Below are positions 1-64,000 of a stretch of DNA of 64,000 nucleotides, in pieces. The position numbers and the translations under genes are program-made. The notes beneath the pieces are model-generated. The model ran no database searches. It was not told the origin of the DNA and saw only the letters and a program-made list of their open reading frames with translations. Origin of the DNA: a virus; the IMG/VR virus record IMGVR_UViG_3300029554_000001; one strand, 5' to 3'. Position 1 is the first letter of the stretch, and the number at the start of each line of letters is the position of its first letter.

Positions 1-171
1 CACATCAGATTTAATATTACTACTAATCAAGTTACTACTTCCGTTTATAGTGACCTGACTTAATCCATCGTAACTTGAATCAGGCTTTATATATTGTGTA
101 CTTGAGGATGGTGTAATAGTTTTAGACTATAACTGAGGACTTCCACCAATTGTTTTTACCTAAATAGACAC
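1..171 (-). CDS. tail-fibre/receptor-binding-like protein, N-terminal part (continues past window start)
   Basis: Minus-strand frame is open from GTG 171-169 to the window edge if TAG (plus-strand CTA at 127-129 and 160-162) is sense. Product reads VSIQVKTIGGSPQLQSKTITPSSSTQYIKPDSSYDGLSQVTINGS..., paralogous to the next gene. No ATG and no clear SD. The motif resembles tail-fibre repeats from memory only. Confidence 0.4.
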
Positions 172-208
172 ATCTTGGGCGTTAAAATGCTTCTTTTATA
201 TTTTAAAA

Positions 209-832
209 TTAAATTATTTTAAATAAATAGCAATCTGTAAGAGTGTAAGTATTCCAAACGAAAGCTCTAAAATAAGAGCCAAGCGCCCACAATCTGTATT
301 GAATTGTCATGCCAGTAGAAGAAATAGCGGTTATTTTATTTTCATCGTCATGAGCAAAACCCCAAATTGGGTCAACAATATTGAAATCGCCTGTGGAGGG
401 AGTATATTCTCCTAAATAAAACCGATAATAATTTTGTGTATTTGGCATAGATAATTTAGTAGTATTATTAATATTATTATATTTAAAATAATATTGGTAA
501 AAAATCTAAAATCTACTTGAGGTACTTTCAGAAGAATATCCCAATAAAAATTGGAGTAAATAATTTCTATTCTCCCAATTTTGGTTCTAATAAAAAGAAA
601 CGGACAAAGTAGACAATGCGGTATTTCCAGATGCTTGTTCTACTTTTAAAGTGGTTGGAGATTTCACAAATAAATTTTCATATGTTATAGAATTTGTATA
701 AGCAGAAACAATAACGTTACTTAATCCATCATATCCAGAATCAGCCGTAATGGTCTAGCTATATGTCTAAGGAGATACGGTTTTACTTTGTAATTTGGGA
801 GAACTGCCTGTAGAAAGACATTGTATGCTCAA
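209..832 (-). CDS. tail-fibre/receptor-binding-like protein (paralog of 1-171)
   Basis: Continuous 207-codon minus-strand frame from TTG 832-830 to TAA 211-209, with 4 in-frame TAG (506-508, 587-589, 755-757, 767-769). N-terminus LSIQCLSTGSSPKLQSKTVSPQTYSQTITADSGYDGLSNVIV matches the gene at 1-171. The ORF track shows only its last 79 aa. Confidence 0.5.
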
Positions 833-966
833 TTATTTGGCATTTGGAAGCAACATGCTTTTTGAGAATTGTTTTGAGAACCTAAATTAAAAAAATTTAG
901 ATTTTCAAAAGACCGCTCAAATACGCCCACTTTACTTAAGTAAAGCTGTTGCGTTAGCATCGAAAA

Positions 967-1079
967 ATGCAACAAAAAAGATGCAAGTTGCGCGAAATTC
1001 TCAATTAAATGCAACTTTGAGAAAAATGTGATTTGTTGCACGAAACACCATCAAAAAATGTGCAAGATTTCTTGCACGA
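967..1079. promoter_or_regulatory. operator-like repeat cluster in the divergent intergenic region
   Basis: ATGCAAC/ATGCAAG at 967, 981 and 1009. TGCAAC 1010-1015 is inverted to GTTGCA 1035-1040. Perfect 7-bp inverted repeat GTGCAAG-4nt-CTTGCAC at 1060-1077. Direct repeat AAAAATGTG..TTGCACGA at 1022-1043 and 1054-1079. Confidence 0.45.
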
Positions 1080-1148
1080 TGAAATTAGATGCTGCTGTGA
1101 GATAAATATGATAAATATTTGCTACTTGTGAAAGGAAGGAGAATAATT

Positions 1149-1484
1149 ATGGGAAAAACAAAAATTTCATTGTTTGAAAGATTTAAGCGAGCCATGGAGA
1201 AAACTCCGACCATGAAAAAGTGGGGAATTATCTCTTGGATTGCTACTATAAGCTTGACTGTGCTGTTCGTCATGTATATATTTTTTGGTCCAGTTGGTGC
1301 TGATACCACCTCTTTTGCTACCGTGGTCGGTTTGTCTTGGGGTGAGGTTGCTGTATATAATGCGTGCTATTGTTTTAAAGAGCGTGCAGAAAATAGAATG
1401 AAGATAAGTCTGGCATTTATAAATCAATTGGCAGATAAATATGGTATAGAAGCAATTACTCCTATTATTCAAAGTATTATTTAG
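1149..1484 (+). CDS. holin-like small membrane protein
   Basis: GGAAGGAG SD 6 nt upstream of ATG 1149. 111 aa with a hydrophobic segment WGIISWIATISLTVLFVMYIFFG and a second weaker one. Sits immediately upstream of the endolysin. No TAG. Confidence 0.5.
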   Translation: MGKTKISLFERFKRAMEKTPTMKKWGIISWIATISLTVLFVMYIFFGPVGADTTSFATVVGLSWGEVAVYNACYCFKERAENRMKISLAFINQLADKYGIEAITPIIQSII

Positions 1485-1511
1485 GAGTAAAAATTAAAAG
1501 GAGAAAAAAGA

Positions 1512-2555
1512 ATGAAATTATTAAAATGTCTTTTTACATAGAATAGATGTTATAAAAATGGGGTGAGAATTACTCCAAAAGGGATTATGGTTCATAGTAC
1601 TGGCTGTAACAATCCTAATTTGAAAAGATATGTGCAACCCTCTATTAATGATGCTAATTATAAAACACTGATTTCATAGCTTGGTAAGAATAATGGTGGT
1701 ACAGCTTGGAATAATTCTAATGCAAATGTATGTGTACATGCGTTTATTGGTAAACTTGCTAATGGCGAAATTGCTACTGTTCAAACTTTGCCTTGGAATT
1801 ATAAAGGATGGCATTGTGGTAAGGGAAATAAAGGCAGTCGGAATTCTTCTCATATAAGCTTTGAGATTTGCGAGGACGCGCTGACAGATGCTACTTATTT
1901 TAATAAAGTATATAAAGAGGCTGTTGAGTTCGCAGCTTATCTTTGCCAGCTTTACAATTTCGACCCATTAAAAGACGGAGTAATTATTGGACATTATGAA
2001 GGACACCAAAGAGGTATCGCTTCTAATCATGCCGACCCTCGTAATTGGTTTCCTCGTTTTGGCAAGAGTATGGACATTTTTAGACAAGATGTTGCTGCTA
2101 AGATGGGTAAAAAGGTAGCTCCTACTACCCACACTAATACTGAAACTACTGTGTCTTATTCTGGTATTGTTACCGCTTCTGTTTTGAGAATTCGTAAAGG
2201 TCCTTCTGTTTCTTCTTCTATTGCTGGAACTCTTAAAAAGGGAACGGGGGTCTCTATTATTCTTGAAGATAATGGTTGGGGTAAGTTGGCTGATGGTAGT
2301 GGTTGGGTAAGTTTAACTTATATTAAAAAGAATTCCATTCCAACTAGCACATTTAAAAGTTACCGAGGTAAAATTACAGCATCTTCTGGTGTTAATATAA
2401 GAACTGGTGCTGGTACTAACTACAGTAAAAATGGAGCTTTAACTTATAATTCTGTCGTAACTATTGTTAACGAGAAAAAAGTTTCTGGTATAACTTGGGG
2501 TAAGTTAGCCGATGGTAGAGGTTGGATTAGCCTTGCTTATTTAAAAAAGATTTAA
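1512..2555 (+). CDS. endolysin: N-acetylmuramoyl-L-alanine amidase (amidase_2/PGRP-like) with two C-terminal SH3 domains
   Basis: AAAGGAG SD. ATG 1512 is in frame with ORF 1788-2555 through TAG at 1539-1541 (codon 10) and 1677-1679. Amidase-type motifs GIMVHSTG, WHCGKGN, SFEICED, GHYEGHQRGIASNHADP. Two repeats of the GWGKLADG.GW(V/I)SL.Y SH3 type. Confidence 0.85.
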
Positions 2556-2569
2556 TTTACGATATAAAA

Positions 2570-2596
2570 AGAGGGAGAGTGTTTAACCCTCCCTCT
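2570..2596. terminator. hairpin between convergent endolysin and recombinase genes
   Basis: AGAGGGAG (2570-2577) pairs with CTCCCTCT (2589-2596), flanked by A/T runs. Positioned to terminate both convergent genes. Confidence 0.6.
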
Positions 2597-2612
2597 TGCA
2601 GTTTAATTTTAT

Positions 2613-3320
2613 TCAATCTTCTTCATCAAGCTTAAGAAGTCTATCTTTATATTCTTTTTCAATGCGTTCGCGTTCTAACTTCTCTGCTTTGCGCTGATTT
2701 TTCTCTACAATACTGGGTCTAAAATACCCTCTTTTATCACAAAAACGTTTCATTGTAGAACGATTAACATGAAAAAGTTTTGCTACATCTGCGTAACAGT
2801 TGTCTTGTTCAACAATCAATGCCTTAATGGTCTCTTCGTATTGAGTTAACTTTGTACTTTCTCCTAAAGAACCTTTCGGTCTACCAAGCTTTACTCCACT
2901 TGCTTTTCTCATCGCAAGTGCTTCCTTGGTTCTCTGACTAATAAGATTACGTTCAATTTCAGCAGAAAGTCCAAAAGCAAATGCTAAGACTTTGCTCTGA
3001 ATATCATCGCCTAATACAAATCCATCTTTGATTGTTCTTACTTGACAGCCTTTTTCCATACACAAAGAAAGAATGTCCATAATCATATAAAGACTTCTAC
3101 CAAGACGAGAAATCTCAGAGCAAATAATGATATCTCCACTTTGTACCTTTTTAAGAAGTTTTCCTAACTTACGCTTTTCGGGATTCTTTGTGCCAGAAAT
3201 CGTTTCTTCAATCCAGCCATCAATTTTCATGCCGTGCTTTTCACAATATTGGTTGATTTCAAAACGCTGGTTCTCAACAGTCTGCTGGTCAGTACTTACT
3301 CGAATGTAACCAAAAGTCAT
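2613..3320 (-). CDS. small serine recombinase (resolvase/invertase family)
   Basis: 235-aa ORF. N-terminal catalytic motif GYIRVSTDQQ, then SRLGR and a C-terminal HTH region. No in-frame TAG; stops at TGA. Confidence 0.9.
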   Translation of the reverse strand: MTFGYIRVSTDQQTVENQRFEINQYCEKHGMKIDGWIEETISGTKNPEKRKLGKLLKKVQSGDIIICSEISRLGRSLYMIMDILSLCMEKGCQVRTIKDGFVLGDDIQSKVLAFAFGLSAEIERNLISQRTKEALAMRKASGVKLGRPKGSLGESTKLTQYEETIKALIVEQDNCYADVAKLFHVNRSTMKRFCDKRGYFRPSIVEKNQRKAEKLERERIEKEYKDRLLKLDEED

Positions 3321-3466
3321 AATTAAAAATCTCCTTGTTTATGGTATTTTTTAATTGGATTGTAAATTGATGATACCATAGAGGGGTGAAAAATTCAACA
3401 ACTTAATAGGGAAATAATATGTCTTGTTTGTGCAGATTAATCAATTTTTTGTCGAAATTATCAATT

Positions 3467-3490
3467 GTTAATATTAATTTTAATATTAAC
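3467..3490. repeat. 10-bp perfect inverted repeat GTTAATATTA-ATTT-TAATATTAAC
   Basis: Read directly in the sequence. A third partial copy TTAATATTCA follows. Lies in the divergent region between the recombinase start (3320) and gene 3541. A second inverted repeat, TATGGTAT..ATACCATA, sits at about 3341-3389. Confidence 0.6.
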
Positions 3491-3540
3491 ATGATTAATA
3501 TTCATTATAGAGGACATATTTTAATATAAGGAGTATAACT

Positions 3541-3996
3541 ATGGTCTATAAAATAATCGGTGATTTCAATACCGATAATTTTGAAAATATGCTTTCTAAA
3601 ATTGGAAAGTATTATAAATTTATCTATCAAGATGATAACCTCTATCTTGCTTTGGCTCAATATAAATTTAGAGATGAAGCTTATGCAACTTTAAAAAAAT
3701 CTTTAAAACCAACTCGTAATTTTATTATCAGAGAAGTCAATGAGAAAAATATTATGAATGAAAATGATTTTGTTGTTGAATGGTGTAGAGACAATTTAGT
3801 TGCAATAGAAAAACAAAGATACGAAATAGAAAAGCAACAGAAATTGAGAGATACTATGAAAGTTCTCGATAATTTCGAACATATTTTAGCTGAACAAGAA
3901 AAAGCTAAAAAGTCTGTTAAGACTACAGATATTAATAAGAAGGGAGGAAATAATATTGGATAGTCCAAAAAAAAGAGGAAGACCCAAAAAGGTTGA
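3541..3996 (+). CDS. hypothetical protein
   Basis: AAGGAG SD. 140-aa ORF to TAG 3961-3963. If TAG is sense it runs to TGA 3994-3996, overlapping the portal start. Confidence 0.6.
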
Positions 3997-5146
3997 ATCG
4001 CCTAAAGCTGTTGTAAATGAAGAAGCTAAAATGATTACTATGACTTAGGATAAACCTGAAGAAGATGTTTCATTGAAGGCTATTCAGCAAAGATGGGCTA
4101 CTATTTTTGGTAAATACGCTTCTACTGGTTTTGACAACTTGGCTGGCGCTTGGGCTATGTCTTGGAGTCAATTAAATAATCCGTTTTTGCAGAATCAACG
4201 TATTAAACAAGTTAACGCTAAGGCTCAAAAAGTTCAATCAGAAGACCTTCAAAATGCTTTAAACAATCCAGAAAACTCTGAAATGACTTTTTAGAGAATC
4301 AGTATGTGGCTGTATTATACTAATTATGTTTACAATATTTTAGTAAAACTTAATAGAGATACTCCCTTATTTAATTATTATTATATCCCAGAGTATGTTG
4401 ACTCGAAAGATATGTCTACCGAAGCTTTTAAAAAAGAAAGTCAAAAAGTCGATAAGATTTTAAAAGCTTTTAAACCAAATTTAACTTTAAAAACTATTAC
4501 TACTCAGGTGAGTTTGGAAGGTAAATCTTCTTATTTACCTCGTACAAGCTATGATAAGAATGATGTTAATTTTTTTGTCATGCAGAAACTTAATACTGAT
4601 ATGGTTAAATTGATTGGTTTTGGTAGTAAACAGTAGTTTACTATTGCTTTTAATATGGCAATTTTCCTTCAACCAGCTTATGATGTTAGTCAGTATCCTC
4701 AATTTATTCAGGATGTCTGGAATCAAATGCTGGAAACAGGAATTGTTGTTATAGATTAGAAAACTAAGAAAAAGAGAATTTCTCCTAAAGCGAAACTTCC
4801 CGATGGTCACATCTTGGAAAGCAATGGAGAAAATTATATGTATTGGGTAAGATTGCCTCAAGATTTGTGTTATACATTCTATTTTGATGGCTCTCATCCT
4901 AATGCATTCCCTGATACAATTGGCTTGTTTGATGATTTGACAGACTTGGATGACTATAAATGGTTGCAAGCAAATTTATTAAGTAAAGGTGTTAATAGTG
5001 TTTTAACTGCTGAGGTTCCTATTACGAAGGATGCCAAGGCCCGGTCCGACTCTACTGTTATTACTCCTGATACAATTCTTGGTTATCAGGATTTCTTTGC
5101 GGAGAATATTTCAGGTAATATATTGCCTTTCTTCGCACCATTTAGT
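3956..5146 (+). CDS. portal-like protein, exon 1
   Basis: GGGAGG SD 9 nt before TTG 3956. ORFs 4073, 4304 and 4814 share one frame, joined by TAG at 4046, 4292, 4634 and 4757. The portal call rests on size (633 aa spliced), position at the head-module start and general sequence character only. Confidence 0.55.
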
Positions 5147-6465
5147 TAAGAATTTATATGAATTATAAACGAATAGCTAACGTTCACAGTAATGTGTTCG
5201 AAAAAGCGACAAATTGAATTGCTGGGAAATCCTAAAGTTGATTCAACTACAACGTAATTATGAAATATGAATAAGCGTGAATGTTGCGAAAGCAGAAAAA
5301 ATGAATCAAATATTTACATGGTTAAATCCTAAATAAATATAAATGGGTAATCAGCCGCTAAGTTCTGAAAAAGAAAAAGTTCAACGACTATCTCTGTTAA
5401 AGAGAGTAGAACCAAGTGGTTCGAAGTGGTTTGCCCCTTTTAATTAAGGGTGAAGATATAGTCTGTGCTTTATAGAAATATAAAGAAGTTCATAAGAGAA
5501 CTGCTTAAGTGTAACGAACTTAAGTGACCAATGTTTATTAATAAATTATATTATCAAAAGACATAAAATTTTTTAAAGAAAGGAGGGATAGAATGATTCT
5601 TCACGAAGAAGTGGATATTAATATAAATAACAGAAATATTACTTATTATAAGAATAAAGGATATGATTGTAAATCTGGAGATACATTGAAAGTAAAAGAA
5701 AAAGATATCCTTCCAACAAGCCCTTTAAAAGAAGAAAGAAAATGCGATGTTTGTGGACAAAACTTCATAAGAAGAAGAGATAATAATATTGAATCTTTTA
5801 ATAGATTTGGGAAAGATGTTTGTCCTCATTGTTTTAAAACTAATAAAAATATTAAAGATATAGTTCAACAAAAGAGAGAAAAAACTTTTATAAACAACTA
5901 TGGAGTAAATAATCCTATGTTTGTTCCAGAGTTTGTTGATAAAATTGGAGATACCTTAGAAGAAAAATATGGGGCAAGGAATCCATCTCAAATAGAAGAG
6001 TTTAAAATTAAACAAGAAGAATCTATGTTGGAAAAATATGGTGCTCGTAAAGCTTTGCAAGTAAAGCAGTTTCAAGAAAAATTTATAAAAACCATAAGTG
6101 AGAATTATTCTGTGAAGACCTCTTCTCAATAGGTTGCTTGTTTTAATATGTTAAAAGAGCGTGGATATAATGTTGAATTAAATTATCCTTATTCTACTTG
6201 TTCTTTAGATATTTTAATTATTATGCCAGATGGGACAAAAATTGACTTTGAATATGATGGAAGTCATTGGCATGATGATGAATAGAAAAAAAGAGATAGA
6301 AAACGTGACGAGTTTTTAAAAGGACAGGGTTTTAAAATAATTAGAATGGAATCTAAAAGAAGTATTCCCTCTTGGGAACAAATTGAAGATGAGATAAATT
6401 ATTTAATGGAAAAACCAGAAAGAAAATTTGCTCATTTATGTATTGATAATATAAACAATTGATAG
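5147..6465 (+). mobile_element. group I intron A (portal gene) carrying an endonuclease ORF
   Basis: P1: exon TTAGT (5142-5146) pairs with GCTAA (5176-5180), with U.G at the splice site. P2 hairpin with GTAA loop at 5181-5200. Conserved core blocks shared with introns B and C: TTGCTGGGAAATCCTAAAG at 5219, GGTAATCAGCCGCTAAG, P7 GACTAT 5386-5391 / ATAGTC 5458-5463. A stop lies right after the 5' splice site. The intron ends in G 6465, leaving exon 2 in frame; the 3' junction could instead be G 6471. Confidence 0.7.
5593..6462 (+). CDS. intron-encoded homing endonuclease, PD-(D/E)xK / EDxHD-like
   Basis: AAAGGAGGG SD. 289 aa with TAG at 6130 and 6283. Repeated EKYGA.NP-type modules, then LDILI..IDFEYDGSHWHDD..RD..L...GFKIIR (Vsr/EDxHD-like core). 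Paralog of the ORF in intron B. Confidence 0.65.
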
Positions 6466-7176
6466 ACACAGGAATTCGAATTACACACCTTAGAAAATCA
6501 GCCCGAAGCAATGGATATCATTTATGATAGAACTAGAGATTTAATCGCTACTTCTGGTAATTCTGCTCTTATGAGTATTACTGATAAACCTTCTATCGCT
6601 TCTGTTAAGGCTGCTCAATATATTTAGGCTGCTAGAATTGATTACCTTACCAGACAGTACGAAAGTTTCTTAAATGAAATGATTAATAAGAATTTTGATT
6701 TGAAATTCCAATGGAAAATTTCTCTTTGGGGTGATATCTTTAATATTCGCGAGGATATCAAAATTCTTAGAGAATAGGTTGTGTCTGGTTTAGAAGGTTT
6801 TATTCCTAAACTTCTGTCGGCTAATGGTATGACTGTTGATGATTATCAACAAGCTAAAGCTTACCTTAAAGCTTTAGATATTAAAGTTGAAAAAGTCTTA
6901 GACCAAGAAAATTTAATCGCTAACCCTGTTGGTAGACCAAAGTTGAACGATGATGAGATTACCAACGATAACACTGGTAACTCTTCCAATGCTGGAACTA
7001 ATGTTTCAGACATTAAGGAGTTTTCATATAATATCAAAAAGTGCCAAATTTGCGGAAAAGAACTGAATGAAGATGAAGATGTAATTTGTAACGAATGCTT
7101 GGAAGAAATGTATGAGTCTCGTATTAATGATATGAGTACTTTTACTCACATGATTCCAAAGAAAGTAAAGGATTGA
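6466..7176 (+). CDS. portal-like protein, exon 2
   Basis: Frame of ORF 6781-7176 stays open back to 6466 through TAG at about 6626 and 6775. C-terminal CxxC..CxxC element. Stops at TGA. Confidence 0.55.
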
Positions 7177-7180
7177 AAGT

Positions 7181-7411
7181 GTGAATTTGATTAAAACATT
7201 TAAAGAAAAAAAGTGGTGTATTAAAAAAGACCACACAAATTCTGAACCTTGTTGTAATCATAATCCTTTAGACTCTAATACCACGTTGCAAAAAAGCACG
7301 AAAAAATTAATGGTTTCTCCTGATAAATAGTTTTACATTTGTTCGCAATGTCAAAAATGTTTCGTCTTTAATACAGACGAAAAGGGAGAATTAATAATTG
7401 AGAAAGCTTGA
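7181..7411 (+). CDS. small Cys-rich (zinc-ribbon-like) protein
   Basis: GTG 7181. 76 codons with one in-frame TAG. Contains CC..ICSQCQKC. Stops at TGA 7409-7411. Confidence 0.4.
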
Positions 7412-7453
7412 TTGTTCCCTTTTTTCAGTCTTTCGTAAAGGAGGTCGATTAAA

Positions 7454-7714
7454 TTGGACCCTACAATTATAATTGCTATAATTTCCTTTATCGGAACTTG
7501 TGTTGGTACTATTGGTGGTATCATTACTACCAATAAATTAACCAATTATAAAATCGAGCAGTTGCAACGAAAAGTAGATGCTCACAATAATCTAATTACT
7601 CGTACCTACGAGTTGGAAAAGAATATGGGAATTGTTTTCCAGAAAATAGAGGAAAATAAATCTGATATTCAGGATATTAAAAAAGATGTCAAAGGAATTA
7701 TGGAGAAACTATAA
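7454..7714 (+). CDS. membrane-anchored coiled-coil protein
   Basis: AAAGGAGG SD before TTG 7454. N-terminal TM segment IIIAIISFIGTCVGTIGGIITT followed by a charged helical region. Confidence 0.6.
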   Translation: MDPTIIIAIISFIGTCVGTIGGIITTNKLTNYKIEQLQRKVDAHNNLITRTYELEKNMGIVFQKIEENKSDIQDIKKDVKGIMEKL

Positions 7715-7738
7715 AAAGGAAAGTGAGAGGACAATAAT

Positions 7739-8251
7739 ATGGTAAGTAATAATTATACGCCAGAGATTGTCGAAGCTTTAAATGATTTGTTGAGAAGCTT
7801 CTTTTAGATGAATTCTATTGCAGATAATATGGCTTATTCTCTTGATTGCGAATTGAACTGCCCATAGGCTAGCGAAATTTTTCATCATAAGTTCGCGCAC
7901 GTTTTTCCAAGCGATACTTTTGCTGACAAGTTAAGCGAAATAATGGTTCAAGAAGGCGTTCGTCCTATTCGTAAATCTCTTGAGGCTAATGTGGATATTT
8001 ATGATAATATCGAATTGCTGTTTAATGATGCCTACACAGAAATGGAAAGACTTAAAAAGAAGATTCTTGATGTTATTGAATTTTTAGATTACAACAAGTC
8101 ATGTAAGGTTTTTGTAATTGTTCTGGAAAATATGGCTGAAGTAGCTGGTTCTTTGCTCCATCAGTGTGATACTTGGAGACAAAAAGCTAGACTGTACAGT
8201 ACTTCACCAGAGTTGTTTGACGCTAATTTTGAAGGATTTACAAAAATCTGA
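7739..8251 (+). CDS. hypothetical protein
   Basis: ATG 7739 is in frame with ORF 7943-8251 through two TAG codons. Stops at TGA. Confidence 0.55.
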
Positions 8252-8273
8252 AATATATATAGGTAACTATATA

Positions 8274-8612
8274 ATGGGCTATGTTTATTTTATAACAAAT
8301 GGGGAAAATATTAAAATAGGATATACTAAAAATTCAGTTCAGAAAAGACTAAAACAATTAAATACTGGCAGTGATAAGCAATTATATATCTTAGGATATA
8401 TGAAAGGCACTATGGCTGATGAGGAAAACCTTCATTCTAAATTTTAGCAATATAAAATTAGAAATAATGGAGAATGGTTTGAGCCATCAGATGATATATT
8501 GGACTATATTAATATAGTTAACCTTGTTCCTAATTGCTACGTTCGGAAGAACGAGGCTTGGAATAACAAAGTAATGGCTATGACTTCTGTGCCATTGTCA
8601 TTTACATCATAA
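8274..8612 (+). CDS. T5orf172 / GIY-YIG-like domain protein (free-standing endonuclease-type gene)
   Basis: MGYVYFITNGENIKIGYT..R...L..(27 aa)..E..LH.KF-TAG-QYKIRNNGEWF pattern. TAG at 8445-8447 is read through to TAA 8610-8612. Confidence 0.55.
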
Positions 8613-8634
8613 GGAGAAAGGAGGAAGAAAAATA

Positions 8635-10548
8635 TTGGATAAAAAAGTTCTGAAATTTGAACTTTCTCCGCAAAGTTTGAAAATTAAGAATGTGTTAAAA
8701 AATGACTTTATTGCTATCGACGTTTACGCGATTTCTGATGTCTACCCTAATAGAAATAATAGCTATTTCCCTGTGTCTGCTATGCAAGACGCTAAACCTA
8801 CCTTTTATAATAAACCCGCTCTTGGTGCTTTTGATACTACTCATGATGACTTTAAAGCTCATGAAATGGAATATAGATGGGATAATGAGTTACAACAAGA
8901 TTACTTTGACTTTACTAATGGTAAATGTGAAGTCCCACTTGGCGTAATTCGTGGCGAAGATTTGGTTGAAATTGTCGAACATGACGGTCAAACTTGGGTA
9001 CATTTTACTTGCGTTCTTTGGGCTAAATATGCTTATAAACAAGTTAAAAGATTGCTTAAGGATACTAAAAAGAAAATTTCTGTAGAAATAGAAGTCCTTG
9101 AAAGTCATATAGATGAAAATAAAGTCGAAGTAATAGATAGATTCATTTTTGATGGATTTACTATTCTTGGTTCTGCTGTTACTGAAGCTATCCCTAATGC
9201 ACATTTAACCATTCTTGATAAAATTAATGACGCTGTTTATCAGAAACAGGAAAAATGCTTATCTTTCGCTTATAAAGAGTTGGAAGATAATAACAATAAA
9301 GATAAAAATTCTGGCTCTGATACAGATAATAAAAATGAGGATTTCGATTCCATTATTCCTGATAACGGAATTGTTAATGAAAAAGTGGACGAAATCACGA
9401 TGGATAATGAACAAAGAGGGGAGGAACCAAAAACAATGACCTATGAAGAGAAAAGACAACTTCTCGAATCTTTTCTGAATAGCGGTCTTGATGAGAATGC
9501 TTCTCATTACAGTGTCACGGAAATTAACGACAATGTTGTTTGCTTTAGCCTTGATGATGAAAATTTTAAAGCTACTTATAGCATCAACGAAGAAAATGTC
9601 GCTAATGTTGATATGGACGCTAAAGAAAAGATTGTACTCTCTAAGGATGAAAATCCTGAAGATGAGAGTGGTAAAGAGACTGAATCCAAGGAATGTGAAT
9701 CTGAAGACGGCAAGTGCGAAGTCTGCGGTAACAACCCTTGCACTTGTGCGCATGAAGATGACGATGGTAATAAGGATGACGGTCATAAAGAGAATGAGTC
9801 TGAAGATGACAAAAATGATGATGACCACGACCATGATGATGATAATGATGATAACGACGATGATGATGGCAAAAAGGAAACCGAGGCTGAGGATAACGAT
9901 GGTGAAAAGAAAATCGAAAATTGCGAAGACCCCGCTCAGTTTGCCGCTACTGATGTAACTGTCGATGAATCTCATGCTGACCATGGACAGATTGAAGGTG
10001 AAGAGCTTGGTTCTCCTAAAGTTGATACTGATATCCTCAAAGAACATGATGATGGCAGTATTTTAGTCGGCCAACCTTCTGGTGAAAGTAATGTTATTCA
10101 GGATACCCACTATGCTGTCGGTGATGAACAACTTACTGCTGATGAACTTTATGAGAGATTCAATACTCTTAATACCTCTTTCGCTGAACTGACTGAAAAG
10201 TATAACGCTCTTAATGCTCAGTTTAACGCAAAGAAAAATGCCGAACTTTATGCTTTGGCTTGTTCTTTGGTTGATTCTGAAGAAGATTTGACTGAGGAAA
10301 ATGCTACTAATATTAAGGCATTTATGAAAGAAAATTGTGATAACAGTACTTATGCTTCCGATGAGGAACTTAATGAGGCTGTTGACCATAAAATTGCAGA
10401 TGCTCTTTATGCTCAGAAGAAACTTAGTAGAAAAGCTAAGGAGAAAGAGTTTTCTGCTGATATCGTTAAGGATAAACCTGTTGTTACTGAAGTGAACGAC
10501 AGCGCAAATAACCTTAAAAATGCAATGAAAAATCTTAATAAGATTTAA
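8635..10548 (+). CDS. acidic scaffold-like protein (possible protease-scaffold fusion)
   Basis: AAAGGAGG SD before TTG 8635. 637 aa. Globular N-terminal ~200 aa, an extreme D/E/N tract (about 9700-9900) and a C-terminal coiled coil. Lies between the portal and capsid genes. The protease call is not supported by clear catalytic motifs. Confidence 0.5.
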   Translation: MDKKVLKFELSPQSLKIKNVLKNDFIAIDVYAISDVYPNRNNSYFPVSAMQDAKPTFYNKPALGAFDTTHDDFKAHEMEYRWDNELQQDYFDFTNGKCEVPLGVIRGEDLVEIVEHDGQTWVHFTCVLWAKYAYKQVKRLLKDTKKKISVEIEVLESHIDENKVEVIDRFIFDGFTILGSAVTEAIPNAHLTILDKINDAVYQKQEKCLSFAYKELEDNNNKDKNSGSDTDNKNEDFDSIIPDNGIVNEKVDEITMDNEQRGEEPKTMTYEEKRQLLESFLNSGLDENASHYSVTEINDNVVCFSLDDENFKATYSINEENVANVDMDAKEKIVLSKDENPEDESGKETESKECESEDGKCEVCGNNPCTCAHEDDDGNKDDGHKENESEDDKNDDDHDHDDDNDDNDDDDGKKETEAEDNDGEKKIENCEDPAQFAATDVTVDESHADHGQIEGEELGSPKVDTDILKEHDDGSILVGQPSGESNVIQDTHYAVGDEQLTADELYERFNTLNTSFAELTEKYNALNAQFNAKKNAELYALACSLVDSEEDLTEENATNIKAFMKENCDNSTYASDEELNEAVDHKIADALYAQKKLSRKAKEKEFSADIVKDKPVVTEVNDSANNLKNAMKNLNKI

Positions 10549-10572
10549 TTAAAAAAGGAGGATAACTTTATT

Positions 10573-11100
10573 ATGAAATTTATTGAGAAGATTTTGATGG
10601 CTTCTGAAGATGTTAAAAGCTATCTGGTTTCTGGCGTTTGCAAAGACAAGGAACTCGCTGATGGTTCTTTGGTTGAAATTGGCGACCTCATCGACCATGA
10701 GGTTTATAAGGGTCTGAAGGATATGAATACTCGTGAGATTAAGCCTTACGCTGGTACTGGTCGTGTCGGTATCGTTGACTATGTTGGCGTTTCTAAGGGC
10801 GAAATCATGGGCGTTGTCTACAGTGAGGGTGTTAAGACTTGCGGTCTTCCTTGCCCTGCTGGTGCTCATACTCGCGTTCGTTGCCCCAAGCTTGGTGACG
10901 AGTTCTATCTCGGTGAAGATAACTTTGAGTCTGCTCCTACGGCTGGTCAGTTCGCTGTTGCTGGTTCTGATGGTCAGTGGGCTCCTGCTGCTGTTGCTGC
11001 TGCTGACAAGCTCTGTGTTAAGGTCGAGTTTGGCAAGGATAAGATTATCGGTGTCAAGAACGAGGGTAAGAAGTTCTATTGCACCGTTGTCCACGAGTAA
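10573..11100 (+). CDS. abundant capsid-associated protein candidate (decoration/cement?)
   Basis: AAAGGAGG SD. 175 aa. GC-richer, strongly biased codon choice like the capsid and tail-tube genes. No TAG. Sits directly upstream of the major capsid gene. Confidence 0.45.
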   Translation: MKFIEKILMASEDVKSYLVSGVCKDKELADGSLVEIGDLIDHEVYKGLKDMNTREIKPYAGTGRVGIVDYVGVSKGEIMGVVYSEGVKTCGLPCPAGAHTRVRCPKLGDEFYLGEDNFESAPTAGQFAVAGSDGQWAPAAVAAADKLCVKVEFGKDKIIGVKNEGKKFYCTVVHE

Positions 11101-11106
11101 TTTTAA

Positions 11107-11143
11107 ATTGTTCTTGAATAATTGTTCTTGAATAACTTGAATA
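11107..11143 (+). repeat. tandem 14-bp repeat ATTGTTCTTGAATA x2 plus partial ACTTGAATA
   Basis: Read directly: 11107-11120, 11121-11134, partial copy 11135-11143. Lies just upstream of a promoter-like element and the capsid gene. Confidence 0.7.
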
Positions 11144-11156
11144 GTTTAAAAAAATA

Positions 11157-11184
11157 TTGATATTTACTTTATGATTTTTATAAA
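11157..11184 (+). promoter_or_regulatory. sigma70-like promoter upstream of the major capsid gene
   Basis: TTGATA (11157-11162), 16-nt spacer, TATAAA (11179-11184). Confidence 0.45.
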
Positions 11185-11208
11185 TTAATTAAGGAGGATT
11201 TTGTTATT

Positions 11209-11704
11209 ATGAAACAAATTTTTAGTTATAACAAATTCAACGAAGATGTCGCTGATGGTCTCGTTGAAACTTGCTATTCTTTGGCTCAGAAGTCCATTGA
11301 GGGTAAGAACAACACCCCTGAGTATATTGAAGCTAATAAGACCTTTAACCAAGAGTTTATGAAGTATTGTGTTGAGAACGCTGGCATGAAGTGGAGCGGT
11401 CTCGATATGATTAAGAATCCTATGGTCTACAAGAAGAGTAACTTCCTTGAGACTTTTGATACCATTCTTGCTGGTGCTATCACTCCTGTTGTTCCTACTG
11501 TTGCTGCGTCTGGTTATGAACAGCTTTATGATGTCACTCAGGTTGGTTTCGGTGATGTTGCTAAGTATGAAGTCGATAGCAATGAGCTCTTCATTGTGAA
11601 TAGCCTTGCTGAAGGCATTGCTCGTGGTGGTGTTCAGACTGCTTCTAACACTGAGTATACTATTTCTGCTAAGAGAGAGCAGATTTCTCTCTATGTTGAC
11701 TGGT
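11209..11704 (+). CDS. major capsid protein, exon 1
   Basis: AAGGAGG SD. Biased codon usage. Exon ends in phase 1 at U 11704 (P1 model). Spliced product is 370 aa. The capsid call rests on position, size and expression-type codon bias. Confidence 0.6.
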
Positions 11705-13151
11705 TAAATATAAGTACGTTATAAATAGCTAGGGCGTATAGTAATATGCGTAAAAATATTTCCATTTAATTGCTGGAATACCGTAAAGACAATCAAACTA
11801 CAACGCAAAATTGAAATAGATTTAATCGTGATAGTTGCGAAAGCAGAAAAAATTGATTGTATGATATAAGGTTAAACCCTAAGTATCTTAAAAATTGGTA
11901 ATCAGCAGCCAAGCTTCGAAAAGAAGAAGGTTCAACGACTATCCTCGTAAGAGGAGTAGGAATATAGTCAATAAATTATTCCGAAATGGTGGACATCCTA
12001 TAGGGATGAAGATATAGTCTAAGCTTGTGTGAAAATACAAGAATCCGAAAGGGTTAGAGCGAATTGACGATTCGAAAAATTTAGTGTTTAAATAAAATAA
12101 AAAGGAGGTTTGTATGTTAAAAGAAAATCAATTGATTGAAATTCCTTGGACACAAACCGCTTAGAAATATTTCAATGAAAAAGGTTATAGTCTTTTTAAA
12201 GGGAAGACTATTCATGTTAAACCAGAAGAATTACCAGAAGGAAGCCATAGAGAAGTTGTGGCTGTTTGTGATTTTTGTGGAAAAGAAATAACGGTTCAAT
12301 ACAAAAAATATTTAAAAAGAATAGAAAAGCATGATGGTAAATATTGTTGTAGAGATTGTTGGGGAAAGAATAAAGAGCTAATAGCTCAAAGAAATAATAA
12401 GTCTATAAAAACAAATTTAGAAAAATATGGAGTAGATAATCCTGCTAAAAGTGAAGAAATTAAGGATAAATCTAAAAAGACTTTAAATGAAAAATATGGG
12501 GTGGATAATCCTCGGTAGATTAAGGAAGGTCAAGAAAAAGCAAAACAGACTTGTTTGAAAAAATATGGAGTTGAATATCCAATTTTAACAAAAGAAGCAA
12601 AAGAAAAAGCTGTTAAAACTTGTTTGGAAAAATATGGAGATGTAAATCCTTTTTCGAATAAAGAAGTAAGAGCTAAAGCTATCAACACTTGCAGGGAAAA
12701 ATACGGTTGTGATTATCCCGTACAAAATCCAGAAGTGCGAAAAAGAATGCAAGAAGCATTAGCTAATAAAAAAGAATTAATTCCATGTTCTTCACAACAG
12801 TTAAAAATTTATGAAATGCTTTTAGATGAATATAAAGTAGAGTTGAACTACCCTTTAAGTCAACTCAATTTAGATGTAGCTATTTTTATTGGAGATATTA
12901 AAATAGATTTGGAATATGATGGTTGGTATTGGCATCAAGACCAGTAGAAAGATATAAAAAGAGATAGAGTAGTTCAAAAAATGGGTTACAAAGTCTTAAG
13001 AATAAAAGGAGACCATTCTATTCCAGAAAAACAAGAAATAATTGACAAGATAAATTGGCTATTAAAAGATAATAATTATTATGCTGAAATAATTTTAAAA
13101 GATTATGAATAGCAAAAAGCTAAAAACACTAAATAACTCTTAATATAACTG
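11705..13151 (+). mobile_element. group I intron B (major capsid gene) carrying an endonuclease ORF
   Basis: P1: CTGGT (11700-11704) pairs with GCTAG (11728-11732), with U.G at the splice site. P2 CGTATA-GTAA-TATGCG at 11735-11750. Core blocks homologous to introns A and C (TTGCTGGAATACCGTAAAG at 11770). Terminal G 13151. Splicing joins T + AC into TAC and restores the frame (VDW-Y-HVASG). Confidence 0.7.
12114..13136 (+). CDS. intron-encoded homing endonuclease, PD-(D/E)xK / EDxHD-like
   Basis: AAAGGAGG SD. ORFs 12258 and 12555 share one frame with ATG 12114; 4 in-frame TAG. Five or more EKYG(V/D).NP modules, then LDVAIF..IDLEYDGWYWHQD..RD....MGYKVLRI. Confidence 0.65.
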
Positions 13152-13768
13152 ACCACGTGGCATCGGGTCGCCAAGATTGGGGTAAGCTTCTCCAGAAGAT
13201 TGGTGCTTCTTTTGCCGCTTATATTCAGGCTCGTCTTGCTAAGGTAATGGCTTCTATTATTACCAATAACACTGACGTTGCCACTAACAATCAAGATGGT
13301 ATCGCTGGCTATATGGCTAACGGTCTTACTGATGAAAACTGGCTCAAAGTTGCACGTTTGGTAAAACTTGCTAATGGCGGTGCTGATGTTTATGCTCTTG
13401 GTACTTCTATTGCTCTCGCTTCTGTCCTTCCTGACAGTGCAAAGGGTTTCCGTTATGGTGAGGATAGCGCTATTGTTAGAGATGGCTTCCTGCCTGATTA
13501 CAAGAATGTTCCTATGATTGAACTGGGTAACGCTCTTGTTCCTAACACCATCAATGGTGAGCCTGAAGTCGTTCTTCCTGATGATATTATTTACATGCTT
13601 CCTCTTGGTATGAATAAGCCTATCAAGGTTGTCATGGAAGGTAATACCGTTTCTGTTGAGAAGGACCCCTTGTTTGCTGCTGACCATACTTACGGTTTCA
13701 CCGTTGACATGCGTATGGGTATGGACGCTATTGTAGGTAGCAAGATTGGTGCTATTACTCTTAACTAA
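13152..13768 (+). CDS. major capsid protein, exon 2
   Basis: Frame of ORF 13157-13768. No TAG. The codon-biased region resumes right after the intron's terminal G. Confidence 0.6.
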
Positions 13769-13876
13769 TATCAAATTATAATCTAATTATAAGTAATTAA
13801 TTATAATAATTAGTTAATTTCGTAAATTCTGGTTGCTCCAGATATGTTTAAAAGGTTTAAAAGGAGATTGTAAAAA

Positions 13877-14725
13877 ATGGCTGTAAATAAGAAAACTATT
13901 AAAAATACAGAAGAAGTTGTAAACGAAACTAATAAGGAACAAATTGCTGAGAATGCGGAGACTTCTGTTAAGGAGTCTCCTGCTACTCAGTCTTCTATCT
14001 CGTTAGAAGATATTCAAGCTATGATGGCAAAGTTCCAGTCTACGATTGAATCTTTGAGTAGTGAACTCAAGGAAGAGAAAGCAAAGAACGAAAAGTTGGC
14101 AGAAGCAATCAAAGAATCTACTTTGAATGATAGAGAGGGCGATACAGAAAGTTCTTTTAAGGCAAAAGAAGTACAGGATAATACTTCTAATACAACAGAA
14201 AGACTTTTGGAAATTCTTGGCAATAGAAAGAGTGACAAGGAAATTGTTATTGTTCATAATCGTGAGTTGCTTGGTGGTCTTTCAACCGCTATTCAGCTTA
14301 CTGGTTTGACTATTAATTTCCATACTCTCGGAGAACAGCGTGTTCTTAGTTGGCAACAGTTTGAGGAATGTGTTTCCAAATATCGTAAGTGGTTCGATAA
14401 AGAAATTATTCTTTTGGCTCCCGAATTCGCTGATGTTGCGGAACGCTATAATGTTTCCTGTTTAAAGAGAGAGGGTCATGCTGTTGTTACGAAGGGAGAC
14501 CTCGTAAATATTTACAAGAAGAGTGAGCGTGAACTTGAGGATTACATGAATTCTTTGACTGAAGCTGATAAAGACTTTATTTGTTCTTATTGGCTTGGAA
14601 AGTGCTATGAAAATGATGCTAAATATCGTGTTAGAAGTAAAGTTGAGCTTCTGAACAGAATTTCTAACAAGGGTGTTTTTGACAATCTGTTGGCTCAAAT
14701 GAATTTTGATTCAATAAGACATTAA
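13877..14725 (+). CDS. hypothetical structural-module protein
   Basis: AAAGGAG SD. 282-aa intact ORF with an acidic coiled-coil N-terminus. Confidence 0.6.
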   Translation: MAVNKKTIKNTEEVVNETNKEQIAENAETSVKESPATQSSISLEDIQAMMAKFQSTIESLSSELKEEKAKNEKLAEAIKESTLNDREGDTESSFKAKEVQDNTSNTTERLLEILGNRKSDKEIVIVHNRELLGGLSTAIQLTGLTINFHTLGEQRVLSWQQFEECVSKYRKWFDKEIILLAPEFADVAERYNVSCLKREGHAVVTKGDLVNIYKKSERELEDYMNSLTEADKDFICSYWLGKCYENDAKYRVRSKVELLNRISNKGVFDNLLAQMNFDSIRH

Positions 14726-14744
14726 ACAAATAAGGAGGGTTTAA

Positions 14745-15452
14745 ATGGGCATTTTGTTTAGTGATGTCTATCGAAAAGCAATAGCCTTATTTGATGACCC
14801 AAGGATTACGACAGCGTATGAGACTAATCCTTTGCAATTTAATAAGATAATGTACACCTATTTGCAAAATGCAATATCTATGTTTAACAACCCTCTAAGC
14901 GTTTCTTTACGTTTATCTCAATATAAAGAACCAAAAGGTATCATGCAAGTTTTTGAAGGGGATGGTAAGAATAATAAATTCGAACTTGACCCTGAGTTTG
15001 AGATTCAGGATAATTCAGTATATAATTATATTGAGGGAGAATTATTGGTGCAAGGCTCGATTGATAAAGAAGCTCACACTGTAGAATTCCCTGATGTGTT
15101 ACCTGAAGGCAAGCAATATGCAGTTGAGCAATATTATGTTGGTGAATTTACTGACAATTTTGAAGGCTTAACTAATAAAAATGTAAATGGTACAAGTTTA
15201 GTGGTAGGTTATGTTAAAGATATTCTTGCTCGTTTGCTTGTAAAAGCATGGGGAGAAGAAGAGCGCAATTTGTTATTAGATATTCGCAATTTAATGCAAG
15301 ACAGCGATTTCAAGATTATGTCTAATGACCGTATCTTAAAAGCAAAAAACGAATGGGTAGACCAACTTGATTCAGAAATATACAATTATCAAAATAGACT
15401 TGCGTGGCAAATCCGTTTTATGGGTGGTAGTAAGTTTATAGGAAGGGGGTAA
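14745..15452 (+). CDS. hypothetical protein (head-tail connector candidate by position)
   Basis: AAGGAGG SD. 235-aa intact ORF. Confidence 0.5.
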   Translation: MGILFSDVYRKAIALFDDPRITTAYETNPLQFNKIMYTYLQNAISMFNNPLSVSLRLSQYKEPKGIMQVFEGDGKNNKFELDPEFEIQDNSVYNYIEGELLVQGSIDKEAHTVEFPDVLPEGKQYAVEQYYVGEFTDNFEGLTNKNVNGTSLVVGYVKDILARLLVKAWGEEERNLLLDIRNLMQDSDFKIMSNDRILKAKNEWVDQLDSEIYNYQNRLAWQIRFMGGSKFIGRG

Positions 15453-15454
15453 AG

Positions 15455-15790
15455 ATGGATAAAGACGAAAAGAACTTCAAAGTAGTTTTATCTATTAATG
15501 AGAAAATTATATGCTTAGAAGAAATAGTTTCAAAATTGAAGAAAGTTCTTTATGTATATGACAAATCTCAAGAACCCGATTCCACTTATAATTACCGTGT
15601 GTATTGTGGTGGAATAATGATGTATGTTTCGTCAAGTAATATTCTTTTTGATGGTGAATTAGTAAGTATTATAATTAATATCAATGCTATTTTAACGAAT
15701 CAATTAGATAAAGGACAGATTAAGAAGTTAATATTTGAATCAATCAATTATGCAGAGTATTTATTAAAGAAATACAAAAACGAAGGTTAA
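15455..15790 (+). CDS. hypothetical protein
   Basis: 111-aa ORF tightly packed after the previous gene. Confidence 0.5.
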   Translation: MDKDEKNFKVVLSINEKIICLEEIVSKLKKVLYVYDKSQEPDSTYNYRVYCGGIMMYVSSSNILFDGELVSIIININAILTNQLDKGQIKKLIFESINYAEYLLKKYKNEG

Positions 15791-15807
15791 GGAGATTATG
15801 GATTAAA

Positions 15808-17031
15808 ATGGCGATTTTAAATACTACCGATATTGTTGATAGCAGTATCATGCTCAAAGCTCGTTTAAAGCATAACATGGTTGGAGATAATTATTACATT
15901 CAAAATCTGCAACATAAACGCAATTAGGATTGGGAGTATAGATATAATGTAGTTGATATAGAAGAAGAAAGAGACCGACAAATAGAATATACAACAAAGA
16001 TGCCTGAATATACAGCCTTAGATAGCGTAGTTATAAGGAATGTAAAAGGTGAGCGTGGAGAGGATTTGGGAACAGATTGGGCTGAGATTTCTTTTAGAGA
16101 TTTAAAATATCCAAATCCACTGGGAAAAAGGTATCGTTTTTCTTTGGCGTTTCCTGATATGAAAGAGATGTCAGAAGAAGAAAAACATTATGATACTAGT
16201 GTCTGGATTGCTATTAATAAAGCTCCTATAAATCCACGGAACTCTTGTGTTGTGCGTAGATGCAATGCGAATATTGCGCTACTCGGGTCTCCGACAAACA
16301 ATCAAACCGATGCTACTGAGATAAGGTACGAGCCTATTGTACTGGAAAATGAATTGAAATATATGAACCAGTATTATAACAAAACTTTGGTAATACCTCA
16401 AGCTGAGTGGTATGTTACGATGCAATTAAATTATTTCTCTAACGCTGTTAAGATTAATAGCCGAGTTATTCTTGGTGGAACAAATTAGCAGGATATAGAA
16501 AATAATGCTATATATAAAGTTAAAGCTGTTATAAAGAGTACATCTACAAAAACTTTTGCAAAAAGTGGTTTTACAGGGTTGGAAGACATACCTTTCGTAG
16601 TCTTGGCTTTGGATAAAGACATGTGGAGTGCAGAAGACAATGCGATTACTCGTGTTGCTAATAATGCGCCATTGTATTTTATTCCAAAAAAGGAAGACCT
16701 TCATGATGAGGAGTACCATATTACTCTTAAAAATTGTGATGATTATAAAATAATTCTTGGCAATAGTCAAGAATATGAAACTGAATTAAGTTTCAAAGGT
16801 GGTACGCTTCCTACTCAATTTGAGTATAAAGTTGTGTTAAATGGTATAAAAGAGGAAAACTGGAGCAAATATTATGAGTTTAAACAAACTGGTGACAATA
16901 CTTTTGTTATTAAAAATCTAAAAACCTGTAATAGAGGAACATTGGATGTAATTGCTATATGTGCTGACCCAGATATAGCGGGAGTTACCATTAGTGAAAT
17001 TTTTAGCTTTAAGTTAGGAGGTTTTTATTAA
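15808..17031 (+). CDS. hypothetical structural protein
   Basis: ATG 15808 is in frame with ORFs 16000 and 16579 through TAG at about 15925 and 16486. 407 aa. Confidence 0.55.
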
Positions 17032-17687
17032 TGATTGATTCTAGTTACGCACCTTCAGCTTTTAATAGGTTTGTTAACTTAGATGGAGTAGAAGATAGAA
17101 TAATTTATTATTTGTTATCTCCTAATAAAAAAACCCCCGAAGAATTGGAACAAACTCATATTATTTGGAAACTTTTGTATTATAATGATGCAGATGCTCT
17201 TAATAGAGAATTGCCTACATATCAATAGATTACTTCTTTGATATGTTCTGATGATATAACACAAACCGACAAACGTATTTTTAGAAGTCCTCATTTTGAA
17301 GATGCTTGGACGGTTGAAAGTACATTATTAAAAATTTATATCGACCAAATTATTCCTACAGATAGATACAAAGCTGTTGTTAATTTTGGAATTGATATAA
17401 TTACACATAATAAATGTATTAATATCAATCCAAGTGATGATGATAAAACTTATCCTGTTGATACAGTTGATGGGGTTGAAATTCCTATTACTGGAAAAAG
17501 TCGTGTTTCTACTTTGTTAAAAGCTGTTTTGTTTTTGCTCAATGGCGCTCATGTATAGGGTGTTGGCAATTTAGAGTTTTCAACAATGATGAGTAGATTC
17601 CAATAGGCTCAATATGGAATTTGGAACAACAGAAATTTTGAAGGAATTAAAGTTGTATTAGGATGCTATATGAGTGGGGTGTCTTAA
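17031..17687 (+). CDS. hypothetical structural protein
   Basis: ORFs 17031 and 17238 share one frame. Three TAG are read through to TAA 17685-17687. Start overlaps the previous stop. Confidence 0.55.
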
Positions 17688-18695
17688 TTGGCAATATCTA
17701 AAGAGTTACAAGCTAAAATGGAAATGTACGAACAAGCCTATTTCGGTCTGGATTTACCAGTGCCATTTAAAGGCTTGTTAATTTATCCAGTTTTAACGAA
17801 AGATTACTATAATTTTTATGCTAATTTATCTTGTTTTACTCAAGATAAAAATATTAAAGAAATAAAAGTTGTAGATGAAAATGGAATAGAAACTACTAAA
17901 AAAGTGGCTAATCCTGAAGGTATTGGTATGTCTTATATGGCATATTTAATATAGAATATGGAAAACCAAGAATATGGACCTATGGTTACTTCTTAGGTAA
18001 TTAATATGTTCGAACTTGTGCTCCATGAAAAAAATGGTTTGTTTTGTCCTCATTGTGGATTCAAACGAACTTAGTTTGAAGTTATCAAAGAATATGCTAA
18101 ATTCCAAGAAACATTACCTGATAATTTAAGCGAAACTGAAAAGAAAGTTAAAGCTCTTGAGTTTATTAATAATTATGCTATATGTCCAGAATGTAAAAAC
18201 AAAATGAGAGATATCTATGGAATTCAAACGGGTGCTAATGGCGTGAAAAAATTATATATATACGATATAGTTTTAGAACCAAAAGAACTTGATGAATTTA
18301 TAGCTATTATTACACACCAAAATATTTTGGATTACGATGGAGATAGGTATATCGACCCCAATTTAAGAGAAGAAATGGAATTAAAGGCGAGGATGCAGAA
18401 CAAGAATTACACATCTCCAAGTTTGGAAAAATAGCTTGTCTGTATATCCATTAGTTCTCCATACACTATGGAGATGTTAAAAGAACAAGTAAGTTTGAGA
18501 AAACTTTCTTTAATGCTAAAAACCATTGATGCTAAGGGGTATTATTACGCTTAGATTTAGGGTGCTATGTCTCGGATGGTTTAGTTTAAGGATGGAGACA
18601 TTCACCATTGGATATTTACTGATAACAAGAAGGATATGTCTAAGGAAATTATGACAATGAATGATTTCCAAAAGAAGTTTGCTTCTGTTACATAA
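17688..18695 (+). CDS. hypothetical protein with CxxC..CxxC zinc ribbon
   Basis: ORFs 17688 and 18204 share one frame, with 7 in-frame TAG. Contains FCPHCG and ICPECK. TAA at 18693-18695. Confidence 0.55.
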
Positions 18696-19501
18696 TGGAG
18701 AGAAAAGTGGAAAAATTTACGACTGAAGAAAAACAAAATATTATAAAAGAATATGAGTCTGGATTGTCTTCTGGATAGCTGGCAGAAAAATATCGGTGTA
18801 ATAAATCGACAATTTGCGACATTCTTAAAAAGAATGGAGTTAAAGCAAGAGATGGACATTTTAAGAGATAGTATTCTTTTAATGAACATTATTTTGACAA
18901 AATTGATTCAGAAGATAAAGCTTATTTTTTGGGTTTGTTATTTGCTGATGGATGTAATTTAAAAGAAAGAAATGTAGTTTGTATTGAGTTGGTAAAAACT
19001 GATTCTGCTATATTAGAAAAATTTGCTGAAGTAACTGAAAATAATAGACCATTGTATGATTATAATCACAAAAATGGTTAGACTTCTACAAAATTAAGTT
19101 TTACTAGTAAATATTTTTGTGAAATTCTTGATAAACTTGGATGTGTACCAAGGAAGTCTTTGGTATTGCAATTTCCAGATTATTTAGACAAATCTCTTTT
19201 AAGACATTTTCTTAGAGGATATTTTGATGGAGATGGAAGTATTACTTTATATAGAGGTAAAAGTACGATTAATCGGCAAGCTTCTGTAGTAAGTAGTAAA
19301 GATTTTATAGAATCTCTTAAAGAAAAAATAAACCAAATTAACCCGAACATACATTACATTACTAGGTCAACTGGTAATGGAAGTAGTTTGGTTTTATGTA
19401 GGAAAGATTCTATTAAAGAATTTTTATCTTATATTTATGAAGACTGTTCTATATATTTAGAAAGAAAATTTCTAAGATATCAAGAACTAATAAATAAATA
19501 A
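18695..19501 (+). CDS. LAGLIDADG homing endonuclease, free-standing, directly upstream of intron C
   Basis: ATG overlaps the previous stop (TAATG). Frame of ORF 19160-19501 with 3 in-frame TAG. Two LAGLIDADG-type motifs, YFLGLLFADGC and LRGYFDGDGS. N-terminal HTH-like region. Confidence 0.75.
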
Positions 19502-19515
19502 GGAGGATATATATT

Positions 19516-19522
19516 ATGTTAT
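19516..19522 (+). CDS. major tail protein, 7-nt exon 1 (ATGTTAT)
   Basis: AAGGAGG SD 8 nt upstream of ATG 19516. GTTAT (19518-19522) pairs with GTAAC (19556-19560), with U.G at the splice site. Phase-1 end matches the phase of exon 2. Confidence 0.55.
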
Positions 19523-19916
19523 CGGATGCCGAGTCCGCATTTGCTTGGCTAAAGAGTAACCGTATACAGTGATGTGTATGTAAAAATAGTCTTTGAATTG
19601 CTGGAATTCCCTAAAGCTGTTTATGCTACAACAAAAGGATGAAATATGCCTAATTGTGAATGCTACGAAAGTAAAAAGAAATAAACAGATGATATATGGT
19701 TAAATCCTAAGTGTTGAATAATGGGTAATCAGCCGCTAAGTCTTGAATAAAGAAAAGTTCAACGACCATTTCGAAAGGAAGTATACCACAAGTGATTGGT
19801 GGTAGAAGTGGAGACTGCCTTTTAATAAAAGGTAATGATATGGTCTAATCTTATATGAAAATATAAGGCGAAAGCAAAATAAGAGTAGCGTCTTATTTTA
19901 AATTAAAATGTTTTAG
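19523..19916 (+). mobile_element. group I intron C (major tail gene), ORF-less
   Basis: 394 nt. P2 CGTATACA-GTGA-TGTGTATG at 19561-19580. Core blocks homologous to A and B (TTGCTGGAATTCCCTAAAG at 19598, GGTAATCAGCCGCTAAG, GTTCAACGACCAT). Terminal G 19916. Confidence 0.6.
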
Positions 19917-20938
19917 CTGGTGTAGGCCGCGCCACTCTTCTCGATGGCGAGCGCCTTGTTGCTACTGCAAATACTCTGATTGATTCTAGTATTACTATTG
20001 GAATCAGCTTCGAGGACCTGCGTGCTGGTATGGGCAATAAGCTTTATGGTCGTTATGCGCATACTTCTACTTTTGACCTCAAGCTGACCGATGCCATGTT
20101 CTCTCTTGAGTATCTTGCCATGAATACTGGTTCTGAGGTTGAACTCGGTGGTGACGCTATGAAAGACGAGAAGCTCACTGCTGATGCTACTGGTAAGGTT
20201 ACTTTGTCTTATAAGGCTGTTCCTATGGTTGGTAATACTAATGTTTATGCTTATATTAAGAAGTCTGGCACCGACGAAGGCTATCAGCGTTATGCTGTTG
20301 CTGGCGATGGTGTAAATGAAGTTTCTCTTGGTGAGGCAATGAAGGATGCCGAAGTTTGTGTTCGTTATATGTATCATAATGATATTGCTTCTAAGATTAC
20401 CATTAGCGCTAACTTCATTCCTAAGACTCTGACTTGCATTCTTGAGGCTAATCTTTACAACGGTGGTTCTTGTGATGTTGAGACCTCTACCCTCGCTGGT
20501 AAGGTTATCATTAAGGTTCCTCGTTTCATGCTCAACGGTTCTCAAGAACTCAGCATGAGCGCTTCTGGTGTTTCTAACACTTCTATTGAAGGTTCTGCTC
20601 TTGCTTCTGGTTGTGCTGGCTGCGACGGCGACGGCGTTTATGCTGAAATCGTTCAGGTTCTTGAAAACAAGACCGCCGCTGACATGTTCGCTAGCATTGT
20701 TATTGAGGATAAAAACCAGACCGCAAAGGCTGGCGATAAGATTGAACTTAACGTCTATGCTTGCCCTGTTGATGGTGCTCCTATTAAGTTGAATCCTGAC
20801 CAGTATACGGTTGCTGTTACCACTGGTGCTAGCACTTATGCTAATGGTGTCGTTACCGTTGTGGATACTAGTGTCGTTACTGTTAAGTTTGTCCCTAATG
20901 ATAAGCTTTCCGACACTATGAATATTACTGTTGCTTAA
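19917..20938 (+). CDS. major tail (tube) protein with C-terminal Ig-like domain, exon 2
   Basis: Frame of ORF 20030-20938 is open back to 19907. T + CT makes TCT, giving MLSGVGRATLLDG... Strong codon bias and no TAG. The C-terminal ~90 aa have a Big_2-like pattern. Spliced product is 342 aa. Confidence 0.6.
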
Positions 20939-20967
20939 TTTAATTAACGAACAGGAGATTAAAATAA

Positions 20968-21135
20968 ATGCTTTGCAGTAATGCACAGCAGGAAAATGGT
21001 GGAAGAATAACGTGCAGAGTCGATGGGAAAGAACCTCATCGGCTCTGTCCTTATCAAAAATATTGTCATTAGAAGTGTGCATGGGAAAATTCTCCTGCCA
21101 TGACGAGCTGTGAGAGGAGATTAAGAAATGGATGA
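20968..21135 (+). CDS. small Cys-rich protein
   Basis: AGGAG SD. 55 codons with one TAG. Six Cys, including CPYQKYCH-TAG-KC. Overlaps the next gene by 8 nt. Confidence 0.4.
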
Positions 21136-21499
21136 AATGAACAGCGCTTTTGATATTGAAGTTTCTCCTAAGAAAGAAAACAAGGAGAAGCAGATTCAAT
21201 ATAAGAAGTATGACAAAAACAAGCACAACAAGGGAATTGTAAAAGAAGAAATTGTTGAGTCTGTTAAGCAGGAGTTAGAAAGTGTCGCTGAAGAAGAAGT
21301 TAAGCCTATTGCCGAAAAGTCAAAATTAAAAGAAGGTTGGGCAAGAGGGATTGTACATAGTAAGTGGAAGACTTCTGCTTGGGTAATTCTTGAAAATGGG
21401 AAAGGTCTCACGATGAATAATTTTGGTAAATACTCTATTGGTGAGACTGTTGAATTTGAATTACCTTCTTGGTACAAAGATTTACCGAAGAGTAAGTAA
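21128..21499 (+). CDS. hypothetical protein
   Basis: 123-aa ORF followed by a strong terminator. Confidence 0.55.
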   Translation: MDEMNSAFDIEVSPKKENKEKQIQYKKYDKNKHNKGIVKEEIVESVKQELESVAEEEVKPIAEKSKLKEGWARGIVHSKWKTSAWVILENGKGLTMNNFGKYSIGETVEFELPSWYKDLPKSK

Positions 21500-21512
21500 T
21501 GACAAATAAACT

Positions 21513-21541
21513 GAGGATGGGGTTAATCCCATCCTCTTTTT
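21513..21541 (+). terminator. rho-independent terminator
   Basis: GAGGATGGG (21513-21521) pairs with CCCATCCTC (21528-21536), followed by TTTTT. Confidence 0.8.
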
Positions 21542-21670
21542 AGACGCGAAAGAGAATAAAAAGTGAATTTTATTTGGTGAAACAGGTGTGTTTTTCCCTT
21601 TAAAATCAAGGATTTTGAAAAGTATCTTTTTGATGAAGATTTTATTCGGTAAAGATTTTTCTCAAAGTCC

Positions 21671-21699
21671 TTGACAAAAATTCAAACATTTGGTATATT
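21671..21699 (+). promoter_or_regulatory. near-consensus sigma70 promoter
   Basis: TTGACA (21671-21676), 17-nt spacer, TATATT (21694-21699). Confidence 0.65.
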
Positions 21700-21833
21700 A
21701 AATATGAAAAATATTAAATGGAGGAAGTGAAGGCGAATCTACAACATGAGTTGTATATACTTATATTAATTGTTAATTATTGAAGGTAATAATTAAAAAA
21801 TATAAGTTCCTATAATAAAGTAGGGGGTTAATT

Positions 21834-23282
21834 ATGAGTAAAAGCAAAGACAAGATTAGAGTAAGTTTTAAAAATTCTGGAGCGGCAGAAGATGTAACAG
21901 GTTCTTGTACTGTTATTACATGGGGAAAGCCAGAACGAACAATTCTTGTCGATTGTGGATTGGTACAAGGTAATCAAAGTCTTTTGAAAGAATATCAGGC
22001 TAATAGTGCAAGATTTACATTTAAAGAGAAGAATGTAGATTATGTATTTGTGACCCATTCGCATGTTGACCATTCAGGTCGTTTAAGCCTTTTAACCAAA
22101 AGAGGATTTGATGGAAAAATTATTGTGCCTGATGGTAATAAAGATTTAATTCGAGAATTGCAATTAGATAGTGCTAAGATTATGTTAAGAGATGTTGAAG
22201 ATTTGTCTCGAAAACTTAAAAGGGAATATTCTCCGATTTATGAAGAATCTGATGTAAAAGATATGCTTACTCATATTGAAGAATATCCTTTTAAGGAAAG
22301 AATTAAATTAGACGATGATGTAACATTTGAGTTTATTCCTTCTGGACATATTGTTGGTGCTGCTCAATTGATTCTATATATCAAAAATGGTAGTGTTACC
22401 CGTAAAATAGCGTTTACTGGTGATTTAGGTAATATTAGAACCGAAACTTATTATGCAAATAAGTTTGAACCTATTCAAAATGCAAATTTGTTAGTGGGTG
22501 AATCTACTTATGCCAGCAAAGAAAAAAGTGCTAAAGCAAAAGATAGAGAAAAAGATTTAGAAAAGATTAAAACTTTTGTGTATGATGTTTGTATTGATGG
22601 AAAAGGAAAGTTACTTTTTCCTTCTTTCTCTTTAATGAGAAGTCAAGTAATTTTAACCATTCTTTACGAAATGTTTAAAGATGACGAGAATTTTAATATT
22701 CCTGTTTATGTTGGCTCTCCTTTAACTTGTAAAATTAATAAAATTTTTAATGAAATTTTAGAGGGTGAGCAACTTAAGAGATGGATTGAAGCTTCTTCAT
22801 GGGATAAGGTTAAATTTATCAATAATTATGAAGAGATTGAGCAAATTTTAGTAAAGCCTGACCCAGCAATTTTTATTTCTAGTGCAGGAATGCTTAACGC
22901 TGGTTTTGCTGTAGGTATTGCTGAAAAGCTCCTTCCAAGTGCTAAGAATGGAATTGCATTTATTGGGTATTCTGTTGAAGGGTCTTTGGCTTGGAAAATT
23001 AAACAAAAGAAGACTAAGACCGTTGCCATTAATGGAAAACAAATCCTGAGTCGTTGTAGAGTAATTAACTTAAATAGTTTTTCAAGTCACATGCAAAGAG
23101 ATGAGCTTTGCGATTATTACAGCGGTGGTCTTGGAACTAGCGGTTATGGTAAAGTTGTCCTTCAACATGGTAATATGAAAGATAGAGTTGAACTGAGTAA
23201 AACTTTATCGGAGCTTATTAGTAAAAGAAATAGAACAGACAAAGTTGTTGTAGCTAATAAATCAACAGAAATTTTATTGTAA
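21834..23282 (+). CDS. MBL-fold beta-CASP-type nuclease (RNase J/CPSF/SNM1-like)
   Basis: GGGGG SD. 482-aa intact ORF. Metallo-beta-lactamase motif THSHVDHSG plus downstream D/H motifs. No TAG. Confidence 0.7.
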   Translation: MSKSKDKIRVSFKNSGAAEDVTGSCTVITWGKPERTILVDCGLVQGNQSLLKEYQANSARFTFKEKNVDYVFVTHSHVDHSGRLSLLTKRGFDGKIIVPDGNKDLIRELQLDSAKIMLRDVEDLSRKLKREYSPIYEESDVKDMLTHIEEYPFKERIKLDDDVTFEFIPSGHIVGAAQLILYIKNGSVTRKIAFTGDLGNIRTETYYANKFEPIQNANLLVGESTYASKEKSAKAKDREKDLEKIKTFVYDVCIDGKGKLLFPSFSLMRSQVILTILYEMFKDDENFNIPVYVGSPLTCKINKIFNEILEGEQLKRWIEASSWDKVKFINNYEEIEQILVKPDPAIFISSAGMLNAGFAVGIAEKLLPSAKNGIAFIGYSVEGSLAWKIKQKKTKTVAINGKQILSRCRVINLNSFSSHMQRDELCDYYSGGLGTSGYGKVVLQHGNMKDRVELSKTLSELISKRNRTDKVVVANKSTEILL

Positions 23283-23296
23283 TTAAATAATTGTAT

Positions 23297-23318
23297 AAAA
23301 AGCTTCACAAAGCTTTTT
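23297..23318 (+). terminator. rho-independent terminator
   Basis: AAAAAGCTT pairs with AAGCTTTTT around a 4-nt loop. Confidence 0.65.
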
Positions 23319-23330
23319 AAATAAACCTAT

Positions 23331-23795
23331 TGACACAAGAGGTCAGGGTTGCCAGAGAAGTTGTATATTGGGCTACCATCCAGTGATGCAATGGAGGCTT
23401 ATTAGGGTTGTCAGGTTTCCACAGGGTAGCAATTAAAACTGTCCGACCAACATACTTTCATGCGTGGTTTCAAACGGAAGAGAAAGGCGTTTTAAGGTGT
23501 CGGCATAAACCTTATCATCTTATATACCATGTTGTATATTTAGACCAGCTACGAGGCATAGTCTTGCAGCTTTTTAATGTGGTGTCCATGAGCACAGGAT
23601 AAGGACTTAAAGAAGACCAAATTTACGGGTTCGTAAAACGGGTCTGAGCCATATATCTCATGTACCATGTGTACAAGGAGTTCCTTAAGACGTTAGAGTT
23701 TAGCTTTAGCGTTTTATGCAATGAAAAAGGTGAGACAGGGAGTAGCTACCTTTTGTTTTGCCCCAACAAAACAATTATCATCTTTTTCATTTTTA
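23331..23795 (+). ncRNA. candidate structured non-coding RNA (class unknown)
   Basis: About 460 nt with no credible ORF in a genome otherwise packed with genes. Visibly more G+C than its surroundings. Chain of helices: 23341-47/23442-48 enclosing 23372-77/23425-30; 23472-76/23488-92; 23522-27/23534-39; 23614-18/23641-45 enclosing TTTACG-GGTT-CGTAAA; a 14-bp helix 23686-99/23703-16; 23725-31/23748-54; and the terminator-like 23753-60/23767-74 followed by a T-rich tail. The strand is assumed. Confidence 0.4.
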
Positions 23796-23818
23796 ATTAA
23801 GACTTGGGGGTTTTAGTT

Positions 23819-25069
23819 ATGGGAATACAAGAATTTAATACTGAAACAAAGTTAACTTGTGCGTAGATTAGAGATGGGGAAACTCTATTTTATTCTAAAA
23901 AGACAGGTAATAGAAAACCTATTATATGGGGAGTATATTTTATTAGAAATATGCAAAATAATAAGGTTTATGTAGGTTCCTCCAATGATATAGTTAGAAG
24001 ATGGAAAAACCATTGTAGTGATTTAATTTATTAGAATCATATAAATAAGCATCTATCTGCGGCATGGTTAAAATATGGGCAAGATAGTTTTGTTTTTGAA
24101 TTAAAAGAAATTTATGAACCAAATGATAAATTTGATAAAAAAGAAAATTTAGATTGTCTTCGTAAAAGAGAACAGTATTATATAAATTTATATGATACTA
24201 GTAATAATAAAAAGGGGTATAATGAAAGCAATTTAGCGACAAATCCTTCTATTAATGTTACTGAAAAACTCCTTAATGGAGAACGAGCAATATCTCCGTA
24301 GCAGTTTTACAAAGTTGTTGATTTACTTTTGAATTCTGAGTTGAATTTAAGAGAAATTTCAGATGAAACTGGAGTAAAATATACTACTGTTAAAGATATA
24401 TATTAGAAAAGAGAGTATAAAGAATTATTAACTGGTTATAATTTTCCTGTAAGAAGTAATGATAAAACTGATAAGTTAAAGCGAGAGCATTGGAATGATA
24501 TAATGAATTTATATAATTTGGGAATGCCCGCTGAACAAATCAGCAGAGAAATTAATTGTGGAATTAGCGTGCTAAAAAATCTTTTAAGAAAAGAGGGTAT
24601 TCCGTTTGGTGTGAATAAGCCTCGTTATTTTATTTTTGATTTATATGGTAATTTAATTGGAAGTTATTTTAGTTCTTCTGACGCTGGAAAATTAATTGGA
24701 TAGAAAAGTTAGACTATTGTATCAGCGGCAAATCATGGTTGTTTGGTTGATAAAAAATATAAAATTTCAAAAAATCCAGAACCACCATCTTTCACTGAAA
24801 CAGAAAAAATATTTGGTCATTATATTTCATCTTTTGGGAAAAGTATCATTGCTGTTGCTTATAAAAATGGTAAGCCAGACAAGGTTTATAACGGCATAAG
24901 ACCAACTTTTTCAGATAAAGATGCAGAAAAAATTATAGATGCTTTAAAACAAAATAGCAATGAAGAAATTTTTGGTTATACTTGGAAACGTCTTGAAGAT
25001 GTTCCCGATTTAGACAAATAGATTTTAATGAATAAAAATTTAAAGGTTAAAAAAGGTGTTTTAAAATGA
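23819..25069 (+). CDS. free-standing GIY-YIG homing endonuclease
   Basis: GGGGG SD. ORFs 24503 and 24743 share a frame with ATG 23819, with 7 in-frame TAG. GVYFIRN..NKVYVGSSNDIVRRWKNH motif and C-terminal HTH-like repeats. The real stop, TGA 25067-25069, overlaps the next ATG (ATGA). Confidence 0.75.
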
Positions 25070-25725
25070 GTACTGACAAGTGCAAGAACGATAGTTTGTC
25101 AAATTTAGTTGAACTTATTGATATTGAACCAGAAGGTAATCTTTAGCTTCCAACTCCCTCTCTTCTGCAATATTATTTAGACAGAAAAGAAAGAGTTATT
25201 TGGATTGATAAAGACATTGATGATGATTTGTTTAATGAAATTAGACAAATTATTCAGTATAATAGAGAAGATGAAAAAAATAACATTCCCGTAGAAAACC
25301 GTAAAATTTGTAAAATAATGCTTTAGTCTTATGGAGGAACTTTGGATTCTTGCTTTGCTTTGCTGGATGTAATGAAGATTTCTAAAACTCCTATTTATAC
25401 TTATAATTTAAATGCTTGTATGAGTGCAGCAGCATTAATTTATCTGAATGGACATAAGCGTTTTGCAATGCCAAAATCTACTGTTCTTATTCATGCTGGT
25501 CAGGGAGGTAGCGTTGGTCGGTATGATGCTGTGTTGGCGCAAACAGAAAATTATAAGAGATTAATGGATATGCTTAAAGAAAATGTGCTTGAACATACCA
25601 AAATTGGAAAAGCTTTCTTAAATAAGCAGATGAAGAAAGAATGGTATATTTACATTGATGACCAGATTAAGTATGGAATCACTGATGAAATCATTACTGA
25701 CATTACTCAGATTGTAGGAGAATAA
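25066..25725 (+). CDS. clpP: ClpP-like serine peptidase (S14 family)
   Basis: ATG 25066 is in frame with ORF 25342 through TAG at 25144 and 25324. SYGG, CMSAAALI (Ser), LIHAG (His) and downstream Asp context resemble ClpP. Confidence 0.6.
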
Positions 25726-25727
25726 AA

Positions 25728-27038
25728 ATGGCTTTAGTTACAGATAAAGTACCCGAAGGTTATCTTCGTGAAATGCGTCAATTAATGATGGATATTTCAA
25801 ATGGTGACGCAACTTGGAGTAATGCAAACGATATTCGTAAAAAGTACGGTTTGCCTTCTCTGACTATTGATACAATTCGTAGAGGTGCGCTGCTTTATTC
25901 TGAATTTAATGCTTCAGGATGGGTTAACGAACCTGTTAATAAAAATATTCCTACTAAGAATACTACTACTTTAGATAGGAACGGTGTGAGAACGAGTGAG
26001 AAATTCGTAGCTTTGTCAGAAGATGAGCTTACGGATAAAACTGCTCTTTTAAAAGCACATGGTTATAATCCCGTTCAGTTTGAATTGCTTAATGCTAAGA
26101 ATAGTATTTGGCAACAAGGTGATGGCAAAGGTGGTTTGAAGAATCTTTATTCTTCTCGTATTACTGTAAAGCCTACCGATTGTGGCTTGGATTTAGAAGA
26201 GCTAAGAAAATATTTCGAAGGTTTTAAATCTCCTCGTAAGACAGAACATATTAGAGGAGATATTAGCAACAAACCTAATGTAGTTTTCTTCAGTCATCTT
26301 GATGTACATTTTGGTAGAATTTCTCAGCCTTATGAAACAGGAGTTGAGTATAATATGGAAATTGCAAGATAGAATATGCTTTCTACCACTAAGAAGATGA
26401 TTGATTCTGTTCATTGGAATAATGTGGGAAAGATTATTTATATGGTTGGTAACGATTATCTTAACAGTAGCTTTACTGGTTACACAACAAGTCAATCTCA
26501 CATGCAGGATAACGAAGGAACTTTTAATACTATCTTCAAAAAAGGCACAGAAGCTTTGATTGAAGTTATAGATATGCTTAGTAGAGTGGCGCAAGTAGAA
26601 GTTGTATTTGTTTCTCGGAATCACTCTCGATTTGAAGAATTTGCGTTAATGCAGATAATTGAAGCGTATTATAAAAATGTAGAAGAAATTAAAGTTGATG
26701 CAAGTCCTTTCCCAAGAAAATATATTAGAGTTGGCAAGACTCTTCTTGGTTTGACTCATGGTAGTGATGAAAAAGACCGTATTAATGGTTTGATGCAGAC
26801 CGAAGCTAAAGAAGATTGGGGGCAGACATCTTATCATTATTGGTTGTGTGGTCATTTACATCACAATGATTGGGCTTTAAGAGAAAATTATGGTGTTTCT
26901 ATTTTCATTCTTTCCGCCATGACAAAGATGGATAATTGGACTACAAAGAGTGGATATACTATGGCTGATGCTGGATGCATTGCTTTTGTTTTTGATTATG
27001 ATAAAGGACTTAGTGATATTAAGTTCTATTATGTTTAA
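25728..27038 (+). CDS. calcineurin-like metallophosphoesterase (SbcD/Mre11-like candidate) with N-terminal extension
   Basis: ORFs 25728 and 26376 share a frame, joined by TAG 26370-26372. Motifs LDVHFG, GNDYL, SRNH and GHLHH. Confidence 0.6.
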
Positions 27039-27058
27039 CTAAAAATAAGAGAGAATTT

Positions 27059-27283
27059 ATGGGTAAGAAAAATAAAAATTAGGCTTTTGATTAGTACAGA
27101 GATGATGAATCTGAGGAGAGAAAGCCGTCTAAGAAAAAATAGATAGTGAAGAAGAAAAAAGAAGAAGAGATTTTTGAATTCGAAGAGGATTACGAAAAGA
27201 CTCGAAACAGAAATAGATATGAAAACCGTAAAAAGAAAAAGAAGCATTATGAAGATAATGACTACTATGACGGTTGGAATTAA
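27059..27283 (+). CDS. small highly charged protein, TAG-dense
   Basis: ATG 27059 to TAA 27281-27283. 74 codons containing 4 TAG. K/E/R-rich. Confidence 0.4.
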
Positions 27284-27357
27284 TTGCCCTTACTTAAAGT
27301 TTGTGGTTTAAAAAAGTTTTGAATGATTGAACTGGATAATCAACGTTCATGGGAAAG

Positions 27358-27398
27358 GAGATAGCTTAACTGAGTAAGGTTGGGCTATCTCTTTTTTT
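27358..27398 (+). terminator. rho-independent terminator
   Basis: GAGATAGC (27358-27365) pairs with GCTATCTC (27384-27391), followed by TTTTTTT. Confidence 0.7.
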
Positions 27399-27429
27399 CC
27401 CATTCCAAAAAGGTTAAAAGAGGTGAAAG

Positions 27430-27966
27430 ATGAATAAAGGAAAAGCTTTTGAAAAGGATTTTCAAGAAGCGGCTAAGAATGATGAGCTGTTTGTGTTAAG
27501 GTTACATGATACTTCTTTATCTTGGCAGCATGAAAAAACTTCAAGGTTTCAACCTGAGAACCCCTGTGATTTTTTGGTATATGAACTTCCCAATTTATTT
27601 GCTATTGAGTGTAAAAGCACTTGTTATAAATCTTTGACTATACAGAGAGATATAAAAGATAAAGCTTCTAAGATGATTAAAGCTCATTAGATTAACAGTC
27701 TGGTGAAATTTGCTCAATAGGAGGGGGTATTTGCTGGTTTTTTATTTAATTTTAGAGATGATGAAGACATTTCAAATAATGTAACTTACTGGTTATCTAT
27801 ATAGAATTTTAGTAAATTTTTATGTGAAAATGATAAACAATCCATTAATAAATTAGATTGTATTCAATATGGAGCAATTATAATTGAACAAAAAATAAAG
27901 AGAACTCATTATACTTATAATATAAAGAAAATGCTTGAAGATATTAGAAAGGAGGAAATTAAATAA
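27430..27966 (+). CDS. recU: RecU-like Holliday-junction resolvase
   Basis: AAGAGG SD. Frame continues through 3 TAG to TAA 27964-27966. Contains ENPCDFLVYE..LFAIECKST and then HQINSL..Q-TAG-EGVFAGFLFNF (D..E.K nuclease core). Confidence 0.55.
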
Positions 27967-28946
27967 TGTATAATAAAATTTTTGATGAAGAAAAGTGGAA
28001 ACAAGTAAATTAGGAAAATAAAACCATTATGGAAGATTTTCTTCTTGAATACAAAGCGAGAAAAATGAAAGATTCTACTTTGAAATAGTATAAAAATGAT
28101 TGCAGAATTATTCTTTTGTTTGTATTAGATAATTGTGGTAATAGACCCCTCACAGAATTAAGAAAGAAAGATTTTCGTAATTTAAGTTTGTGGTTAAGTG
28201 ATACTTTAGGGGTATCTAATGCTCGTACTAATAGATTGATGTCATGTTGTCGCTCAATGCTTACATATGTTGAAGAAGATGATGATTATGATTATGATAA
28301 TAATTTAGCAGCTAAAGTAAAAGGTCTTCCCAAGGAACATGTAAGAGATATTGTTTTTTTAGATGATAGTGTTATTTTAGAACTTGTTGATAAGTTAATG
28401 GAAAAGAAAGATTACAAGAAAGCTACATTAGTTGCTTTACTTTACGATTGTGGTTCTCGTAAAAATGAAATTGCGCAAGTCGAAAAAGAAAGTTTTTACG
28501 ATGAAAGCAAAAATCTTACTAACAAACTGATTGGAAAGCGTGGCAAAATTTATAGGGCAGTTTATCATTCTTTAACTAAGAAATGCGTCAAGAAATATTT
28601 AGAAGAGCGTGGAGAAGATGATGTAAAAGAACTGTTTATTACAGAGGGTGGTTTCCCTGCAAGGGCAGAGGTACTTTATGATTGGATTATTTCTTTAAGA
28701 CCAATAGTTGAGGAAATTACTGGTAAGCCTTCAAATCTCAACGTTCATACGTTTCGCCATAGCTTTATTCAGAATTTATCGGATGGAACGCATTATTTAT
28801 GTAGGGAATAGAATTTAGGTAAAGTACCTCTTGATAAAATTAAATTATTAGTGAATCATTCTGATATTTCCACTACAGATTCTTATAGAAAAGATACCAG
28901 TCTTGAAGAGATTGGTGAACTGTTTGGAATTGACATGGATGAATAA
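27966..28946 (+). CDS. tyrosine recombinase/integrase (XerC/D-like)
   Basis: ATG overlaps the previous stop (TAATG). ORF 28116 frame with 3 in-frame TAG. Motifs GSRKNE (Arg), HTFRHSF and LVNHSDISTTDSY (His..Tyr). Confidence 0.8.
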
Positions 28947-28970
28947 AAGGATTAAAAGGAGAGAATAAAA

Positions 28971-29693
28971 ATGGCAGATGAAAACAAACTTTTATCTGAT
29001 GAAAAACAGGTCGATTTGACTCAAAATGAACAGAAAAATGACGAAAAAGTTGAGAAAATTACTCTGGAAGAGCTGATTTACAACGCTTCTAAAATTATTT
29101 CTGGCAAAATTAAACAAGAAGATTTAAATGCTTTTGGAAATAAATTAACAGTTCGTACTTATCTTCCAATTCTTGATAAGATGAGAGCAATGATGACTCT
29201 TATTTTTGATATGAATAATCAAGATGTTGAAATGGAAGAAATTAGAGTTGTATCATTAAGAAAGAATATGTTCTTTAATGTTCTTCTTGCCGAGTATGCA
29301 ATGATTGATGTTTCTAATAAAGATTTACAAACTTATCAAACTTATGATTTACTTTATCCAATTTTTGCTCCTTTTATTTTGCAATATTGCGAAAAAGATT
29401 ATAATGAGATGAAAGAAATGATTCAAGAATCTTTAAATATTTATGCAATGAAAGATTTGGATAGCTTGTTGAATAATATTAATTATCAGACACTTGCGGA
29501 ATCCGCGAAGAAGAATGAAGAGCTTTTAAATAAGATGGCAAGTGATAAAGAAGCTCTTAAGGAAATTAGAGAACTTTATGAAGCATTAAGTAAGTCTCAA
29601 AACGCAGATAAAGCTACAGAAGCTATTAAAAAGTTGACTCAATTAGAAGCTATTAGAACTGATAAAGAGAAAAAAGCAAATAAAAAGGATTAA
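28971..29693 (+). CDS. acidic helical protein (tail assembly chaperone candidate by position)
   Basis: AAAGGAGAG SD. 240-aa intact ORF. Confidence 0.45.
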   Translation: MADENKLLSDEKQVDLTQNEQKNDEKVEKITLEELIYNASKIISGKIKQEDLNAFGNKLTVRTYLPILDKMRAMMTLIFDMNNQDVEMEEIRVVSLRKNMFFNVLLAEYAMIDVSNKDLQTYQTYDLLYPIFAPFILQYCEKDYNEMKEMIQESLNIYAMKDLDSLLNNINYQTLAESAKKNEELLNKMASDKEALKEIRELYEALSKSQNADKATEAIKKLTQLEAIRTDKEKKANKKD

Positions 29694-29712
29694 GCCACAT
29701 TAAATTGTGGTT

Positions 29713-29724
29713 CTCTAGCTAGAG
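29713..29724. repeat. 12-bp perfect palindrome CTCTAGCTAGAG
   Basis: Read directly. Flanked by the small hairpins CCACA..TGTGG (about 29695-29710) and AGATA..TATCT. Confidence 0.7.
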
Positions 29725-29744
29725 ATACATATTATATATCTAAA

Positions 29745-29772
29745 AGAGGGAAGTAAAACGCTTCCCTCTTTA
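29745..29772 (+). terminator. rho-independent terminator
   Basis: AGAGGGAAG (29745-29753) pairs with CTTCCCTCT (29761-29769), followed by TT. Confidence 0.6.
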
Positions 29773-29796
29773 ATAGTTTAAAGAAAGGAAAAGAAT

Positions 29797-30438
29797 ATGA
29801 GTGATTTATCAAATACAGTTTCAAAAGCATTTGAAGATGCTTGTAAAGAAATTGTAAAGAAAATAGAAAAACAAATGCCTCAAAGAATGGCAACTATTAA
29901 GAATGAAGTTTCTTTTGAATATATGTCTTTAGTCAAAAATGTTTTTGAAAGTGTTTTTGATAATTATTACGGGGACAATTATGATAAAGATAGTTTAATG
30001 GATTCTTTGTTTTTTGTTCCGAGTACAAAAAATTTGTGGCCTGATTTAACTTATAATAAAAACAAATTAAAATTTTTAAAGCCTATAGAAAAAGAAAAGA
30101 AAGCATTTAATAAAAATGCAGTAAGAGAATCTACAATAAAACAATTTGGCGATACAGATTTAGTTTTTGATATGGCTACAACTTTATTTAATGAGGCAGA
30201 ATTCGAAGAGGATTTTGCGGGTTTTGATTCATTATCTTAGTGGGATGAAGTGCAAGAATTAACATTCGATTTTTGGAATATGACAAGAGCAAATAATAAT
30301 AGAAACAATTTAAGTCTTTCTCCTATTGAAGAGACTTATAAAATAGCTTATACACGAAGTCAACGAGAATTTGAAAAGCGTTTTAATAAATAGATTAAAC
30401 CGAAAATGCTACAAAAATATGGTATTAAATTAGGATAA
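29797..30438 (+). CDS. hypothetical protein (tail assembly chaperone candidate by position)
   Basis: ORF 29797 is extended through 2 TAG to TAA 30436-30438. Confidence 0.5.
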
Positions 30439-30452
30439 GGAGGAGATTGAAA

Positions 30453-33400
30453 ATGGCTCAAAATCAATACGAAGTAGAAATAAAGCTTGGCTTGGACAAA
30501 AGTACTTAGCTTTTAGACCGAGAAATTGAGAAAATAGATAAAACACTTACTGATAAAATGAGTAAGTTGAATAAACAATTTGAAGAATCTATCAAAGGAT
30601 AGAATTTAACTGCACAAGAAAGATTCGCAAGAAGGTCAGATTTCTTACAAAAAAACAATAGTTCTACTTAGTCTTTACAGTCACAAAAAGAGACTCTTCT
30701 TAGTAAAAAAGCCCAAATTTCTAAAATGTCTGGTGAAATTTCCAATATTGGAAGTGTAAATAGTCAATTTGACACTATTGGAAAATATTTAGCCGAAAGA
30801 GTTGATTTTATTAAACAATTAGATTCTTGGATTGGGCAATATACTAAACAAATCACAGAATTTAAGCCTGTTATTGTTGCTGCCGAGCAACAAAAAGCCT
30901 ATCAACAAAAAATAAAGAAAGAAAGAGAAAAAGCAGCGAAAACAGGCAAAGTAGACTATAAAGCTGAAACCATGGCAAAAAGGAATTTAACTGAGGAATA
31001 GTATAATAAAGAAATTGATGCCATGAGTAAATATTATGAAGCTAACGCAAAAACTAATTAGGCGGAAGAAGATAAAATTACTCGACAGAAAGAGGCTCGT
31101 TTTGCTGAGGAAATGAAAAGGATTGTAACTTAGCAAAAGAAATCTAAAATGTCGGATACGGAGTTTGAGAAACGCCGTCCACAGATAGAAAAAGATGTCA
31201 AAGCATATGTAGATAAGACTCATGCTGGTGGCATAAAAACTTTAGCTGGTTCTGATAAATGGGGTCGAAAAATAGAAGTTAGAGGCTTCCAAGAAGGTTT
31301 TGTAAAAGATTCAGATGACCACTATGTTGATGCTAAAGGCCGTGTTGTAAAAGGTACTGACACTTCTGTTTTAAGAACTACTGCATTTGCTCCTTTTATT
31401 AATAAAGAAGGTGAGTATGTTTCCGCGACTAATTCTGAAGGGCGGCTTAAAAAGTCTATTAGAGTTTATGACCCACGTTTAGCAAATATAGGAAATGTTG
31501 GACAGGTTGGAGATTTAAGAAACCAAACCTATACAGGAATAGAAAATGCATATAATTCTTTGTTGAATCAGCTTAAGATTTTAGAAAGTGGTGGAAAACA
31601 AGGAACTGAGGAATACCAAAAGATTTCTCAACTAGCTTCTTTGATTCCTGAAGTGATTAAAGATGCTTATGCCAATACTTCTTCCAAGGAAATTAAAGCT
31701 GCTTTTGAAGAAGCTTTAACTGGAATGAAAAGTGGTATTACCTCTCTTGAATCTGAGGAGTCCTCGATTGGAGGAGCTTTATATAAAAATAGTGAACTTA
31801 GCGGTGTTTTAAGAGAGCAATTAAAATTAAAAGGTAAAGTATCTAAGATTCAACGGTGGGAAGTGGGGGAGTTACCTGAAATTCCCACACAAGATAAAAC
31901 TGATAGAACAGATGAAAAGCAAATAAAGAGAGACCAAATTAGTGCTAAACAGCAAGAAGTTATTGACCAAAAACATAAAGATGAACTTTGGCATTCAATA
32001 GAAGGGGCCAAAGAAAGTACTTATGATGATAAGGGAGAGCTTTTACAATAGGGTATAAAAGATTTCTTGGCTGGCTTATCTGGTGACAAAGAATAGTTGC
32101 ACAACGCTGTTTTAGCGCTGGTAGAACAAATAGTTCAAACCGCTGGTGTTGATATTGATGCAAAACAGCAAATGAGCGAGGTTATATCTCAACAATCTAT
32201 TAATGTCCCTATAAAATATAAAGGAGAAGAGCGGAATAGTACGTTAGAAAGTGCAATCACTGGAACTTCAAGTGCTAAATATCAAGCTGTTTTAGAAGAA
32301 CAAAGAAGTAAGATGGCTGGAGGGTTATCTGAAGGATTCCAACGTATTCAATCTGCATTAGCATTTCAACAAACTGGAACAGCAGGGGATGAAGCTGTCA
32401 AGCAAGCAGTTGAGAGAATAAATTGGCTCGCTGATATTGTAAGTGAAATAGGTGGCAATTCTGAGCTAGAAGAAGGACTTCGTAAAATAGCAGAAGGTAA
32501 TCCTCGGTTTACTGGAATGGACGCAAACACTATTGCAAATTCTATTTCTAAAATTTATGCTTTTTCCGAGGGGATGGACGCATCTCTTTCTCATAATTTA
32601 AACAATTTAAACCAAGCGAGATAGGCACAAGGACTTAAACCTATCAAAGAAGAAAAATACAGAGAAAAATTCTTCAAAGAAAATCCTGAAATAGCTCAAA
32701 AATATGAAGAATCTAAAGCTGCAAGAGAACGTTATGATTCAGTCGAATCTGACAAGGTAAGTGACAAATTACAAGCGTTCTTTTCTGTTGTTGGACAAAC
32801 AGAAGAAGGGGTTAATAAGTTTATTACAGTTCTTGCTAAAGCTTACGAGAATTTGAACGGAACTATTTCTAAAGTTGTAAAAACAGATGAGGGAGACCGT
32901 AGAGCTACTGCTTCTGCTCAAAGATGGGTGGAAGATACTGTAGAATATAGAGTGAGTTCTTCTGGCAATGCCATTAACCCAAACAAAGGAGTGAATGCTC
33001 CCTATTATCAAAGAGAGGGTATCAGAGGTTAGGATGTAAACTGGGAAGAAATTACAAGTAATCCTTCTCCTGCTTTAACTACCAATTTGTAGAACAAAGC
33101 TGGTTTAACTGGTAATATTTATGATGGTAACAGTCCCCAAGAAAATGCTGAGATTGCAAAAAGTATTCTTGAACAGAAAAAGAAAGAGCTTGCAAGAGTA
33201 CAAGCTTTAGTTGCTAATCCTAAGAGTGAAGCAAGTAAAAATAAAAATTTAAAACGTATTCAAGAAATTTAGGCTGAAATAGATTTTCATTATAAAAACT
33301 GGGATGAACTTGTTATGGCTCAAACCCCAGTTGTTAGAAAAGGTAAAAAGAATACAGGAAAAGATGATTTTAATGTTCCTGTTGCAACGCCCTTGAATCC

Positions 33401-36400
33401 TGAAGCTGAAAGAATCAAGAATTTAAAAGAAAGTGTAAAACAATCTGGTTTTTCTCAAGGGTCTTCTTTTACTGCTAAAAATTCTGTTAGGCGGACTTTT
33501 GGTGGAACAATTACTGGTATAAAAGGAGAAGGAGCTCGGCAAGTTATTGAAGCTCTTTTAGAAGACGGTAAAACTGTTAAATATACGTTTGATAGTTTAT
33601 TAAAATAGCTTATTACTTACTCAGAACAAGCTGCAACAACAGTTGAGGATGTTTCTGAACAAATTAAAACCAATGTAATTCAAGATTCTCAACAAATAGA
33701 ACAAGCAATTGAATCTACTCCTACTATGGCAAATGAAACGTCTCAAACAGAAAAAGCTTTACAACAAGAAGAGGCGGCTATAACCGATGTTAATACTGCT
33801 TTAGATAAACATGAAACAGAAGTTTTATCTGCGGCAGATGCAGAACAACAAAAGATTTTAGTGTCTCAAGATTTAGTTAAATAGTTAACTAAAGAAGAGG
33901 GCGCTTTAGATAAAGTAAGTGAAAGCGCCAAAGAAGCTGAAATTCAAAAAGGTGTTACATATACATATAAAGATTTGCAATCTTATGATGATGCAACACA
34001 TACTTATACCGATACTAATGGTAATAAGTTAAGAAGTATTACTCAACTTGGTGGAGCTTTAAAGGGCTTTATTCCTTCTGCAACAGCTATTGCTGACGAA
34101 AAAGCTTTTATGGCTGCTATTGCTAACACTCCTAAAGGAGAACAATTAACTGCTGAAAAAATTGGCATGACCGCGCAAGACTTTGCTAAAAAGAAAAATG
34201 CAATTATAAGTAGGGAAAAAGGCAATTTAGAGCATGAGGTTTTTGACCTTTTAAGTAAGACTGGATTTTCTGGAGTTGAAGGTTTTGCTGGAAAAGATGT
34301 TGAGGTAAAATGGAACGGTGCTACAGAGATAGTAGATGCTCAAGAACAATTCGCAAGAGTATTAAAAGAAAAAGCAGACCTTTTATCCAAGCTTGGTATT
34401 GACAATGCTGAACAACTTTTATTACAAGCTGTCGAGAGTTATACTAAAGCAATAAATAACGCTCATATTCAATTAACTCCTTTCTCTGAAACTCCTATGG
34501 CTGCGAGTTTTAGTGGTCCAAAAGGAACTTTTGATTATTCTTTTACACCCGACTAGATTGCAAGGAGTTCTGATGGTTCTCCACAGAATTTTATTCTTGA
34601 TACCAAAACTGGTAAGACTTATGGTACAGAAAGTTTCCAACTTGCAGGACAATTGTACGGTGTTTTAGCTAATGCTCAAAACCCTGAATTCCAAAAATTA
34701 TATCAAGAAAGTGGAATTGACACAGATAAAGATTTTTCACTTTTTATCGCCGATGTTAAAGATGGATTTACTCAATTAATTCAACACATGGCTTTAACTG
34801 AAGAGGAATTTTACGACCTCCTTGTTAGAGCAAATGATATTATAGATGGCAAGGCTGAACCTTTAACTAAAGATGAACAAGCAGCTCTCATGAATAGAGA
34901 GATGACCACAGGTAGAGTTTTTGGTAGGTCAGAATCTCCTGTATCTGAAAAAGCTGCTAATAATAATTTTGTTTCTTACGCTCCTGATGAAAATGGTAGC
35001 ATTGATAAAAGAGAGCAAGCTATTATTGGTAGTTATTTAACTGAGTATCAGAAATTAATAAATTATCAAACCCAATTAAATAATTTAAAGAAGCAACAAG
35101 AAGAATTAGCCCAAAATGGTGTCGGTTATACTAGTGAAGAATCACAAAAACTTGAACAACAAATATCGACCATGCAATCTACAGTTAATCTTCAAAAGAA
35201 GATTATGGCGGAAAAGAATCTTGATTATAAGGTTTTAAACACACCTCGGGAAGCTGACAAAGTTGCAATAGGGAATGTTCTTTTATCTGACAAGGGTAGC
35301 AAACTTGCTACGCTGCAATGGGCTAAAATAAATGCGCTTAGTAGTAATAAGCAGAGAAAAAATGACACCAGTGTTACTACTCAGCAAAATACAGAAGCAA
35401 CAAAGGATTTAGATTTACTTTTAAGTCAATATAAAGAACTTCTAAGTCTTCAAAATTAGTTGAAAGAGTCTAACATTAAAGCTGAAAGTTTAACAGGGGA
35501 CAAGCAAGCCGCTCAACAAAATGCTTCTGCTAATTTGCAAGAAAGAATTGATAAACTTCGTGAAATTTCTACTCTTACTGGTGAAATAACAGATGAGAAG
35601 AGAATTGAAGAAGAAATTACAAAAGCCACTTATTTAACTGAGAGTGAAAGAGCTAAGAAATTAAATACTCTTAGAACTACAGTAGGAGAAGCAAATCAAA
35701 AGAATTTAGACATTGACACTAAATATGCTCAAGCGGCAAGAAATAATAACCCAACTCTTCAAAATACTTTAACTGGTTATTATAGAAACCTTGAAGAACA
35801 AGGTAGAATTGAAAGAGAAATTGCTAGAGCAGAAAATAAAGGAATGTCTTTAACTGGAAATGCGGCTATTGAAAATAAATCCTTTATTCATTCTCTGCAA
35901 AGTTAGAAAAACAATTTAGCAAACCAATATAAATATGACGAGCAAAAGAAAACTTTAAATGGTATTGAATTAACAGAAGAGCAAATTAACAAATTAGAAC
36001 AAGAAAGAACTCGTATCTTAAACAACAACCAAATTGAGATGGATAGAGTTGGAAATTCTGTTAATCAAACTAAAGGCTTTTTAACTCAACTTAAGGATAA
36101 TTTTAAAGATAGCTTTTCTCAAATTGGAATGGCTATAATGCAAATATTTTCTTTCCAGTAGATATAGAAAGTATTTAATGATTTTATTTCTGCTACTGAA
36201 AGACTTGACTAGAAAATGGTTGACCTTCAAATTGCAAGTGGTTATACCAAGAGTAATATTCACGATATGATGCTTGAGTTTAATGACTTGGCAAAAGAAA
36301 TCGGTAAAACTACTGAAGAAATTGCTGAAGCTGCAAACGATTGGCTTCGTGCTGGTTACGAAGGACAAGAAGCATCTCAATTAACTAATGCTTCTATGCA

Positions 36401-39400
36401 ATTAAGTACGCTTGGTATGATTAATAGCGCTGATGCTACGAGTTATCTGATTAGTGTGCTTAAAGGATGGAAGTTAGAAGCAACCGAAATTCAAGGAGTA
36501 GTGGACAAATTAACTGCTGTTGACATGCAGGCCGCTATAAGTGCTGGTGATTTGGCAGAAGCTATGTCTCGTGCTAGTAATTCTGCACAAATGGCTGGTA
36601 CAAGTTTAGATAGATATATTGCGTATCTTACCACTATTACAGATGTAACTCAAAAGAGCGCTGCGTCTGTTGGTGAATCTATGAAAACGGTTTATGCACG
36701 TTATTAGAACATTGCCGCTGGTAAATTTGTAGCTGCTGAGTCTGATATTGAAAGCGAGAATTATAATGCCGATGAATGGGCTAACTTAAATGATGTTGAA
36801 AAAGCTCTTGGTGCGTTGGGTATTAATATTAGAGATTCTGTATCTAGCTTTAGAGACTTTGATGATATTATGGATGAAATTGCTAGCAAGTGGAATACAT
36901 ATACAGACGTTCAAAAATCTGGTATTGCTACTTCTCTGGCTGGTGTGAGACAGCGTGAAAACTTGCTTACCTTGTTTGAAAACTGGGACGCTGTTGAAAA
37001 ATTTGAAGAAATTTCTACTAATGCATATGGCACTGCTATTGAAAAAATGAAGTCTTATACTGATAGTGTTGAAGCTGCCAAGAATAGAGTTACTGTTGCT
37101 CTTGAAAAGTGGGTTTTAGCTCTTAATCAGTCTGATACTTTGATTTGGTTCTATAATGCTGTTGCAGACGTTTCTGATAATCTTGTAGCATGGGCGGGAG
37201 CTATTTTACTAGCAACTGCTGCAATGAACTCTGTTGGTTTTGGAAGTACAATGCAAAATGCATGGTCTAAATTTGTTTCATCTTGTATTAATGTTTCTAT
37301 GAAACTTGATAAAATGAATATTTCAACTCAGGGATATTTTACTCAAGGCGGAAGACAAAGTTTAGGAGAATCTTTAAAAGCAAATTATACTGAATCGTTT
37401 AATGTGGCTCTTAAAGAGAATTACGCAAAAAGCTTAACTAATACTATTAATAGTTTAGATAATTTAACTGATAGTACTAAAAAGATATTGGTTGATGGTT
37501 ATGTTCCAATGCAAAATTCCATGCTTAATTACAATACTAAAATAAAAGAAAATATTGCCAGTATTTTAAAAAACACTGCGCTTACCGACGAGTAGGCGGC
37601 ATTACAGCTACGAGAAAATTTGGCTGACCAAAACAATGCATGGGTAGATGCTATGTTGTCTACTATAGATTAGGAAGAGCTTCGTTTAAGGACTGAACAA
37701 ATCACTCAAGGTCAAAGAAGCTTGACTGATGAAGAAAAGCTTTAGATAGCCACAGAAGAATTGGCAAGAAGACGTAATGATGCGGCAGTCAGAACTGTTG
37801 CAGATGATTTAGAAGGCTCTTCTAGGATAAGTCCTCAAAGAGCGGCTTTAAAAGGTGGCGCAACCATGGTTGGGTCTGGTCTTGGTGCTTTAGCTGGTAT
37901 GGCTATTGGAGAAAATCTTCTTGGTGGTGGTTGGGCAACTTCTTTAGGAACCATGATAGGTATGGGTATTGGTGGAAAAGCTACTTCCACTATGGCTCTT
38001 GCATTTGCTGACGCTATGGCGGCAGGAGGTTCTATTTTTACTGGTATGAAGGCAGGCGCAATGGCTTTAGGTCCTGTTCTCGGTATTGGAGTTGCGGCTT
38101 TAGCTATTGGGGCTGGTTATGCTTTGTATAAAAAGCACCAACAAAAAATGATAGAAGAAGCTAAAACTGCTTTTACAGATGCAGCAGAAGAATTAACTAA
38201 TGCCAAATCTTTACAAGCTACCGCTTAGAAATATGATGAACTTTCTAAGGGTGTTGATTCTTTGGGAAGAAATGTTTCTCTTACTGATGAAGAATACGAA
38301 AAATTCCTTGATTATAGTAATCAATTAGTAGAAGCATTTCCTGAATTACGTATTCGTACAGATGAAAATGGCAACGCTATTGCTGATATGGGTAATGAAA
38401 TGGAAACCACTTCTGATAAGGTTAAGGGGTTAATAGATTCTTTACAAACATTGGCAGATTAGAGAATGGTTATGGGTTCTGATGGTGAAAAAGTATTACA
38501 AGATACTTTAGATACTGCGGCTCAGGAATATAAAGATGCGCTTTCAGATTTGAATAATGCAAGGGCTGACAGGGCTAATAATTATACCGATGTAATGGCT
38601 TTACAACAACAAAGAGACCAAGCACAAGAAGAATTAGACAAAGCCCGTGAAGATTACAATGATGCCGAAATAAAACAGCTTCAAGATGAATTAATCAATG
38701 CACAAAATAAATTGGCTGGATATCAGCAAAGACAAGCAAACGGAGAAAAGAATTTAGGTAGTGTCATAGTTCTTGCGCAAGATAATGTTGATAGAGCTAA
38801 AAGAGCTTATGAAAATAAAGTTGGACATCAAGATATTAATACCCTTGAAAATCAAGTTGCTGACCTTGACGTTAAGATAAAAGAAGCTCAAGCTGAAAAT
38901 AACGCTGGTGAAGCTGCTGTTGATGCAGCTCAAAATGCTTATGATAGAGCTATTATAAGTGCTAAAGAAACATTAAGTGAATCTGGTAAGGCTTATGCAA
39001 GACTTATTGGGGCTTATGAAGATGTTGATGATGTAACCAGCAACTTGTTTGATAATGCTATTGGTTCTATTGATGCTGTTGATAAAGCTGGAAATGCCTT
39101 GTCTCCTGAAATGTATAAGCAAAAAGTTAGAGACATGATTAATTCTGTCAATGGTCTTGTTTCTGATGAAACTGTAAAAACTTTAATTGAAGCAACAGAT
39201 GAAAAAATAAACACTGATATGACTGTTGCAGATGCTAATAAAGCTAGAACACAATTAAAGAAATATCTTGAAGATACTTTCCCGAATATTGAAGATGATG
39301 AAAATTTGATGAAAATTGTGGTTGGAATTGGATTTGAAGTTGTTGATGGTGAAATTGTTGATAAATAGAACATAGCACAACAATTTAAAGACAAGTATGG

Positions 39401-42001
39401 ATTTAGTAAACAACCACGGGGTATTACAGAGGATTATTTTAATTCTCTTACTGTTTCTCAAGGTCAAAAACTGTTTAATTGGATGGGTACAGATGGTTAT
39501 TTCTCTAATGGAGTGAATACAAATCAAAGCATTGTTAATTCTATGTTTTACGCAGATAGAGAAACTCCAACTAAATTAACTGGTGAAAATGGGTTAATTA
39601 ATAAATATCTTGAAGATATGAATGCTATGAATGACCTTGAAGCTAAGATTGATGAAGTTTTTAACGGTGATAAATACGATTTAAAGAACTCTAATCTTAA
39701 CGAACTTTTCGCCGAATTTCCTGAAACTGTTAGGAACAGTTTAAGTCAAGTATAGGAAGCCCTTAATAATGGAGACATTGATAAAAATGGATTAGCTGAT
39801 TAGCTGAGGGCGACTTATGATAATGCTTATTCTACTGTTTTGGACGAAGGTAAAAAGATTGCTGAAACTATGTCTTCACAATATTTTTCTGATTTGGAAT
39901 TACCTGACGGCTATATCAAATCTTGGTCTGAATTAAAAGAAGCTTTTTCTGATGTTTCTAGTATTTTTGACCAACTTGCTGATGCAAGAGAGGAAATGGC
40001 CTCTTCTGGCAGATTAAGTATCGAAACCACTCTTGAACTTCTCTCTACAAATGCTGATTATATTAATGCTTTGGAGATTGAGGGAGAGAATATTGTGCTT
40101 AAAACTGACGCCGAAGAAATAATGAATAAAGTTAGACTTTAGACTATTGCTGTTAGTTTACAAGCACAGATTCAAGAAGATAATTTAAGAGTTGCACAAT
40201 TAAAGAATCAACTTCAAACTTTAATGTTGTCTGGTACTTATATTGAAACTTCTGATGCTTTGGTTGAATCTACCAAGGCTAAAGTTTATGCTTATGATTC
40301 AGAAGGAGAAGCTCTTGCTAATTTAGCTAATCAATATTTAACGGCTGCGAATGCTGCTTCTTTGTTGAATAGAGCCCAAAATGGAGAAACAGTAGATATA
40401 GGCAGTGTAAAAGCTGTTAAAACTATTAAGTACACTCCTACAGATAAGTCGGCTTTGGAAAGTAAGACTATTGATTTATCTGGTAATACTGAAGCTCTGC
40501 AAAAATAGATTGAAGTTACCAAGTCTGAGTTGAAAAGTTTGGTTGGTAGTTTTGACGAAGTTGTTACTACAGATAAAACTGGCAAGGTTACTGGTTATGA
40601 TGTTAAATTTAAGACCCATACTGATAAAGATGGAAATATTCATTATGATGAAGGTAATATTGCTATGCGTGAGCACTTGCTTTATAGTGTTTAGGACATG
40701 CTTGAGTCTGGTAATTTAGCTAAAGCGTTCAAGAAAGGTTATACAAAACCAATAAAGAGTGCTGGCAAAGCTGCGAAAGATACTAAAGATAAAGTTCTTG
40801 ACCTTCTCAAAGCTTATGATTCTTTAATCGACAAAGAATGGGAAGCAATGAAAGTATTTGATGAAAATACTTTAACTCCTACTGGATATACCCAATATTT
40901 TGAAAAGAAGAGAGCAAGTCTTGAAAAATTAGCGGCTTATTATGAAGGTATGATGCAAAATACCAATCTCACAGAAGAAGAGAGATTAGATGCAGAAAAG
41001 AATTATATTGAGAATCAAAAAGCTATTAATAACCTTGATGATGAAGAGGTTGAAGACAAGTATAAGATTCTTGAATTATATGGAGCTTCTATTAATTCTT
41101 TGATTTTGATGAAGCAGCAATTAGTTAAGACTTCTGACACATATGAAGAACTTCTTGAGAATCAGAAAGACCTTAATAATCTGCTTCAAGACGAGATTGA
41201 TTTGCGTAAAGAGGTTTCTGAATGGCAACAGAAGTTAAGTGACCGTGAACTTGATTATGTAAAAGGAAGCGCGTGGAGTAATAGTTCTGCTTATGATGCA
41301 GCTATGAACGCTTCTCTTGCAGAAATTGAAAAGTAGATTGAAGCTACTAAAGCTTCTATTCAATTTAATTTTAGTCAAGCTGTTTATGGTTATATGACTG
41401 AAGGTATGAGTGAAATGGAAGCTCGTGCTCATGTTGCATTTGGTAATAGTGATTATTCCAAGGCATATCGTGAAGCACAGCAAGAATATCTTGATTTAAT
41501 TGACTCTAAGACTGAATATGTTGTTAATAGAACTTCTGCACAAATTGAAGAACTTTCTAATAAGCTACAACTTCTTGAAGATTCCAAACCTCAAGAGTGG
41601 ATTAGAATTTCTGATATTGAAAGCTACTATGCAAGTAGGAGCACTTTATTGCAAAATCAAGTTAGTGTTTATCAGAAGGCGTTGGAAGATGTGTCTGATT
41701 TAACTGATGAACAAATTAAAGACCTTGTTGATGGCTTAAATGAAGCTACGGTTGCTTTACATGAAGCTAAGATAAATGCTTTGGAAGATAAGACCGAGCT
41801 TCAAGAAAAGCAATATGATGCAATTGTTTATAGAATTAATCTTTATAAGGATGAGCTTCAGGATGCTATTGATGCTATTGAAAAGGCTTATGAAGATGAG
41901 ATAAAACCCTTGGAAGATGCCAATAAAGAGCGTCAAAGAGCTATAGAACTTGAAAATCTTCTCTTGGCTAAAAAGAACGCCAATAAAGAGAAGGAGAGAG
42001 T
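30453..42001 (+). CDS. giant tail tape-measure protein, exon 1
   Basis: AAGGAGG SD before ATG 30453. The 18 ORF-track fragments from 30726 to 41394 are all in frame 0 and separated only by TAG (33 in this exon). TP901-type tape-measure core at about 36216-37100 (AANDWLRAGY..DKLTAVDMQAAISAGDLAEAM). Gly/Ala-rich TM/glycine-zipper region at 37761-38228. Long coiled coils. Confidence 0.75.
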
Positions 42002-43394
42002 GAACCAAAATATGCTCTCTATAAAGATGGCTATATAAGTCAAACGCCAGAGATGGCAGAGACTTAGGAAAGACTTAATATGATTTGGTTTTATTTTAGG
42101 GAAAGGAGGAAATATGGGTTTAATTTATCAAGCTTATTTTAAAACTAATGGCAAAAGTTATATTGGATAGACAAGTAGAAATAATTTAGAAGACAGAAAA
42201 AAAGAACATTTACAAGCTTCTAAAGATAAGCCTTATCTTTTTTATAATGCTATCAGAAAATATGGTTGGAACGACATTGAATGGAGTGTTTTAGAAGAAT
42301 GCGATAATGAAGAATTAAATGAGAAAGAAATTTTTTATATAAAGAAATATAACACTTATATAGGATTTGATAATTGCAATGGTTATAATATGACAGAACG
42401 GGGAGATTGTATTAATCATTGCATGTTTGATACTAAAGATAAAATAAACGAATTGTTAGAAGAATATAAAAAATGTGGTAGTGTAAATGAATTAGCTAAA
42501 AAGCATGATTGCGGCTACACTGTCATTTATAATATTTTAACTGGTATTATTTGTTCCGAATTTACTGGTTTCTATTATAACGATAAAACCTTTTTGAAAA
42601 AATATATGAAAAAAGGCTTGAAATATACTAATGAACAAATAGATGAAGTAATTCAAAGAAATAAAAAAGGAGAATCTAATTCTTATATTTCAGAACAAAT
42701 GAATGTTCCTATTAAATGGGTTCAAGATATTTTATCGGGACGAATTATGTCAAAAAGAACTGGAATTAAACATATCACAAGAAATGAAAGACAATTATAT
42801 AATCCTGTAAATTCAAAGCGTTCTAAAGAAGAAGTTTTAAAGATGGTTGAAGATTATTATACAAACAAGCTATCGTCAAAAAAGATTTGTGAGAAATATA
42901 ATATTGTCTCTGCTCGTTTGAACGAAATCCTATCTGGTAAAACATGGAGTGCAATAACTCATTTAACAGAAGAGGATTACAAAGAAGAAAAATTAAAACG
43001 TAATCCTCCTAAAGAAAAAGCGAAAAAGAAATCCCTTTATTTATATACAGATAAGGATATTTTAGACATGGTAAATTTGTATAAGTTAGGTTATTCTAAA
43101 AAAGAGATAGCTGAAAAATATAATACAACAGAAGGATATATTTACAAAATTGTCACTGGACAAAGAAGAAACGATATAACTCATATTAAATAAATCATAT
43201 TAAGAATCCTAAGAGACTGTAATGGTTTTTATAGTAATATAAAGACCTTCGCCATCGTATTGTTGAAATATACAATATAAGATACAGTCCGAACTTACGA
43301 TATAATCTTGAAATAATAATGAAACGTAAGAGATAGGAAGAAACTCCTATCCGCTATTATTTTAATTAATAATAGTCATTAAAGTAACAGAATG
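42002..43394 (+). mobile_element. group I intron D (tape-measure gene) carrying a GIY-YIG ORF
   Basis: 7-bp P1: AGAGAGT (41995-42001) pairs with GCTCTCT (42014-42020), with terminal U.G. Helices GACTGTA/TACAGTC, CTTACG/CGTAAG and GATAGGA/TCCTATC lie 3' of the ORF. Terminal G 43394. Splicing rebuilds GT+G and changes the frame from 0 to 1, giving an in-frame 4,310-aa product. Confidence 0.65.
42114..43193 (+). CDS. intron-encoded GIY-YIG homing endonuclease
   Basis: AAAGGAGG SD. GLIYQAYF..GKSYIG-TAG-T..R...H motif (TAG 42168-42170). Repeated HTH-like modules at the C-terminus. Confidence 0.8.
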
Positions 43395-44778
43395 GTATAG
43401 AAAAGGCCTTGGTTGGGTGTTCGAATCCAACCCAACAAAATTGCGTGAAGCTCAAAAAGACCTTGACGATTTCTATAAACAAGACCGTCTTGATGACCTC
43501 AACAATACGAAAGATGCAGAGCAACAAATTCTCCAAGACCGTATAGATGCTTGGGACAAATATCTTGAGCAACTTGAATGGGATTATAAGGAATATGAAC
43601 GTCTCGAGAATGAACGCATATTGAAAGAGCTTATGAATGCGAACTCCGAAGAAGAGATTCGTGCTCGTATTACAGCGGATATGCAGAAGTTTAATTCTAA
43701 TGTTCAATAGAACTACAAGAATTATACTACGATATTCCAAGACAACTTACTTACGCCTTATCGTCAAGCCAATGAACAATTAGCAGAATTGCGTAGACAA
43801 AGACTTGAATTATTAGACACTTCTGATTTCTATAATAAGAACAATAATCAAAATGGGTATATTAAAGAAGATGACCTGAACACTTATGATTTCTCTGACC
43901 TTGACATGAATACAGACTATGCTGCAAAAATGTTGGCTGCAAGGGATGAAGGAGAATTTAAGAAATGGGCTGCTTACCGTGATGAAAAAGCTCGTAGAAT
44001 GGGCATTACTCTTGATGGTAGTGGTTATGGTTATGATAAAGCTGGTAACAAGTTTAGATATCAAAGTAATGATGAACTTTATCAGCAATGGCTGTCTGGA
44101 CAGGGAAGGACCAATTCTTCTAATAGTACTCCAAATAGAGTTACTTCTTCTTCAAGTAATTCCAGTAGTAGTTCTAGTAGAAATAATTCTGGTAGTAGTT
44201 CAAGTGGGTCTAATAAAAACACTCCTACAATTGTTAAGCCCTCTCTAGGTGGTAGCGCAAGCAGTTCTTCTTGGGGCGGAAGTGACATTGGTACAGCAAT
44301 GCTCAATGCCAAGACTTCTGAGTAGTTCTGGCGTTTGGCAGACCAAAGAACTGCTAAAATTAAGCAAGCGAAAGCTGCTGGACAAGACACAAGTAAATGG
44401 CCTACGAACCAACAATTGTATGACCAGTGGTTGAAGTTGCATCCTAACACTAACAAATCTGGATTTACTGTAACTCCTTATGCTACTGGTATTGAAGAAG
44501 GACCAGTAACTTATACAGGACTTGCGATGTTACATGGTACGCCTTCTAAGCCTGAGTATGTCTTGAATAGTGACCAAGCTTATAATTTGTTACGCAATAT
44601 GGCAACCACGAGACTTCCTGAGATGGAACGCACTGGAACTGACAATAATTGTGGTACACAGTATATTGTTCAAGGTGATGTTGTACTTGAAGGAGTTAAT
44701 GACCCTGCCAAGTTCTGGAGTGGAGTAACTACAGCAATGGGGTCAAGGTGGAATGTAACTCGTAAAACCAGAGGATAA
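43395..44778 (+). CDS. giant tail tape-measure protein, exon 2
   Basis: ORFs 43417, 43789 and 44335 share frame 1, joined by TAG 43708 and 44323. Ser-rich tract, then a tape-measure-type C-terminus (GPVTYTGLAMLHGTPSKPEYVLNSDQ). Stops at TAA. Confidence 0.7.
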
Positions 44779-44831
44779 ATTTACCAAAAATAAAATCTTC
44801 AAAAAGAGGATAAAAAATTTGGAAAAGGTTA

Positions 44832-44860
44832 TTGACAATTAAATAAAAATAGCTTATAAT
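44832..44860 (+). promoter_or_regulatory. consensus sigma70 promoter
   Basis: TTGACA (44832-44837), 17-nt spacer, TATAAT (44855-44860). Leader hairpin GGTGTGG/CCACACC at 44879-44909. Confidence 0.65.
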
Positions 44861-44950
44861 AAGAGCAAGAAAAAAAGGGGTGTGGTGTGGAACAAAAACT
44901 CGCCACACCTCATCCCTTAGACGAAAAAATAACGAAAGGAGTTAAAAGAA

Positions 44951-47900
44951 ATGATATATAAAGCATCTTCGCTAAGTCCAAACTTGAATGAAATAGATAT
45001 TTTATCTACCACTCGGAACCCATTTTAGGCTTAGGTTAACACCCTTGGAACATCTGTAAAAGCTTATTCTATCAATTTTTTGTCGGGAGATGGCGCTACA
45101 ATGATTCTTAATTAGCCTTCTCAAGCACTAGGACAAGAAATTAGGAATAAAGAGTAGCTTTCTTTAAATTTAACCGTGGATTCTTCTGGTAATTTTGTTA
45201 CTTTTAAAGAAGAAGGGAAAAAAGGATTATCAACGACAGCTTAGTGTGAAGAAAATTAGTCTTTTCAAAACGGAAAAGATTATCAATGGAATATTAGGAT
45301 GTATGAAAATCATTCTCCAAGGACAACAGACGAAGACCCAACAACTTTAGTTTGCTCTGGTTTTACCGTTGGTTCTACTACTTCTGTTATTTGGGTGGAT
45401 TTAAGTGGCATTAGTAGCGAAGAAACTAAGAAATTAGTTAAAGACTAGCTTAAATATGATAGATGGATAGAGATATCTGCTTCAAGTAAAAACGATGGCA
45501 TGATGGCTATCACTCTTCCAAACGAAGATAATTTGGCTTATCCTACTACTTGGCCTTATAGAGAACGTAGACAAATTAACTGGGTTTATACAGATTTAGG
45601 TTGGGATAAAGATGTTATAAAAATTGAACTCACTGAATCTTTTACATATAATTATACAAATGGTAAAACATTTACTCTTTATAACGTTTCTGATTAGCAT
45701 ACTTTAAATAATTTTTATGTCGAGCCCAATGATGATATTGAATTAGGCAATTATATTTCGTTAAATAGCGATGATAGTGTAAAAAGGAAAATTATTGGAT
45801 ATGGGCAAGAAACTGGCGAAATTAGATTATAGGAAGGTTTTGTGACCGTTCCTAAAAATGGAGATACTTATAAACTTTGGACAAAAGATTTGACTTCATC
45901 TTCTTCGCAATTTTCGCAAAAAACTTACCACAGTTCTGCCGAGAGAAAAGTAGGTGGAGCTCCTATTACGAATCCAAATTTTAAAATTATGACTTCTTAT
46001 TGGAATAGTGAAGCAGACCATCAAATTTTTGTTCAGCCAAATATAAATATTAAATCAGATACTTTAAACCCTCCTCAAATTGTTTGGGAAAATGGCGTGA
46101 GGTTAAATATAACACAAAAAATTAGTACATTAGGACAATATGTTGCAGGGAAGAAAACTGATATTACTTTTAATAAACTTGATAATACTCAATGGTTGTT
46201 AAAAGGAAATTGCAAAATTGCAACTCAAAGTACAGGTGATATTTAGCAAATAATTGTTCCTCAAACTGATTACACAGTTTATACTGATTTTATGGATTCT
46301 ATTCCAAATGCTGTTTTATATGCTCGACAAGCGCCAACATTAGGGATTAAATATAAAGATTACCGTGAATTGGATTTGGAAAATATACCGTATATAAGTA
46401 TTGACTAGTCTGTTCCTGCTCCATGGAGAGATGTGGCTTTTTTGGGTACATGGGATTCTATAAATAATGTTGAAATTAAATATTATCATTATTATTTATA
46501 TTCGATTGATAATTATAATAACGAAACTTTAATTGCTGAATCTGATGATATTTACGACTCTTCTCTTGAATGGAATTTTAAAGGTTTTGAGACAAACAAC
46601 TTCTATAAAGTTAGAATAACCATTCATGATAAATATGGTAAAGCATATAGTGAAGAAAATACTTTTTATATTGAATATGCAGTTTATAGCTCTGTAGTTC
46701 CTTTGGCTAATTCTTTGATTTGTGATGAACAAGCCATAAAACTTGAAGTAGTTAGTCCTGTTTATGTTATTTCTACAGATAAAGGCACAGAAAAAACAAT
46801 TACTTCGAATGATGTGTATTTAAGTAGTAATTCAAAATATTATTACGCAGACACAACTTCTGGAAGGGTGTTAAATTACACTCAAGTTGCAGATGCAAAC
46901 AACACCCCCATTTAGATTCCAGAGGTGTTTTCTTTTTTTACAAGATTTAGATTTCCATATATAACTTCTGATAACAAGGTTGGTTTCTTTAATAACATTA
47001 CAGGAACTGATTTAAAAACATTAATGGAAATTGCTCATGCAAGTTATACTCAATTTTATTTAAGTTAGGTAGACACTGTTCTTTATAATGAACTTTATTC
47101 TACTTTATATACAAGACAAGACAATCAAGCTCTTGCAGATGCAATTCCACTTTATCCTGACGGAATTTCTATTGTTTTGTATTCAGATGAAACTACTCCT
47201 ATAAAAGACAGTGATGGTAAAATTGTGTATTATACTTTAAGTAGTTATACAATGTCTTCCACTAAAATTGTCGTAGAAGAGAAAATTGATACTCCTGTTA
47301 CATCTTTTGACCATTATGTTTATTATGATAAGGTTACTAAAGATGAAATTGGTTCGTCAACTTCTTTAAATAATGGATAGCTTGATAGACGTTCGATTTA
47401 TCTTTCTATTTTCTCAGATGAAAATTCTGCGGATGAATACAAAAAATTACTTTCATATAATAAAGAAACAGGAGAACTTGTTATTGAAAGTAGTTTAAAG
47501 AGCGATAGTTATAATAATCTTAATTATAAAGCATACACTCTTAAGTCTGCAAATAATTATATTCCACTGCCATCTTCTACATCAGGTGATATATCTCTTG
47601 GCGGAGATGTTTATACTGTAAAAGTTGGAGGATTGGATTTACTTCTTGTTGACGAAAAAAATAAAATAATTCGTAAAAATCCTAATATGCTTAAAATGCA
47701 AGTATTTAAAAATGGTTCAAATGAACCTTTGGCTTGTTTTAATGGGGGCAAATCTACCAGTTATGATATACAAAGCATGTTAAGTAATATGACTGTTCCT
47801 GATAAATTTGGTTTCGCTCTTCAATACAAATATACAGATTCTAACAAAACTACATTAAAATATATGCTTGTAGAAAAATTTAAAGAAGAACCTGATTACA

Positions 47901-48970
47901 TGGATTAGAATATGGTTTATATTTTAACTAAAGATATTGTTTTTGCTCCTTTCGGGAAAGAAGCGAAAACTTATTATGTTGGTCAATATAAATATATTGT
48001 TAATGCAGATGGTTCTGCTGATTGGATTCTTTAGGTTGATACAGAATATTTGTACCTTGATGAAAGCGGAGATTACAAAGATGAAGAGGGCAAAGCTATT
48101 GATGTTGTAATTGATAAAGATTTGACTGAAGGAGAATCTACTGGTGGTGGTTAGACTTATACTTCTATTGCTACAAATTAGTATGATACTATTTTAGCTA
48201 ATGCTATAGCGGCAACAAAAGAAAATAGAATTTTTACTACAAATGAATATAATGAAGCGTTGGCAAATTATTTATCAGAACATAGCGAGGCTTACATCGG
48301 CTTTGCAATAAACGAAGCTGGAAATTCTATGTATTCTGAAAATGGGGTAATACAAAGATATAAGATTAACTCTTATACAGGAAATGTGTTAACTATAGAA
48401 AAAACCCTTCCTTACACTGGAACAATTTATGCGTATAGGATTTATTCTCGCAATTCAGAGACGGGGAATTATACATATGAAATAGCTTTGACTGTTGGAC
48501 TTACAGACAAAGGGATTGTTCCCAAAACATCTTTAGTGTATCTTTCAGTGACGAATGGCACAACAACATTAATAGATAAAAAGAAAATTTTAACCTACAC
48601 CGCCGATAAAAAATTAACTATTGAGGGTGGAGTTTCTATTTTACTCTCTGATTCTGACCTTAATTCTTTAACTTATACTGCTTATAATTATATCAGCAAT
48701 ACTTACACTGAATTGGGGAAAACTGGTGATGGTAAAATTATTGCAAGTGACCCAACAGGAGGTACTGTTAGTGGGCCTGTTAAATATCGTTGGGGGCCCA
48801 AAAACGGGTCAGGAAAAGAAGAATCAGATTATATTTGGATGCCTGATTCTCAAGCTGTTAAACAAACTAATATGGCTTAGATTTCTTAGAGATGGTTTGA
48901 TTTTAATTTAACAGTAGATAATTCTAAAGAAGTTCCTGTTAATTGTTCTATTGTTTTAGTTACAGAATAA
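44951..48970 (+). CDS. large distal-tail/baseplate structural protein
   Basis: AAAGGAG SD. ORFs 45500, 45842, 46433, 47177, 47633 and 48260 are all in one frame with ATG 44951. 20 in-frame TAG. 1,339 aa, ending at TAA 48968-48970. Confidence 0.65.
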
Positions 48971-48987
48971 AGAAAGGAGGATAATTA

Positions 48988-50007
48988 ATGAATATTAACA
49001 GCTATATTTATTATGCGCCACGGTTAGAAATTCGAGATGTTGGTATTGATACCGATATTACAAAATCTCCTGATACTATTCGTAAAGAAGTTACTGCAAA
49101 ATTGAAAGCTAATCCTTATTCTTCGCCTTTGTCCTCCGACTTGATTTTGTACAATAAATTTAATTTGAAGGATTAGGGTACTGGAACTTCAATTTTAGCT
49201 TATTATTTTCAAAGTTTACTTGGGTCAAATGGTGCTCTTTCTGTTTACAAAAAAGCTCCCGAAGATAGTTTTTATACATATATTTGTGATATGTATGGTA
49301 ACTATAGTATGTTGGATTATAATATTAAAGCCAATGCATTTTATCATTATTTAGTTGCTTATCGTCAAAGCAGTGGGTCTTATAAAATGTATGAGGATAC
49401 CATTGTAAATCTTGACGGTACAACCTCTCCCGCTTATATTTCTACTAAATGGGATTCTTGGACTATTTGTGATATTGAAGAGACTGAAACTGAAAAACTT
49501 TATGTTAAAACTGGCAACATTTGGAAACTTCGTTATAATATGGACAATGGAGAGTTAACTCAAAATAATAGCATTTCTACTTGGGATACTTTGGGACAGT
49601 TTCCAAAATATTCTAAAGGTAAGAAAGATTATATGAGTTCTACTGTTACTTGTTTGTTAGGTGATATTTCTGACTATTCAGAAACAGAAGCTATTACGAA
49701 AGAAGAAAATGGTTCAAGTATTACAACCTTCAAAGTTAAAACTGCAAATGGTTATACAGAACGAGTTAATAAAGAAGATATGTATTCTCGTGAAGTAGAA
49801 AAATATAATGCTTGGAGAGAATTTATTAATAATGGTAGTTTAAAATTATTAAAAGATTACAAAGGAAACTCTTGGGTTATTCAAGTAACTTCTGCTCCTA
49901 CTTATAATATAAATATGCAATCTAATCTTTTGCAAACAACAATTTCTTTCTCTTGGTAGGAAGCTTTAGACGTAGATTCGATTTCTATTGTTTCAAGTGC
50001 CAGATAA
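48988..50007 (+). CDS. tail structural protein (distal tail candidate)
   Basis: AAAGGAGG SD. ORFs 48988 and 49291 share a frame, with 2 TAG. 339 aa. Confidence 0.5.
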
Positions 50008-50016
50008 GGAGGAAAT

Positions 50017-51258
50017 ATGGCTGATAATATTTTTGGCGATGTGTTATTAAGGGATGAAAATGCTATTCCTTTTAACACTTTAAAAAGAATACTTGAGAGA
50101 CCTGTAATTCATCCTCGTTATAGACTATCTATTCTTACTCCTGATGAACAAGTATCATATATTATTCCAGAAAGCGATATTACTTTAGATGGCTTAAATT
50201 ATACTGAATCTTATCAAAATGGGCAAAGAAGAAGTATTACAGTTACTTTAGCAAACGAAAATGGACAATATACTCCTAATATTAATGGTATTTGGGTAAA
50301 TACAAGATTTGGATTTGATGTGGGTATTCAATATCAAGATACAACTATCTGGTTTCCTAAAGGAGTTTATATTTTAGGAGATGTTAGTTTGACAAGGGAT
50401 GATTCGAACAAAACTATTCAACTTCAACTTTCTGATAAATATGCTGTTTTTGAAGGTAAAACAGGTACTCTTGAGACGGCGTATGAAGTTGAATTGGGTA
50501 GCAATATTATTGATGCTGTTAAAGGGGTTTTAAATTTTTCTCTTGGAAATGGCTATATCTTAGATTATAAAGAACCTATTTTTGACCCAAGTTTTATTGG
50601 ATTGAAAACACAGCAAACAATTAGAGCGGAACAAGGAGAGACTTTGGGTTCGATTTTGGATGCTTTAGCAACACAATTATCTGCTGAATATTATTATAAT
50701 ACAGTTGGTAATTTATGTTTTTATCCAATTAACGAAACAGTTGATGACTCTGTTAAACCTGTTATTTGGACTTATCCCAAGCTTAGTAGAGATTTACATA
50801 ATATGGATTTGCAATATCAAAATGAGCAAATTATTAATTGTGTAAAAGTAGTGGGAGATAGTGTGGATTCTACTATTTACACCGCTACGGTTACAAATAA
50901 TAATCCTTCTTCTCCTATTTGTGTAGAACGTATTGGAAGGCGTATGGATGCTCCATATACATCTTCTCAGGTGTGGAGTGATGACTTAGCTTATGATTTG
51001 GCAAATTATTATTTGAGAAAATCAAGTTTTGTAGGAGTGCAATTTTCTGTTTCTGTTAGTTTCAATCCAATTTTGACAGTAAATAATTTATGTGAAGTTG
51101 AAGATGAATTTTTGTCTTTACAACGAGAAAAGTTGTTAATTACTTCTATTTCTTATAATAGTAAAGATGGTAAAATATCATTAAGTTGTTGTAATACTTC
51201 TGACTTACCTACTAATACATCCGAGAAGGAAAGTCAAGGAGAGAAAATAAGATGGTGA
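50017..51258 (+). CDS. baseplate hub / tail-associated protein candidate
   Basis: AAGGAGG SD. 413-aa intact ORF with no TAG. Function is assigned by position after the tape-measure and distal-tail genes. Confidence 0.45.
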   Translation: MADNIFGDVLLRDENAIPFNTLKRILERPVIHPRYRLSILTPDEQVSYIIPESDITLDGLNYTESYQNGQRRSITVTLANENGQYTPNINGIWVNTRFGFDVGIQYQDTTIWFPKGVYILGDVSLTRDDSNKTIQLQLSDKYAVFEGKTGTLETAYEVELGSNIIDAVKGVLNFSLGNGYILDYKEPIFDPSFIGLKTQQTIRAEQGETLGSILDALATQLSAEYYYNTVGNLCFYPINETVDDSVKPVIWTYPKLSRDLHNMDLQYQNEQIINCVKVVGDSVDSTIYTATVTNNNPSSPICVERIGRRMDAPYTSSQVWSDDLAYDLANYYLRKSSFVGVQFSVSVSFNPILTVNNLCEVEDEFLSLQREKLLITSISYNSKDGKISLSCCNTSDLPTNTSEKESQGEKIRW

Positions 51259-51261
51259 TTT

Positions 51262-51594
51262 ATGATAAATCAAAATAACAATTATGACCAATATGCAGAT
51301 GAAATGCTGAATAGAATACTTTAGTGCGTTACAGCAGAAATTAAAAGAACCTCACCGAGAATTGAAAGTGCTACGGTGACAAATGTAAATAGTGATGGTA
51401 CTGTGGATGTTATTTTGCCACGGGAACCTGAAACAGAATTTACAAGAATTCAAAATCAAACTCCTTTTGAATTAAGAGAAGGAGATTCTGTTGAAATAAT
51501 GCTTAAAAAAGGAAGTTTTAATAATTGCTGGGTTATGGCAAAACATGGAACAACAAAACGTTTTGGTGTCGATGATAATGGACTAACCGATTAA
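51262..51594 (+). CDS. hypothetical small tail-module protein
   Basis: ATG 51262 is in frame with ORF 51376 through one TAG. Confidence 0.45.
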
Positions 51595-51612
51595 AAAATT
51601 TTTGCCAAGTAC

Positions 51613-51641
51613 TTGACAAGATGAAAAAACTATGCTATATT
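51613..51641 (+). promoter_or_regulatory. near-consensus sigma70 promoter
   Basis: TTGACA (51613-51618), 17-nt spacer, TATATT (51636-51641). Confidence 0.65.
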
Positions 51642-51693
51642 TTATTCACAACCAAGGTAGGTTGATTTTTTTGAATAATTAGGAGATAGTAAA

Positions 51694-51879
51694 ATGGTTA
51701 ATAATCTTGCGTGTGAAGATTGTCGTTTTTTGGTAAAGTGCTCGGCGTATGCAAAGCTTAAGCCTTTTCTTGAGGACGCTCGAAGAGATTTGGGAGTTAC
51801 TTTGACGTTTGAGGCTTGTAATGATTACAAGTCTATTGACGATGATGACAATGACAACAATGATGAAAATGAAAATTAA
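51694..51879 (+). CDS. small acidic Cys-containing protein
   Basis: AGGAG SD. 61 aa. CEDC motif and a D/N-rich tail. Confidence 0.45.
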   Translation: MVNNLACEDCRFLVKCSAYAKLKPFLEDARRDLGVTLTFEACNDYKSIDDDDNDNNDENEN

Positions 51880-51914
51880 AAATTAAAAGACAAAATTAAA
51901 GGAGTACAAAAATA

Positions 51915-52862
51915 ATGGCTACAAAAAATACTGACCAGATTCGTAGATTGACAAATAGCGTGACTCTTGCGGGTTATCTCGCTGATATTGAGTCCAAGTA
52001 GGGTGTGGACAAGAATGGTGTTGATTACATTCGTATTCGTGGGCAGATTCAGTGCGGCGAAGAAAGTGTAATGACTCGTTCTTTCACGTCTTTTATCAAG
52101 GCGAAGAAAGCTGATGGTACAGATAGTGAGAACTATGAAAAGGTTCTTGACTGGGTTAAAAAAGCAGTTCCTATGACTAAGGATAAGGAAAATGCCACTA
52201 TGGTGAGACTTGTTGGTTCTCTTAGTGCAAATGATTATGTTGGTTCTGATGAACAGCTTCACGAAGGTACTGTTGCTTCTATGCAATTCTTTAATGATTT
52301 TGAAGAATTTGCTTGTGACCTTGATATCGAGGGATATATTAAGAGTATTACTGATGAAGAGCGTGGCTCTGAAGATGATAAGAAGCCTACTGGTAGAAAG
52401 CGTTTAAATCTCATTAGTATGGATTTTTATCATAACGCTCTTGATATTAAGAATATTATTATTCCCAAGGATTTTGTGGATGCTCTTGAAGATAATGGCT
52501 ATGTTAAGGGTGCTACTGCTAAGATGTATGTTAGCTGGAAGCCCAATGAAAAGAGTGAAGCAAAGCCTAAGACCAAGGGTTTTGGTCAGCAGAGAGTAAC
52601 TGAGGGCAAGAGCTATCTTGAAATGGTTCTTACTGGTGGTGATATTGCTTATGATGAAGATGAGCAGGAAGATATGATTATCACTCCTCAGATGTGTAAG
52701 GCTATGCTCAATGAGAGAGCAAGTCGTTTGAAGGAACTTGAGGGAGCAGGATATCAGGGCTCTAAGGGCAGTAATGGTTCTTCTGCACCTACGGGCTTTG
52801 GTAAGAAGGGTTCTGGAAAGATGTCTCCTGTTGTTGATGATGACGATGATATTCCTTTCTAA
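51915..52862 (+). CDS. ssb: single-stranded DNA-binding protein
   Basis: AAAGGAG SD. ATG 51915 is in frame with ORF 52005 through TAG 51999-52001. Gly/Ser-rich linker and the canonical acidic SSB tail DDDDDIPF. Confidence 0.75.
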
Positions 52863-52917
52863 TTTCTAATCGACAACTAAAAATAATTCAAAATTTTTAA
52901 AAGGAGACATTTAAATA

Positions 52918-53937
52918 ATGGGTATTGATATTTTTAGCATTAAGCCTAATGTGGTCACTCGTGACCTTAGTGGTAAGAGTTTTCTCATTTATGGAGAAAG
53001 AAAGAGCGGCAAAACTACAAATGCTTGTAAATTTCCCAAGCCTATTTTGCTTGGTTTCGAAAAAGGCTATGGTTTCTTGGATGGCATTATTGCACAGCCA
53101 ATTAACACTTGGAAAGAAGCTCTTGAAGTAAAGAAGCAGTTACTTAAAGATGCAGATGCGGCTGAAAAAGAAAATAGAGAAACAATCTTTAAAACGGTAA
53201 TTGTTGATACTATTGATATTGCCTACGACCTTTGTGAGAAGTATATCGTAGACAAGGAAGGTGTAGATTATCTTGATGAGACTGAAAAGATGCGTGGCTA
53301 TCGTGCTTTGTCTCGTGAGTATGATAAGTTTTTCCAAGAGATTGTTAAGGCTGGTTATACTTTGATTTGTATTTCTCATGCCACCACTAAGCAGATTAAG
53401 GAAAACGGTGAGAAATATGATAAGACTATTCCTACTGTACCCGACCGTGGATTCCTTGTTGTTTCTCGTCTTGTTGACGTAACTGGTTACGCTTCTTATG
53501 AAACTGATGAACAGGGTAATGTTCATTCCATGCTTACTATGAGAGGCAATAAGCATCTTGAAGCTGGTTCTCGTAGTCCTTATATGTCTGAATGTATTCC
53601 ATTTACTTATGAAGCATTGCGTGATGATATGGCAAAGGCTATTGATAAACAAAAGGCTAATGGTGCGACAGTTGTTGATAATGAGGTTAATCTCTTTAAG
53701 GATAACGAAGTTACCGAAGATGAAAAGAAGAGCGTTGATGAGCTTATTGCTGAAATCGGTAGCTATGTAAAGGCTATTCATAATACTGGTAGTACAGAAT
53801 ATAAGAAGATTATTGCAGAGTATCTTGGAAAGGGTAAGAGTGTAAAAGATTGCGATGAATCTCAATTGGATATGCTTTTACTTATTCTCGATGATTTGAA
53901 GGATTACTGTACTGAAAATAATATTACAGTAGAATAA
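52918..53937 (+). CDS. Sak4-like / RecA-family AAA ATPase (recombination mediator)
   Basis: AAAGGAG SD. Walker A GERKSGKT and Walker B-like VIVDTID. 339 aa, no TAG. Confidence 0.6.
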   Translation: MGIDIFSIKPNVVTRDLSGKSFLIYGERKSGKTTNACKFPKPILLGFEKGYGFLDGIIAQPINTWKEALEVKKQLLKDADAAEKENRETIFKTVIVDTIDIAYDLCEKYIVDKEGVDYLDETEKMRGYRALSREYDKFFQEIVKAGYTLICISHATTKQIKENGEKYDKTIPTVPDRGFLVVSRLVDVTGYASYETDEQGNVHSMLTMRGNKHLEAGSRSPYMSECIPFTYEALRDDMAKAIDKQKANGATVVDNEVNLFKDNEVTEDEKKSVDELIAEIGSYVKAIHNTGSTEYKKIIAEYLGKGKSVKDCDESQLDMLLLILDDLKDYCTENNITVE

Positions 53938-53946
53938 ATAATTATT

Positions 53947-53984
53947 GGGGGATAGTAAAACTAATTACTATTCCCCTTTATTTT
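53947..53984 (+). terminator. rho-independent terminator
   Basis: GGGGGATAGTA pairs with TACTATTCCCC (one bulge), followed by TTTATTTT. Confidence 0.6.
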
Positions 53985-54014
53985 CCGTTTTAATATTTTA
54001 AGAAAGGAGTGAGG

Positions 54015-54710
54015 ATTATAGCACCAAGAAAAAATAGAAAATGTAGTGTTTGTGGCAAAATGTTCCCTTTTGAAGAAATTATCACCGTAAATGGTAAAAA
54101 TTATTGTCCAGTTTGCGGCAAATAGCCTGCCCATGATGCTAAAGATTACAGACTTTTAACAGATTATCTTTGGGATAACTTGGGTATGAGAGAGTGGGTT
54201 AACGCTTCTCTTGTAACCACTTATATAAAAAAGATAAAAGAAAAATATGGTTTGACTAATTCTCAAATTCTTTATACTTTATATTATATGTACGAGTATG
54301 CTGATAATCCAGCTCCTCCCATAAAGACAGAATCAGACATCTTCATGGTTGTACGTTATTTTGCTGAATCCAGAGATTTTTGGCAAAAATATAAAGAAAT
54401 GAAGATGACTAAAACTGAATTAATTGAATATGTTTTAACAAAACAGCCTGTTGCAATAGATGTAGCTCGTTCTGAAATTATTAAAAAGCAGGAAGAAGAA
54501 GAGGAAAGACGTAATAAACGCAATCACAAGGAAGAAATTTCTGCTGAAGATATTATTGATGATGGAATAGTAAACACAGATTTTATAGGAGATTATAATT
54601 TTAGAAAAGATTTGCAAAAGCAAAAGGAAAAAGATAATATGTTTTTATCAGAATTACAAAGAGATGTTCAAGAAATAATGGCTGAACATCCCGAAGAATG
54701 GGAGGCTTAA
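54015..54710 (+). CDS. zinc-ribbon replication-module protein (non-ATG start)
   Basis: Frame of ORF 54180 is open back to 53994. AAAGGAG SD at 54003-54009. Only ATT 54015, ATA 54018 or GTG 54009 are available upstream of the CSVCG..CPVCG ribbon. One TAG. Start assignment is uncertain. Confidence 0.45.
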
Positions 54711-54711
54711 C

Positions 54712-56526
54712 TTGGCGGATTATAGAGATTATCAAAGCAAATCTGCAATTAAAGAAGTTCTTGGCTGTTTACTGTAGAATCCAACTTTATTAACAAGTAA
54801 TAAAATCGACAAAAAAGATTTTGTTGAAGCTTTCCATCAACTTTTATTTGTAGCGATAAACAATCTTTTTTCTCAGGGTGCGGTAAAACTTGACCAATAT
54901 ATTATTGATGACTACTTAAAGAATAATCTTCAATCTCTGTATAATATTTATACAAGGAATAATGGCAATCTTTATGTTGAAAAGGCTAAAGAATTAGCTA
55001 CACCAGAAAACTTTAATACTAATTATCAGGAGATGAAAAAGTTTTCTCTCCTTCGTGCTTATCTCAAGTCAGGTATCGAAGTTGATGAAATTTACAATCC
55101 TGATGAAGAAGACCCTGAAATTGCAGATGAACAAAGATATCAATTTAGTCAAATGACTATTGATGATATACTTAATTATTTTAGGCAAAAAGTATCTAAT
55201 ATTACTCAAGAATACAGCCCCAAAGTTGGGCGTGATAGTGTTAAAGCTGGTAGTGATGAAGCTCGAAAGCAAAAAGAAGAATGGAAGAAAACTCCCGCTT
55301 ATGGTTTATCTTACGCAAGTAATTATATGACTACCGTAACAAGAGGTATGCAACCACGAAGATTTACTGTTTGTTCTGCACGGACAGGTTTAGGAAAAAC
55401 GAGAGTTACTATTGCCAATCTTTGTCATTCTTTTACCCCTAAATATTGGGATTCTAATGTTGGAGAATTCGTAAAAAATCCAAATGGTACTCAAAATGCT
55501 GCTCTTTATATTGGAACAGAAATGGAGCTTATTACAGAGATTGAGCCTATTTTATGGGCCTATATTGCAGATGTTCCTCAGCAACATATTATGACTGGTA
55601 AGTATGTTGGGGATGAAGAAGAAAGAGTTGATGAAGCTATTAGAATTCTTCATGAAGAGGGACATATTTATCTTGAATATGTACCTGACTATGATATCGG
55701 AACTTTAGAGAATGTTATTGAACAACACGTTCTTCAACATGGAATAACTCATGTTTTTTTTGATTATATTCATGTAACAACTGATTTGATTAGTGAGTTC
55801 CAAGCTAATGCCAAAGCAAGAATGCAAATTCGTGAAGACCAAGTTCTTGCAAATTTAAGTTTGAAATTAAAAGACCTTACTCGAAAATACGATATTTGCA
55901 TTGATACTTGGACACAGGTTACGGGGGATTTTAAGAACGAGCAAAATCGTGACCAAACAATTGTGCGTGGTGCTAAAGCCATCATTGATAAAGCTGACCA
56001 TGGAGCAATTTTGTCAGAGGTTACGAAGAAAGAAGAAAAATATTTAGAGAAAATTTTGAGAAGTAAATTCTTAAAATATAAGCCTAATAGATGTTTATCA
56101 GTTTATAAAAATCGTGGTGGAGAATACAATAAAGTTAAAATTTGGTTGTATATTGAATATTCTACAATGCGAGTTCATGATTTGTTTTGTACTGATTATG
56201 ACTATGAACTTTTAGATATTCCTCAAACATTTACTCGTGTTGAAGAAGACCAAAAGGTTCAATTCTTTAACAATAAAGACTTCTTACGAAGTCAAATGAT
56301 TAACGATGCAGTTGATATTGCTCAAACTGCCAAGGAAGAAGGAACTTTTGATGTTTTTGAAGATACGGAAGAAGTAACAAAAAAAATTAAAGAAGCTCTT
56401 GAAAATGAAGAGGACCCATTCTTAGAATCTCCTGAAAACAGGAAATTTAGAATGGTAGAAGATGATGAAGATGATGAAGAAGAAAAGAAAGCTTTATCAA
56501 AAGAGGAAGAAGAAATAGATTATTAA
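54712..56526 (+). CDS. dnaB: DnaB-like replicative helicase
   Basis: GGGAGG SD 8 nt before TTG 54712. In frame with ORF 55033 through TAG 54775-54777. Walker A-like ARTGLGKT and a RecA-fold C-terminal domain with an acidic tail. Confidence 0.7.
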
Positions 56527-56538
56527 TAGAGGTTGTTT

Positions 56539-57735
56539 ATGATAGATAAAGATGAACTGTTGAAGTTGGTAACAGAAAATGTGGTTATTAACATCATGGA
56601 AGAAAATGGTTCTCCTTTATATTCAACTTCTACAGATGGAAGAACACAACAAAAATGTCTTTGGTTTAAAACAATTTGTCATGGTGGAGATAGTCATAAA
56701 CTATGTTTCTTTACTGAAAGCAAAGATTTTTTTTGTTATACAAATTGTGGACGAATGAATTTTTTTGAGTTTATTAAAAGAATTCGTAATGCTAAAGAAG
56801 GAGAATTTTATAGCAAGGTAATTGTTTATATTGCTAAAAAAGTTGGTAAATCATTATCTCGAAGTCGTATTGGTTTTGGAAACGATATTTCACCAGAGTT
56901 GCGTGGACAATTATCTGAAATGGTAAAACAATCAGAAGATATTGAAAGAAGACAACAATTTTATGAAGCTAAAATTACGAAGTTTTATGATGACTATAAA
57001 TGTCTTTTTAATTATTTTGATTGTAATACTTTTTATAAAGGTTGGATTGATGAAGGAATTAGTATTTCTTCTATGGAAAAATTTGGTATTGAATGGTATG
57101 AATATCAAAAATATATAATTATTCCTCATTATAATATAGATGGTCATTTAGTTGGTATTAGACGAAGAAGTTTACAACCAGAAGATTCTAAAAGAAAATA
57201 TATGCCTTTGTTTATGACTGGTAAAGAATTTGACCATCCTCTTGGATTGAATTTATATGGTCTTTACGAGAATAAAGAAAATATAAAAAGATTTAAGAAA
57301 GCGGTTATAGTTGAGGGTGAGAAAAGTGTTTTAAAAGCAGACACTTATTTTAATGGTAAAAGTTGCGTAGTGGCAACTTGTGGCTTTAATGTTTCAGATT
57401 GGCAAATTAGGGCTTTAGAAAAACTTAGAGTAAATACAGTTTATTTAGGTTTTGATAAAGACTTTGATGATAAATATGAAGAAGTATATAAAGCTGACAA
57501 ATTGTTATATGATAACTATTTAAGGTATAATGAACGATTAAGGACTTTAGCTCAGAGACTTGCTTTAAGCTTTAATGTCTTTCTTATTAAGGACACCAAA
57601 GGATTGTTAGATATCAAAGATTCACCTCTTGATAAAGGAAAAGATGTTTACAATCAATTAATAAAATTAGCAAAACCTGTTTATTCTTACGGGGAAAGGC
57701 AAAGTTCTACGAGTATATTTTTAAGAGGTAATTAA
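56539..57735 (+). CDS. dnaG: DnaG-type primase (zinc finger + TOPRIM)
   Basis: GAGG SD 6 nt before ATG 56539. CHC2-like finger (C..H....C-23 aa-C..C), TOPRIM VIVEGEKS and GFDKD. No TAG. Confidence 0.7.
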   Translation: MIDKDELLKLVTENVVINIMEENGSPLYSTSTDGRTQQKCLWFKTICHGGDSHKLCFFTESKDFFCYTNCGRMNFFEFIKRIRNAKEGEFYSKVIVYIAKKVGKSLSRSRIGFGNDISPELRGQLSEMVKQSEDIERRQQFYEAKITKFYDDYKCLFNYFDCNTFYKGWIDEGISISSMEKFGIEWYEYQKYIIIPHYNIDGHLVGIRRRSLQPEDSKRKYMPLFMTGKEFDHPLGLNLYGLYENKENIKRFKKAVIVEGEKSVLKADTYFNGKSCVVATCGFNVSDWQIRALEKLRVNTVYLGFDKDFDDKYEEVYKADKLLYDNYLRYNERLRTLAQRLALSFNVFLIKDTKGLLDIKDSPLDKGKDVYNQLIKLAKPVYSYGERQSSTSIFLRGN

Positions 57736-59774
57736 TGGAAAAATTACTATGGGAGACAAAGTTTTAGAATAACTTTGATGATGAATATGATTTTCTTGAA
57801 ACTATTTTAAAAAGCTATGATATTTAGGATGTAAAGAGTTTTCTTCATCCTGTAAAAAACAAGGTCGTTAATGACCCCTTCCAAATGAAAAACATGGATA
57901 AAGCTGTATAGATTTTTCATGATAATATTAATACTGATAAGAAAATTGCAATTAAAGTGGACCCAGATACGGATGGCTTGACAAGTAGTGTTTTAATGAG
58001 TAAAATTATTAAATATTTTAATCCAGAGGCAAAGATAGAATATATTTTTAGTTTTAATAAAGAGCACGGACTAACCTATAAAGCATTAAGCGAATATTCA
58101 AAAGATGAAATCGGTTTAATTATTATTCCAGATGCTTCAATGATTTGCAAAGATGCAATTCAAATTATTAAAAATTACAATTGTCCTATCATTGTATTAG
58201 ACCACCACTTAGTTGAAATTGAATATTTAGACACTAATACAGGTAAATGGATTTCAAAAAATGAAGCAGACGAGATTAAAGAAAAAGAGTCTGACAGAAT
58301 TAAAGAGGATAGTTATGTTAATTATTGTGTAGCTGTAAATGATACTGATGGACACTATCCCAATCCTACTTTATCTGGTGTTGGTGTAGTTCGCAAATTT
58401 GGCGAAGCTTATTGTGAAAAGTATCACTGTAGTGATAGTTGGCTTGATGAATATCTTGATTTAGTTTCTCTTGGTATTATTGCAGATAGTATGGATTTAA
58501 GAGATTTAGAAACAAGATGGTATGTACTTGAGGGTTTAAAGGTTGAAAATCAAAAGAATGATTTTCTTAATGAACTTCAAGAAAGAATGGCTGATGAAAT
58601 TCATTTTGGTAGAACTATTACAAATGTCGGTTGGGTACTTGCTCCAAGAATTAATGGTGTAGTACGTTATGGTACAGAAAAAGAGCAAAGAGATTTATTT
58701 AGAGCTATGGTTGGGGAACAAGAAACTGTTATTTATCAACCGAGAAGAAAAAAAGCTACCGACCCGAAACCTCTTCCAGAAGAACACACACTTCAGTGGG
58801 AGATGGCGAGAGTAGCTAACAATGTAAAGTCTCGTCAAGATACAGCCGTTCGTAAATTTATGGAGCAAATTGTTGATAAAATTGACAAACAGGGACTAGA
58901 TAAAAATACTATTTTATTTGTCGATTGTACCGACATAGTTGATAAAAAATCTGTTACTGGATTAGTAGCTAATAAGATTGCTTCGAAATATTTGCGTCCA
59001 GTGGTGCTTCTTAAGGAAAGGAGTGCCTCAGAATTCGGTGGCTCCTGTCGCGGATATGATAAAGGAAATATTAAAAACTTGAAGGAGTTTTTAGAGCAAA
59101 CTGGACTTATAAGTTGTGCTGGACATGAAAATGCTGCTGGTGTATTTCTTAAAAAGAAAAATGTTGATGAAGTAATTGAAAAGTGTAACGAAATGCTTCC
59201 TCTTGACCAACTTAAAACTATTTATCCAGTTGATTGGGAAATTCCCGCTAATGAAATGCAAATAAGATTTGTAAAAGAAGTAGCTGAAAATTATGAAGTG
59301 TGGGGTAATACTGTTCCTACTCCTACTTTTGCAATTACAAATCTTCATATAAATGCCAGTCAAATTAATGGCTATGGCGAAACTAAGAGTTTTATTAGAT
59401 TTCAGCATAACGGTATTACTTATATTAAAAAGTATTGTCCTGCTACAGAATTTGATATGATGACTCTTAAGGATAGACATACCTTTGGCGTTAACAAAAA
59501 GAATTTGGTAATGAATTTAATTTGCCAATTCCAGTTAGAGTCTTGGGAAGATAAGATTTATCCAGAAGTTAAAATTTTATATTATGATGTTATGGAGGAT
59601 AAAACAAATGAGACTTCTGATTTAAAAAGTAAGACCAAATCTGACGCTATTCTTAATTCTAAAACGACTTCCTTAAATGCAAAATCTACTACAGATTTTG
59701 ATTGGGGTGAAATTGAAAAGCCTAAGAAGAAAAGAGTAATGTTAGATAAAGATTTAGAAGATTTGGATTTTTAA
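57735..59774 (+). CDS. DHH-family phosphoesterase, RecJ-like exonuclease candidate
   Basis: ATG overlaps the primase stop (TAATG). In frame with ORF 57957 through 3 TAG. Motifs VDPDTDG, IIPDAS, VLDHH and GHENAAG. Confidence 0.65.
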
Positions 59775-59776
59775 GG

Positions 59777-59805
59777 TTGACAAATTAAAAGTAACATGAT
59801 ATAAT
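59777..59805 (+). promoter_or_regulatory. consensus sigma70 promoter
   Basis: TTGACA (59777-59782), 17-nt spacer, TATAAT (59800-59805). 10-bp leader hairpin CCTTGATGGA/TCCATCAAGG at 59817-59842. Confidence 0.65.
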
Positions 59806-59883
59806 GAGATAAGAAACCTTGATGGATTAATTTCCATCAAGGGCTATCTCATATAAAACAAATAAAAAGAAAGCGGGTGTGTT

Positions 59884-61506
59884 ATGGTTTTTTATAAGCC
59901 TGTTACAAATGAATAGGCATCAAAAATAGCAAAAGAATTAAAATTCTTTTCTACGCATAACCATACAGAAGTAAGCAATTTCAGATTGCGAGATTGCATA
60001 ATAAAAATACCCGACCTTATTAATCGTTCTATTGAATTAGGATATAATGGAGTGTGTTGTACAGACCACGAAGCTTTATCTGCTCATGTGCGATTTATTA
60101 GGCGTTACAAAGAAATTAAAGAAAATAAAGAAAAATATGACAAATTAAAAGTAGACAAAACAGAAGAAGAAATAGAATTAGAACTAAATAAAGATGAAAA
60201 TAAATCAATTAAAAAGAATTTAAAATATTATAAGAATTTTGATGGATTTAAAATTGGTTTAGGAAATGAAATTTATTTAGTAGATAGACCTATCGAAGAT
60301 GAAAAAATTAGCAAGTTTTTTCACTTTATTTTAATTGCAAAAGATAAAAAGGGTTATGAACAAATAAAAAGAATTTCTTCTGATAGCGCTTGGAAAAATT
60401 GGTATCGTTCTGGAATAATGGAAAGAGTTCCGACTTATAAAGATGAACTTGAGTCTATTATTGGGGATGAAAAAGGTCATATTATAGCACAATCTGCGTG
60501 TTTAGGTTCAGAATTGGATAATTTAATTCTTGAATATTTAAATACGAACGATAAAAGTATTAAACAAAAAATTGACGCTTTTATTAAATGGTGTATAAAA
60601 ATATTCGGAAAAGAAAATTTTTATTTGGAAATTCAACCTTGTGTAATTAAACAAGACAAAGATGGAAACAATTTACCACATGAACAAGCAATGGTAAATC
60701 AATTTATGTTTGTTTTAAGTAAAGCTTATGGATTGAAAGTCATTTGTAGTACTGATAGCCATTATTTAACAAAAAATGATGCAAAAATTCATGAGGCATA
60801 TTTAAAAGCAGATGACAATGAAAAATCTCGTAACAGAGAAGTGGCTAGTTTTTATGAAACGACTTATATGTTTTCTATAAGTGAACTAGTAGAAACGCTG
60901 TCATATCATTTAACAATTGACCAAATTAAAGAAGCTTTAATAAATACTCAACGTATTTATGATAGTATTGAAGTCTTTGATTTATATCACTCCACTATTG
61001 TTCCTACTGATAAAAAGATTCCTCCATTTAAGGTAAAGCATATTTTTAAAGATTGGTATGATAAATATGAATATTTAAAAAAGTATGCCGAATCTGAGGA
61101 TAAACAAGACCAGTATTTGCTTTATTTGGTAGAACAAGGGTTTGAAAAGAAAAAACAATGGGGAGATTCCTCTTATCATTTTGCCACTTATGATGAAAAT
61201 GGTAAAATTATAGAAGAACATGATAAAATAGTAACTCAAGAAGAAAAAATTGCTCGTATTAATGAAGAGTTTAGTAGCTTTTGGCAAATTTCTGAGCGTT
61301 TAAATCAAAAATTATCTGCATATTATGTACTTGTTAGAGGATTGGTACATGAAGTTATGTGGAAAGTTTCTTTTGTTGGTGTTGCGCGTGGTTCAGCAGG
61401 GGGTAGTTATATTTGCTATCTTTCTGAAATTACTCAAATTAATCCTCTAAAATATGACTTGCCTTTCTGGAGACATAGTTCTCCTTTAAGACCAGAGTTG
61501 CCAGAT
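59884..61506 (+). CDS. dnaE: DNA polymerase III alpha-type replicase (PHP domain), exon 1
   Basis: ATG 59884 is in frame with ORF 59986 through TAG 59914-59916. PHP motif HNHTEVSNFRLRD..CCTDHE. Exon ends at ..FWRHSSPLRPELPD, the first half of the conserved PD-x-D-x-D palm motif. Confidence 0.75.
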
Positions 61507-62209
61507 TAAATTATTCTAACATTTATTTAAATATTTTAATGAAAGGGGGAATTATGAGCGTAGAAATAATAAAAGAAAAAGGAAAATATATTTTTAATCA
61601 AGAAGCTATTGATTGTGTTGTTAAAAAGTATCAAGAACATAAAGGGTCTGTTACAATATAGAAAGAATTAAAAACAGAGTATAATATAGATGTTAGTATT
61701 CATGGTATTTATTTAATTTTACATAATAGAGTAGAAATTAGAGATGACCGTGAATAGGCTTTAAAATATACTTGCGATGATAATTTCTTTAAAGAAATAG
61801 ATACAGAAGAAAAAGCTTATTGGTTATAAATAGGTTTTAAGATTAGTAACTTTACTTTATAAAGACGCTACTATTTATTTGGATAGAAAATATGAAAAAT
61901 ATTTAAAAATGTTAGAAATTAGTCGAGAACAGCAGTAATGTTGTTTGTTAAGTCCTGTAAACCTAAATTGCAATAGGGTGTGCAGAAATGTGCTAACGGT
62001 GAAAGCCTACAGTTAAAATAACCATGGTAATACCGTGCCAAGCTTATATGTAAATATATGAAGGTGTAACGACTAGCCCAAAGGGGCGTAGGGTGGAGAA
62101 GCTGCCACTCGAAAGACGGATACCCTAATAGTTCGGCTAAGGGTAAAAAGATAGTCTACTCCGACTCTGAATAGAGTGTTAAAGTATTAGGAAACTAACG
62201 GTAGTAAGG
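61507..62209 (+). mobile_element. group I intron E (polymerase gene) with a decayed endonuclease ORF
   Basis: A stop (TAA) follows exon 1 immediately. P2 AACAGCA-GTAA-TGTTGTT at 61928-61945. Core blocks are related to introns A-C (GGTAATACCGTGCCAAG; P7 GACTAG / GATAGTC). Terminal G 62209 gives PELPD|IDVDS in frame. P1 is only about 3 bp in this model, so the junctions are the least certain of the five. Confidence 0.55.
61554..61938 (+). pseudogene. LAGLIDADG homing-endonuclease remnant
   Basis: GGGGG SD and ATG 61554. The 91-codon N-terminal piece ends at ..FFKEIDTEEKAYWL-stop, exactly where the first LAGLIDADG motif should start (compare HYFDKIDSEDKAYFLGLLFADG at 18695-19501). A C-terminal tail, LLYKDATIYLDRKYEKYLKMLEI, survives in another frame (61849-61938). 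Confidence 0.55.
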
Positions 62210-64000
62210 ATTGATGTAGATAGTGAGGCTTTAAAACGACCACTTATTTTCCAAAATATGCATGATTATTATGGAGATGAGAATGTTTTAAATACTCTTA
62301 CTTTAAAAACAGAGGGAACAAAATCTACAATTTTAGTGTGTGCTAAAGGGTTTGGAATAAATAATGATGATGCACAACATTTGGCAGATTTGGTTCCTTT
62401 TGAAAGAGGTTCAAACTGGTCATTAAAAGATTGTTTTTACGGGAATGAAGAAAATGGTAGAATGCCTGTAAAAGAATTTATTAATGAAGTAAATAAGTAC
62501 GAAGGGTTGAAAGATACTCTTTTTAAGATTGAAGGACTTATTTGTGGTAGGTCTATTCATGCTTCGGCATCTTATATTTTTGATGCTGGATATATTGTTC
62601 AAAATAGCAAAATGAGAGCGCCGAATGGTACAACTATCACTGCCTATAATATGGAAGATTCAGATTATATGGGTGGTTTGAAGATAGACACTTTGACTAT
62701 TGAAATGCTAGATAAGTTACATACAGCAATAGATTTGCTAATTGAAGCAAAAATAATTGAAGATAAAGGAAGTTATAAAGCTAATTATGATACTTATCTT
62801 CATCCTGATGTGCTTGATTATAATGATTATAAAATGTGGAATTTGTTAGACAAAAACCAAATTTTAGATGCATTTCAATTTGATAGTGCAATGGGACAAC
62901 AAGTTATTACAAAAACTCAACCTCGTTCTATGTTAGAACTTTCTACAGCTAATAGCTTAATGAGACTTATGGCGCAAGAAGGTGCAACAGAAGCCCCTAT
63001 GGATACTTATCGTCGTTATAAAAATAATATTCAATTATGGTATAACGAAATGAAAGAAAATAAATTATCCAACCATGAGCAAGAAATTATGAAGAAACAT
63101 TTAGGTAAACTTTATGGGGTTGCTGATACTCAGGAAAGTATTATGGAAATGAGTATGGACCCTGAAATAAGCGGGTTTGATGTAGTTCTTGCGAATAAGC
63201 TTAGAAAATCGGTGGCCAAAAAAAAGAAAGATTTGATTGCTGCTGTTCATGAAAAATTTTACAAAAAGGGCGCAGAATTAGGCACTTCAAAAGAACTGCT
63301 TAATTATGTTTGGGATGTACAAATTAAAAGACAGCTCGGATATTCTTTTTCAAAAAACCATTGTATGCCCTATACAGCCATTTGTCTTCAGTGTATGAAC
63401 ATTGTACAAAAATATGGGGCGTTATATTGGAATTGCGCTTGTTTAATTGTTAATAGTGGAAGTACAGATGAAGAAAATGTTGATAACAATAGTGGCGTTA
63501 ACTACGGTAGAATTGCTAAAGCTATGGGCAATATGATTAATGCTGGCATTAAAATTTCTTTACCTGATATTAATCGTGCTCGTTTTGGTTTTTACCCTGA
63601 CAAAGACAGCAATGAAATTATTTATGGCTTAAGACCTATTCAGGGATTAGGAGGGAAAATAGCTAAAGCAATCGTAGATAACAGACCTTATGCCTCAGTT
63701 GAAGATTTTTATTCTAAAATGCAAGAATTTAAAGAGTCTGCAAAAGAGAATAAGTTTGGCGATACGGCTATGATTTCTCTTATCAAAGCGCGGTGTTTTG
63801 ATAATCTTGAGAAAAAAGATAGAAGAGCAATTATGGAAGGCTTTATTAGGATTATTTCAAGTCCTGTTAAGTCTCTTAGTATGCCAAATATAGAAGATTT
63901 GGCAAATCTTGATTTATTAACTGAAAATCAAAAAAAGTTTGAATTAAGATTATATAGATTTAGAAACTATGTTTTCCAGAAAAAATTCTTTTATAAACAA
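62210..64000 (+). CDS. dnaE: DNA polymerase III alpha-type replicase, exon 2 (runs off the window)
   Basis: Open frame from 62210 to the window end with no TAG. Pol III alpha motifs: IDVD, SIHASA, GGLKIDTLTI, LDAFQFDS. Confidence 0.75.
   Translation, partial: MDVDSEALKRPLIFQNMHDYYGDENVLNTLTLKTEGTKSTILVCAKGFGINNDDAQHLADLVPFERGSNWSLKDCFYGNEENGRMPVKEFINEVNKYEGLKDTLFKIEGLICGRSIHASASYIFDAGYIVQNSKMRAPNGTTITAYNMEDSDYMGGLKIDTLTIEMLDKLHTAIDLLIEAKIIEDKGSYKANYDTYLHPDVLDYNDYKMWNLLDKNQILDAFQFDSAMGQQVITKTQPRSMLELSTANSLMRLMAQEGATEAPMDTYRRYKNNIQLWYNEMKENKLSNHEQEIMKKHLGKLYGVADTQESIMEMSMDPEISGFDVVLANKLRKSVAKKKKDLIAAVHEKFYKKGAELGTSKELLNYVWDVQIKRQLGYSFSKNHCMPYTAICLQCMNIVQKYGALYWNCACLIVNSGSTDEENVDNNSGVNYGRIAKAMGNMINAGIKISLPDINRARFGFYPDKDSNEIIYGLRPIQGLGGKIAKAIVDNRPYASVEDFYSKMQEFKESAKENKFGDTAMISLIKARCFDNLEKKDRRAIMEGFIRIISSPVKSLSMPNIEDLANLDLLTENQKKFELRLYRFRNYVFQKKFFYKQ

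Follow-up and report, generated by a model that had tools for sequence, protein, structure and literature searches.

An uncultured phage of ~215 kb, in which TAG is decoded as glutamine, has a tail tape measure protein with an internal segment for which structure prediction supports a RecB/Cas4-clade nuclease fold of the PD-(D/E)xK type. The domain (residues ~1176-1500, ~325 residues) is encoded at 33954-34928 on the plus strand of the window, i.e. the whole 64,000-nt stretch of viral DNA analysed here, and an earlier reading of the letters alone (the original prediction) had pointed to its core at 33975-34760. On balance, we favor the view that it is an active RecB/Cas4-like nuclease and an integral module of the tape measure, which would be expelled at infection and cut DNA in the cell.

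Identity of the tape measure gene

The protein that hosts the nuclease-like segment is firmly identified as a phage tail tape measure protein. Its gene (30453-42038, plus strand) comprises 3,861 codons from the first ATG at 30453 and is part of a recoded open reading frame of 3,869 codons (30429-42038), which stays open only when TAG, and no other stop, is recoded; 33 in-frame TAG codons are thus read as glutamine. Both tape measure profiles scored far above their cutoffs (92.2 bits against 28.8 for TIGR01760; 97.7 bits against 33.2, E 1.1e-27, for PF10145), and they define the canonical tape-measure core domain at 36282-36944 (plus strand, residues ~1952-2172). As inspected in translation, the protein is very long and largely helical/coiled-coil with a hydrophobic Gly-rich segment, and there is a tail gene nearby, a tail protein (phrog_1887) being encoded downstream at 50008-51258. 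The Gly/Ala-rich hydrophobic segment, read from the translation at 37854-38126 (plus strand, residues ~2476-2566), is presumed to be the membrane-inserting part of the tape measure, based on general knowledge of such proteins. The gene order (an integrase, two small ORFs, then the tape measure) is kept in a relative, L002. A search at 41800-43800 for a group I intron following the tape-measure gene returned nothing in Rfam.

Within residues 9-2580, the tape-measure core was the only domain recognised by Pfam. Conservation across the N-terminal 1,170 residues is poor (identity 0.05-0.2), the sole exception being a coiled-coil "stalk" that immediately precedes the nuclease domain (33693-33953, plus strand, residues ~1089-1175; identity 0.20-0.31, occupancy 0.88-0.99). 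A search for a second enzymatic domain in the N-terminal half included modelling of a conserved block at residues ~245-480, which gave a pLDDT of 76 and matched no known fold. Likewise, no releasing protease domain was found in the tape measure protein, either by the Pfam scan of residues 9-2580 or by Foldseek analysis of the modelled block. The surroundings of a conserved motif, RMNRQLKTGR, are a candidate site of proteolytic release. As a separate observation, the tape-measure gene is accompanied in the window by genes for a Mre11/SbcD-like exonuclease, a RecU-like resolvase and a tyrosine recombinase. The resolvase, together with an amidase/SH3b lysin, suggests a host from the Firmicutes.

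Reading of the in-frame TAG as glutamine

The peptide quoted in the original prediction is exactly the frame 1 translation of 33975-34760, including one in-frame TAG (34554-34556, plus strand). This codon specifies Gln1376 of the sequence TPDQ and is located inside the active-site hairpin, adjoining the catalytic Asp, D1375. Under the standard code the region would split into two ORFs (33975-34556 and 34653-35459), and no suppressor tRNA was found within the 64,000-nt window. Both observations would suit a true stop codon, with short unrelated ORFs or a decayed gene in which the motifs had arisen by chance. We consider such an artefact barely credible, as recoding of TAG alone yields the 3,869-codon reading frame, and the TAG is flanked by catalytic residues that belong to a single fold predicted with confidence. 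Among ten close relatives the same position is occupied by TAG in seven and by CAA in three, and glutamine is found there in 17 of 18 distant homologues. In one close relative, P0006, the gene call gives a single protein of 3,816 aa, and standard-code relatives encode the same domain unbroken (in L002, within an uninterrupted exon of 2,049 aa). Together with the very strong purifying selection across the TAG, the TAG/CAA alternation and the unbroken standard-code relatives refute both a true stop and a chance motif match. The TAG codons of the tape measure gene are therefore read as glutamine, and the locus provides a clean case of TAG-to-Gln recoding with the recoded codon inside an active-site motif.

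Extent and conserved residues of the nuclease domain

The originally proposed segment corresponds to residues 1183-1444, in good agreement with the estimate given at the time (~1175-1440); it covers the catalytic core, and the full domain is larger, extending over nt 33954-34928. The domain begins ~1,180 residues from the N-terminus of the protein and ends ~2,370 residues from its C-terminus.

The motif pattern on which the original prediction was based proved to be real, above chance and invariant in 20 homologues, except that its final element, given as QL..Y, is QxxxQ in most members. The conserved N-terminal "H.Y ... S.TQ" block (33999-34046, plus strand; H1191-x-Y1193 ... S1203-I-T1205-Q1206) forms a beta-hairpin and the start of the first helix, T1205 being nearly invariant in the 20-sequence alignment. 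It is followed by the helix motif G1265-x-x-x-H1269 (34221-34235, plus strand; both residues invariant, codons checked), which is the counterpart of "GTFLH956" in RecB and whose His is a presumed metal ligand. Next in order is the invariant E1354 of the "FSE" motif (34488-34490, plus strand), which in the model lies ahead of the first core strand and corresponds to E1020 of RecB. The literal "PD" (P1374-D1375; 34548-34553, plus strand), immediately 5' of the TAG codon and given too little weight in the original prediction, opens core strand beta-2, with the Asp invariant and the Pro nearly so. In the model TPD lies between strands 199-205 and 209-213 (numbering of the P0006 segment). The "(D/E)xK" signature D1391-T-K1393 (34599-34607, plus strand), followed by T-G1395, maps to core strand beta-3 (220-227 in the same numbering), with D, K and G invariant. 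Finally, Q1404-L1405 (34638-34643, plus strand), also invariant, starts the helix after beta-3 and is the counterpart of Q1110xxxY in RecB. Overall, nine positions (G1265, H1269, E1354, D1375, D1391, K1393, G1395, Q1404 and L1405) are invariant in 20 homologues at ~30% identity. The order of the motifs is the same as that read in the E. coli RecB sequence (H956, E1020, D1067, D1080, K1082, Q1110).

Since the domain retains all the metal-binding and catalytic residues (H1269, E1354, D1375, D1391, K1393 and Q1404), it is predicted most likely to be an active Mg2+-dependent DNase. This conservation also bears on a possible retention of the fold for a non-catalytic role, such as clamping DNA, plugging the tail, offering a docking surface there, or serving in assembly or length registration. 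Tape measure proteins are primarily structural, and many PD-(D/E)xK domains have taken on functions other than catalysis. On the other hand, none of the catalytic and metal-binding residues varies among the 20 sequences despite their low overall identity, dN/dS within the domain is very low (see below), and a structural function alone would not demand H, E, D, D-x-K and Q together. Hence, we consider a purely non-catalytic role improbable.

Fold prediction and profile searches

The AlphaFold2 model of the domain was of high confidence (pLDDT 92.6, pTM 0.88). In a Foldseek search against PDB, its best matches were the Cas4-family ACE1 (E 7e-5, probability 1.0), AdnA/AdnB, the Cas4 SSO0001 and AddAB. 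The probability was likewise 1.0 for AdnAB and AddAB chains and, in BFVD, for phage PD-(D/E)XK nucleases. Among 21 matches in BFVD at E<1e-3, nearly all of those with a name were PD-(D/E)XK, RecB-family or Cas4-family exonucleases. A control model of another part of the same protein had no Foldseek match below E 0.4. The TM-scores reported by Foldseek were modest (0.3-0.5) due to insertions. The model contains the alpha-beta-beta-beta-alpha-beta core of the PD-(D/E)xK superfamily with PD and DxK on adjacent hairpin strands; by alignment and model alike, the catalytic Asp is at the start of beta-2 and (D/E)xK on beta-3. The accessory motifs of RecB-like enzymes (GxxxH, the upstream Glu and the Q-helix after DxK) follow in the expected order, the Tyr of QxxxY usually being replaced by Gln. 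The structural comparison with Cas4 and AddB nuclease domains suggested in the original prediction thus returned a significant match, with D...DxK present, invariant and on the expected strands of the model. Combined with the TIGR01760 and PF10145 scores of the surrounding protein, these results bear out the central proposal of a PD-(D/E)xK domain within the tape-measure ORF.

The other suggested route, Pfam, gave no match at E<=1 for the window sequence. Among the 20 homologues it detected PDDEXK_1 (PF12705) in a single member (E 0.013) without reaching the gathering threshold. PDB sequence searches with the single sequence, a full-domain profile and a core-only profile returned chance matches only. 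The hhalign comparison of the family with E. coli RecB alone was not significant, nor was that with a three-sequence RecB profile (E. coli, Acinetobacter and Moraxella; E 0.085), in which the G..H motifs were nevertheless in register. None of these sequence-profile methods (Pfam, PDB profiles, hhalign) was therefore significant for PD-(D/E)xK. The top PHROG was phrog_298 ("exonuclease"), a weak hit in six of the 20 members (best E 4.7e-4) that matches the N-terminal H.Y/S.TQ region. A search of phage 80alpha for a stand-alone PD-(D/E)xK seed sequence found none.

The appearance of two Cas4-family enzymes, ACE1 and SSO0001, among the best PDB matches, and the fact that some phages encode Cas4-like proteins, would be in line with a true Cas4 carried on the tape measure and interfering with, or hijacking, CRISPR spacer acquisition. 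However, cysteines are absent from all 20 domain sequences, which means that the defining Fe-S cluster is missing; the PADLOC defence models returned nothing; and the examined window ORFs included no cas genes, the domain residing instead inside a phage tail gene. As no member has a cysteine, the domain is not a Cas4 in the strict sense, and we regard this scenario as very unlikely. Cas4 proper was rejected on the missing four Cys ligands of the Fe-S cluster and the lack of a cas context.

Homologues and selection

An exhaustive HMMER search identified 20 homologues of the domain with a mean column identity of 44%. The distant ones were reached only in this way, a word-indexed protein search, run both with the single sequence and with the alignment, having yielded only five close relatives. 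In 18 of the 20, the domain is internal to a protein of 1,560-3,816 aa. All five full-length homologues that were scanned with Pfam have the tape-measure core downstream of the domain, and one of them uses the standard code. No relative was found by blastn and tblastn among 50,697 phage records, and the domain HMM detected no second copy in the six-frame translation of the window. The dN/dS values were 0.02-0.07 in the nuclease domain, as compared to 0.07-0.54 in the flanking tape-measure segments. The domain has thus been kept across a lineage of large (~215-kb) phages under very strong purifying selection.

Proposed role of the domain

Tape measure proteins are regarded as rulers and as formers of a channel, and the catalytic modules that, to our knowledge, are widely recognised in phage tape measures attack the cell wall only. 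The delivery of the present nuclease into the cell and its target are what we infer for a module of this protein. As a module of the tape measure, the domain would be present in each virion in a few copies, stored in the tail in a probably incompletely folded state. When infection begins, these copies would be ejected via the tail tip and arrive in the envelope or the cytoplasm just ahead of the phage DNA. The domain would then act as an effector borne by the tape measure, cutting or resecting DNA in the cell that has just been infected. The original prediction had spoken of a protein that is injected first; the domain would indeed travel ahead of the DNA, but the wording is imprecise, since in the usual tape-measure orientation the domain is in the head-proximal third and would leave the tail late, just before the DNA. 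As to the target, host or rival DNA is our first guess, and the ends of the phage's own genome are the main alternative.

In this alternative, the domain would bind the leading end of the genome and resect it 5'-3' in the manner of stand-alone phage RecB/Cas4-type exonucleases, leading to circularisation by terminal-repeat annealing, priming of recombination-dependent replication, or shielding from host AddAB/RecBCD. The enzymes closest to it in structure (phage Cas4-family, RecB-like and RecE-like exonucleases, AddAB and AdnAB) process DNA ends, a few copies per virion would fit a stoichiometric role at a single end, the tape measure goes through the channel before the DNA, and the tape-measure gene has the recombination genes named above as neighbors. 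Yet the domain is ~1,180 residues into the protein, away from its head-proximal N-terminus, a partner protein for annealing was not identified, and the results fit exonuclease and endonuclease activity alike. We consider this alternative rather unlikely, albeit the most plausible of those discussed here.

Returning to the favored reading of a nuclease that is expelled with the tape measure and cuts DNA in the cell, the cargo or anti-defence role envisaged in the original prediction may apply. A more tentative proposal is that a lineage of large phages has turned the tape measure into a carrier of an active RecB-type DNase that enters before or with the first base pairs. [quoted passage not shown] The tail-tube lumen is ~4 nm wide. 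As several folded ~37-kDa domains should not fit such a lumen, an unfolded state or another location would be needed, and the cofactor-free, cysteine-free design of the domain may be an adaptation to unfolded storage in the lumen and refolding after ejection. An injected active DNase also requires a means of sparing the phage's own DNA, and none was found.

We found no description in the literature of a nuclease domain of this type in a phage tape measure. If the reading is true, an apparently active DNA nuclease in a tape measure would represent a new class of virion-borne effector, and part of the tape measure would have to reach DNA, which bears on the fate of this protein after ejection. 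Storage of a ~37-kDa enzyme in or near a ~4-nm tube poses a folding and packaging problem; on the practical side, the domain could offer a compact, cofactor-free nuclease together with a possible protein-delivery scaffold.

Comparison with known systems

The domain shares with RecB, AddA, AddB, AdnA, AdnB, Cas4, ACE1 and stand-alone phage exonucleases a common fold (by Foldseek) and the motif order GxxxH, E, (P)D, DxK, Q, and its AlphaFold2 model has the D-hairpin-DxK geometry of the RecB/Cas4 family. However, members of that family are free-standing or fused to helicases, whereas here the domain is placed mid-way in a virion structural protein. Another difference is a large helical insertion that separates the G..H helix from the core. 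The domain also has a mostly QxxxQ motif in place of the QxxxY of RecB and, unlike Cas4 with its Fe-S cluster, has no cysteines and hence no cluster. Its divergence is too great for Pfam, PDB sequence profiles or hhalign to link it to the family.

Embedded muralytic or peptidase motifs are found in the tape measures of T5 (Pb2), mycobacteriophage TM4 and staphylococcal phages. These are alike in having a catalytic module inserted and used at genome delivery; their modules act on peptidoglycan, whereas a nucleic-acid enzyme fold, as predicted here, would imply cytoplasmic or DNA-proximal action.

An enzyme that travels with the injected material and acts before phage expression has parallels in phage polyvalent proteins (Iyer et al. 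2017; PMC5512222) and in nuclease effectors that are joined to structural components of injection machines. The polyvalent proteins combine several effector domains, often with a releasing metallopeptidase, whereas here there is one recognisable enzymatic domain; tape measures and RecB-type domains are unmentioned in the survey of these proteins (PMC5512222).

The nearest precedent for a nuclease on a tape-measure-like protein is Tme, an effector of the contractile injection system of Streptomyces davawensis (PMC11126660). Tme is a very long tape-measure-related protein with coiled coils, transmembrane segments and a nuclease domain, and is thought to be ejected from the tail-like machine (PMC11126660). 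Its nuclease is C-terminal, EndA-like (DRGH/H-N-N) and belongs to a bacterial injection system (PMC11126660), an arrangement not shared by the present protein. In contrast to Tme, the domain described here has a predicted PD-(D/E)xK fold, is internal and N-terminal to the tape-measure core, and is part of a bona fide phage tape measure.

A recoded reading frame places the domain in a tape-measure protein

In the standard code, the area around 33975-34760 is a run of short ORFs, all on the same strand. Reading TAG alone as a sense codon opens a 3,869-codon ORF (30429-42038) with 33 TAGs inside it, along with another ORF of 1,345 codons; no comparable gain in ORF length across the window was obtained by recoding TGA or TAA instead. 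Counted from the first ATG of the longer ORF (30453), the segment 33975-34760 covers residues 1183-1444, and the peptide quoted in the original prediction is its exact frame 1 translation, including one in-frame TAG. This TAG (34554-34556) comes directly after the motif 'TPD', whose Asp is invariant. The codon is TAG in seven and CAA in three of ten close relatives (nine IMG/VR contigs and one from JGI, 123-221 kb), and the aligned residue is Gln in 17 of 18 distant homologues. Over all alignable TAG positions, the residue most often found opposite is Gln (47 of 132; ordinary CAA/CAG codons, 275 of 1,115). A distant relative, the Logan contig L002, carries in the standard code an uninterrupted 2,049-codon reading frame that includes the same nuclease domain. 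The TAG/CAA alternation, the aligned Gln and the uninterrupted frame therefore show that the fusion is not a stop-readthrough artefact: TAG encodes glutamine and the merged protein is real. No suppressor tRNA was found within the 64-kb window. In-frame TAGs across the window are concentrated in structural or late-type genes (33 in 30453-42038, 20 in 44933-48970) and missing from several long ORFs (8584-10548, 19907-20938, the beta-CASP-like gene 21819-23282 and the ATPase-like gene 52915-53937, with none each).

The protein is a tape measure, as had been proposed: PF10145 matches residues ~1952-2172 (E 1.1e-27), TIGR01760 ('phage tail tape measure protein') matches residues ~1918-2217 (92.2 bits, cutoff 28.8), and a tail protein gene (phrog_1887, 50008-51258) lies downstream. 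Its translation is mostly coiled coil, with a Gly/Ala-rich hydrophobic stretch at residues ~2476-2566. In L002, too, a tyrosine recombinase and then two small unknown ORFs precede the tape measure. The N-terminal 1,170 residues are poorly conserved (identity 0.05-0.2), except for a coiled-coil stretch immediately upstream of the nuclease domain. A second conserved block in this extension (residues ~245-480, window ~31161-31868), common to about 11 homologues, carries the motifs 'F.SF..G.FIP', 'RLANP.N.G..G.L.N' and 'A..NT'; its model (pLDDT 76, pTM 0.69) matched no solved structure (best E 0.47).

Conservation of the domain

A word-indexed protein search with the domain (residues ~1176-1500, 33954-34928) returned near-identical fragments only; HMMER, run exhaustively over 1.84 billion cluster representatives, yielded 20 proteins (E 2e-14 to 2e-230) and no free-standing version. 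In 18 of them the domain is internal, starting at ~870-1340 in proteins of 1,560-3,816 residues, and the other two (658 and 174 aa) resemble fragments. The tape-measure core follows the domain in all five full-length members scanned with Pfam. Mean column identity is 44%, with G1265, H1269, G1323, E1354, D1375, D1391, K1393, G1395, Q1404, L1405 and I1440 invariant. A purely structural role is unlikely because this invariance extends to the catalytic set.

Comparison of 318 domain codons with nine close relatives (dS 0.11-0.73, dN 0.004-0.020) gave dN/dS of 0.02-0.07, as against 0.07-0.54 for 1,000-codon flanks of the same gene. The nuclease module is thus the most constrained portion of this half of the tape measure. 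In several relatives flank dN is ~0.6 while the domain stays about 95% identical; there the flanks look to have been replaced by recombination.

Fold and active site

The Pfam check suggested with the original prediction gave nothing for the domain in the window sequence, and PDDEXK_1 appeared, weakly, in only one of the 20 homologues. PDB profile searches with the domain returned chance matches only, and hhalign of the domain family against RecB was not significant. The sole consistent sequence signal came from PHROGs: phrog_298 ('exonuclease') drew more members than any other family, 6 of 20, with a best E of 4.7e-4, and two further 'exonuclease' families appear.

Structure prediction is decisive where these sequence-only methods fail. 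An AlphaFold2 model, built from a 19-sequence alignment with the close relative P0006 as query (95% identical to the window protein), reached a mean pLDDT of 92.6 and pTM of 0.88. In Foldseek against the PDB its top matches were the Cas4-family ACE1 structures (9IAB/9IAC; E 7e-5 to 5e-4, probability 1.0), followed by the AdnA/AdnB nuclease domains, SSO0001 Cas4 and AddAB, and lower down by Rai1/DXO, Card1, Can2 and PfoI, also PD-(D/E)xK enzymes. Against BFVD there were 21 matches with E <1e-3, the named ones nearly all PD-(D/E)XK nucleases, RecB-family or Cas4-family exonucleases. TM-scores were modest (0.3-0.5), which we put down to a helical insertion of ~90 residues and additional elements at the termini. 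A control model of block ~245-480 gave no match below E 0.4. The predicted structure thus upholds the PD-(D/E)xK fold originally proposed.

In the model, 'TPD' stands at a strand start, the hairpin partner strand carries 'LDTKTG', and a helix beginning 'FQL' follows. The modelled PD and (D/E)xK are placed canonically, on beta-2 and beta-3; the D/E..K residues named at the outset are present and invariant. The order and approximate spacing of GxxxH, E, D, DxK and Q are those of RecB from the E. coli K-12 genome ('GTFLH956', 'VE1020ME', 'FID1067L', 'LD1080YK1082', 'LQ1110YQLY'). The domain is RecB-like and not Cas4 proper: Cas4 is defined by an Fe-S cluster, which is lacking here, since none of the 20 domain sequences contains a cysteine.

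Introns and putative invading genes

A group I intron interrupts the tape-measure gene of many relatives at a single conserved position within the PF10145 core. Most homologues break off opposite residues ~2031-2040 of the window protein (the site lies at residue ~2040, nt ~36545). In L002 (8994-10180) the exon stops at 8994, and beyond it come an ORF of 326 aa (DUF7487) and a match to Rfam Intron_gpI (58.9 bits, E 5e-14); the window gene has no break at this site. The window has a group I intron elsewhere (19556-19867, + strand; RF00028, 58.4 bits, E 3e-12), between ORF 18665-19501, with LAGLIDADG-like motifs ('LLFADGC', 'GYFDGDGS'), and ORF 19907-20938 immediately after. The portal gene also appears split, judging by profile matches: ORF 3860-5149 corresponds to profile positions 26-285 of phrog_2739, its N-terminal part, and ORF 6463-7176 to positions 335-498, its C-terminal part. 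ORF 5545-6462 between them and its paralogue 12096-13136 are homologous to the L002 intron ORF (BLASTP E 4e-21 and 2e-24), which suggests that late genes are being invaded by a homing-endonuclease-like gene family.

The window tape measure diverges abruptly from P0006 right after '...KEKERV' (window 42039-44778). A GIY-YIG-like ORF (42084-43193) lies downstream, and most of it (42390-43187) is unaligned with the relative L001 while both flanks align. The next ORF (43366-44778) contains a 'GTPSKPEYVLNSDQ' motif, which we take to resemble tape-measure C-termini; the tape-measure gene may have a further exon downstream. Rfam detected no intron in the stretch scanned (41800-43800).

Neighbouring genes and possible host

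An endolysin (1491-2555; amidase domain and, from reading of the sequence, SH3b-looking repeats), an Mre11/SbcD-like exonuclease (25701-27038), a resolvase (27427-27966; PHROGs 'Holliday junction resolvase', read as RecU-like) and a tyrosine recombinase (27963-28946), directly upstream of tail-chaperone-like ORFs, together suggest a Gram-positive (Firmicutes) host. A borderline 'drum' sRNA match (23350-23446, + strand; 43.6 bits, gathering score 43, E 7e-5) falls in the interval that separates the beta-CASP-like nuclease gene from a GIY-YIG-like ORF. Immediately beyond the tail-tip module, the translations of 51900-64000 read as replication-like ORFs (SSB-like, RecA/AAA-type ATPase, DnaB-like helicase, primase, DHH/RecJ-like), with a DNA polymerase III alpha-like gene split over 59866-61509 and 62183-64000+. 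If so, the tape-measure and tail-tip genes would form an island surrounded by genes for recombination and replication, not a classical morphogenesis cluster.

Proposed function and precedent

The conserved fold, all catalytic residues and the conserved reading frame argue that the domain is probably an active metal-dependent nuclease. Being joined covalently to the tape measure, it would come in a few copies per virion and would exit through the tail tip at infection. Tape measures usually lie with the C-terminus at the tail tip, in which case the domain would leave late, just ahead of the DNA, which these proteins are thought to accompany across the inner membrane. The main alternative, that the domain processes or protects the leading end of the phage's own DNA, is in keeping with its closest relatives being end-resecting. 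We favor an effector role, in which the domain would cut DNA inside the newly infected cell, because even very few nuclease molecules can be decisive and because a Streptomyces injection system has a tape-measure-like protein with a proven endonuclease (PMC11126660). Such a nuclease would require a means of sparing the phage's own DNA, and a domain of ~37 kDa would have to be accommodated in a ~4-nm lumen.

Searches of open-access full text yielded no account of a phage tape measure with a domain of the PD-(D/E)xK, RecB or Cas4 type, and a polyvalent-protein survey mentions neither tape measures nor RecB (PMC5512222). The window ORFs scanned included no recognised sheath gene. The closest precedent, Tme, the tape-measure-related effector of the Streptomyces davawensis contractile injection system, differs in nuclease fold and position and belongs to a non-phage machine (PMC11126660). 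Overall, we rate the domain as joining known kinds: an enzyme embedded in a tape measure or, put differently, a nuclease carried by an injection-machine component.
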